Source of the DNA: Schmidtea nova
Taxonomy: Eukaryota
NCBI GenBank assembly: GCA_044892505.1
Contig: CM097883.1
Location: 226,114,001 to 226,178,000, forward strand
Reading direction: 5' to 3'
DNA length: 64,000 bases
Numbering within the stretch: the first letter of the stretch is position 1; each line of letters opens with the position of its first letter. A model generated the notes under the pieces. The model did not search any database, was not told where the DNA came from, and was given only the letters and a program-made list of their open reading frames with translations. This document shows positions 1 through 64,000 of this stretch, piece after piece. The position numbers and the translations under genes are program-made.

Positions 1-12199: not shown

Positions 12200-12801
12200 C
12201 TATTAAAAAGTAAATTTCAAAAGCATAAATAATTTTTTTCTGTGTTAATAAAATAAGAGGCAAATTATAAACAAATATAGAAAACTAGCTATTTGGAAGA
12301 AATCTGTTAATTTAGGGTTGCCAAACGTTTTCAAGTCAATGTCTCAATGTCCCGAAAGAGGTTTTCGGGACCCTCACATTAACCAACTAGCACTCATGGT
12401 AGTCAAATGACGACTTTATTGTTTATATTTTATATTTTTTTAAACCCACGGTCATCATTTGACTAGAACTGATATTATCAAATTTATCTCTACAGGTAGG
12501 TAAACAAAATTTTTTTGGAAATTTTTACTTCGTTTTGATGACCAATTAAATCTATTTCAGCAAAAAAAAATTTGAAAAGAATCTGGGACTTAATGGGTTA
12601 AAATGTTTTTAAACCAACGAAATTCAAAAACTTTGCGCTTTTCTTTTACAATTTTAATTTCTTCATCGATGTTTTTTGCAGGGATATAATTTTGCTGGGT
12701 TTTACAAATAAAACGTAAAAATTTAGAATAGACGTTTGGCTGGGGATAACCGTAAAATTAGTTATTGTTATATGTTACTTTTTTAAAGTTTTTTGATCAA
12801 A

Positions 12802-12905
12802 AGATCAAAATTTTTTTTTATAAACAATAACACAATATTTCGGCACAGCCTTTATCAAGTATGTGCCGAAATATTGTGTTATTGTTTATAAAAAAAATTT
12901 TGATC
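12802..12905. repeat. Long near-perfect hairpin (about 45-bp arms, 14-nt loop); first copy of a repeat also at 15903 and 43048
   Basis: AGATCAAAA(T9)ATAAACAATAACACAATATTTCGGCACA-loop-TGTGCCGAAATATTGTGTTATTGTTTAT(A8)TTTTGATCT. Confidence 0.9.
12830..12862 (-). ncRNA. Putative minimal type-I hammerhead ribozyme (U3-A8 variant), Penelope-like pLTR type
   Basis: Minus strand reads ATAC TTGATAA A GGC TGT GCC GAAA TA T T GTGT: stem I ATAC/GTGT, core UUGAUAA, stem II GGC/GCC, GAAA, palindromic stem III ATAT, NUH site AUU. Confidence 0.55.
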
Positions 12906-13249
12906 TATAGTCATCATTATGAGAATTATTGATAATAATAATAAAAAAATATCAAAGGTGAAAAAAGATAATTATGATATTATTGTTATTGTTATTATTA
13001 TTTTTATTATTTGTTACGATATAAAGGAAAAAATATAATTACGATATTAATTCGCATTGCTTATTACGACACACAAATTTCACGATATAATTCCAATATT
13101 ACAAAAAGTTTTTTACGATACAAGTAGTGGCACTCGTTATGCTTACTAACCACGTATGTGACATTATGACTAATATCTAATGGTATTTGAAATATGAAAA
13201 AGTTTAATATTACAGTAAATGCGGTCGAAAAAGTATGACAAACTGAGCG

Positions 13250-13540
13250 TGATGAAATTAAGAAGATAAATTGATTGAGAACAAGGAAAAGAAAGCTGCT
13301 TCCTATGAATTGAAAACATTAATATCATCACCATCAGTGTTGGAATTTTCAATTCAAAGCAGGTAAATTATACTTGTTACAGATGTGTTACATGACAACA
13401 TGGGGTGGTTTTGTCACAAATTCAAAATGGAGAAAAGAAAGTGTTGTGTACACATCTAAGAGAATGGTCAAGAGTCAAAGACAATATTTAATATCAAGGA
13501 ATGAGCTTCTAGTAATTTATATATTTGGCCTGTATTTACA
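13250..13540 (+). pseudogene. Gypsy RNase H relic
   Basis: LKTLISSPSVLEF...ILVTD...VVLSQIQNGEK...YTSKR...RNELL fragments with frameshifts; boundaries approximate. Confidence 0.5.
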
Positions 13541-13783
13541 TAAACTAGTGTGAATCAATTGGTATCAAATGTTACCCGACGTTTCAAGTTTTATCAAAGT
13601 TTCATGTCAATTAAATAGTGATTTCGATGGGTTTTTGTCGATTACCATTAAAATTAAATAATGGTAGTAATAATTGTGTGTAATATTTAATTTTCTATAA
13701 AATGACGAATCAAAATTTAAAAGTTTGTATTTTTAGTGCTCTTTTTTGTCCTTCAGAAGCTTCCGATTTTGGCAACATAAAAA

Positions 13784-15515
13784 ATGGGCCAACAAATTTC
13801 CAAGATAATCATTGACCTTAAGTCTACTATGAACAAAATAAATAATGATGAACAAACTATTCCAGATATAGTTACAGTAAAACAGATTGAGAAACAGTTT
13901 GAGCCCGAACCAATCGTTTTGATTGAGGAAATCAACTGCATGAATTGCAATAATAAACTTGAAAACTGCATTTCAATCAGAGAAGGAGTCGACATCAATG
14001 TATGTGAAAAGTGTTTAGTTGAAGCAATTTCAATTGTAAAGCCGATCCCTGATGCTCCTAGCTCGGATATTGAAGAAACCTTAGAAGTACCAACAAAGAA
14101 ATCAGGTCCAAATACCAGAACAACAGTGAAGAAACAACCACCGAAACTCAAATGAAGATGTGTGCCTGCATCAGCTCAATCTTCTGCCATTTCCTCTAAT
14201 GAGACTGATGCAGAGAGCACTATCAACACCAACTATTTAAACCTTGACGATCGTGATCTTGAAATGTGGTTTTCCGATAATGATATTGACTGGTATTTGG
14301 AGCAAAATATTGACAATCCACTGCACGCATACATAAAATGCTTCGTCTTAAATATTCTTTGTTCAGATATGCATCAAGACATTATTAAAATTCCTCAAAC
14401 CATAATCAATGCTGAAACAGTTTTTTGTCCCTAAATATTAACAATTCGCATTGGATCCTATTTGTCTATAGCAAGAAGTTTCTATCATCCTATTTTATTG
14501 ACCCAATCTATGCTAATCGACATAAGCCAATTAACAAACAAATGGCATTAAGAATAAACGTGGAATTAAATAAATTCTTCAAATTAAATATTACTGTTTC
14601 CCGTCAATCACATGTACATCTTGAATATCAAAAAATAATTTTGACTGCGAATTCACTTGCGCTTATGCAGTCATTATAAGTAAGGATTGGACGATTCTCC
14701 CTGTTGGATTCATTGAACAAATACGGAACGATGTACATTTATATCAGAAACAGTTACAGATTTCTAAATCAAAGTCATCAGGCGGTGCAAATCTAAAGAT
14801 TGACACGTCTAAAATCAACATTAAAAAAGCACTTGTCAATAAAAGAGTAGTAAATAACGATACAACTATAACCAAAATACTAAATACTCAAAAGCCATGT
14901 GTGTCATCAATAATTTGTAAATATTATCAAAATAACACTGCAATCACAGTTTTATCTGCTGAAATGACTCTTAATTTAATTGCACAAAATAAATCTTTCA
15001 TTGCTGATAATGTAACATTTAAGCAATTTAAAGGAGTAGATCATATAATCGCTGTCATTCCTAAATTCAACGATTGGTGCCTCTTCATCTACTCAAATAC
15101 TCTTGAAAACAGTCTCATGTTTGATTTTAGTTACCGAAACATTGACGATCAACTAATTGAAATTGGAGAAAAGATGACCGAATACCTCAATAAATTTTGT
15201 CTTGGGCGTAATATTGAATTCTTACCTAATCATCGAATTTCTCATCCGACTTTTTTCTCTTAAGGTGATCAATTGTTTGCTAGCTCTTTCATTGTTCTTT
15301 TCGAGAAACTTGCTTTTGGTAACATCTTAGAAAATGATAAAATATATGATTTGCTAATTACAATAAAAATTCAAACTTGTATAGAAATTACTCCTAGTCT
15401 AAGCTCTATCAATGGTAAAATAAGTGAGAAAATCATCAGTGAATATTTTCTTAATCTAACCTTATCTAATAATTTTATTCTTTTAAATTGTAGTGCCTCC
15501 GTTATTTATATTTAA
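13784..15515 (+). pseudogene. Disrupted ORF with CxxC-CxxC zinc module, Ulp1/C48 cysteine protease and a degenerate second protease-like domain
   Basis: WFSDNDIDWYL, LNINNSHWILFVY (His), YFIDP (Asp), YQK/NNFDCEFTCAYA (Cys, after a frameshift); a second similar block IIAVIPKFNDWCLFIY...MFDFS lacks the His. Confidence 0.65.
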
Positions 15516-15665
15516 GTACAATATTTTTATATACAGTAATTTAATTAAATATTATATCTTTATATTTATATATTAAAATCATATATTGAGCTATTTATAA
15601 AAAAACAAAATTGTTTAAATCGCCAAAAAACATTCTCTTTAGCTGGATTCAAAAATAAAGCAAAC

Positions 15666-15805
15666 AAGAAATAAACATTCAATCATCTAAAAAAAGAAAT
15701 AAACACTCAATCATCTAAAAGAAGAAATAAACACTCAATCATCTAAAAAAAGAAATAAACACTCAATATCTAAAGGAAGCAATAATCACTCAATCCTTTA
15801 AAAGA
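15666..15805. repeat. 28-bp minisatellite, about 5 copies
   Basis: Unit AAGAAATAAACACTCAATCATCTAAAA(A/G) starting at 15666, 15694, 15722, 15750, 15777; no spacers. Confidence 0.85.
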
Positions 15806-15902
15806 AGTCATAATGAATCGACAATTACATTTGAATAATAATAAAATGTTTTACTATGTTATAGCCTTATTCTATCTTATTTCAGCAGCTAAAAATGGTG
15901 TC

Positions 15903-16035
15903 TTTATCAAGGCTGTCCCAAAATATTGTGTTATTGTTAATAAAAAAAAATTTGATCTATAGTCATCGTTTTGAGAATTATTGATAATATTAATAAAAAA
16001 AGATCAAAGGTGAAAAAAGATAATTATGATGATAA
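15903..16035 (+). repeat. Direct-repeat copy of the 12850-12985 hairpin/pLTR-like sequence
   Basis: CTTTATCAAG...AAATATTGTGTTATTG...TTTGATCTATAGTCATC...TCAAAGGTGAAAAAAGATAATTATGAT shared with 12850-12985; followed by AAT repeats. Confidence 0.8.
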
Positions 16036-16995
16036 TAATAATAATAGTAATAATAATAGTAATAATAACATCAATAATAATACATTTTTGATAAACCCTA
16101 TGTGTTTGTATAATAGATTATGGTATAATAATTTTTATAAAGATAGATTATTTTAATACAACTTATAATAATTATAATAATAATAATCTTATAATAGTTT
16201 TAAGATAATAATTATTATAATAACAATTATGACATACGTAATCTGTTATTACGTAATCTGTTAAAATTTGATTAGTAGCAGTATCATTGTCAGAATTTAT
16301 AAACATATTCATCAAACTTTAACCTGTTACAAAATATTTTTATCTGCATAAACTATTAAGTAATATGCTAAAATTAGGATTATTAACCCTTGTGTGATTT
16401 GCCAGAACACAATTCGGGTAGGTAATTTGCTGACAAAACGATTTGCCCGAATCTAGTTCGAAACTTTTTATAATAGTGTAGACTGCGTTGACCAAAATCT
16501 ATACGATAATTATACGATAATAAAAAAGCGTGGGAAAAAGTTTTATTATAAAATGTTTTTGCATTTATTAGACCAAACAAACCCACTTTTTTCAAAGAGG
16601 TTGACAACAGAAGTGGTTAATAATATTATAATATTAATGATTTTATTTTTATACAGGCTCACTATACCCAAATTATTGTAACAGCTCTTTCCATAACGAT
16701 TGCCATAATGTTATGGAAAGATATTACAAAACAATCTACAATCGTACTTTTTTATATGGCCCTCTTGTAAAATCTCTGAGCGAATTACATATACTGAGTT
16801 TTATGATAAACATGTAAATCATTTAACTACTAAGAATAATCTTTTTAAAGTTATTCCCAAAATAAACAATAATAATAATATTATCCAAAATATCAATTCA
16901 AATAATATTAATATAAACCAAAATAATAATATTAATTTAAATAATAATAATACAAATTAAAATAATAGTACTGTAATAAAAACTACGAATAATCT

Positions 16996-18859
16996 TGTAG
17001 TGCCTTACTCCTTCCCGAAATCACGCGCAGGTCATCTCGACAGTTCACCTGCTGAATTGATATCGGAACTGGCATCCAAAATCGCTGACTCCCTAGACTC
17101 AGAGAATCAATACGAGATTTTGAAAGTACTCATAAGTTCCAAATACACTTTCTCACAGACACAAGCCCTGCAAAAACTACTAGCACCACAACGTTACGCA
17201 GGCCAACGGCCGAGCCTATTTTTGACAGAGATCATTCGCTTCAACGACACCGCCATACCTCATTTTTCCAAAAGTACGCAGCTCTTAAAACACCAATTTC
17301 TTTCCGTACTTCCATACCACCTACAAACCTCTCTCGAATTGGTAGACTCTGAAGACCCATACCATCTTGCTAAAATAGCGGATAGCATTCACGCACTTCA
17401 ACCTCATAAACCGCGCGCCGATATTTACACACCACCACCATCACCCATCGTGAACGCAACACATACACCTGATAACCGCTTGCAAGGTCGAAAGATATTC
17501 CAACAACACAACGCCGTCCAACCACCCCCCAACGACACGCACACAAAACATACAACCCAATAATGGAGCACAACTAATCTGCTTTTACCACAACAGATTT
17601 AGGCAACATGCACAGAAATGTTGCATCGGTTGCACGTCCGAATTCCGTACACATCAGAATCCAATCATCCCAGTGTGTATTCACCATCACCTCTACAAGA
17701 ATGACGGATGCACCTGGCACACACGTGACGTCCATCCTTCAAAAAACTAACCCGATCATCGGACATTCCTGGACGCCCCGATGACTTACCGCCAGTGAAT
17801 TATCTTTCCCACACCCAACCACGTCCAATCTATATACCATCAACTGTGCCAGCAAGCACCATCTCAGAAACAACCGCTACCCTCTCCACAGTACTATTTT
17901 CTCACAGGACACCACCAACAATACTAATACAAGCGACAACACCAAAACAAGAACCAAACATCACACCTTGCACAACACTAGCTACAACACCAACAACATC
18001 ACCCGGCACACCGCACAGAGCACCACCCGCATCACTACCAGCAGCAGCATTCACAATACCATCAGAAACACCACTAACAATACCAGAAGCACCGCTCACC
18101 TTTTCCGACAACGAAACCCACACAGACTACACATACATTCTACCACAGCCGCCGCAAACCGCATCTCTGTCTCCATTGTCACCAACACCCATCGTCACCG
18201 CAAACAAGGCAACCCTAACTACACTAATTTTAAACAGAACTCCCTTAAACTTTACGATCAACGTCGAACTGTTTGAAGAATATGGCCAGTACAAGCCATG
18301 CGCCATCACACTCCGTATAGACGCAGACTACTCATGTTCGTTAACATCTACAGCTTTCATCGCAGACACACCTTCCTCATCCTCCGACCTAGACACGAAC
18401 GGTGGACACATAATGCTCTCTGGTGCAAAAACAATCGCGATTCGCCTTCCAAGTTTTTTTACTCCAACCCTTGAATCCCGTTTTCGCATTTCCCATACGC
18501 TCCACGTACTTCGGTGGGGGCTATTGTAGTGTCTTTACATTTTAAAGTAGTTTAAAAAATTACATATATGTATATATAATTAGATTAAATATAGTTATGT
18601 ATAAAAATATTAATCAGTGTTGTTTAAATTTATAAAAAAAGGAAGAATAAAAAATAAACGGACATTTACAAAACTCAAAAGCAAAGAAAATTCAGATTCA
18701 AAATAGCAGTTTTATTCAATATTAAGCAGCAAGCAAATTCATTTTCAAAAATAGAAGTTTTATTCAATATGAAGAAGGAAGCAATTCAAATCGCAGGGCA
18801 GACATCTTTGTTTAAATAAATTTTATTTATTGATAATAATTTATTTCAGAGTTACTACA
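16996..18859 (+). mobile_element. Internally deleted Gypsy-type LTR element (gag only, no pol)
   Basis: gag-like ORF 17000-17563 (LQKLL...GQRPSLFL...QFLSVLP...LAKIADSI); polypurine tract GGTGGGGG before a 3' LTR 18525-18859 with TGTAGT...ACTACA ends; only TGTAGTG remains at the presumed 5' end. Confidence 0.6.
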
Positions 18860-18989
18860 ATACTAAATAATAATAATATATATTCACAAATAACAACACA
18901 AATAATATAATCATAAATAAACGGAAAAAAATAATAATAATGATATACATATAAATACATATATTGGTCATAAATATATATAAACTCCA

Positions 18990-21600
18990 AACTCTATTAA
19001 ATAAAAATTTCACAATAAATGTAAATAATAAAGATAATTTTTGCTTCTTATGTAGTGTATTATCTATTTTTAATTATAATGATACTATAGGTAATAGAAA
19101 TAGACCTAGCTCTTATAATATATCAGATCTTAAGTTTGACTCAGCTTACATGTCCATGTGTATTTCAAATATTTCGAAATTTGAAGCTAGAAATATTGGG
19201 CTATCTATTAATGTACTCTCATACGACGAAAATAAGTTTGAAGTCCTTAAACATTCTTTTGTCGACGTAACCTACAGATCGAGTTGTAGGAAATAATATA
19301 ATTAATTTAATTTTGCTTATGGGCTTTTAAATTGTAGTAATAGTAATGTAACAGCTGTAAGGATTTGTAGTAAATGTTGCCTACAGTGTTTGAATGGGTG
19401 AAGGACTGTAAATAGTTTTGATTGACACAACCCTTTATGTGATAAAAATCAATTAGGCATGACTCTCTTCACTTTGCCTTAAAACAAAGATTTAGAATTT
19501 AAGAACTGGACGAAAACAGTTACTCCTCCCTTTGTAATTTATGCCGATTTTGAGGCATACTTACCTAAAGATGTTAAATATTTCCAAAAACATCTCCCAA
19601 TTTCAGCTGGCTTTGTATGTATAGATAACTTTACTGACCAAATATTTCCTAGGTTTGAATTGTGTTAGAAACTTTCTTTTTGAAATTCAATTAATAAGCG
19701 AAAACATAGTTGCTAAAAATTATCAAAATAAAATGATATTCACTAGGGCAGATGAGTTATCTTTCTAGGCATCAACTAACTGTTATTTTTGTTCTAAAAC
19801 ACTTGTAGATCCAGTTAAGGACCATGATCATTTTTCTGGTCAATTCTTAGATGCAGCCTGTTTGAAATGCAATAGGTCAAGACAAATAAAACCAACTTTA
19901 CATTTCGTTTTTCATAATCGTTTTTCATAATACATAATATTCTCAAATTCGGTTTTTCAAATTTTAAAAATTGAAATATAAGTTGTATTTCTGTAACATC
20001 GGAAAAGTTCTTAAGTTTGTATGCAAGAATCGGTAATTTAACAGTAAAATTTACCGATTCTTTCTAATGTGTTAACGATTCGCTAAAAAATGCAGAAAAC
20101 ACTTTCATCATTGCCTTTAACTACATCGGAATTCAGAGGTACAATTATTATTTGCAAGAGAATATTTCCCTATGACGTGGCTACTTGTTTAGAAGCAAGT
20201 CAATCTAATACTGTACTGCCTCCAATTTGGAAGAATTCACACTATGGATCAAGTTATTTGGAAGGAAACCAATTGTAATTCGTTTTTGGATTACATTATG
20301 GTTTACCTTAAATTAGATGTCTTTTTGTTGGTAGATTTTTTCCAAACTTTTAGAGCAAAGTCTATTACTCATAACAAGTTGGAACCCTTAAATTATTTCG
20401 GAATTTCAAGCATGTCCTGAGATTCCGCCTTATTAACTCTGGAAAAACCCATTGAGCTATTGAAAGACATGGAAATTTATAACTTTTTTGAGGGAGAGAT
20501 TAAGGGGTATTCTTTTGTTAATAAACATTATGTAAAATTAGATAGAAATACAGAGTTGTTGTATATAGACTTCAAAAACCTGTATGGATGGGCCCTTAGT
20601 CAAAAGCTTCCAAAGGGTAATTTTACTTGGATCAATGATGATCATTTATTAAATCTAATTTTAATTGATTGGAAGATCCCATCGGAAATACATGATAAAC
20701 TGGACGATTTTCCAGTTGCAGCTGAAAGTTGAGAAAGTGGAGAAGCTGTTGCTCACGCACAACCCCAAGAAGAACTACGTTCTTCATTGGAGGCTTCTAC
20801 AACTATTTATTAATTTAGACGTAAAGATCACAAAAGCTCATAGAGCAATTAAATTTAACCAGTCAAATTTAACACCAATTAAATTTAACACTATCACACA
20901 ACTTCGAGCAATATCCACAAACACACTAGACTGTTGAAAACTTAAAAAAGACAATTAATTTAAGGCTTTGTAGCTCTGCCAATAAATTATTAACTTATTG
21001 TTCAAATGCAACATTTAAAAAAGCACCAAAATTGATGAGGATTTAGTCAAACAGTATTTGATCTATCCAAACTATGTATGTACCAGCTGCAATATATTGA
21101 TTTGCAAAAATATCGAGAAGAATTCGATTGTCAAATTAATATTATTGCGGGTGACACCGATTCCTTTTTCTTGGAAATAATTAATTGTAAATTAAATAAA
21201 TTATTACCAGATATGATTAAAGATAAATTATTGGACACTTCCAATTATGATACTAACCATTCTTTATATTCAAAAAGCCTGGACTATGTCATCGGTAAAT
21301 TTAAAGACCAGAGTAAAGGCCTTGGATATGACGAATGGATCTTTTTAAGACCTAAATGCTATAGAATGAAAGGCGATAATATTATTAATAGTATGAAAAC
21401 TAAGAGGATAACAATCAAAGATGCAGAACTAACACATCAGTCGTATCTTGATTGTTATCAAATAATAAAATACACACAGTTCCCCAATTTTGTATTGCAG
21501 CAAAACTCATCAACTGTTTAGTATTAAAAATAATAAACAAGCTTTAACTATCGCTGATGATAATTGAATTGGTAAAAATAAAAGTTATGCGTATGGGCAT
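18990..21600 (+). pseudogene. Polinton/Maverick-type protein-primed DNA polymerase B relic
   Basis: NKDNFCFLCSV, PPFVIYADFEAYL, CYFC...VKDHDHFSG...CLKCN, KFTDSF, IFPYD, YIDFKNLYGWALSQKLP, KLLLTHNPKKNYVLHW, IAGDTDSFF, IGKFKD, FLRPKCY in order, with many stops and shifts. Confidence 0.85.
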
Positions 21601-22474
21601 TATAGGGGGATTGAAAGATTGTAGATGATCCAGATGTATTTCAGATAAACTAATGTCCGTTCTGCATTAAAAGATGGAGGATCTTTGCCCAAAGATGATG
21701 AAACAACTGGTTTACACTGTACCGAAGCTTCTTCCGTTCAAAATAGAATCCATCACTGGAATTAATCTGAAAGGGATATTGGTAGAGAATTACCAGAACC
21801 TGGATGCAGAATTAATAAACTGAAGCAGCAACATTATATGTTCTTATTGATGCAAAAATTGTCTATATAGGACACAAAAGTATCACAAATTGCTCCTCAG
21901 AAAAGAGTTGCGGCATTCTTGATAATGGTGAGTATTTTAATAAAGGTTTTAAAACAAATCGTCTTTATTTTATTTTTTTTTATACCTGTATGCCTGTTTT
22001 TAGTATTATTAGTATTAGAAGTCAGTTATTAGTCTTGTTTTTATATTTTATTAGATAGTTAATAAGTGACTTGTAGGTTATAGTTTAAATTTTTTATCAA
22101 TAAAGCACTGTGCAAACAAGATGCAAGAAATGTGCAATCAATTTGCAACCAAGTTTCAATGAATGGGCAATCAAGTTGCAATGAATCCTGGTAAATGAAT
22201 TGTTTATTGCTTGTTAAATCTATTTTAAATTTATTTTTTGTCTCAGAATTATTTTTTAAGAAGCAACAACAATAATAATAATAAAAGTTATAATAATAAT
22301 AATTGTAGTCAAACCAATTAAATCAATATAAATATTAAATCAATATTTATAATAATAACATATTTAAAAACTTTTTTTAAATATGCTATTAATTTGATAA
22401 TAATAAATTTTAAAAATACTTATCTTACTTTTATTGTTTATCATTAAAATGCTAAATAATGTAGAAGACAAAAT

Positions 22475-23000
22475 TGGTGTCAGAGGCGTGGCTCAAGAAA
22501 GTAGTCACATTCAAATGAAAATTCCAACCTTCTTCGACAATGTAGCAGTTTGGTTCAAACAATTGGACGCAGCATTGGAACTGGCCTCAATTAAAAACGA
22601 AAAAACCAAATACTTCTACTTGCTAACCAGCATACCATTACGCGTTCTAGAAGAATACTCGGATTTAATGGATCCATATATCAAGCAGCCATATTCAACA
22701 CTTAAAGAAGCAATTATTAATGAATCAAAAGGATCAACAACAGTAGCAGCAAACAAACTTTTACAGAAACAGGAACTTTGGGATCGCAAACCAAGCCAAT
22801 TCCTTAGAGAATTAAAAAGAAACTATAAAATTATTGAACCCAGCAGTGACCCAGAAACAAGCAAAATTCTCAGATATCAGTTCATTAACTCCATACCAGT
22901 TCACCTGCTAAATATCAAGCAACGCTGGCATTGATGAATTGGCCAACGTCGCCAACTTGCACGTAAGTATTAATTAACAGCATATCTCACAGGTGGGAAG
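22475..23000 (+). mobile_element. gag: Gypsy gag fragment with primer-binding site
   Basis: PBS-like TGGTGTCAGA at 22475, then KIPTFFDNVAVWFKQLDA...ELWDRKPSQFLRELKR. Confidence 0.7.
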
Positions 23001-23717
23001 TCAAAATATTGCCGGAAACTTCCATCAGCTTGCAATAGAGAATCTGCATTTCTTGGTCGGACCAATGATCAAACACTTTCCTATTGGGCGCTGGTCGAGA
23101 TCGGTTTCTTTAGAGCAATTAGAGATGCCATTCTTCACTCTTAAAGATCAATATCACATATGCTGGGTGGAGTTATTACCAGAAGTCAAATTTATGTTGA
23201 ATTCCATATTTCAGGAAACGATTTAATAACGCTATGTGAAAATTTGTTTGAAAAAAACAATACAAAGAATGGTCTACAAATAGATTAATTCAGACTCAAC
23301 GAAATAACAGAGAGAAAATTGATAGTAGGAGTGATAGTAATAAAATGATAGCAATAAAGAAAATCAGAGATAATTTGAACCTGTCGAAGTTATAAAACAA
23401 ATACACGAGATAAGTTATGAAGTAGAACAGGATAATGGAAAAATAGTTATACGAAATATAGTATCTAACGAATTTTAAAGAGGGATATGATGATAATTAA
23501 ATATAAGTATTTCATCAAAGAACTACAAATCTATTAAGAGCTTCATCTCTACTTAACAATCGTATTTCAGCATGTAACTGCATATTTTCATATTTTCATA
23601 TTCATAGCGTTTGTGTTTGTAAGATTATTGTAATGTCAAGTATATGACATGATTCTAAAAATATATTACATAATAGCAGTTAATGTTTAAAGGTAATTTG
23701 TCCAGATTAATATACTA

Positions 23718-24830
23718 CAGGTCAAATCTCGATGTAACGAATACCGAAGTAACGAAATTTCCAGTATAGCAAATCTATAATTTGTCCCCGACGAACTTCC
23801 ATACAAAATGTATTGAGCCAAAATTCATTATAACGAAGACCGATCTCAGTATAACAAAATTTTAGTCTCAATATTTTAGAATTTCGCTTAACTTCACACA
23901 TTGTTTTGCTAAATTAGTTTATTATCAACACTTGGTGACACAACACGTGTTTGGACGTGACTGCATAACATATGTAGTGTTTGTCCTATTTTTTTGTTTC
24001 GTTGTTTATGTCAGTCTTCAATATTACACGGATTCTAAAACTTTTGATAAACTTTTAACATTGCATAGGTTTGTGTTTGTGAGTGGGTTTTACTTTATTG
24101 ACGGACGTCGATAAAAAAAATGCAACAAAAAAGGAAAATTCTACTTCTGGTCGACAATTGCTAGGCGCATACTGTGACCTGTCAACTGGAGTACGTTCGT
24201 GTAGAATTTCCCCCCCAAACTGTACAGCATTGCTCCAAACCTTGGACCTTGGGATAATTCGTGCCGTAAAGGTCCATTATAGGGGACGTTTACTTAAAAA
24301 ATACTACTGAATTTGATGCCAGGAGATGTAAAGAAATTGACGTCAAAGAAGCGTGTGACATGATATGTGATGCATGGTGGTCCATGAAGGAGTCCACCAT
24401 TTCAAAATGCTGGGGGAAATCGTTGGTGATAACTTCAAGCATAGATACAGAAAATGTCGAGGTGGAAGAGTCTGAAGTTGAAGGAAAGGATATATGGAGG
24501 TTGCTAGGTCCTGTCCGCGATGGCGCTTCCTATAAAGACTATGTTGCAGTGGACCAAAATGTAATGGTTGTGGCAGAGGTCTTCGATGAGCAAATTATAC
24601 GAAATGTTCAGCAATGTACCGAAATTGAATCTTCGGCGAATGAAGATGAGGATGCGAATGACGAAGAAGCTATGCCACCAGTCACAAAAATTTCCCTATC
24701 GGATGCTCTCGGTGGATTGAAAAACATACGAGGGTATCTATGCAGTGCAAAAAATTTACCTGAAGATGCCTTTATAAGTATTTGGAGTACAAATTTTCGA
24801 TAAAAATGGAGCCTGATATTATCATTAAAT
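23718..24830 (+). mobile_element. Tigger/pogo relic
   Basis: TA + CAGGTCAAATCTCGATGTAACGAA terminus; DDE fragments LLVDNC, PPNCTALLQTLDLGII, AWWSMKESTISKCW. Confidence 0.75.
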
Positions 24831-24959
24831 GAATGAACCAGTAATTATTAGTCCAGTAATTATTAAAAGGAAAATTAAATGTATCAGTATAAATGAATAA
24901 TGTAAAAAGAGATGTTATTTACTAAACGGCAGACAAAATATCACCTTAAATTATTGGAG

Positions 24960-25285
24960 GAATAGATTTCTTTGAGAAAATTTGATATAAAACTTGCAAT
25001 TAATTCCAAAAAGAAACAAAATTATATTATAGTTTTGAAAAAAGTGAACATAAAATTAAAAAAGACGACAAGACACTTCAAAATTTTTTGTGTTATTTGA
25101 TAACATTTTCATGAAGGGAAAATGGGATATTGAAAAAACGAAAATTGTTAAACACAAAATAGTGATATTTGTAGTTAAGACACCACCTCATAAAAGAAAA
25201 TTGAAGAAAATATAAATGAAATGGAAAAGTATGGTATAATAACTGAATGTGATTATCTATGGAATGGACCATTAGTATGCGTCAA
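24960..25285 (+). pseudogene. Gypsy RT-start fragment related to the intact 54-58 kb element
   Basis: KWDIEKTKIVKHKI...IEENINEMEKYGIITEC...WNGPLVCV parallels KWDIGLTTLIKHNI...MEKYGIIEKCESAWNSPLVCV. Confidence 0.55.
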
Positions 25286-25299
25286 CGACCAATATTTAC

Positions 25300-28200
25300 A
25301 ATTTCGAATACGGAGGAAATGTTAGATATACTGCATGGTTCAATGTTTTTGTCATAATATTGAACATTTAGTGAACTCATCCGAATACATGACTGGGTCG
25401 AAACAGGAAAAAACTCAATCACGGACAATTTTATCGCAACCTGCGGATACGAAGGTTTGCAGAAGATTAAGACTACGATAACTCCCTGCAATATCGAAGA
25501 CCTGTCTTTTAAGTTGAAATCAGCCATCAAGAGCTATCTAAGACCCAAATCAATATTAATCTTTGCTGAACAAGCACAATTTCATTCTATACGACAATTA
25601 CCGGAAGAAAAGGTTGGAGATTTTCTAATTCGATTGAGAAAAGCAGCAGAATTCTGTCAATTCGAAAAACTGAAAGAATCGTTAGATCCGACTGAAGTCA
25701 TGGTTTGAATGGCATTTATATCTGGTCTATTTTAGCCAACATCCAAGGAACGAGTACTGGGACAATTCTCAATAAGTAATGACCTTAGCATCGAACAAAA
25801 TTTGGAACAAGTCGAAGGGTTTGTGTCATGTAATCGACACTATGAGCACATAAGAATAAAAAAGTAAATTATATTAAATAATCGAAGGTGAAATGTTAGT
25901 ATTGTGGAACAATAGATCAAATAAAAGTGTCTAGCATATGGTAAGAAGTGCACTAAATGCAACAAGATGGATCACTGAAATTGTATGCCAATCGGCAATA
26001 TCATCGAAAAGAAGCAGCATCTACAATAATGAGGAATTCGATGTAGGCAGTATTACTTCACCAGTTAATCTCGGCACAAAAAGTAATCTTGTCACCGTGA
26101 TCGGATTATTGCCCACACAAAAATTGCCCACAGAAAATTTATCACAGAAAATTGCCCACAGACAGTATTGCACACATGATTAATGCCCACAAGGAAAAAT
26201 GCCCACACGAAACTTTTATATTAGTGATAAAAATTTTGCCGGAATCGGTTATTTATAATAAGAAAATTAAAAATCGAATTTCATATTTTAAAAATTACAG
26301 ATAAAAAAATTGTTTTATTCCTTAAATACAATTTTTAATTCATTATTTCTACTCAATCCTTTTTTTTAAGGAAACCCAATTTAGGTACCGAGATTTCACT
26401 TTATGTAAAAAAATTTGCTTGAGTATAATTCATTTCAAAAGTGAATATCGTACTTACAAGTGGTTTACGTTTAAATTTCGTAGTAATATTTAAATTTATA
26501 AAAGTGATATTAATACATAAATTGAAAATTTGTGAATATAAAAAAAAATTATAAGGTATGTTAAATTATAAGGTTTATTTAAATTCTCTTTTGTTAATAC
26601 TTTTGATACCATAATTTTCTAATGATATTTTTTTTAATATTTTAATAGGCCTGAGAATGGAATATTCTAGTACACAGAGAGGCAATCGAGTTTTAATTTA
26701 CTCTGTGTTTGAGTATATATATTTCCGTACAACAAATGAAGTATTGACTTGGAGATGCAGGCAACAATGAATTACAAAATGTCATTCTATAATAAAAACT
26801 AAAGATTGAAAGATTGTAAAACAGCCAACACAACATTGCCATGAATCCTGTCCACAAAAAATTGAATGTAATATAGCAAAGAAAAAATGCAGGATGTGAT
26901 GACATCAATTGGTGCTACTCCTAGAAATGTAATGGGATAAATTTGATAAAGTTTCAAGCATGTTTTATCAACTATATACTTGGCATGCTCAGGTTGGTAA
27001 CTTTTATCCACCTTGTATTTATTTTCTGTTAAAAATAACGGAGATACATACAAAAATATGTTTGAAATATTAAAGAACTTACTACCAAATTGGCACCTGA
27101 AAATATATTGGTAGATTTTGAGAAAGCAGCGATGAATGCAGCCAGAATCGCATTTCCACAAACTGACATAAAAGGCTGTTATTTCCATTTGGCCCAAAGT
27201 ATAAAAAGAAAAATTAGTTCTGTTGGTCTTAAAACTACATTCGAAAACAACCTGGATATAAAATTAAAGCTGAAATCATTAGTAGCATTGTCATTTGTGC
27301 CAGTATCTGATGTTAGATCAGTATTTAATCAGCTTGCAGCAACGTATCCAGAAGAAAAAGCTTATAGTGAAATACTGACATATTTTTTGGCACATATATT
27401 GAGGGTGCAGCTGGTAGAAATCCATTGTACTCCATTGGAATGTGGAATAATTATGATTCAGCTTTGGAGAAATCACCGAAAACGACGAATTGATGTGAGG
27501 GATTTCATAATGCTTTGAATTATTTATTACACTGCAGTCATCCCAGCATATGGTTTTAACTTGATGGATTGCAGCGAGATATAGCTTGTCAGAGATTAAC
27601 ACTAGCCAATTCAGAAACGGGTCGTCCTGAAATTAAAAATAGGAAGTACCAAAAATTAGCTGATTCGGTATCCACTATTGTGCAACAATATAGTGCAATG
27701 GAAGATAAGATTCTATACTTGCGAAAGTTGGCTAATTTGCAATAAACTTAAAATTTATATTTGTAGTACTATTTTTTACATCTAAAGTTTATAAATTTAA
27801 ATGATTAACAATATTTAATTTACACACAAGGTTTATAAATTTAAATAATGTAATAATGTATTTAAATAAATTTTGTATTAAGACTAAAATAAATTTAAAT
27901 GATTAATAATATTTAATTTCGTGTGGGCATTATTCTGTGTAGGCATTAATCATGTGTGCAATACTGTCTTTGGGCAATTTTCGTGTGGGCATTTATCATC
28001 GAATCTCTTGTCACATATGATGGTCATGTGATGAATTGTTGTGGAAAATTTTTCACAACGCTAATCGAACTATTAAACTCAATACACCAGAGTACAGAAG
28101 TAAGCAATATATTTTTCAACCAATGCAGGGTGTCAAAGCATCAATGGAACTCATCGATGGAGCCGCTAATAGATTTTGCAGATCTCGCCTGGTCCCGATC

Positions 28201-29135
28201 TCAATGGAAGAGAAGAGAAGGAACTCGATCGCCTACAAGAAATGGGAATAATCACTCCATGCAAGGACCCAGTATCAAACTGCTCACCTATAGTGTGGAC
28301 AAAGAAAAGAAATGGTGATTTGAGAATGTGCGTGGACTTTAAAGTGCACATCAATGAAAAGATAAGATCTGAAGCATATCCGATTCCCAAACATTGAAAT
28401 TATATTTGCCAAATTAAAAAGTTCGCGAAAATAAACATTGGCAAATTGAGTTGGACGATGCAGCGAACACCCTCTCTACAATCAACACATCAAAGAGTAT
28501 GTACTACGTCAATCGTCTTCAAATGGGAATGAAGAACTCGTCAGCGATTTTCCAAAGAATAATGGAAGATGTACTCGCAGCCATCAAAGACATACTGATA
28601 TATCAAGATGACATTCTTATATTCGAAAGAGAATATATATTTCGTTGGGTTAATCAATTATTTTGGACGATTAATACCCAATTTCTCACAAAAATATCAG
28701 ATATCAGCAGCTTTAAAAAATCTGACGCACCATTCATATGGTCTTCAAAGTGTCAGCAAGCTTTTGATAGCTTAAAGAAATAGTTGTCAGCATCTCCAAT
28801 CGTCAAGCCATGTGATTTGCACAAAGAAGTCACACTAACCACAGATGCTTCTGGAGAGGCAATAGGAGCGACAAAACGGCTTTCCAGTAATTTTTTATAC
28901 CGGACTGTAAACTTAGTCAACAGAAACTACTCCAATATCGTGACAGAGAAGCATTAGTGGTATTTAGGGCAATCGTACGATTAAAACATTTTCTTTTAGG
29001 CAGAAAATTCACAATTCACACTGATCATCGTCCTCTACAGTATCTATAAGGAGCCAAAAAATCCATCCCGGACCAAACATCAACCAGAATCATGAAGTGG
29101 ACCACATACCTGATGCAATTTGATTAGAACATTCA
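25300..29135 (+). mobile_element. Degraded Gypsy (Mag-like) gag-pol split by a MULE insertion
   Basis: gag RQLPEEKVGDFLIRLRKAAEFCQF; the protease frame rejoins across the MULE (KSNLVT|YDGHVMNCCG); RT GDLRMCVDFK, NRLQMGMKNSSAIFQ, YQDD; RNase H DASG, TDHRPL. Confidence 0.8.
26096..28005 (+). mobile_element. Mutator-like (MULE) DNA transposon, defective
   Basis: 9-bp TSD TCTTGTCAC (26087-26095, 28006-28014); ~100-bp TIRs built from GCCCAC repeats; transposase fragment VDFEKAAMNA...GCYFHLAQS (27090-27518). Confidence 0.85.
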
Positions 29136-29139
29136 TGTG

Positions 29140-31242
29140 TCTGACTCGTCAATATCCCATGCTGACGCAATGTTCGTCTTCGTCCCTCATCACTACGTAA
29201 TTTCAAACGAAAACTGGCAAGTACGCAAGCGAGGCGGTGAAAAAGTTGTCGCAAGAATGTATACAGTTGGAGTAAATGATGAAGAGCGTTTCTATTTGAG
29301 AATTTTATTGCTACACATACGTGGTGCTACTAGTTTTGAATCGTTGAGAACAGTAAATAGCGTCGTTCACCAATCATTCAAAAGTGCAGCTGCAGCTAGA
29401 GGCTTGCTTGAATCTGGTGATGAATGGAATAACTGTTTAATAGATGGCGCCATATATTTAATGCCTAAACAATTGGGAGAAATGTTTGCATATATTTGTT
29501 GTTTTTGTCAGCCTTCTCGACCTCTCACGTAATGGCAAAATCACGTTGCTGATTTGACACTCGACTACTTGAGAAATGATCCAGAAGATGTCGCGATCAA
29601 CAAAGCTCTTCATGACATTAACTCAATTCTTAAGCAGCATGGATTGTCGTGCGGAAGTATTGGCTTGCCAATACCAACAGGACACACTCATGTCAACGAT
29701 GATCAAACATTTGACATTTTGGAAGAGGAACAATGTGCTGAAGAACGAATGGCAAAACTTAATGAGAAGCAATTCGATGCATTTAATCAAATCTTAAGAA
29801 CAATTCACTTTCAAAATTTAAGAACTCGATGTTTTTATGTTGATTGTCCAGGTGGATCTGACAACTTATCTTTACGAGACACTTTTAGCATGCCTTCGAG
29901 GTCGAGGAGAAATCGCATTAGCATTTGCCACAAATGGAATTGCATTAACATTACTCGAGGGTGGAAGGACAGTTCACAGTGGCTTCAAATTGCCTGTGCC
30001 ATTGTTTGGTACGTCTGTCTCATCTATGCGACTGAATTCACCTGAAGCTGAAAATTTAAGAAACGCCTCTTTTTTTTAATTGATGAGATGAAAGAAATAT
30101 GTGAGACTGAAAGAAATAATGAAAAGCGAAGCGAGTTTTGGTGGCAAAAAAATTGTTGTGGGTGGAGATTTTCGACAGACGCTTCCAGTCGTTCCCAGAG
30201 GCACACGTACAGACATTATTGAATGCTGTATTAAATCGAGTCCATTATCCAGTGATTTATAACAAATAACTATTTCAACAAATATGCGAAGTGAGGATCA
30301 AAATGAGCATAACGATTGGCTTCTAAAAATAGGCTCTGCACAATTGCCCCGAGTAGCAGGAATATACGAAGAAGATGTTGTTGAAATTCCTACAGAAATG
30401 ATATCAACTGGTGATTTGATCGAGACAATTTTCGGCGATTTACAGCATGTCAGTTCAAGAACTTTCCAAACGAGTCATTGTCGCACCAACAAATGCACAA
30501 ACGTTGAATATAAATAGAAAAATAATTGCTTTGATCGATGGTGACTCTCAGTGCTGACTCAGTTGTCAGTGAAGATCCAAATGATGCACTCAATTTTTCT
30601 GTTGAATTTTTAAATGAGCAAACTCCATCAGGCATGCCTCCTCATGTATTATTACTAAAGAAAGGTGTCGTTATCATGCTGCTGAGAAATTTGAACCCCA
30701 AAAAAGGACTGTGCAACTGAACTCGATTGAGCAAGAATAGAGCAAGAATCATTTCAACATGCAATCACAATGATATTTTTTTAATTCCTAGAATTGATCT
30801 CGCTCCAGCTGACTCAACATTGTCCTTCATATTAAAACGCCACCAATTCCCGATAATTCCCGCTTACGCCATAACAATAAACAAGGCGCAGGGCCAGTCG
30901 TTCGATCATGTTGGCATTCATTTGGAGACGACAGTATTTTCGCACGGCCAATTGTATGTGGCTTTATCTAGATCAAGAGTTGAAAGTCAAGTGAAGGTGC
31001 TTATTGAATCGAATCCACAGCAAGGAAATTTATTGAATGACCAAAGACAATTCACACGGAATGTAGTTTTTCAAGACGTTCTTCAATAAAAACAATTTTT
31101 TTTGTCATTCCATATATATATATAACAGAAATAATTTTCAATTGCTTAAGAATAAAAGAAATTGAATTTTTAATAAAAATTTCGTACATCAAATGGTTCA
31201 TTTATTTTTTGATTTGTCAACGGGGGCCTTACAATTACCTAG
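29140..31242 (+). mobile_element. 5'-truncated Helitron (Rep C-terminus + Pif1 helicase)
   Basis: ERFYLRILLLH..GATSF, decayed Walker A VDCPGGS, GGDFRQTLPV, MLLRNLN...LCN, QFP...AITINKAQGQS...SHGQLYVALSR; 3' end CTAG|T at 31239-31243. Confidence 0.88.
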
Positions 31243-31270
31243 TATATAAATATATATATATAAATATATA

Positions 31271-31304
<34 letters not shown>

Positions 31305-32263
31305 AAGGCAGTTGCAGAACAAAATGAAAAAACTGTTGTTAAACCTTCAAATGAAAGTGGTTTCTTAGATTTGGTCCCCGAAAAATATTGTTTTGTGACA
31401 TATGTAATGCATTTGAATCGAAAATATTGAAAGAATTGATCTTCATCGTAAATGCAATAAACTTTTCTTTCAATTTTTTACTCATTATCTTTTAGCAAAA
31501 AAATAAAAAATGATCTAACTTACCGCAAATAAGCCATTTATCTTCCAGCGGGCATTAAAAATATAAATGCTCACTTTCTCCACAACAAAAACACTGACTT
31601 TGTTTTTATTTATTTATTTTTAGACTATGGTAATACGCAGCATCGGTTATATAACTTTCTGGAAATAAGTTTTAACGAAATGGAAGTTTTTAATTTGATA
31701 TGAAGAATTAAAATACTTATTATTTTGTGAACACTTCCCTCAGTAAAAAGTAAGTTTGTTTTTTCTACGACTTGAACTTCATCTACGATTTGTTTGATTC
31801 TTGATAAATCTCACAACTCAGGTTATTGCAGCTATTCTCATTTTTTCTTGGCTTATTTGTCTTCGATACCACGTTTTCTTTTAATCGATCCTTGTACACG
31901 CGATTCAATGAGATAAATCCAAAATCTTTTGCTTTTGATACTCCCTAATCAAGAATGTCATCTAGCAGCTTAATTACTCTTAATTCAAAAGTTGCAAAAC
32001 GCTCATTTTGTTCTTGTTTCGTATGAGCTAATTCATAGATTTTATTGACAATTGATTTTTGTGACGTTAATGTGTCAATAAACAAGTTTTTTTCCATCTT
32101 CGACCAAATTGTCCATTTTTAAAGTCCTTCAATACCATGCTGATTTTTTTCAGTTAATTATAAATAGAATATTCCAAGTAAGCTTAGATCATGTACACCA
32201 AGTCAATTTTAATGTCCTACAGTCATTTTCAACTTCCAAAACACTTTTTCCATTAAATTTTCG

Positions 32264-32414
32264 GATATTGAAATTTAAAATATCCAAGTTTGCTTGGGTA
32301 TCGAATCCAAAATTAAATTTCTTTGTCACTTTCTTGATATTGAAATTTAAAATATCCAAGTTTGCTTGGGTATCGAATCCAAAATTAAATTTCTTTGTCA
32401 CTTTCTTGATATTG
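32264..32414. repeat. Perfect 72-bp tandem duplication
   Basis: Unit GATATTG...ACTTTCTT at 32264 and 32336, plus a 7-bp start of a third copy at 32408. Confidence 0.9.
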
Positions 32415-32918
32415 CTCTGACAGATTCGTTTTTATCATGGTCGCTAGCAAGAAGATTTTCAATCATATTGAAATTATATTCAATTAAACAACAATATTTA
32501 AACAACTTATCAATAATTAAATAATTTTAATTTTAATATTCATCACTGTAGTAAAAACAATTTTCATAATTCTAAGAATTCATAATTTTTACATTTTTAT
32601 ATACAAATATTATTAAAAATGAAAAAATAAAAGCATTAAAAAAATTTTAAAACTAAATTGTAAAAATAAATTGCAAAAAAAAACAAAAATAGTGACGAAT
32701 ATTATTAACCGCAATGTAGTTTGTTTCTTCGGGTTGTGTGCGCTGCGCGCGTATATCACTGATCTTGATAGTATCACTTGGTATTTAATCAACTAAATGA
32801 ATCTTCCCAAAGTCAATAACTGGTTAAATAGCATTTTTACATCCAAATCAGTAAATTTATGAAATGTCATCAAAATTTTTAGAATCATTTTAAAGACAAA
32901 ACTTACAAAAATAATTCG

Positions 32919-35900
32919 TGTTATATATTTAATAATCTAGTTTGCCCAACAAGAAACTCTGTTTGCAACAAATGCCAGAAGAAAGGTCACTGGAGTCCGG
33001 TATGTTTAGCTAAAAAGATAGCGTCTATCTCTACTGAAGAAACAAACATGGACGTTGACGGACAGATTCAGAGTTGCTCTATTTCTAGATTAGCAACAAT
33101 CAATGCCCAAAATTCTTTAGTTGAGGCTTTTCTCGATGGAAACTCAGTTCGAGCATTAATTGATAAGGGATCAGATTTGTCCTTTGTGTCAGAAGAATTC
33201 CTTAATAGTAAGAATCTAACCTTTAATCACAAAGAAGTAAAACAGGTTCTCCTTGCGAAAAAATCGATATCCTCAACTTTAGGTACCTACTATGGAAAGT
33301 TAATGTTGGCAAACAAGGTCTACGAGGCACATTTCCAAGTCTCCAAATCACTGGTCACTAAAGTGATAATTGGAATGGACATCCTAAAAAGACACTCGAG
33401 ACTTAATCTAGAACTTGGTGGCGATAGACATCCGATCACACTATCTCTAGCTCTCAAGACAATGACATGTGACACGTATCCGCTCTTGCCAGGAGTTGAC
33501 ATAAGTAAAATCAAACCAATCGCTATTCCATCACGACGGTCCTCACAAAATTCAGAGTTTATCAGCCAAGAAATATCGAGACTCCTCTCCGACAGAATCA
33601 TTCAAGAAAGCCAAAGTCCTTGGCGAGCACAGTGCTTCGCCATCAACCAGAACAGCAAACAACGGCTCGTAATATATTACTCAAATACAATCAATCGATA
33701 CACTAATCTTGACTCATACCCAAAGCCTAGAATTGACGATCTGCTCTTTAAAATAGGAAAGAACACAATTTTCAGTAAGGTAGACCTCAAGTCAGCATAT
33801 CATCAGGTCCAAATTCAACCATCAGACTATCAACTAACTGCTTTCGAAGCACAGGGTAAATTTTATGAATTTACCAAACTACCTTTCGGTTGCACCAACG
33901 CAGTCCCAATTTTTCAGAGAATCATCGACAAATTCATCCAAGAGCACAATCTTCAGTCAACGTTTGCTTATCTCGACGACATAATAATTGGTGGTAAAAA
34001 TAAAGAAGAGCACGATCAAAACCTTAAAGAATTTCTAAAGGCCTCTAAATTAAAAAATCTACAAATAAACGAAAGCAAAAGTAAATTTTCTACAACGTCT
34101 ATATCATTTCTAGGACACGTAATTGAAAACCAATCAATAAGGCTAGATCCGGACCGTTTCAAGGCTCTCATGGACCTTCCAATTCCAGCGTCTACAAAAG
34201 AAATGGATCGTTTAATAGGTTTTTTTGCATATTACGCAAAATGGATCCCACGATGCTCAGAATACACGAGAATACTAACTGATTCTCGTAAAGAACTCAC
34301 GTCAAGCAACACACTGCCAAATGAATACATCGAAACAATACATTTACTGAAGACCAAATTACAAACTGCTTCACTACATTCCCCAACTCAAGATCAACCT
34401 TTAGATATTGAAACCGATGCATCCGACCATGCATTGGGCGGAGTATTGAGTCAGAACAGCCGACCGATTGCATTCTTTTCTCGTTTACTCTCAAAGTCAG
34501 AAAGGAATCACTCCATCATTGAAAAAGAGGCCGCGGCAATCGTTGAATGTACCCAAAAATGGCGTAGCCTCTTACATTCAGTACCTTTCTTTAATATTCT
34601 TACAGATCAGAAGTCAGTTTCGTTAATATTCAATCGGCAAAAATTATCCAAAACTAAGAATGAAAAGATCGCACGATGGAGAATTGAATTATCAGATCTG
34701 AGATTCAACATAAAATGCAAACCAGGTCCCGACAACATACTAGCTGACGCATTATCTACATGTAGTTCAATAATTAGTTCTAACTCTTTAAAATTACTTC
34801 ATGGAAGTTTATGTCATCCCGGTATCACTCGTATGTATCATTACTGCCGAGCGAAGAATCTACCATACTCCATCCAAGACATGAAAAACGTTATTGGAAA
34901 CTGTGAAACATGCAAACAGATAAAACCAAGATACTTCAAACCTCCAAGTAGAAGCCTAATCTTATCAATGAAACCCTGAGATAGAATTTCAATCGATTTT
35001 GTGGGACCTCTACAAAGCACAACATCTAATCGTTTCTTGCTCGTCGTTGTCGACAAATATTCCAGGTGCCCTTTTGCCTTTCCTTGTGCTAACGTCGATT
35101 CTGACACCGTAATAAAACACATGTTCAGTTTATTTACCTTGTTTGGTTCACCTTCGTCCGTACATAGCGACAGAGGAGCACAATTCGAAAGCAGACAATT
35201 CAATGACTTTTTAATTAAACACGGAGTGGCGAAAACACGTACAACGCCTTATCATCCTTATCATTGGTCAATGCGAAAGAATTAACGGAATTCTATTGAA
35301 AACGATAAACTGAGCCCTAAAGGAAAGCAATATGAGCAAGGAGCATTGGGAAAAAGTATTGGACGTATCCCTTTCATCAATGAGATCACTGTTGTGCGTC
35401 TCTACTAATTCGACACCTCACGATCGAATGTTTAAATCTGATCGAGCGTCCGTAATTGGATGTGATTTACCAGAATTTCTACGAAATACTGATCAAAACA
35501 TCCTACTAAAACGCCACATTCGCTATAAAAATGATCCACTTGTCGATGAGGTCAAACTGATCGAGACAATATCGCCGTACTATGCAAGAGTACAACACAG
35601 AGATGGAAGGACAGACACAGTATCGACGAGTCACCTTGCACCATGTTCAAATAGCTCAGCTGATAGGACCGGTACAGAGCTTGAAAGTGGGAAAGACAAC
35701 CAAGTATTCCGAGACTACATTTGAAGACAGTTTGTCGTCAACAGAACCAGCAGGAAGCGAATCGACTACCCGATCTGGAAGACAAGTAAAAGTACCGTCA
35801 CGATACTTAACCTAGAGGGGAAGAATGTTATATATTTAATAATGATTTGTTTTAATATTCTATATTAAAACATTCATCATTATTCAAATTGAATAAAAAC

Positions 35901-35935
35901 TTTTAGTATCACACTAGTTGTTTTTTATCAGTTCA
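32919..35935 (+). mobile_element. Gypsy LTR retrotransposon with 5' LTR/gag deletion
   Basis: 5-bp TSD ATTCG (32914-32918, 35936-35940); 110-bp 3' LTR TG...CA (35826-35935) after PPT AGAGGGGAAGAA; the 5' LTR is reduced to its first 18 nt and joined to the gag zinc knuckle (CNKCQKKGHWSPVC). Confidence 0.88.
33048..35724 (+). pseudogene. pol: Gypsy pol (protease, RT, RNase H, integrase), disrupted
   Basis: LIDKGS (DTG decayed), YLDD, TDASD, HGSLCHPG...CETC, then an in-frame stop at 34977-34979, integrase core DFVGP/HSDRG, and a frameshift near 35270. Confidence 0.88.
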
Positions 35936-36143
35936 ATTCGTTTAATAGTATCAATACCTTTATAAATTTCAGCTCATAATGAAAGGACGGCTGTTACAGA
36001 TTATTATTTATTTTATAATAGAATTTTGAATCTGCAATAAATTTGGAATTGAATAAAGTGGAGATCAATGGATACGTAATCATTAATTATATTTGATCAC
36101 CAATTCAATATAGAATCAGTGACTAAATTCTACAAAAACTTAC

Positions 36144-36462
36144 ATTGTTGTTTGAAGAATATTTTGAATTTCTAATCTGAGTTTCTCTACAGTTCTTTCG
36201 TCTTTCAAATTCACTAGAAACTTTGGTGTATCTATTTCTTGCTTAGGTTTTATTTCTAGTTTACATTCCGGCCCAGGACTTTTGTCTTCAATTCGCCTTT
36301 TCTTTAATGACCCCGTTGCAATTGAATCCTCCAATAATATTGACGATCGTTTTTTACCGATAACTGGAGAATGTATGTGTTCAGGTTTTGGATATTCTTC
36401 TGGTGTTTTTTCTTTTTTCTCCGTTAAATCTTTTACTGGACATTCACCCTCACTTTCTTCTT
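36144..36462 (-). CDS. Divergent RNGTT-like gene, exon 8 (linker and start of guanylyltransferase)
   Basis: cattatag|AA acceptor; ...TVEKLRLEIQNILQTT AT|gtaagt phase-2 donor joins exon 9 G to give ATG and EIQNILQTTMYGFVG, matching KVRDLMSVSKYEFVG of the normal copy. Confidence 0.8.
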
Positions 36463-36560
36463 CTATAATGAAATTTATTATAAAACTGTAGTTCAATAAA
36501 TTATTATTTAGCAGATTATGAAAAATTAGTATTTTCTCAAAAATAAATATATTTTTGCTA

Positions 36561-37215
36561 NNNNNNNNNNNNNNNNNNNNNNNNNNNNNNNNNNNNNNNN
36601 NNNNNNNNNNNNNNNNNNNNNNNNNNNNNNNNNNNNNNNNNNNNNNNNNNNNNNNNNNNNNNNNNNNNNNNNNNNNNNNNNNNNNNNNNNNNNNNNNNNN
36701 NNNNNNNNNNNNNNNNNNNNNNNNNNNNNNNNNNNNNNNNNNNNNNNNNNNNNNNNNNNNNNNNNNNNNNNNNNNNNNNNNNNNNNNNNNNNNNNNNNNN
36801 NNNNNNNNNNNNNNNNNNNNNNNNNNNNNNNNNNNNNNNNNNNNNNNNNNNNNNNNNNNNNNNNNNNNNNNNNNNNNNNNNNNNNNNNNNNNNNNNNNNN
36901 NNNNNNNNNNNNNNNNNNNNNNNNNNNNNNNNNNNNNNNNNNNNNNNNNNNNNNNNNNNNNNNNNNNNNNNNNNNNNNNNNNNNNNNNNNNNNNNNNNNN
37001 NNNNNNNNNNNNNNNNNNNNNNNNNNNNNNNNNNNNNNNNNNNNNNNNNNNNNNNNNNNNNNNNNNNNNNNNNNNNNNNNNNNNNNNNNNNNNNNNNNNN
37101 NNNNNNNNNNNNNNNNNNNNNNNNNNNNNNNNNNNNNNNNNNNNNNNNNNNNNNNNNNNNNNNNNNNNNNNNNNNNNNNNNNNNNNNNNNNNNNNNNNNN
37201 NNNNNNNNNNNNNNN
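36561..37215. other. Assembly gap (N run) hiding the end of exon 7
   Basis: Run of n. Confidence 1.
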
Positions 37216-38009
37216 AAACATAATATTCATGGGATCATAACTATAATCCAACACTGGTACTTCTTCCTCTTCTATAGTAGCTTCTCGTTTATCTCTTGTT
37301 TTATCTTCACTTTGATCTCTGGATCTATCTTCCTTTCTTTCGTATGATCTATCTTCTCCTTTTTCTCTTGATGCATCTTCTCTTTTATCGTATGATCTAT
37401 CTTCTCGTTTATCTCTAGATCTATCATCTCTTCTATCACACGATCTATCTTCTCGTATATCTTTTGATCTATCTTCTCTTCTATCACGTGATCTATCTTC
37501 TCGTTTATCTCTTGATCTTTCTTCCCTTCTATCGTCTCGTCTATCTCTTGACCTATCTTCCTTTCTATCTACTCGTCTATCTTCTCGTCTATCTTCTCGT
37601 CTATCTTCTCGTCTATCTTCTCGTCTATCTTCTCGTCTATCTTCTCGTCTATCTTCTCGCCTGTCTTCTCGTCTATCTCTTGATCTTTCTTCTCTTCTAT
37701 CATCTCGTCTATCTCTTGGTCTATCTTCCTTTCTATCTTCTCGTTTATCTTCTCGTATATCTTCTCGCCTATCTCTAGATCTATCTTCTCTTCTATCATC
37801 TTGTCTATCTCTTGGTCTATCTTCCTTTCTATCTTCTCGTTTATCTTCTCGTCTATCTTCTCGTCTATCTCTAGATCTATCTTCTCTTCTACCCTCTGGT
37901 CTATCTTTTGGTTTATCTTCCTTTCTATCTTCTCGTATATCTCTTGATCTATCGAATTGTCTATCTTTACTGATGCATTCTTTTTGTTTTGTTGGTTTTA
38001 TTGATTGGG
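37216..38009 (-). CDS. Divergent RNGTT-like gene, exon 7: RE/RD/RS mixed-charge repeat linker
   Basis: taatttag|CC acceptor in phase with exon 6; 794 nt with no stop in the REDR frame (checked codon by codon); built from a 12-bp CGAGAAGATAGA unit; runs into the gap. Confidence 0.8.
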
Positions 38010-38059
38010 CTAAATTAAAGAATAAACATAAAAAATCATTCCATTCAGTAAATATCCAC

Positions 38060-38211
38060 TTTCAGCAGGAAGTTTAATTTCCCATTCTGGAGGAGATGGA
38101 TAATGGATGGGCAAATTCGGTTGATGTATTTTCAACAAATATTTTAAAAATTTTGGATTATAAATTCCGGGAGGACGAGATTTAGCAAACATTTCCAATG
38201 CTTCATGCAGT
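38060..38211 (-). CDS. Divergent RNGTT-like gene, exon 6 (end of triphosphatase domain)
   Basis: LHEALEMFAKSRPPGIYNPKFLKYLL...PSPPEW matches RNGTT FAQARPPGIYKGDYLKEL...PPPLLPDW; flanked by 44-bp and 50-bp GT-AG introns. Confidence 0.9.
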
Positions 38212-38255
38212 CTGATTGAATCAGTTACATAAATTTCATATAGATTAGAACTTAC

Positions 38256-38331
38256 TGCATCCCACGTTGCGTTACAAGGTAATTGACTATCATGAATCCG
38301 GTCAGGTTGTAACCATGAGTGCAATGAACCG
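38256..38331 (-). CDS. Divergent RNGTT-like gene, exon 5 (triphosphatase P-loop, Arg->Leu)
   Basis: tttcag|CG GTT CAT TGC ACT CAT GGT TAC AAC CTG ACC GGA = (A)VHCTHGYNLTGFMIVNYLV; CA|gtaagt donor. Confidence 0.92.
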
Positions 38332-38406
38332 CTGAAATAAAATATGAAGGGGTTTCTTTATATGTTTAATACAAATTTTAAAGGATAAGCAATGTTACAA
38401 ACTTAC

Positions 38407-38495
38407 CTATTTTCCCCTCTTTATCCAACTCTATATTCTTATTAACTATTTTGATAAAAGCTGTGATTTGTTTAGAAGTCGGTAAAGCGTCCGCT
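38407..38495 (-). CDS. Divergent RNGTT-like gene, exon 4
   Basis: ADALPTSKQITAFIKIVNKNIELDKEGKI matches [20 protein letters not shown]...ELIG; atctag| acceptor, G|gtaagt donor. Confidence 0.88.
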
Positions 38496-39479
38496 CTAGA
38501 TATTATTTATATATTTTTATTATATTGATTATTATTATTATTACATTTTTTGATAAATAAAATGAAAACTAGTCATAAAAATATGAATTTGTTATTGCAT
38601 GACTTGTAACATTTTTTTTCAGAAAATTTTCCAAAGTTTACATACACAAAAATATACTGACACTTAATTATTTATACCGACCAAAATATTATTTTATACT
38701 GATATTTTATTTAATAAAATACCGACCAATTATTAAAAAAAATACTGACCAAATAAATAAACCCCAATGATTATCATTATTTTATCCAAATATATGATAT
38801 AGCAGCAGGATAAAGGTCTTCATAGCTTTACAAGCATTTAGAAAAATATAACAATAAAAGTGTTCTGATAGTTTCTAAATAACTTTTTAGTCAATTTTAA
38901 GGAAATAGTGAAAACTGGTGGCCATAAAAAATAATTTATTAAATATTTTCAATTGCTGGGGGTCCTTTGATAGTTTTAAGCACTGTTACTTAAATTGGTG
39001 GTCCACGCACAGGTGTCACATCAAGAAAAGAAAGATTCTAGCTTAAGGCATACATTTATTTTTATCGAAACGTTAACTGCCACATTTTTATTTTTGATAT
39101 TTTTGGTGCCTTAGGGCTGTATATAAATTTATATGTTAAATATTTTTACAAGTTGAGCAACTTTGAAACAAAAAAAAATAATGTTGAAAACTAGAAGCTA
39201 TGTGTGATTAACGAATACGCATTTTATTTAATATAATCCTATTGCAAGTAAAAATAAATATTCAAATCTCCATTTAGGGATTGCCGTAGCAAACGGGCTA
39301 ACTATACTAACCATATAGTTGTACTCCACTTCTTACATATTTTAAGTAAATTTTAATATTGTCATAAATGTTGTTTAAATTAGTTAATTAAAAAAGTTAG
39401 ATTAGATATGAGGTCAGACTTGTCCTTTGTATCAAAATAATTTTTAACAATTCATAACTTAAAGTTTTATTTTTCAGGA

Positions 39480-40110
39480 GTCAATTTGATATTAAAAGCA
39501 GACAATTCAAAATCTATAACTTTAGGATCTTATAATGGAACAATCAGCTTACAAAATACCATTTACAGTTGCACACTCCAAGCATTCAAAAACCTTTTTA
39601 AACCACTGTTTATCGGAAAAGACTTACTCAAGCGACATTCTAAAATTCATCTAGATCGTGGAGGCAAAGAACACCCAATCACTCTCACTTGAACTAAAAC
39701 AATGAAATGCAATATCTATTCACTGACATCAGTGATAGATCATACCAAAATCAAACCAAATGCGATGCCCTCTCGTCACTCTTTAACCAACAATGACTAT
39801 ATAAATCATGAAATCAACAACTTTTTAAAAAATATATTATACATTAAAGTCAAAGTCCTTGGCAAGCCCAATGCGTCTTGATAAATAGGAACTTTAAACA
39901 ACAACTCGTGATAGCCTATTCAAACAGTCAACAGATTTGCAAAGTTGGACTCTTCGCATGTCACGAATAGATGATCATCTCAATAAAGCATCAAGACATT
40001 CAATCTTCAGTAAAGTAGATCTCAAATCCGCTTATCATCAGATCCCAACATGTCCCACGGAGTATTGTCTTACAGATTTCGAAGCTTGTTGTAAATCTTT
40101 TTAATTAAAA
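39480..40110 (+). pseudogene. Gypsy protease-RT relic (same family as 32919-35935)
   Basis: IGKDLLKRHSKIHLDRGGKEHPITL, SPWQAQC, FSKVDLKSAYHQIP; multiple disruptions. Confidence 0.65.
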
Positions 40111-40179
40111 AAACTGCCATTTGTATTTAAATCAAAAAGGAATTCCCTCGATCAAATGGCAAACAAATATAAAGCAGTT

Positions 40180-41250
40180 ACTTTTTTCTATTTTTTGAAA
40201 GAAAAGAAAACGCAGTAACAGCAGAAAACGGAGCAACTGATGTGAAAACAAATGATGATGAAGCTTCATAACAAGCAAAGGCCGGTTTTTCCATTTTAAG
40301 AAAAGGACTGCGATTCATAATGCCACTATTGTCAGTGAGGAAGCAAGGCAGATAAAGAAGTGTTTCATACTGTCATGAGGAATTTTAAAGAAATTTGGAA
40401 GAAGGTTGATATAAAGAAGAAAAAATATTCAATGTTGATGAGCCGAGTCTTTACTGAAAGAAATTACCAACATGAACTTTTAAAAGTAAAAAATGAAATA
40501 CCTTGCCAGTGATATAAAGTTTCCGAAGATCGCGTGACCTTTTATTGGGAGAAACGCAGTAGGCTATTTCAAATTAAAGCATATGGTGGTAGTTTATTCT
40601 GAAAATCTTAGAGATCATAAAAGCATGTCAAAGAAATCCCTAACAGTCTTTTAACGCTCTAACAAAAAAACATGGGTTACAAAGAATTTATTCGAATGTT
40701 GATTCACCAATTATTTTTACCTTGCAACAGAAAGCTATTGGAAGGAGAATAACCTGGATTTTGACATATTGTTTGTTTCGGATAATGCGCCAGGTAATCC
40801 AACTAAGCTTAGTGAAAACATAAGTAGGTTAAAGTAAATTTTCTTCAACCGACTTCTTTGATTCAACCTATGGACCAAAGGGTCATTGCACGTTAAAGTC
40901 CTGCTATTAGATTGAGTTATTTAGGTAAGAATAAGAAGCTAAAACAGATAAAAACTCACCAAATTCGATTGCATTTTGAAAATATTATAATATCAAGTAA
41001 TGTGTTAAAAATATTAATAAAACATGGATGGAAATTGCAAAAAACAATATGAGGGTAGTGTATAAACATCATACTTCGATGTGCAAATGATTTTGTTGGC
41101 TTTGAACTTTTACCTGAAGTCAAGAATAAGATCACAGAAATTTGAAGAATTAGATTCGACCAACCAGATTGACAGCATTACCCTCAAAACTGATGAACTT
41201 GAAAACGGAACTTTAATCAGTTTGGAAAAATAAACGAGTCTAGAAAGAAC
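40180..41250 (+). pseudogene. Tigger/pogo transposase relic
   Basis: IFNVDEPSLY*KKLP, VSDNAPG, TSLIQPMDQRVIA; boundaries approximate. Confidence 0.7.
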
Positions 41251-41599
41251 TAGTAAATCAAAAAAAAATTCTTTTTTCAAATCCATGCTTTATGCGAGCA
41301 GAACTCCACTTGGCTGAGAAATTTTTTTTTGTTATATTTTGTAGAAGGGAAAATTATATTACATTTTTCGTGTGTCCTCAAAAAAAATTTTTAAAAAAAA
41401 TTTGTTTTCAAATTTTTTTTCAATTTCCATGTATTGTCACCGGAAGTGAGCAAGTGTGCAAAATTTGAAGTGAATCGGTTGAGAGAAAAGCACTAAAAAA
41501 TTGATTTGTAATTTTGTGGCACACACATATATATAGAAAGCAACCTTATATAAAGCATGGAAAAAGAGGCCAACTTAGACAAAACAGATTTAGATAAAG

Positions 41600-42040
41600 A
41601 TTTACCTATAGAATTTGAAAAGGTTGAAGATTTTTCTCAATTCATTTTCAAATTTTATCCAAATGTGGATTGCCGAATCAGAGTTAGTTAAGCTTTCAAC
41701 AATGCAATGTACGAAGAAATGAACAAAAGAAATCCGCGCAGATGTCAATTTTGCAATACATCTGTGACGCCATTTGGTCTATGTTTTGATCTCTTATATC
41801 ATTTTATTTGTATCGGCTGAAATGTCACATACATTGGAGAAACTGTCCATAATCTCTGTACATGAGTTCAAGAGTAATTTTATTGAGCATAATAAGACAT
41901 ACAAGAAAATAATTGATATTTCCAATTTTAAAATATTGTCTACGGACTAAAAATTATTATGGACGTGTGAATTGTGAGGCTTTAATGATAAAATCATTTA
42001 ATTCTAAAATAAACATTCAAAATGCAATATTTACATGCAT
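41600..42040 (+). pseudogene. Penelope-like element GIY-YIG endonuclease relic
   Basis: IYHFICIG*NVTYIGETVHNL...NFKILS...CEALMIKSFNSKINIQ. Confidence 0.6.
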
Positions 42041-42392
42041 TTTAAGAGTTTTTAATTAATTTTACCAGTATTAATAAAATTTTTATTAATAAATGTATAA
42101 ATAGGATCAATTTTTATTTTATTGAAATTTTGGATTTGTTTATAGCACGAAGATGACAGCTAAAGATTCGAAAATTATTGCAAAAATATATTTTTAAAAA
42201 ATGGCGTTCTTTGTATTATTATTAATAATAATAATAAATAAATAATAAATAACAAAATAAGCCTTTGCTGCAATTTTTTAAAAATTTTTTTTATTATTCT
42301 TAATTATAATTATAATAAAAATTATAAAAATAAAATTAATATTCCATTTAGATATTGGAACAAAATATTCAAAGATTTATATGATAAATCAC

Positions 42393-42490
42393 CCAGGAAC
42401 TGTTATTTTAATTTGAAGAACATCTATCATATCATTTGACTTGTAGAATGGTTCCGAATCAATTAAGTCTATCATCAGTACTATTCGGTA
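42393..42490 (-). CDS. Divergent RNGTT-like gene, exon 3
   Basis: YRIVLMIDLIDSEPFYKSNDMIDVLQIKITVP-GG| matches [21 protein letters not shown]...IKLQCKG; 45-bp intron upstream; phase-2 donor fits exon 4. Confidence 0.85.
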
Positions 42491-42535
42491 CTAGATCATT
42501 CAATGAATCAAATAATATATAATAAAAACTTGTAC

Positions 42536-42639
42536 CATATCAGCTTGATCTATAAAGAAGTCAACATTAAATGTACTGGCTTCTGGAACGGAATCTTTAT
42601 ATCTTTCATCAAGAATTGTTTTCATTGGATAAAATAAAT
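42536..42639 (-). CDS. Divergent RNGTT-like gene, exon 2
   Basis: (D)LFYPMKTILDERYKDSVPEASTFNVDFF matches [29 protein letters not shown]; atttag| acceptor, phase 1. Confidence 0.88.
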
Positions 42640-43047
42640 CTAAATATATGTGTTTTTAATCAGTGCTCCATAAAAATGAGTATTTTGTTTAAGAATTTCT
42701 AGTAATTTTACATGATTATTAATAATAGAAACCATTTCATTTGTTTTATATTTAAGAAATTCAAAGAAATCTTATCCAAACTTAAGATCTAATAATATGG
42801 TAATGCTATAACAAATCATTGCCCATATTTATAATGAATATTCTCATCAAATAATTATAGTCTGTTGATTATTCCAAGTCTCAATAATAAAAATCTGTCA
42901 CCGATTTCAATTCAATTATTTTCAAATAACTGATTCTGATCTCTAATTTTCGTCATTTTTAATCTTTTTGCGAATTCTTATAATTTCATGTTTTCAGACA
43001 ATAGATCTAATCAACATTTTCCTTCAATTTTTATATTTTTTTTTGAC

Positions 43048-43142
43048 ACAACCTTTATCAAGTGTGTATTTAATAATATACACTTAATAAAGGCTGTGCA
43101 GAAATATCGTGAACCAACAACCAAAAAAATTTGATCTATATT
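43048..43142. repeat. Third, degenerate copy of the hairpin/hammerhead-like repeat
   Basis: CACAACCTTTATCAAGTGTGTATT-TAAT-AATATACACTTAATAAGGCTGTGCAGAAATAT...TTTGATCTATA; inverted junction at a different point than copy 1. Confidence 0.65.
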
Positions 43143-43431
43143 CATTAAATTATTTCTATGAAAAGTATTGATTTGAATATTTATTTATATTAGTTGGGAG
43201 AAGTGTGAACTCCCGAACAAAAGAAATTAAGTAATCGATGAGTCATAACCAATCAAAATCAAGTGACTCATACTTTACTTTTACACACCCTCATAAATCA
43301 TGATGTCATCGATGACGCCATATTATAAATTTATACATTATGTAATCGATAATGTAATACCAAAATTTTATATTAATGTCAAGGTCAAACTTTTAAGATC
43401 AAACTTTTTTTTAAAAAAATTCATAAGTTCT

Positions 43432-44460
43432 CAATTCGAATGAAAATTATCAAAAGGCAAGCTGGTAGTCCCTTTTTCATTTATATTTAAGACTGAAAGT
43501 CAATGGTGTAACTAAGAATTTTGGACTTAGACATAAAACTTTTCCGGGACCCTTCAATACACGAAAAAGGATTTTTTCTATTTATAAAAAAATATCAAAA
43601 ACCTTTAAAAAATTTAAAAACTACAAAAATTTTTAAAAAGTCAAAACTGATATTATCAACATTTATGAAACTACAACTCTATGCTAGTCTAGCGCTATCT
43701 ATTCTCCAAATCGGTGTTATAACTTCTTTGGGATCGATTTTATATCCTTGGATTGTTATATTGAGAATCCAATTTTCGTAATTTTTATATTCTAGTGATT
43801 GAAAAGCATCTTGATTTTGCGAATATTATTTATTGCGATTGTTGATGAATATATTTTCGCTGCAAGTGAAATTTTTATTGATATTCTTCAAAACTTTGTT
43901 GACACTTACAAACATCTTGTTTATATATTTTCCCAATCAAGTTTGAATATTGCGACTTGATTAATTTGACTGGGTTGATGAATTTATATTCAATTTCCAT
44001 TTCAAAGAAAAACATTTGATGTTCATGAAACATTTTAACGGACTTGACATTTTGGTTTAATCCTCTTGTCATTTGAGTTATCAAACATTTTCATGATTGG
44101 ACTAGATTTCTGGTAACGGAAAACAGATTGAATTTTATGATTATCACAAATTTTGTTCTGTTATTTATACTCACTGTTGTTTGTGTGTAGCCAATCAGGT
44201 TCATGCATTTGTATTAAACATTGCATGTATGTGTTGCGCATGTAAGAAAGTTCATGACCTTTGTTCTTGTGTATGTATAACTTTTTGAGTAATATTAGGC
44301 ATCTGTATTGCATATGTATTACATCTCTACTGCAATACTTATAAATACTGGTCAAAAACTTATTATTAAAAAATTACTTTTCATTGAAATAATTATTTTT
44401 AAAACAAAAATGCAAGTCTTAAACAAAAACTACTTAAACTAAATAAAAAGATGTAAATTA
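43432..44460 (+). repeat. ~1-kb unclassified repeat, copy 1 (inverted partner at 48770-49850)
   Basis: Shared blocks such as AAAACTTTTCCGGGACCCTTCAATACACG and CTAGATTTCTGGTAACGGAAAACAGATTGAATTTTATG recur as reverse complements; ends approximate. Confidence 0.8.
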
Positions 44461-44760
44461 AAAGACTGTCGAATCTATAGAAACTTATCATATTGCTGTT
44501 ACAGATTAGTAGATCCTCGTCTTGATTGTATCTCTATTGTAACTAAATATTTAATCAATACTAATTATAACTCCTAATAAATATTGACATAACTTATAAA
44601 AAAACTGACATTTCATAGAAAGGAAGAAATGAACAACAAATTTTATGGTTTTTTCAAATTTTATTCAAATACAAAATTGCCGCCATAATGTTATAAGAAT
44701 TATAATCAAATAATATTACAAAAAGATATATTAATTATTATAATAGAAAAATTTATTTTA

Positions 44761-44762
<2 letters not shown>

Positions 44763-44839
<77 letters not shown>
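44763..44839. repeat. (ATT)n microsatellite
   Basis: About 25 ATT units. Confidence 0.95.
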
Positions 44840-44840
<1 letters not shown>

Positions 44841-44899
44841 GTTGGATATTTAAATTAACTTGTGTTTAAATAATTGATTATTTGGCACTTTTTTATACG

Positions 44900-46944
44900 A
44901 TTAAGGAAAGATTTAGCTGAAGTTATAAATTCAGGACGATCAGAAAAAGATATTGTTCAAAATCTCATCGAAAATAAAGCACGCGATGCGAGACTAAGGG
45001 AGATATTGTTGACAAAACCAGAAACAAAAACTTAAGAAACAAGATCATTGGCAAAGAATTTTGAGTAGCAAAAATGGAAGCAATAAAACTGAATTTATTA
45101 AAGAAATTGGTAAAAAGAACATATGCTAGCGTGATTGAGGGAGGGGAGATGAGAATTCAACAGAATACTCAAGATACCAGACATACAGCATCAGAAAGAA
45201 GACTATCAGAAGAGCCATTTAGTCATCACAGACCAAGAAGAGACGAATATCCTATACGCAAATCAATACAATACGAAGAAAATAACCGCGGTCGATGAGA
45301 ACAATCTTTGAGAAACGTGAGAATCCAAGATGGCTCAGAAAGGAAACTGCGAACAATTTTCAAGAAGAATATAGCAAGAAGACTCTATAACGAAAGTAGA
45401 GGACTACCCCAAGCATCGGCTCCAAAATAACACAGTGGGGATTATTTTAGCTGTGGCGAAAGGGGACACAGAAGATATGAGTGCCAACTGGGAAATAAAG
45501 GCCTGATATGTGGTAAGGAGGGACACGAGTTCGAGATTGTTTTTCATTACGGAAAGAGGTTCCCAGTCGATTTCAAAGAATTGCGTGCATAGAAGAAGAA
45601 GATTCCAAATCTGAAAGAAGAGATTACACCGAAAACAGCCAGGATTTCAGAATGGCTCACAGCGATATGAAAGATAGATACAATGTTCCTGAGAAATATA
45701 CTACATTGAGAGAAGACGGAAAATCATCAGCTACTCCATGGGTTTCATTTCGTCGGTGGAGTCAGGACAATAAATTGTGAAAGAAGAAATGAACGAAGAA
45801 GAGACGAGGCAGAAGAAGAGATGTATCAGACGAAGGATGGAAGAAGTTGGAGTAAATTAATGTTGAATAATGCAGAAGTATATATGTTATGGGACTCTGG
45901 GGCGTCAGTAACAGTCGTGAGCAAGAATTTGTGAGAGAGAATAGACATATCAGACCTTCAACGTAGTACTATATTAGAATGCGGAGTGTTTTCAACTGGA
46001 AGTGAAAAGGCAATGCGATATATAAATATACAGGCCGCATGGAATCAGAAGACCAAAATTATCACAGTAGTGGTTGTAAAAGAGATCAAGCCCGAATTCA
46101 TAGGGGGTATTGATACAGTGAAATAGTTTGGAATAAAGTTATTGAAGATCAATAATATAGAAACAAAATCCACATTGATGAAGAATAAATAAAGCTCTGA
46201 TGGTGATGGAAAGTGAGAATAATAAAGACATTGAAGGAATGATCAGGAAATACGGCGGAATCTTTATGGCATCGAAATTTGATCTGGGATTTACAAATTT
46301 AGTTTGACATGAGATGCTGATAACACGAGGCCCAATAATGCAACATCTTCGACGTCAACCAATGGAGAAAAAGATTGAAGAACTGATAAAAGAGTTAACG
46401 AAAGCAAATGTGATTCGGTGTTGCAAGAGTCCTTGGAATGCACCGTTAGTTATAGTAGGGAAGAAAGATGGATCCATTAGGATGTGTGTAGACATTAAAT
46501 GCCATAACAGAAAAGGAATCATTTTCGATGCCAAATACCAAATTCTTACTAGACTGTCTTGCGAATGCAAATATATTTTCGTCAATTGATTTAGGCCAGG
46601 CGTACTATCAAGTAGAGTTGGCCCAAGAAATTCAAGAAATGACTGCATTCAGTACAAGAGAAGGACAATTTTGCTTTAATAGATTACCGTTTGGCTTAGC
46701 AACAGCCCTTGCGACATCCCATAGAGTGATGCACAAAGTACTAGAAGGAATGCTATTCAAAGGAGAAGTTGTTTATCTAGATGATATTTTGATATATGGG
46801 AAATGTCAAAAAGAGCTAGGGGAAATATTTAGAAGAATCCAAATGGCAGGACTGAAGATAAATCCAGAAAAATACGAATTCAATAAAACAGAATTGTTTT
46901 TCCTTGGGCACACAGTTAACGAGAAAGGTATCCAGACAAACTGA
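44900..46944 (+). pseudogene. Degraded Gypsy gag-pol
   Basis: gag knuckles CGERGHRRYEC / CGKEGH, protease DSGASVTVV, RT WNAPLVIVGKKDGSIRMCVD, RLPFGL, YLDD; many stops. Confidence 0.8.
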
Positions 46945-47164
46945 AAGAAAGTTGAAAAGATCGAGAAAGTAGAAATACCAAATTGTTTGTTTCAATAATA
47001 AATATTAAATCAGAATTCAGTAGAAATAAAATATCCAACAAAAAGTAGGAAGTCAATTTGAAAGAATTTCGTATTTCGGATAAGAGTCTTTTTAAGACCG
47101 AAATATTCAATTTAATAAACATTGCTGAGAAATGCCTAATACTGTTACCTTATTATTATATTTT

Positions 47165-47752
47165 AATAAACTCTGCTAACGACAAAACAATTTATATTTA
47201 TCATCACTGCATTTTTGAGTGAAATCAAAAGAAAAACATAACCATGTGAGATTTTAATTGCATGTTAAAATGATTTCAGAAGGAAATTCCGATTATTATG
47301 GTATACCTGTCTTGCAAGAAAGTCAATAACTATGGCATTTCTAGGATGTTTAAAAACATCTATATATTGAACATTCAAATTACGAGTTCAATGGGATCCA
47401 CCTTGATGAAATAAATTTTGAATAATAAAAATAGCTGTAACATCCTTAAGTTTAGCGATTTTTGTAAATAAATTATTAAAATCTTTTTCTTTATTCGCTT
47501 CTTGATACAAGTCGTCAATAATAATCACATCACCACTTCGCAATCTAGACAACCAATTTTTATCGAATCCCTTTATTATCGTCATTTTAATATAACAGAA
47601 TTGATCTTGATTCGTTCTATATTCATCATCAGCTCCCCTATACCAAATTTTGATTTGAACAATTTTGATTTTAATAATTTACAAGCAAATAAAATTTTAC
47701 CACTTCCACTTGGACCAAGAATTTGATAAACTGCATCATTTCTTAATTCCAT
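47165..47752 (-). pseudogene. Polinton/Maverick DNA-packaging ATPase (A32/FtsK-HerA type) relic
   Basis: ATG at 47752: MELRNDAVYQILGPSGSGK (Walker A), VIIIDDL (Walker B), FIIQNLF, *TRNLNVQYIDVFKHPRN, LARQV, HGYVF; frameshift and stops. Confidence 0.85.
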
Positions 47753-47852
47753 TTTCAAAATATTACTTGTTTAAAGTTATTGTTTATATTTGTTGTAATT
47801 CATTGTTATACTTTTATGAAAATTATTTGATAAATAATTATTTTGTCAAATA

Positions 47853-48270
47853 ATGTTAAGCAACATAAATTACAAAGGAAGATGTTCTGTTTCTCATGGG
47901 AAATTTCCAAAAAACAATAGGAGCGGAAGTATCCAGTTATATTTTTAAAGTTGGCTAAATGTAGAATAATGGGATGTAAACAGTCGCTTAAATTTGAAGA
48001 TTTATTATATGAAGTAAGTGATCTGCAAATATAATCAATTACAGTTTCCATATATATTGGAAAATGTGTCAATTTACATGAATTATCACGAAATCTTGTA
48101 TGTCAATATAAACCCGAAATATTTCCGACATTGAAATATATAAAGTATAACCCCTTATGTTTCAACATATTTAAGTGATAAAGTAGTTATAATTGGTATA
48201 AAAACGTTAAACTAATGTTTTGGTTGACGAAATTATTAACGGTGATTGTGGACGTGGAATTTTTAAAAAT
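47853..48270 (+). pseudogene. TATA-binding-protein (TBP)-like gene relic, divergent from the ATPase
   Basis: MLSNINYKG...PVIF...KCRIMGCK...I*SITVSIYIGKCVNLHELSRNLVCQYKPEIFPTLKYIKYNPLCFNIFK/SDKVVIIGIK parallels the TBP repeats (IQNMVGSCDVKFPIRL...YEPELFPGL...LIFVSGKVVLTGAK); two frameshifts and a stop. Confidence 0.7.
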
Positions 48271-48338
48271 GTTATTACTCATTACATAATTACGTAGTTA
48301 AATGCTTGATTTTGGTTGGATGATAATGTGTTCAAATA

Positions 48339-48341
<3 letters not shown>

Positions 48342-48398
<57 letters not shown>
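48342..48398. repeat. (TA)n microsatellite
   Basis: About 28 TA units. Confidence 0.95.
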
Positions 48399-48400
<2 letters not shown>

Positions 48401-48769
48401 TTTGTCATTTTCATTATATTTATATTTAAAAATGTCTGTCTTATCTAATCGTTAAAATATTCATTCAGTTTAAATAAACTGAATGCCGTTCTTATTTCAA
48501 AGATAGAGGATCTCTATTCGAAATTGATACGAAAACTTGTATACTGCGCTCCAAAACTTCGGCCATATAAAATTCATGCAAGTACATGAATCGATCTCAA
48601 AAAAGTCTTGGTAAATCATTTACGCAATCAATATCAGGATCTTCCAAGCTGCAACAGCAATACGATAGTGCATATAGATGCGACCCAAAATACCATAAAT
48701 AGTTACTCCGAAAGGAGTTGAAAAAATGTTAAATGTTATTTTAATACATAGTTTTGTTTAAAAATTGCT

Positions 48770-49249
48770 TTTGTAGTTGCATCTTTTTTAGTTAGTAGAC
48801 TTTAAGTAATTTTTGTTTAAGAATTTTATTTTTTGTTTTAAAAGTAATTATTTGAATGAAGTATTTTTTTAATAATAAGTATGTGACAGTATTTATAAGT
48901 ATTGCAGTAGAGATGTAATACAGATGCAATACAGATGCAATGCAGATGCCTAATATTACTCATAAAATTATAAATACATTTGAAAAAAGGTCATGAAATT
49001 TCTTAAATGCGCAACACATACATGCAATGTGTAATACAAATGCATGAATCTGATTGGCTACACACAAACAATAGTGAGTATAAATAACATAACAAAATTT
49101 GTCATAATCATAAAATTCAATCTGTTTTCCGTTACCAGAAATCTAGTCCAATCATGAAAATATTTGATGACTCAAATTACAAGAAGATTAATCCAAATGT
49201 CAAGTTTGTTCAAATGTTTCATGAACATCAAATGTTTTTCTTGGAAAAA

Positions 49250-49326
<77 letters not shown>

Positions 49327-49850
49327 TTAATCCAGTCAACTTAGTCAAGTCACAATATTCAGACTTGACTGGGAAATAGTTGTTGTATGTGTCAACAAGG
49401 TTTTAAGAAAAATCAATAAAAACTTCACTTGCAGCGAAAATATATTCATAAACAATCGCAAAGCACGTTTTCATGATGCCTTTTATTCACTACAATATAA
49501 AGATGACGAAAATTAGTTTCTAAATATTACGATCCAAGGATATAAAATCGATCATAAGGAAGTTTTGACACAGAATTTGAGAATGGATGGTGCTAGATCA
49601 ACTTAAATTAGCAAAGAGTTGTATTTTAATAAATTTTGATAATATCAGTTTTGAATTTTTAAAAGATTTTGTAGTTTTTAAATTTTTTAAAGTTTTTTGT
49701 ATATTTTTATAAATAGAAAAACTCCTATTTTTCGTGTATTGAAGGGTCCCGGAAAAGTTTTATGTCCAAAATTTCTAGTTTCACCATAAATGAAAAAGCT
49801 GCTACCAATTTGCCTTTTGATGATTTTAATTTGAATTGAGTTACAAAAGC
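48770..49850 (-). repeat. ~1-kb unclassified repeat, copy 2 (inverted), with an internal (TA)n expansion at 49259-49322
   Basis: Reverse complement aligns with 43432-44460 with indels. Confidence 0.8.
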
Positions 49851-51235
49851 TCACCATAGACGTGCATGACAAGTGTGAACGTAAAAAACCAATAGTCCAA
49901 GATATATTTGTCGGGACTCCAGGACAGTTTCCTTACCATCATAACGTAGAGAATAATTCGTCTACTCTGTCAAACAATCTATTTAAAATTAAAATGACAA
50001 AGAAAATTATCAAACTTTCCAAAAGATTAATAGAGCCTATATTAAGAACTATATCTTAATTTTTAATTACTTGATTTCCCCGTATATACCCCTCAAGCGG
50101 TCATAACCCGTACCCTCACTTATCCATTGAATTTTAACCAAACCAGTAAAGAAAAATTTATATTACTCGAAACCTTATAAAACTCTTATTTCCTGCGGAG
50201 TTTGTATGGTAAATTACAGCCCACGGGATATGTGCAGTAAAATGCGGTAAACATGTCTGAATGATAATTACGGTAATTACGTTTGTATTCTTTAATGCAA
50301 AGTGTTTTCCCATTCATATATTATGCAAAACATTATTATATAAATAGGTGGCACTTTTTATCTTGCACTCGATAATCTGACAGTCTTGTTATCCGTCACA
50401 TTTTTAACTTCATGGATTATATTATGCGTTGACTACTCTCGTTTATCCGGCACTCTTATTTTGACACTGGTGGTTTTTTGTCTAAGGGAACAGAGATTCC
50501 TTCTCTTTAGTCCGTTGTCAATGATTGGGTATCATATTGTATATCAGTTTCAATGCAGTATGAATTTTTGCTAATTTATGAGTTAAATGCAAGCTATTTG
50601 CAAGTAATGACAATCACGACTTAACGCCAGCCCTTTAGGGAGCCAGCAAAAGCATGCAACATTCAGTGCTGAAACGAACCATAATAGTAAGTTACCTGCG
50701 GGATCAAATCCATAAATATATATTCATCCTTGAAAATGGAGCGACAGTGCTGATTTAAAGATAATTATTAACGAAACTTTCTATTTGCTAACAGTCACTA
50801 CCAATCCATTATGCCCTCTTCACAATCTTGAAAAGTCTTTGCCTTTCTTCATCAGTTCTTTATTTTTATAACATTGCTTATTGAGAGATTATAACTGGAC
50901 AAGATGCAATTCTTCGAAGAAAATCAATTTGGCAATGAACGCATTCAGTTTCATCAAATTAGGTCAGTTCTTAAAGTTCCCGTTAAGTTGAACCACCGCA
51001 TAACTAATCAATCCAAACAAAATTTTAGCTGTTCCCCTTTTGTTAAATAGCATCTGAAATAATGTTTGGATTGTATAGTTATACGGTATTCCGCTTTACG
51101 ACCAATAGCTTAAAGGCGCACCTAGGTCATAAAAGGGTGTATAAGGACTATTAAAATGAAAAATTAAATTTATTTATTATGACTTTATTTCAAAAATAAT
51201 ATATTATATTAAATTTAAGAAGCAATTATTAATAC

Positions 51236-51299
51236 CCGCTATTATATATCCTCTTCTGGGTGATTGGAGCCATCCTCTCGGTACGTTGCGCGATGTCAT
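51236..51299 (-). CDS. Divergent RNGTT-like gene, exon 1
   Basis: ATG at 51299: MTSRNVPRGWLQSPRRGYIIA G|gtatta; matches the RNGTT N-terminus M.[20 protein letters not shown]; phase 1 fits exon 2. Confidence 0.88.
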
Positions 51300-51492
51300 T
51301 TCACTATCTTTTTATTACCATATAAATTTATGTTTTGAATTTTTGAATTGATTTTTAAAATTTTATTTAATTATTACATTAATATAGGATTATATGAAAA
51401 GGAAAATAAAATAATGAAAATAATAATTTTAACAAGTAAAAGGTTATTTAATTCAACCAACTTTCTGTTAAATGCCAATAATCTGGCATAAT

Positions 51493-51494
<2 letters not shown>

Positions 51495-51578
<84 letters not shown>
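51495..51578. repeat. (AAT)n microsatellite
   Basis: About 28 AAT units, ~200 bp upstream of the exon 1 ATG. Confidence 0.95.
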
Positions 51579-51651
51579 CATTTTTTCTATTATCTGTAAA
51601 ATAATTTAGAAAGACTTTAATAATATTCGATTTCAACTGAAATTGTAATTA

Positions 51652-51690
51652 CATGGTGCACCCAATAAGTACTTAGTCTCGGTAAGAAAC
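51652..51690 (+). mobile_element. Isolated mariner TIR fragment
   Basis: TA + CATGGTGCACCCAATAAGT resembles the terminus at 1864. Confidence 0.45.
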
Positions 51691-54313
51691 AAGCAACAGA
51701 TCTTATTCAAACTTTCAGCACTAAACTAAATGTAAATGTTTATTTCTAAATGTAAAATTTACTAAAGATCCACTTACTCTATCTTTTAAAAGTCCTCTTA
51801 AACTTATCAACTCGCGACTTTCTATAACCTTATCTTTTGCTACCTAACATCTACATCCCTTTATTACCTGATAATTCTGAATAGCATCCCCCTAGAGTTC
51901 CTGGTTCAATTCGTATTTAGACCTCTAATTCTAATCGATTTATATAATTTATGGGATGGTCAAAGAACTCGGTTCAAGATCCTTCACTCGATCGGGAACT
52001 AGTCTTTGGTTGTCTGACAGAGCTCCTCCTAAATCAGTTTAAATCAGGAAATCCATTGAGACAGAGCACTGAATAAATAATACAGCTCGGCTATCTACAC
52101 ATCTCGGGTTTCCTACACTACTAGCGTTTCCAAATATCTCGAGTTATCCATTAATGGATTAATTAACTTTTATTAATTTTTTTTGCTAATATCTTTTTTT
52201 GGACCCCTCACTAGAGTTCCGTTATTATATTTACGTTTATTTATAGATTTGGCTTTTAACCATACCTATTGCCACTGGAAAATATTTATTTTTCTAAAAT
52301 TTTAATTAACTTTTGTACTATAATTATTTTTAATGTTTTTGGTTTTTCACGCCTTTAGTTCCATTATTTTATAACAACCCTAACACGTTTTATCCCTTCC
52401 TCGACCGACTTATGAAATGCGGTTCGTATGCCTACTTTTTTGTGCTTGTGACTGCTTTAATATTCTATGCTCCTTTTATGCTGTGGCTGCTTAATGCTAT
52501 TATGTGTTATCGCGAGTTTTGAATTCGCCTCTTTTTGTGTGTATCTATCCTTGGTCGCTTTTAAACAAAAATTTAATTTAATTTTTACCAGTCTAACATC
52601 TTAAAAGTTTTAGATAATTCTGATACCAAAAATGAGAAATAAAATCTGAGTAAAATTTTGATAAGTCGATAACAAATTTGTTATACCGTCGACATCAATT
52701 AACCCTAAGTGTTTCAAGAACATGATACAGAAAAATGTAATGAAATCAAACACTTGTACTTCAGGTTGACGATATGTTTAAAATTTGTAAAAATTATGCT
52801 GGGAATCGGAATGACACTAAAATATTAACTTTTTTTGACCTTTTAAAAATACAGTAGAACCTCGTTAATTTGAACTCGGTTAATTCGGAAACTCTGTTAA
52901 TTCGAAAAAAATATTTAAGTACCAACCGTTTCTGGGATTTTTTAATGGCAAGAAACTTTGATAAATCGTAATCGGATAATTCTAAAACTCTGTTAATTCG
53001 AACAGTTTCAGTCAGCTCCATGTACATATTTGCATTTTTAATTCGAAGTAAAAAAGTTCATGAATCAAGCAAATGCAAATTAAATTTTAAAAGGATGAAT
53101 TTTTCTGAATTTTCTGGAAGGTCACAATCATTAAATGGGTTATGTAATAAAGGTTATTATTACTTTTATTAACGTGCATGTCAATTGAAATTATTTTAAT
53201 AAATGGATGAGTCATCATGCAAAGCTAGCACGCTGTATATAAATTGGTGTGAGCGTAATAATCTCACACTTCATAATTTCATCATCATAGCGAAGTATAA
53301 CACTAAAGACGTAGAGACAACGCTTAAAGTGCTGCATGAGTTAGATGATGGGAAGAAGATGTCTGATGTTGCACACCAGTTTGGAGTCCCTCTGAGCACC
53401 TTTTCTACATGGAGAAAATAGATCCAGCTTGGAAGGTTCTTCCATTTCAATGAACCCGAACTGCAAAGTTAGAAGACGTGGAGGAGGCCTTGCTGCAATG
53501 GTTTACTGGAGTTCGTGGCCAAAATGTCCTTATCTCTGGTCCCCTTATGAAAAAAGGCGGAGTAGCTCGCTGGTATCATTGGGTTTCCAAATTTTCAGTG
53601 TAGTAATGGATGGCTGGATCGTTTCAAAGTGAGACATGGAATAACATTCAGAAATGTTTGTGGAGAAGGCAAATCTGTGAAAGAGGAGGACATCTTATCT
53701 TGGCAAAATTTCCTTCTCCCGGAACTGCTTAACAGATACAAAGCCTATGATATATTTAATGCTGACGAGGTTGGTTTGTTTTTTGAACTCTTACCCGACA
53801 AAACAATGAGTTTCAAGGGAAAACATGCTCATGAGGTAAGAAAGGAAAGCAACGTGTCACAATCATGGTTGCTGCTAACATGACTGGCTCTGAAAAACTT
53901 CCTCTTCTCGTAATCGGACGCTCAGCACAACAACGATCCTTTAAGAATATCAAGTCACTGCCCTTGAATACGTTTCCAATAAAAACGTAATGATGACAGC
54001 CACATTATTCGAGGAATAGCTAAAAAAATGTGACAGCAAATTTGCAAAACAAAAGATATTAGGTTGATTATTAATTTTTTTATACATTAATTGAAAACAC
54101 GCTTTCGTTCAAAAATATATATTATTAAAACAAATATTTTTCTTTTGTAATTATCTCGGAGAATATATATATATATATATTAATATAAATAATACTTTGA
54201 GCAATTTCAACATTCATACACAACATATACATACTGTTACACTCATGCTGATTTTTATAATATATAATTAATTTATCAATTTCATCTCACATCCCCCTCC
54301 CTTTTATTTTCAA

Positions 54314-57300
54314 TTATTTGCTTATATGGTATCGCTTAAGCCATTCGATATTTCTAATCAAGATTTTATCATTTGGCATTTTTATTTTATAACTCCTATC
54401 ATGGTTCTTTTCTATTACTTCACATGGACCATCAAACCTATCGTCGTCTTTCGTTCTTACGTCCTTTTTAACTAAAACTAGATCCCCAATCGAGAACTCA
54501 CGGTTTATTCTTGTCGAGTTGTTATATATCAATTTGTCTTCATTTAAGCGTAATTTTGAATCTATAATCTCTCTTCTTTCGTTTTGTTCTTTCATATAAT
54601 CACTCACTTCCATTTCGCCAAAAACTGTCGAAGGCCATTCTCTGTAAATTTTCTTTCCATAAACTACTTCTGCTGGACTGAATCCAATTGTGCTTTGAAT
54701 TGTTGAATTTAACATGAACTCTACTTCTGGTAATATATCGGCCCAATTACTGTTATGCATTTTATCTTTTATTGATATTTGAATAGCATCTCTAATAGTT
54801 CTAAATTGTCTTTCAATCACGCCGTTTGCCGAATGATGATATGGGCTACTATATGTTATCTCCATTTTATGTGTTCCTGTAAGTGTTTTTATTACGTTAG
54901 ATTCAAACGCTTTTCCTTTATCAAAATATATCAATTTTGGTGCTCCAAATCTTAAAATCCAATTATCTTTAATTACCTTTGCAGTGGTATTTTCATCTTG
55001 TCTTGCTATAGCATTCAAAGAAATATATCGACTAAATTGATCAATTATTGCAAGAATGTATTTCTTTCCATTAACTGTCGTTTTGAATGGTCCACAAATG
55101 TCTACAAATACAACTTCAAATAATTCTGGTATTCTATGTTTCATTATCGTTTCTTTCGTGCGTGTGGTAACAGATTTTCTTTTTTGACATTGTTCACAAC
55201 TTTGAACAACATTCTTAATATTTTCCATTTTGTTTTCCATATCAAACTTCTGTGATATATAGTCATTTACCTTCCTTACTCCAGCATGACAAAGTGTACG
55301 ATGCGTATATTCTATAAAATTTTTTACGTTGTCATTTGGTATCCATATTTTGTCTTTCATTGTTTTTATAACCTCATCTTCAACTTTTAAGCCTAACTTT
55401 TCATCGTCGTTAATCTGTTTCTTTATAATTAATATATCTTTTGAATCCTTTTGCCATGTTGAACCATTGTCTCCTAGCATGAGAGCTAATATTCTTGTCT
55501 TTAATCTCCCTTTCTTTGGTTCTTCGTGAATGGTCTGACATTGTACGCAAGTCACGCAGTCTTTCCTTGACAATGCATCAGCATTACTATGTAGGTCACC
55601 CTTTCTGTATTCCAATTTCATATCTAAACTACTTAAATGATTTATCCATGTTTGGAATTGTGGTGTTATTGGTTTTTTAGTTTTTATCATAAAAGTTATC
55701 GCTTTGTGGTCTGTTCTAATCCGAAATCGTTTACCATATAAATAGTGCTTAAAATGCAAGGTAAAATAGTAAATCGCAAGTAGTTCTTTTCTAGTAATAC
55801 AATAACCTAATTCGTGGGTGTTCATCGCATGAGAGCCATAAGCTATCACTCTTTCATTTCCACTAGCATCTAACTGTGATAATACCGCTCCTATCCTATC
55901 AAAACTGGCATCGGTATCTAAAATGAATTCTTTCGAAAAATCAGGAAATGCCAAAATCGGGGATAACATTAATTTTTCTTTAAGGTTTTGAAAAGCTATT
56001 TCACATTCGTCTGTCCAAATCAATTTCGTTTGGTTGCTTCCGCAAAGTTTTTCTAGGTCTTTTGAATATTTCGAATAATTTTCTATGAATCGTCTATAAT
56101 AATTAGTTAAACCAAGGAAGCTCCTTAACTTCTTCAAACATTTCGGTCTCTCGTATTGTTTAATTGCCTCCAATTTGCTATCATCTGTTCTTATACCATT
56201 TTTGTTAATAATGTGTCCTAAAAATTTGATTTCTTCTTTCATGAAGTTGCACTTATTCATACTCAATTTTAATCCAGCTTCTTTTATTCGATTTAGAACA
56301 TTTCTAACTCTCCTAACGTGCTCTTCTTTTGTAGGAGAAAAAATTAATATATCATCTAGATATACAACAGCTTCTTTCCAGTTTAAGGGTCCTAGTACCC
56401 TGTTCATTAATTTCTGAAATGTTGCAGGTGCTGCTGCGATTCCAAAGGGCATACGATTAAAGCAATATTGTTCGTTCTTTGTTGAGAATGCGGTTTTTAT
56501 CTTTGAAAGTTCATCTAATTCTACTTGGTAAAAAGCATTACCTAAATCTAAAGTAGTAAAATAAATTGATCCATTTAAAATATCCATCATTTCTTCGGTG
56601 CTTGGTATTGGAAAAATCGGTCTTTCGGTTACTAAATTTAATGCCCGAAAATCTAAACAGATGCGGATATCATCTTTACCTTTCTTTTTTACACATACAA
56701 GAGGAGAGTTCCATGCAGATTCACATTTCTCGATAATTCCATACTTTTCCATCTCTTTTATATTTTGATCTATTTGCTCTATCAAATGTATTGGTTGGCG
56801 ACGTGGATTTATTACCACCGGTGGTCCTTCAGTATTAATGTTATGTTTAATTAACGTTGTTAAACCAATATCCCATTTATGTTTCATAAATATTGGATCG
56901 AATTCTTTCAAAATATTTTGAATTTCATGATCTAACGTTAGAACATTATTTTGATTAGCATTTTCTTCAATGTAAGCAATCTCATCTTTATTTTTATTTT
57001 TCCGTAAAAATATCTCAAATTCATTTAAAAAGTTGATTCCTCCTATCATTTTTGGTATTACTCCATTTGTTACGTAAAAATCTATTATTTTAGAAGAATT
57101 CCCTAGATTTACTTTTATTATTGCTTTTCCAATAACCTTAATCGGGCTCCCATTTGCACATTTCACTTCTATATCACTTTTGTCTATTTTAATTTCTCTA
57201 ATGTTTTTTATTATTTCATATTCAATCACACTTATCTTTGCACCAGTATCTAACATACACCTGATTATATTATTATTAATTTCTACTTCCACACTGGGCC

Positions 57301-57532
57301 TACCACCCATATAATTATACGTTATATTTGACCTATTGAAGTCTTTAATAACACAAATTTCAGTACCTATTCTATTAGTTTGTTTATTGTCCTTTAGACG
57401 GGATACTTTATTTATATTGTTATAAAAATTATTATTATTATTATTCAAATTATCTGCAATTACATTACATTCATTAAAATCAATATCATTCACACAATCA
57501 CAATCATTAAATTTCATACATACATTGCTCAA
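54314..57532 (-). CDS. pol: Gypsy Pol polyprotein (PR-RT-RNase H-IN), uninterrupted
   Basis: LDTGA, YLDD, DTDAS...ELL...TDH, HRTLCH...CEQC, VDICGP / DKG / IERQFR; the frame is open from ~57598, consistent with expression by -1 frameshift. Confidence 0.95.
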   Translation of the reverse strand: MSNVCMKFNDCDCVNDIDFNECNVIADNLNNNNNNFYNNINKVSRLKDNKQTNRIGTEICVIKDFNRSNITYNYMGGRPSVEVEINNNIIRCMLDTGAKISVIEYEIIKNIREIKIDKSDIEVKCANGSPIKVIGKAIIKVNLGNSSKIIDFYVTNGVIPKMIGGINFLNEFEIFLRKNKNKDEIAYIEENANQNNVLTLDHEIQNILKEFDPIFMKHKWDIGLTTLIKHNINTEGPPVVINPRRQPIHLIEQIDQNIKEMEKYGIIEKCESAWNSPLVCVKKKGKDDIRICLDFRALNLVTERPIFPIPSTEEMMDILNGSIYFTTLDLGNAFYQVELDELSKIKTAFSTKNEQYCFNRMPFGIAAAPATFQKLMNRVLGPLNWKEAVVYLDDILIFSPTKEEHVRRVRNVLNRIKEAGLKLSMNKCNFMKEEIKFLGHIINKNGIRTDDSKLEAIKQYERPKCLKKLRSFLGLTNYYRRFIENYSKYSKDLEKLCGSNQTKLIWTDECEIAFQNLKEKLMLSPILAFPDFSKEFILDTDASFDRIGAVLSQLDASGNERVIAYGSHAMNTHELGYCITRKELLAIYYFTLHFKHYLYGKRFRIRTDHKAITFMIKTKKPITPQFQTWINHLSSLDMKLEYRKGDLHSNADALSRKDCVTCVQCQTIHEEPKKGRLKTRILALMLGDNGSTWQKDSKDILIIKKQINDDEKLGLKVEDEVIKTMKDKIWIPNDNVKNFIEYTHRTLCHAGVRKVNDYISQKFDMENKMENIKNVVQSCEQCQKRKSVTTRTKETIMKHRIPELFEVVFVDICGPFKTTVNGKKYILAIIDQFSRYISLNAIARQDENTTAKVIKDNWILRFGAPKLIYFDKGKAFESNVIKTLTGTHKMEITYSSPYHHSANGVIERQFRTIRDAIQISIKDKMHNSNWADILPEVEFMLNSTIQSTIGFSPAEVVYGKKIYREWPSTVFGEMEVSDYMKEQNERREIIDSKLRLNEDKLIYNNSTRINREFSIGDLVLVKKDVRTKDDDRFDGPCEVIEKNHDRSYKIKMPNDKILIRNIEWLKRYHISK

Positions 57533-57546
57533 AATATTACTTACAT

Positions 57547-58602
57547 TTAATTTATTGCTCCAACCACCTCTCCTTGTGATGGAGCATATCCGTTTGGGTC
57601 ATCCTCTTTTATTGATCGTTCGTAGTCCTCTCCGATTACCGCAACGTGTCGATTTTTCTGGAATCGGTTCTCTGTTGACACATCATAGCATTGGTACTTG
57701 AAATGGCCTCTCTTGTGGCAATGACTGCATTGTACATTCGGACATTCGGATCGTATATGTCCTTCTTCTCTACATGCCCAACACTTCCTGTGTCTTGCAT
57801 CTGTTCTTGAATTTCTGTAGTTATCTCTATTTTGGTAATAATAATTGTTGTCGCTTCTTTGTTGTCGGTTATTGAATGTTCTATCATTGTTGAATAGGGG
57901 TTTATATTCTTGTTTTCTAAATTTATCTTGATCTGGCTGATGCCACCTTTGTTGAAATTCGGATTCTTGCCTTGTACCGTCTCTGTATTTCATTTTTGAA
58001 TCGAAACGATTCCCATTATTTCGTTGCCATGATTGACCAGATCTTATATTGGCTACATTTGCATATGTGTTCTTCTTTTGTATTACGGCTACACTTTCTG
58101 CTTCGATTTCTTTCTTGACTTCATCGTTTCTCGTTATTCTTACTTTGATTTCTTCGAATGTAGACAAACCTTGCATCTTTAAATCTTTCTTTAATTCTTG
58201 ATCGTCTAATGCATTTTGAATCAGGAAAATTTTCAAATCTTCTTCTTGAAGTTTGTGACGTAAAATATTCTTTGCTAATCTTTCAACTTTTCTAAAGAAT
58301 TCGGCTGTTGTATCTTCTCCTCGGCGATAAGATAACGCCTTATTTAGGTCGTTTCCTAAATTACTCGGACTTGTAAACGCTGATTGCATTCTCGTTTTAT
58401 AATTTTCTTCGTGTTCTGTTTCCTCATATTTTCTTGTTGCTTCTATTGATAAAAAAGCTTTTACAAAAATACCTCTGTGTTCTTCGGCCGTCTGTGTCAA
58501 TTCAAAAAATCTTTCTGTTTCTTCAATAAATTTGTCGATATCATTTCCTATCTCAAATATTTCTGGAGGTCTGATAAATTGTAACATTGGCGTGGTCGCC
58601 AT
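57547..58602 (-). CDS. gag: Gypsy Gag with two CCHC knuckles
   Basis: MATTPMLQF...CWACREEGHIRSEC and CSHCHKRGHFKYQC; the first internal ATG overlaps the LTR/PBS junction. Confidence 0.9.
   Translation of the reverse strand: MATTPMLQFIRPPEIFEIGNDIDKFIEETERFFELTQTAEEHRGIFVKAFLSIEATRKYEETEHEENYKTRMQSAFTSPSNLGNDLNKALSYRRGEDTTAEFFRKVERLAKNILRHKLQEEDLKIFLIQNALDDQELKKDLKMQGLSTFEEIKVRITRNDEVKKEIEAESVAVIQKKNTYANVANIRSGQSWQRNNGNRFDSKMKYRDGTRQESEFQQRWHQPDQDKFRKQEYKPLFNNDRTFNNRQQRSDNNYYYQNRDNYRNSRTDARHRKCWACREEGHIRSECPNVQCSHCHKRGHFKYQCYDVSTENRFQKNRHVAVIGEDYERSIKEDDPNGYAPSQGEVVGAIN
57556..57598 (-). promoter_or_regulatory. -1 programmed ribosomal frameshift signal
   Basis: Slippery heptamer C CCA AAC in the gag frame (57598-57592), 5-nt spacer, then hairpin TGCTCCA-TCAC-loop-GTGG-T-TGGAGCA; the -1 frame is the pol frame and opens exactly here. 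Confidence 0.75.
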
Positions 58603-60173
58603 ATTAGGTTGATTATTAATTTTTTTATACATTAATTGAAAACACGCTTTCGTTCAAAAATATATATTATTAAAACAAATATTTTTCTTTTGTAATTATC
58701 TCGGAGAATATATATATATATATATTAATATAAATAATACTTTGAGCAATTTCAACATTCATACACAACATATACATACTGTTACACTCATACTGATTTT
58801 TATAATATATAATTAATTTATCAATTTCATCTCACAAAAGAGAAACGTGGCCTTTATTGTGGATAATTGTGCAGTTCATCCTGATGTACAGGGACTTACG
58901 GTAAGCATCATTTTATAAATTCTTACATTTTATACATTCTTACATATAGGCCATAAAACTAATTTTCCTTCTTCCCAATACGACGAGCAAAACTCAGCCA
59001 ATGGATCAAGGCGTTATTCAAAACTTGAAAATGCACTACCGCTCTCGATTACTCTCTCTTCTTCTCACAGATCTTGAAGATGGCAAAGAATTTCGAGTAA
59101 ACCTTTTGGAAGCTTTGCACACAACGAGATATACTTGGAATTCTGTAAAGCAGATTACAATTACAAATTGCTTTAGGCACTGCGAATTCAAAATTTCAGA
59201 TGACATGCCCTTAATCGCTGAAGAGAACATTGAAGAACTGATCAGGAAGAGCAGTACCAGGTAGGCTGAATAAATAATAGAAATTCTATATTCCAAATGT
59301 GTACAGGAACATATGGGACCGACTTCAACAACTGGGGCTCGTCAAAAGCAATGACACATTGGCCAGTTACATCGCAGTCGATAATGATGTAGCCATCTCT
59401 GGCATATTAACGGAAGAAGAAATAGTAGCAGAGGTCGTACACAAGAAGAAAGGAGCTAATGTCGTCGATGAGAGTGATTGTGAAGACGTTGATGATAAAC
59501 TGTCTATCCCATCATCCAAAGCAGCGCGTGAAGCTTGTATGACCCTCCGTACTTTTTGCTCTCTTGTTCTGATGCTCACGCCTCTCTAGAAGAATTAACC
59601 AATATTGAGAATTTTGTAATGAATGTGCAAGTTGATCGACAGCGTCAACTGACGATACCATAAATGTTTAAGTAATAAATTTTATATAAGAGAGCCTTTG
59701 AATATCACTGCTAATATGAATATTAAATCGTAATCGGATAATTCGAAGTAAAATTTTGGTACCCAGCATTTCGAATTAACGAGGTTTTACTGTATAAAAA
59801 TTGTTGAGTGTTAGATCAAAAAGTTGTACATTTTATTTTTGGTTTCAGGTAAATATTGTAATTGTAATTTTGGTAATTGAATAAGTTATTAACCAGTCCA
59901 AATTTGGTTATTTATATAAGATCAAGTTGAGATTCGGTTCTAAAATTCACCAATAATTATTATTTCCTTCTAAAGTCTGTTGTTTTTACCTCCCAAACTG
60001 TAAAATTGAAACAAAGTATAATATTGCTTTACAACCAGACTTCTAATGTGATGCGATTGAAAGATTGAGGTAAAATGTACAAATCTGTGTGCAAAATAAT
60101 GTAAAGACAAAATAATTAATCAAAATATTAATATAATTTTTTGAGGAAAACAGATTTTAGTGGATAGTAGTAG

Positions 60174-60390
60174 TAGGATGTGTCCCCGACAGATACAGTA
60201 TCCCACACGATTATGTAATAATTGACCTTTGACACCTAAACGACGTAATAATTGTCATCAATTGCACTCGATTATATAATAATTGTTCCAGTTACGTAAC
60301 ATTAGACCCAATTACGTCACATTTGACCTCAATTACGACACATTTGTCCCTATTACGTCACATTTGACCCTATTACACCAATTACGCTAA
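60174..60390. mobile_element. Partial copy of the TAGGATG-ended TIR element
   Basis: TAGGATGTGTCCCCGACAGATA terminus, then AATTACGTCACATTTGACC-type short repeats; no second TIR seen. Confidence 0.45.
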
Positions 60391-60589
60391 ATCAATATTA
60401 TTCAAAAATATATAAAAATTGAACGCTCAAAACAATTTAATGAAATAATTCAAAATTTTATTTTTTTAAATAATATACAGAATCACTACTCTTCACAGTT
60501 GATAACAATAGATCAGGTCGGTCCGGGTCTCAATTTTGGAAATGGATGCCATCTAAATGAAAGCATGACATGAAAAGTGAAACGCTAAA

Positions 60590-60669
60590 CTAACTGCTGA
60601 ATTGGACGTGATTTATAGCCCTATATACATGATCAATTGTCACCGGGTTCCGAATACTGTCAAACACCG
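60590..60669 (-). CDS. RNGTT: mRNA capping enzyme, canonical copy: last exon
   Basis: ttttcag|CG (S)VFDSIRNPVTIDHVYRAINHVQFSS*; 53-bp intron upstream; matches [11 protein letters not shown]. Confidence 0.85.
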
Positions 60670-60722
60670 CTGAAAAAGAGGGGAAAGTGCTAAAAATCAA
60701 AAAGAAAAAACTATTCACTCAC

Positions 60723-60925
60723 ATTTTGCGGTTGAAATGTGATTCGGTTTTGATTTATCTGTCCTTTCTCTAATGATGTTCCACTGCAACGTTGCCTTAT
60801 CTAATGTGCATTCGACAATTTTGTTGTTGTATTTTTCACGCAAATCTTTCTTGATGTGATTGATTTCACCGAAAAACATTTTCTCCCCACTGACATAGAG
60901 TTTCCCGACAAATCTCGGCACAACA
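60723..60925 (-). CDS. RNGTT: mRNA capping enzyme, canonical copy: OB-fold exon
   Basis: ccctcag|T VVPRFVGKLYVSG...KYNNKIVEC...WNIIRERTDKSKPN (motif VI); 73-bp intron upstream. Confidence 0.9.
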
Positions 60926-60998
60926 CTGAGGGAAAGTAAACAAAGGAAAATTTTGGTTTTAAATGGCAGATTTAAAAAAAAAATAATAAATAATTTAC

Positions 60999-61914
60999 TC
61001 GGCGCCTTTTTCATATTCACATTTCAGTTGGAAATCGATTGAATTCAATTCAGGAGGTTTCCATTTCAAAATATACGGACAGGTTCCGGTTTGATAGAAA
61101 TCTTCCGGTCCACAAGGTTGGAATATCAATCCATCCATTTCATGGCACAATTGCTTCCGAAATTTCCCGCTCCAGATCTCACGGGTCTTTTCGATTGGCC
61201 AGAAATCCTTTATCCGAATCCCAAATGATTCGTGTTTGCGCATCTCCGGTGTCACGAATTTGCTTCTGGTGTCGATTAAGCATTTTTTGATGGTGTTAAA
61301 CCGTTTATTGAAGACCTCGTTCCCGACATATTCACCATCGATTGTCATAATGTCGTAGATTAAAAATCGCGGAAATTTCTGGCCTTGATATGTGTCGATA
61401 ACCATCTCACCGTCCACGAGAGTATTTATATAATGTTCGTCTTCGTTTTTCGGGAAATTTATATTCTCGACTTTATAAACGCAATTGTCTCGATCGAACA
61501 TATAGACGAGATCTTTATCGGCTATCAGCATTAAATATCGAGTTCCATCGGCTTTCCAGCTGACCATATATTTTCTTTCAGTTAAAAACTTCAAATTCTG
61601 AGTTGTCATTGACACCGGTTGACTGCCGACGAATTCATATTTCGATACTGACATCAGATCGCGTACTTTCACTTGAACCTCTTCAATCACTGCAGTATCC
61701 ATGACTACCGAAACCTTGCTGACACCTTCCATAAACATTGCTTTTTTCGGAGCAACAAAAGGTTTCCTTGGTTTTCGTTTATGATTTTGTACTTTCAATT
61801 TAACATTTTCAGAACTATTTGTGCTTCCGGAATTATCGGAATCTGATTCACTGTTACTATCCAATTTATCATTTTGATCAGGAATGTACGACTCGTCCTC
61901 ACCGTCACAATCAT
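60999..61914 (-). CDS. RNGTT: mRNA capping enzyme, canonical copy: linker + guanylyltransferase exon
   Basis: ttattag|AT acceptor; FVGSQPVSM, motif I SWKADGTRY (Lys at 61553-61555), FDRDN, LVDGEMV, LIYDIM, EMDGLIFQP, LKWKPPELNSIDF all intact. Confidence 0.95.
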
Positions 61915-62321
61915 CTAATAATGCGCCATAAATAGATATGAAAGGACTTTTGGAAAAAAACATTGCCAAAAAAATAATTACACCAATGATTGTATGTCCA
62001 TCACAAAACGGTAATCCTCAAAGATTAGTTTTGGTAATAAATTTATATAAATTAATGGAAAGGATAATTTTTTAGATAATTTATTATCGGAGTCGAGTTG
62101 CATTCAAAATTCCCAAAGTTGAAAATAGTTTCTGTCAAATTTATTCTTAGACCCTTTATCGTGGAACCTGAGACAACTCTTTTAAATAGGAGAAATGCAT
62201 AGAGAAATGATTTGCAACGGAAAAGCTAATCCAACAACCAATGATAGACACAGGTTACCACCACGTGACGACAAATAAGGTTCGAAAATAAAAGTTAATA
62301 AGAAACAGGTACCAACTAGAA

Positions 62322-62736
62322 CAGTGGTTTTGGGTGTGGGCGGTACCGTCCCTTTGGGGCGCTAGAGGCCAACCAATCGTAGGATTAAATTGGTTGTTTG
62401 AAGCAACATTTTTGCATGTTTTCCATACCTTTTTTTGTTGTGACTCTTGTATTTTTTCTTGATTGTTAATGCCTTAGTTATGATTGGTCTTGTTTCTCTT
62501 AGCTCATTATTTGGTTGGACATAAATTTATAAGATAAAAAAAGAAAGGTAATATCGACGAGTTAAAAATTCGATGAAGTCAATTTTTTTGTCGGTCAGTT
62601 ATATTTAATCGGCATTAAAAGATTATTCTATTACTCTAGTAAATAAATGCCCAGCATTCTGATTCCGGTTGGGAGGCGTTGGAGAAATGTTCATGGGACC
62701 AATGAGGCGGTGAATGCACAGGTTTGGGAATCGCTG
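62322..62736. mobile_element. Degenerate hAT MITE
   Basis: CAGTGGTT... / ...CACAGGTTTGGGAATCGCTG ends; imperfect TSD AACTAGAA / AACTTAAA (6 of 8). Confidence 0.5.
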
Positions 62737-63687
62737 AACTTAAAATGAAAAAGTTACGGCGTTCAAATAGATTCAAGTAATAAAAATTACGCAGGGAAGC
62801 CACATATATAAAATGCTAAATTATTATTTGGTAAAATGTCTAATAGATCGGGGGTTATTAACCAGTGGTACGTGCACCCTTAGTAGTACGCAAGAAAAAA
62901 TATTTAACATTTGTATAGTAAAACACAGCAATCGTAAAAAATTATGACTTTAATTGACTAAATTTATTTCGGCAGGGATTGTGAAATTTAAAGACGTTTT
63001 TAAATTTTAATTTAGATTGATATAATTTATATGATCAGCTTTATAACCACTATAGCTTTTGGTAGAAAATAAACAGCTACTATCTCATTATTAGCCGCTA
63101 TGTATCTCATAACTTATAAGGCGCATGCATAGTTCTAAATGGCAATTATTGTTACTAGCTTATTTCGTCTGAATAATGGAATGTAAGGTGAGACAGGATT
63201 CAGTTATACAAATTAAAACAATGAAACACAGCAAGAAATATCATATTTTCGGGGTTCAAAATGTGTTTAGATTGATTTTTATAAAGTATATCTTGTCAAT
63301 TCTCAAAATAATATTATACTTCCTTCAAAATCGTGTTGATTTGATTAGCAAAAGTCAATAAATAATGAAAATTTGACTCGATAGGATGAATTATTGAAAA
63401 AACCGTGACGTAATTTGATATGTACATAAAAACTCAGATTTTGAATATTTTGAATACTTTTGATTACTATGACTTGTTTATAAAAGTTGTTAATATTTAA
63501 TATATTCCAGAAGTAATCTTAATTTTAAATACAGAATTTTTATTCCAAAGTGATTTTTTAAATATTTTCTATTAAGTTTCACCAAAGATTTTTTTAATTT
63601 ATTCTATTACATGCGCACAAAAAATAAATTACATTTTTATAAAATTAAAAAATTGGCGATCCTCTGTTATAGGGATACCAAAATCCT

Positions 63688-64000
63688 GAAATCGATAAAC
63701 GAGGCCTTTTCTTAAAACGAGCATCCTCGCTTTCTTATTAAATCAGTTTTCAAATTGCCCCAGTGTCCTTCGATTGTATTAGTGTGAACGCCAGTTTCGG
63801 CGTTTACATATTCCACCTCATGATTTACTCATGATTTACTCATGAAATCAATAAACGAGGCCTTTTCTCAAAACGAGCATCCTCGCTTTCTTCTTAAATC
63901 AGTTTTCAAATTGCCCCAGTGTCCTTCGATTGTATTAGTGTGAACGCCAGTTTCGGCGTTTACATATTCCACCTCATGATTTACTGCTTGGTGCTCATAT
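63688..64000 (-). mobile_element. Merlin/IS1595 (ISXO2-like) transposase C-terminal fragment, tandemly duplicated with 156-bp period
   Basis: YEHQAVNHEVEYVNAETGVHTNTIEGHWGNLK..RKRG; both copies carry a stop (TGA/TAA) after CSF. Confidence 0.8.

Follow-up and report, generated by a model that had tools for sequence, protein, structure and literature searches.

The locus and its capping-enzyme genes

The analysed window, a stretch of 64,000 nucleotides, carries on its minus strand two tandem copies of the bifunctional mRNA-capping enzyme, one canonical and the other a paralogue in which an exon built from a 12-nt tandem repeat lies between the two capping domains (Table 1). Searches with tblastx and tblastn against the canonical copy and the retrieved homologues placed the capping-enzyme exons of the paralogue collinearly from about 51299 down to 3305, with both domains matched in canonical order. 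The phosphatase loop, H-C-x-x-G-x-x-R in active enzymes, reads H-C-T-H-G-Y-N-L in the paralogue, its arginine being replaced by leucine, and motif I, W-K-x-D-G-T-R-Y with the nucleophilic lysine of K-x-D-G, has become R-T-N-G. From what is known of cysteine phosphatases and covalent nucleotidyltransferases, these changes of the loop arginine and of motif I should abolish catalysis. By its sequence, the host gene is a tandem paralogue of the bifunctional mRNA-capping enzyme which has lost key residues of both active sites, and the earlier note on this DNA was right to call it a dead enzyme.

The frame of the paralogue stays open, and its splice sites canonical, across nine exons or more, with about 37% identity to the parent copy. 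It shares the two-domain order of the canonical metazoan enzyme (RNGTT/Mce1), to which the other tandem copy of the window belongs, and its interdomain linker sits at about the same intron position; the two are 37% identical in the guanylyltransferase exon and 72% identical near the phosphatase loop. The linker of the canonical copy is short, as the earlier note had described it: 60 residues, acidic and serine-rich, with a fraction of charged residues of 0.38. A comparable linker exon has been kept by the paralogue and the mixed-charge exon comes in addition to it, so that the paralogue linker reaches ~370 residues as against ~60. A PDB search with the upstream exon returned only weak capping-enzyme matches along with spurious matches to designed repeats.

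Table 1. Features of the paralogue locus, with the canonical tandem copy for comparison (window coordinates).
Feature	Position	Strand	Basis or remark
Canonical tandem copy (comparison): linker and guanylyltransferase exon, intact K-A-D-G	60998..61969	minus	Homology
Exon before the phosphatase-loop exon	38407..38495	minus	RNA-joined to exon ending 42393 over 3.9-kb intron
Exon with phosphatase loop H-C-T-H-G-Y-N-L-T-G (catalytic-loop Arg to Leu)	38256..38331	minus	RNA joints and homology
Exon, end of triphosphatase-like domain (..FAKSRPPGIY..PPEWEIKLPAE)	38060..38211	minus	RNA joints and homology
Intron, 50 nt, GT..AG	38010..38059	minus	Absent from run X3 RNA contig record 20
Mixed-charge exon, visible part	37216..38009	minus	264 codons, phase 1 at start; ~4 nt more inside assembly gap
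Array of 12-nt units, 57 units, consensus GAAGATAGACGA = E-D-R-R	37285..37968	minus	Codon-by-codon reading; 228 residues
Core of the array, seven identical units	37573..37656	minus	Unit comparison; short-read contigs break there (4/4 runs)
Assembly gap (N), with last letters of mixed-charge exon, its donor and most of next intron	36561..37215		
Linker exon, acidic then basic, K-K-R-R type motifs	36144..36462	minus	RNA-joined upstream to mixed-charge exon, downstream to 12199
First guanylyltransferase-like exon, motif I W-R-T-N-G-K-R-Y	11962..12199	minus	RNA joint and homology
Next guanylyltransferase-like exon	3305..3544	minus	Homology only; 3' boundary approximate

Expression and splicing of the mixed-charge exon

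Contigs of four public sequencing runs (X1 to X4), all from one study and from the same organism, were aligned to positions 35900-39900. Those of X1, X2 and X4 ran collinear with the genome, introns included, in the manner of DNA. Run X3, whose record states no kind, was taken as RNA by its behaviour, since it left 38580-39900 uncovered and its contigs skipped GT..AG segments of the minus strand. One X3 contig (record 20) joins 37842-38009, 38060-38211, 38256-38331 and 38407-38496 with removal of introns of 50, 44 and 75 nt, and its loose end maps uniquely to position 42394. In another, of 1395 nt (record 17), 37216-37601 is followed by three letters and then by 36463-36141, after which the contig continues into sequence with a unique map position at 12196. 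Given the usual ambiguity of one to three letters at the joints, the splice sites are all canonical: the mixed-charge exon has its acceptor at 38009 (..TTTAATTTAG/CC, the slash marking the joint) and the donor upstream of it lies at 38060 (AAA/GTGGAT), and the linker exon has its acceptor at 36462 (..CATTATAG/AA) and its donor at 36144 (AAT/GTAAGT). The exons joined from 38495 to 36144 form a single frame with no stop, and this open frame carries on through 12199-11962 and, by homology, 3544-3305.

The frame that the earlier note had derived from the upstream donor (A/CC) is exactly the one of the spliced RNA contig, and the X3 joints on both sides, together with the uninterrupted joined frame, bear out its proposal of in-frame splicing of the array, as an exon, between the two capping halves. 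The danger of an in-frame stop in the assembly gap before the donor, which that note had raised, does not arise: the contig exits the exon three to four letters into the gap and the frame is kept. RNA of X3 is present in every bin of the array. Assembly of the X3 contigs stops at the seven identical units, which is why none of them covers the whole mixed-charge exon. A joint that skips the exon (38060 direct to 36462) was found in none of the X3 contigs, which drop rare variants; such a direct splice would stay in frame because the exon, of ~798 nt and 266 codons, is symmetric, with phase 1 at both ends. It can be stated with high confidence that the mixed-charge exon is real, expressed and in frame.

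Over 36141-38496 the X3 contigs are deepest, at 48.5, in the linker exon and the 3' part of the array, drop to about 14 and reach 6.8 in the 5' part of the array and the upstream exons; this could come from a 3' bias, from an internal start or from an effect of the repeat on assembly. Introns of the paralogue are strongly bimodal in length, three consecutive ones of 44, 50 and 75 nt (38212-38255, 38010-38059 and 38332-38406) standing beside others of 3.9, 8.4 and 23.9 kb with retroelements. Inside the 23.9-kb intron lies an intact-looking Gypsy-type gag/pol frame of 643 residues (33048-35800, plus strand), and intact-looking frames of the same type, of 1072 and 361 residues, lie between the two capping-enzyme copies (54314-58632, minus strand). 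A mariner-like transposase frame of 256 residues (1916-2683, minus strand) is found beside an N gap near the expected last exons of the paralogue. The X1 DNA contigs reach a depth in the thousands at 38446-38850 and 39116-39250, compared with about 58 for single-copy sequence, indicating a high-copy dispersed repeat inside the 3.9-kb intron.

Structure of the array and constraint on its reading frame

Tandem Repeats Finder reported one array at 37281-37953, with periods of 24 and 96 and 74-81% matches. When read codon by codon on the minus strand, from 37968 to 37285, the register x-D-R-x is unbroken through all 57 four-codon units. The first position of the unit is Glu, Arg, Asp or Lys in 52/57 units, the second is Asp and the third Arg or Lys in 52/57 each, and the fourth is Arg, Ser or Lys in 49/57. 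Units 8-15 and 16-23 form a duplicated higher-order block of 96 nt. Among the 228 residues there are 85 R, 56 D, 36 E, 17 K and 15 S, and at the RNA level the exon is 80% purine with 38 GAAGA words. The length of about 225 codons given in the earlier note was close, the array itself having 228 codons and the exon 264 visible codons, or about 266 overall. No second copy of the array pattern occurs elsewhere within the 64,000-nt window, a Pfam scan of the array with its neighbouring exons gave no family, and a PDB sequence search with the array gave no match at E <= 0.01. A possible origin of the exon tail (..T-I-E-E-E-E..) as a duplicate of the acceptor region of the linker exon was rejected, the local alignment being of 13 nt only with a shuffle P of 0.07.

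The same note had remarked that the array looks like satellite DNA and that only its R-E-D-R frame is free of stops over 794 nt. Comparison of the three minus-strand frames across 37216-38009 confirms that the R-E-D-R frame alone is stop-free (264 visible codons), and the plus-strand frames inside the array have 9, 1 and 3 stops. Because a 12-nt unit keeps the frame automatically, substitutions were tested instead of frame length. The array deviates from an ideal array at 138 of its 684 positions, and the observed number and spectrum of substitutions were placed at random on the array in simulations. For the R-E-D-R frame 7.5 stops were expected over the whole array where none is observed (P<0.001), and 5.3 where none is observed when only the 35 distinct units were considered (P=0.004). 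The four further frames whose consensus is also stop-free contain 1, 9, 1 and 3 stops, which is about the simulated expectation or above. The deficit of stops is therefore confined to the R-E-D-R frame, which implies a constraint specific to the proposed coding frame.

Assignment to the arginine-enriched mixed-charge domains

Of the array residues 102 are positive and 92 negative (+10 over 228), for a fraction of charged residues of 0.85 and a net charge per residue of +0.04. Its positive charge is arginine rather than lysine (R/(R+K) of 0.83, 85 R against 17 K), same-sign runs are of two residues at most, and there are 20 R-R dipeptides along with 13 R-S and 10 S-R dipeptides. The published definition of a mixed-charge domain asks that, within 60 residues, charged ones make up a fraction of at least 0.7 and positive and negative ones stand in a ratio of 1 +/- 0.3 (10.1101/771592). 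By this definition 192 of the 205 sixty-residue windows pass, over residues 1-252 of the exon, and the charge pattern is also of the well-mixed, non-blocky kind (PMC9324279). By these published measures of sequence it is an arginine-enriched mixed-charge domain. The earlier note had also likened it to RS domains and to substrates of SR kinases, a reading that is not supported, the S+R fraction reaching 0.53 at most when the published cut-off is 0.6 or more in a 60-residue window, so that no window passes.

The localisation rules for such domains derive from human cells and synthetic repeats. Greig et al. (10.1101/771592) reported that the entry of pure R-D repeats, 60-120 residues long, into speckles depends on their length and on arginine, and Miyagi et al. 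(PMC9324279) that alternating charge patterns lead to speckles and blocks of 8-16 like charges to the nucleolus. Long GA-rich exons encoding domains of this type are constitutive in human cells and are bound by TRA2 and SR proteins (PMC12629991).

Relatives of the paralogue and of its exon

By the mixed-charge definition of 10.1101/771592, no such window occurs in any of the 210 capping-enzyme homologues retrieved. A degenerate motif I was observed in 14 of the 210, among them bdelloid rotifer (Adineta) proteins, and some of these are dead at both sites; P0066 and P0096 have a substituted phosphatase loop besides motif I. Since paralogues of other animals, in particular bdelloid rotifers, also carry substituted motifs, dead copies of the capping enzyme seem to have arisen more than once. 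The degenerate paralogues of other animals (Adineta P0066, P0024 and P0055; P0096) resemble the one studied here in the substitution of motif I and/or the phosphatase loop and in the keeping of fold-level sequence. None of them has a mixed-charge window, and in a quick tree they form a clade of their own. In the same tree the paralogue stands on a very long branch, away from the rotifer clade and in a seven-row set with the canonical enzymes of its own lineage (SH-aLRT 95). This position, unsure as the placement of a long branch is, fits the tandem arrangement and an independent origin.

Scored on the exon alone, a word search with the stop-free frame of 511 codons returned nine low-complexity matches and no capping-domain or same-species protein; the matches, including Rho factors with R-D inserts and a fungal FHA protein, are all unrelated. 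An exhaustive representative search with the dead guanylyltransferase exon gave 94 matches of at most 51% identity. No close orthologue was found among them, as every strongest match inspected (by E-value, 33-47% identity) is a canonical K-A-D-G enzyme. The nearest relatives of the canonical copy are UniParc entries at 82% and 55-57% identity. The literature search yielded nothing relevant on either inactive RNGTT paralogues or capping enzymes that carry an R-D repeat. Other genomes, too, have dead capping-enzyme paralogues; among all the sequences retrieved, this one alone has a mixed-charge exon.

Proposed role of the domain and alternative explanations

A transcribed, in-frame exon lengthens the interdomain linker of the paralogue by an arginine-rich mixed-charge domain of 228 residues. 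Such a domain is predicted to be disordered and multivalent, and contacts between its arginines and acidic residues would most likely recruit the protein to nuclear condensates of speckle type, where RNA and other domains of this kind are concentrated. Both dead folds could then serve as binding modules for a partner, for example an RNA 5' end or the tail of the polymerase, and the purine-rich RNA of the exon, with its GAAGA words, is probably a dense splicing enhancer securing the inclusion of so long an exon. Taken as a whole, a coding exon that places a condensate-targeting domain on a dead scaffold appears to us the best explanation, and a reasonably probable one. For the speckle or condensate role of the domain considered by itself, condensate targeting is the best-supported mechanism by analogy with the domains studied in human cells, and we would put its chance at slightly short of even. 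Any link between cap recognition and splicing, as the earlier note suggested it, would rest on the same analogy. A bolder proposal, in which the double-dead paralogue would be a reader and not a writer whose folds recognise either the 5' end of RNA or the polymerase tail phosphorylated at Ser5 and whose mixed-charge exon tethers these targets to speckle-like condensates, must be regarded as distinctly unlikely.

The main rival to condensate targeting is that the exon is neutral, a microsatellite-like array exonised or recently expanded in a tolerant disordered linker and translated without function, in a paralogue that may itself be drifting. The seven identical units and the 96-nt duplicated block suggest recent slippage or duplication, a 12-nt unit would preserve the frame without selection, neither the word search nor the exhaustive search found an orthologue with the insert, and the paralogue branch is very long. 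Such a passenger would not, however, be expected to have stops depleted in its coding frame only, nor to hold Asp at the second position in nearly all units with replacements mostly among R, K, S, D and E, and the paralogue that carries it retains its open frame, its splice sites and its resemblance to the parent; we regard this explanation as unlikely, although it deserves to be taken seriously. That the array would be a non-coding intronic satellite, open only by virtue of its unit length, was suggested by its tandem 12-nt structure devoid of Pfam or PDB match and by the direct splice from 38060 to 36462, which is also in frame. This is contradicted by the spliced RNA contigs linking the array to both neighbouring exons and by the RNA present in every bin, and the satellite explanation can be given next to no credence.

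As for the destination of a condensate-targeting domain, a role in the nucleolus, or as a plain nuclear import or RNA-binding tract, instead of speckles is improbable enough to carry little weight. The net charge is slightly positive, R-R dipeptides are frequent at 20, and additional basic residues move mixed-charge domains toward the nucleolus; the nucleolar shift has nevertheless been reported for blocks of 8-16 like charges, far from the runs of two and the near-neutral balance seen here. It is very improbable that the exon acts mainly through its RNA, as a GA-rich regulated cassette or nuclear-retention element that sets how much of the paralogue is made, the peptide being of secondary importance. 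The symmetry of the exon, whose skipping keeps the frame, its purine and GAAGA content and the speckle retention of mRNAs mediated by long GA-rich exons (PMC12629991) agree with such a function, but the skipping joint was not seen in the RNA contigs and the depletion of stops reflects a constraint on translation.

Significance and comparison with known mixed-charge proteins

The locus offers a natural case of a tandem DNA repeat turned into a long, expressed and frame-constrained exon for a condensate-type domain, and the enzyme from which the host pseudoenzyme descends belongs to the core of RNA processing. If the targeting to speckles holds true, the protein would serve as a natural test of whether a mixed-charge domain is enough to send a duplicated enzyme scaffold to a new site in the nucleus, and would raise the question of what a capping-enzyme fold does after losing capping. 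Should the paralogue also be a reader, recognition of 5' ends would be coupled to splicing or RNA storage, and a module of pseudoenzyme plus condensate domain has not been described for the capping machinery. The exon also calls for caution in annotation, as ORF-based or repeat-masked pipelines would overlook it.

Among known systems, the closest likeness is to the mixed-charge domains of speckle proteins such as U1-70K and CPSF6 and to the synthetic R-D repeats, with which the array shares a charged fraction of at least 0.7, near-balance of charges, arginine as the basic residue and fine interspersion. At 228 residues it is far longer than the 60-120 residues for which speckle entry of pure R-D repeats has been reported. 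It differs from the domains of U1-70K and CPSF6 type by its four-residue E-D-R-R/S unit, which comes from a young 12-nt tandem array, and by a host scaffold that is derived from an enzyme and has no RNA-recognition motif. Like the RS domains of SR proteins the array is arginine-rich, of low complexity and provided with some R-S and S-R dipeptides, but its negative charge comes from Asp and Glu and not from phosphoserine, and its S+R fraction stays below 0.6. Alternating arginine and acidic residues are also a property of nuclear RNA-processing or pausing factors, as in the R-D repeat of NELF-E and the R-E-D repeats of protein Red (IK), to which the array is likened here for this alternation only, their scaffolds being different.

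Follow-up and report, generated by a model that had tools for sequence, protein, structure and literature searches.

A TBP-like gene of a Polinton lineage in Schmidtea nova and a candidate late-promoter motif, (T/C)ATAAAC

In the 64,000-nucleotide stretch of Schmidtea nova DNA analysed here (the window), a gene resembling the TATA-binding protein (TBP) lies head-to-head with a Polinton packaging ATPase gene. The locus raises the question of whether the TBP-like gene belongs to the element, and what such a protein would do there. It has long been an open question whether animal Polintons are genuine viruses whose life cycle is regulated. The analysis confirmed that the TBP-like gene is a real and regular gene of a Polinton lineage, and it revealed a short word upstream of packaging and virion genes that is a candidate for the site which the protein reads.

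The window copy and its relatives

The stretch at 43192..49850 is a dead, internally deleted fragment of a very abundant Polinton (Maverick) family (Table 1). This copy is dead because its ATPase and TBP-like genes are broken and the middle of the element is missing. The Gypsy-type piece occupies the place of the absent middle (polymerase, capsid, integrase), and no match to pPolB, capsid or integrase was found between the terminal inverted repeats (TIRs) of the window copy. The start of the left TIR resembles the AGTAG terminus of intact copies. As the initial annotation had described, the ATG of the ATPase (47752, minus strand) and that of the TBP-like gene (47853, plus strand) are both present with 100 nt between them, and the genes are similarly decayed, each carrying frameshifts and stops. 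In comparison with one natural copy, the TBP-like gene is 78% and the ATPase 84% identical, with 7 and 2 gap openings, respectively. The word ATAAAC in the spacer between the two genes is oriented toward the ATPase only. No Rfam match was found in window 43000-50500.

Table 1. Features of the decayed Polinton fragment, in window positions
Feature	Position	Strand	Evidence or remark
Left TIR	43192..44400		Inverted arm 43527-44334 vs 48914-49769; inner boundary approximate
Relic of the 147-aa ORF (orf147, one per TIR)	43682..44051	-	tblastn E 4e-36
Decayed Gypsy-type LTR retrotransposon piece, not Polinton	44890..46990	+	RVT_1 E 2e-21 at 46492-46941; boundaries approximate
Broken A32-like packaging ATPase (intact relatives 207 aa)	47150..47752	-	78-88% aa identity, two frames
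ATAAAC word, candidate late-promoter box	47782..47787	-	35 nt upstream of ATPase ATG
Broken TBP-like gene (intact relatives 156 aa)	47853..48290	+	One frame with X at stops: Pfam TBP E 4e-4
orf90 relic (small gene 3' of the TBP-like gene in S. nova families)	48469..48628	+	tblastn E 8e-16; blastn to intact copies
Right TIR, outer end apparently lost	48914..49850		Inverted arm 48914-49769
Second orf147 relic, inside right TIR	49133-49597	+	One orf147 per TIR

Elsewhere in the window, a second decayed Polinton fragment (16751-21913) consists of pPolB pieces, spread over several frames, with an orf90 relic after them, and there is a Gypsy-type element (54314-58653, minus strand) whose gag (368 aa) and pol (1094 aa) frames are open. 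The guanylyltransferase and C-terminal domains of an mRNA capping enzyme (PF01331, PF03919) were recognised at 60715-62017 (minus strand). Downstream of them, the stretch 38010-38357 (minus strand) is presumably triphosphatase-like, with no Pfam match; an Arg/Asp-rich ORF (36526-38061) adjoins it.

The S. nova genome contains intact relatives of the window pair. The DNA search gave 4,234 candidates, a figure that does not represent a copy number, and 40 of them were scored. At each of the other 19 loci fetched, an intact 156-aa TBP-like ORF lay head-to-head with an intact 207-aa ATPase, 96 nt apart. The TBP-like genes of this 19-copy subfamily are 98.3-100% alike (mean 99.4%), which indicates that the subfamily spread recently. 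The TBP family search gave 14,003 candidates, again not copy numbers, of which 150 were scored; the 30 fetched loci comprised 7 host TBP/TRF genes and 23 element copies at 52-76% identity, with the ATPase present at 20 of these copies. The search with the ATPase gave 15,482 candidates (not copies), and the TBP-like gene was found at 20/20 fetched loci. The ATPase is thus flanked by the TBP-like ORF at 39/39 own-genome loci fetched through the pair or the ATPase, as the initial annotation had anticipated. The own-genome loci fetched from the distant-ATPase and PF03175 searches all belong to the same TBP-bearing clade. Scans of viral contigs, queried with the ATPase and with alignments of the ATPase and of the TBP-like protein, yielded no relative, and phage records yielded no match; these searches thus supplied no Polintons lacking the gene with which the motif described below could be compared.

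Long TIRs with AG...CT ends, a 6-bp target duplication and a length of 15-20 kb are hallmarks of Polintons/Mavericks. The TIR matches found here extend over 1.1-1.4 kb, both ends were located in 3/4 copies, 16-19 kb apart, and the 6-bp target duplication was perfect in two of the three copies with both ends and agreed in 5/6 letters in the third. The proposal of a Polinton lineage with its own TBP was borne out, as the gene is regularly present inside TIRs with pPolB (PF03175, E 1.4e-15 in an intact relative and absent from the deleted window copy), integrase (rve, E 2.1e-8, with a weak chromodomain match), ATPase (Pox_A32, E 1.4e-6, in the intact ORF), an adenovirus-type cysteine protease (PF00770, E 6.6e-6) and a probable capsid. 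The latter, a 406-aa ORF, is probably a double jelly-roll (DJR) major capsid protein: it has no Pfam or PDB sequence match, its Atlas neighbours at 0.98 bear DJR-like_dom in 15-30% of members, and a 28%-identical relative has a weak Capsid_N match (E 0.007). For the N-terminal ORF of pPolB, where alpha adintoviruses have an OTU domain, a general Pfam scan listed no OTU family.

Several observations on individual fetched loci can be added. Both TIRs contain a copy of the 147-aa ORF, preceded by CCAAT and TATA boxes (L022:1486-1929, L023:7044-7487). In S. nova copies the integrase is divided at a constant point following the LQTDLG motif (L021:7654-8708, L186:881-1928), and in metagenomic relatives it is a single ORF, so that the split is likely an intron; the protease gene also appears to carry a GT-AG intron. 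Outward-pointing pairs of intact pPolB genes of about 1244 aa, some 5.5-6 kb apart, were found at G000:C2:401695875-401709473 (L181/L182) and G000:C1:287926030-287938968 (L194/L195). No match to ATPase, capsid or TBP-like gene was found between these paired genes, and several more such pairs are listed among the own-genome PF03175 matches; they are possibly a polymerase-only palindromic derivative.

Beyond the genome, relatives of the TBP-like protein fall into 83 protein clusters (E 1e-5 or better), most of them of 144-165 aa, and more distant members were found among 50%-identity representatives. A core Polinton gene was present at 33 of 80 metagenomic loci and any element gene at 53; among the 33 loci of at least 3 kb, 25 had a core Polinton gene, 5 the TIR gene only and 3 none. 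Where the TBP-like gene and the ATPase occurred together (25 loci), they were in tandem in 23 cases and head-to-head in 2, with starts 385 and 1700 nt apart. The head-to-head order is therefore mainly a trait of the S. nova families, and the compact bidirectional promoter suggested in the initial annotation did not hold as a general feature. The distances of the TBP-like protein and of the ATPase co-vary over 22 loci (Mantel rho 0.79; 0/2000 permutations), which fits long co-inheritance. The TBP-like gene is under purifying selection and is a conserved part of the element: dN/dS was 0.10-0.28 in 12/15 pairs, the other 3 being saturated, and 0.03-0.06 for the ATPase in 10/10 pairs.

In a 76-row tree, whose "cellular" rows are two-repeat proteins and whose bootstrap is unsettled, 35 family rows lie on one side of a 99/96 branch, apart from host TBP/TRFs. 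Short forms group together in a subclade with 99/99 support, outside which fall the longer forms (about 155-205 aa). Labelled large-virus TBPs are absent from the tree; for this reason, and because of its cellular rows and unsettled bootstrap, the tree does not name the donor of the gene. Two host TBP paralogues, both divergent and each with the two repeats in a single frame (L115, L116; G000:C1:473.81 Mb and C2:358.71 Mb), are sisters in the tree (100/99), and L114 and L117 resemble a duplicated second host TBP gene. At L108:1-5645, a TBP-like match is accompanied by zinc-finger ORFs and by an ATPase that is far more distant (27%); ATAAAC precedes none of the ORFs of this locus, which may be another kind of element.

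Fold and DNA face of the TBP-like protein

The 156-aa protein is predicted to form a full two-lobed TBP saddle. Its closest PDB sequence match is the TBP 2z8u (E 8.6e-16), and the predicted model (pLDDT 97.3) superimposes on human TBP 164-338 with a VIA Z of 12.6 and rmsd 2.6 over 145 aligned residues. In the model the TBP fold spans residues 1-147. The intact copies are intronless and devoid of an N-terminal extension, in line with what had been read from the relic, which had also been described as short; shortness was upheld, and the length of about 140 codons was not, the intact ORF having 156 aa. Both saddle repeats had likewise been claimed. Pfam detects the C-terminal one in the intact ORF (residues 64-126, E 3.6e-16) and does not detect the N-terminal one, which is recognisable by structure only. 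According to the model and the alignment, the N-lobe of the short form consists of strands only, its two helices being absent, and up to residue 80 the model contains no helix as long as 4 residues. Long-form members, judged from the alignment, retain helix-like segments in this lobe. One 219-aa family member (P0197) apparently carries an extra C-lobe copy.

Residues are compared below in yeast numbering, anchored by the 1rm1 alignment row and by alignment to canonical TBP; the numbers of the N-lobe positions are the usual ones. The glutamates E93 and E95 correspond to E186 and E188 of the TFIIB-binding stirrup and are kept in 141/151 and 149/151 rows, respectively, and at 90% or more in the family alignment A1. 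Three of the four intercalating phenylalanines are kept (F38, F97, F113), and the first (yeast F99) is Pro in 138/151 rows. On the DNA face, which is hydrophobic in canonical TBP, N69 of the central Asn pair is kept and its partner N159 is replaced by S (S/T in the family); V71 is replaced by N, V122 by R, T124 by M and V161 by T. Moreover, R101, C109 and N111 sit at yeast I194, V203 and L205. Together with M46 these three are invariant in 68/68 alignment rows, and N6, R44, S68 and T70 each reach at least 90% conservation in the same rows; the 68-row alignment was used for N111 and F113 because their counts in the 151-row set, with rows picked by pattern, are partly circular. The altered-specificity mutant TBPm3 is described in the available text of its report as carrying changes at I194, V203 and L205, which alter TATA specificity (PMC1636458).

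The genome search with PF00382 gave 25 TFIIB candidates and 6 matches, against 14,003 TBP candidates, and the three TFIIB matches examined are exon-like host genes. Among named proteins, the host TFIIB is closest to those of flatworms (53-54%), in keeping with a flatworm host. No Pfam-detectable TFIIB was found in the elements by this search, which a very divergent TFIIB could escape.

The (T/C)ATAAAC word and the genes it precedes

The word ATAAAC was found 15-55 nt before 23/23 de-duplicated ATPase starts (shuffles: mean 1.7, maximum 5). In the same interval it precedes 9/9 orf181, 12/15 orf139 and 5/9 capsid starts, the capsid count rising to 8/9 within 130 nt, and only 2/51 TBP-like starts. 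The latter are preceded by TATAWAW in 21/51 cases (shuffle mean 8.2, maximum 15). With stricter de-duplication and queries from distant clades, the word stood about 35 nt before 57/63 genes of the packaging/virion module and before 1/68 TBP-like, polymerase and TIR genes (polymerase 0/6); the gene classes were drawn after the motif had been seen and the loci are related, and Fisher values for this comparison are therefore not probabilities. Canonical TATA showed the opposite tendency, with 9/63 packaging/virion genes and 28/68 TBP-like/polymerase/TIR genes, although at TBP-like genes it was present in only 24/48. Integrase (word 6/13), orf130 (1/7) and orf90 (0/12) belong to neither class; the first two and the capsid (7/9 in the stricter set) are exceptions to the word, and no ATAAAC was found directly upstream of the start of the protease in the single copy examined. 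The results show that the motif marks one gene class and avoids another.

The base preceding ATAAAC at 57 sites was T in 41, C in 13 and G in 3, and the following base was A in 49, G in 7 and T in 1. The motif occurs on the sense strand only. At 311 unselected metagenomic ORF starts, a peak was visible 30-44 nt upstream, with 69 sites as compared to 1 for the reverse complement. Where the motif overlaps the 3' end of the ATPase gene, it is kept in 37/38 rows, with a constant AAA codon, through Y/H and Q/R changes, which points to a constraint at the DNA level. A reading of the word as a poly(A) signal was considered and rejected, since the preceding base is never A in the 57 sites and head-to-head copies have no upstream gene on the same strand.

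From these regularities we infer that YATAAAC is a candidate late-promoter box which would be read by the TBP-like protein. Redirection of a host polymerase by this protein, as the initial annotation had suggested, is plausible and now has a candidate target motif. Pol II would be favoured over Pol III as the recruited polymerase, since the putative targets are protein genes, some of them with GT-AG introns.

A putative late-promoter factor, competing readings and known systems

The 156-aa protein is probably an element-specific late-promoter factor, predicted to bind YATAAAC and to recruit host TFIIB and Pol II. According to this model, host TBP would first transcribe the TBP-like gene from ordinary TATA promoters. 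The polar DNA face of the protein would then read the motif, which has C at TATA position 7, the kept acidic stirrup would dock host TFIIB, and Pol II would start just upstream of the packaging and virion genes. TATA-driven expression of the TBP-like gene followed by reading of YATAAAC would constitute an early-to-late cascade. Loss of the N-lobe helices may free the protein from host regulators that grip this lobe. However, long-form members that retain helix-like segments there use the same motif, and the loss is therefore not needed for motif use. The absence of one of the four intercalating phenylalanines counts against a promoter factor. The wider proposition, that a broad clade of animal Polintons carries a one-protein orthogonal switch, namely a minimal TBP rewired to YATAAAC and borrowing host TFIIB, has in our judgement about even chances of being right.

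The most serious competing explanation, though an unlikely one, is that the TBP-like protein does something else and that the reader of the motif is a host factor, be it TBP with a tolerance for TATAAAC, a divergent TRF or a forkhead protein. The near-TATA form TATAAAC accounts for 41/57 sites, and the host has two divergent two-repeat TBP paralogues. In addition, the forkhead consensus RYAAAYA accommodates ATAAACA. Against host reading, the first T is missing at 16/57 sites, GTAAAC, the usual forkhead form, occurs in only 2/63 regions, the orientation and distance of the motif are fixed, and the motif is shared by elements with ATPases of only about 35% identity. There is a small chance that the protein acts as a decoy or repressor, soaking up host TFIIB or Brf1 through the stirrup, or occupying TATA boxes, and so damping host or early transcription. 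Conservation of the stirrup glutamates while the N-lobe helices and one Phe are gone would agree with such a role, yet a decoy has no need for invariant non-canonical residues on its DNA face and would not account for the class-specific motif. It appears slightly less probable still that the protein binds DNA during replication, integration or packaging, for example at TIR ends, and has no role in transcription. At many loci its gene is next to the ATPase or to orf147 of the TIR, and rolling-circle initiator folds are the next and best non-TBP structural matches, but these are much weaker (Z 6.3, rmsd 4.9), the EPE(L/I)FP stirrup is kept, and the motif precedes start codons and is not at termini. 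Finally, a processed host TBP pseudogene lying beside the ATPase by chance, for which the lack of introns speaks and nothing more, is refuted by the intact, linked state of the gene at the 39/39 loci, by purifying selection and by the separation from host TBP/TRFs.

If the wider proposition of an orthogonal switch is true, these "transposons" would have to be regarded as viruses whose genes follow a true early/late programme, and the protein and its motif would be the smallest known orthogonal TBP-promoter pair. A dedicated late-gene factor with a one-word late promoter would make the regulated life cycle of Polintons directly testable, as the motif would predict the sets of genes expressed together and the positions of their start sites. 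The protein would also be a minimal TBP of natural origin in which the docking of TFIIB is uncoupled from regulation through the N-lobe. With about 14,000 first-look candidates, which is not a copy number, a stray active factor could touch host genes that bear the word.

No published description of the TBP-like family or of the YATAAAC motif was found in our literature search; figures, Repbase and a recent review of the PLV supergroup were outside it and may note the gene. Searches for "TBP-like" with Polinton and for ATAAAC with Maverick returned nothing relevant, and the polinton-like virus (PLV) papers checked by term do not mention TBP. The abbreviation TBP, together with Polinton/Maverick, led only to the adintovirus paper (Starrett et al., 2021; PMC8502044), in whose available text TBP is only a figure-legend label in the section on non-animal datasets, without discussion, and in whose main text the word "promoter" is absent. 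As far as that text describes alpha-type adintoviruses and animal Polintons/Mavericks, the present elements have in common with them the pfam03175 pPolB, integrase, packaging ATPase, adenain protease, probable DJR capsid, TIRs and 6-bp duplications, as well as a PLA2-like gene in the distant clade (PMC8502044).

The protein also resembles ORF24 of KSHV, a vTBP of beta/gamma-herpesviruses, in being a viral TBP mimic with a polar DNA face. In the available account, ORF24 directs host Pol II to late, structural genes through the TATA variant TATTWAA, and is a large multidomain protein of a six-member complex that binds Pol II directly and lacks the TFIIB glutamates (PMC12529657). The present protein, in contrast, has 156 aa, keeps the glutamates and has YATAAAC as its candidate motif, and the N-terminal Pol II-binding and extra C-terminal DNA-binding domains of the ORF24 type are absent, the TBP fold filling residues 1-147. 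The likeness to the herpesvirus vTBP is thus one of putative function, not of family membership. TBPs of large dsDNA viruses have a TBP fold that has lost the regulator-binding signature of the N-lobe, as here, and the BFVD fold matches of the present protein are such large-virus TBPs, at 8-23% identity. According to the available text of Ravarani et al. (2020; PMC7221094), the stirrup glutamates of TBP contact TFIIB and Brf1, and in most large-virus TBPs the two glutamates that bind TFIIB have diverged, a virus-encoded TFIIB accompanying these proteins. The present family, in contrast, keeps both glutamates, and its elements have no Pfam-detectable TFIIB. With cellular TBP/TRF and archaeal TBP (PF00352), the protein has in common the two-lobed saddle, the C-terminal stirrup and three of the phenylalanines, whereas it is about 30 residues shorter, lacks the N-lobe helices, has Pro in place of the first Phe, is changed at eight DNA-face positions and stands on a separate branch of the tree.
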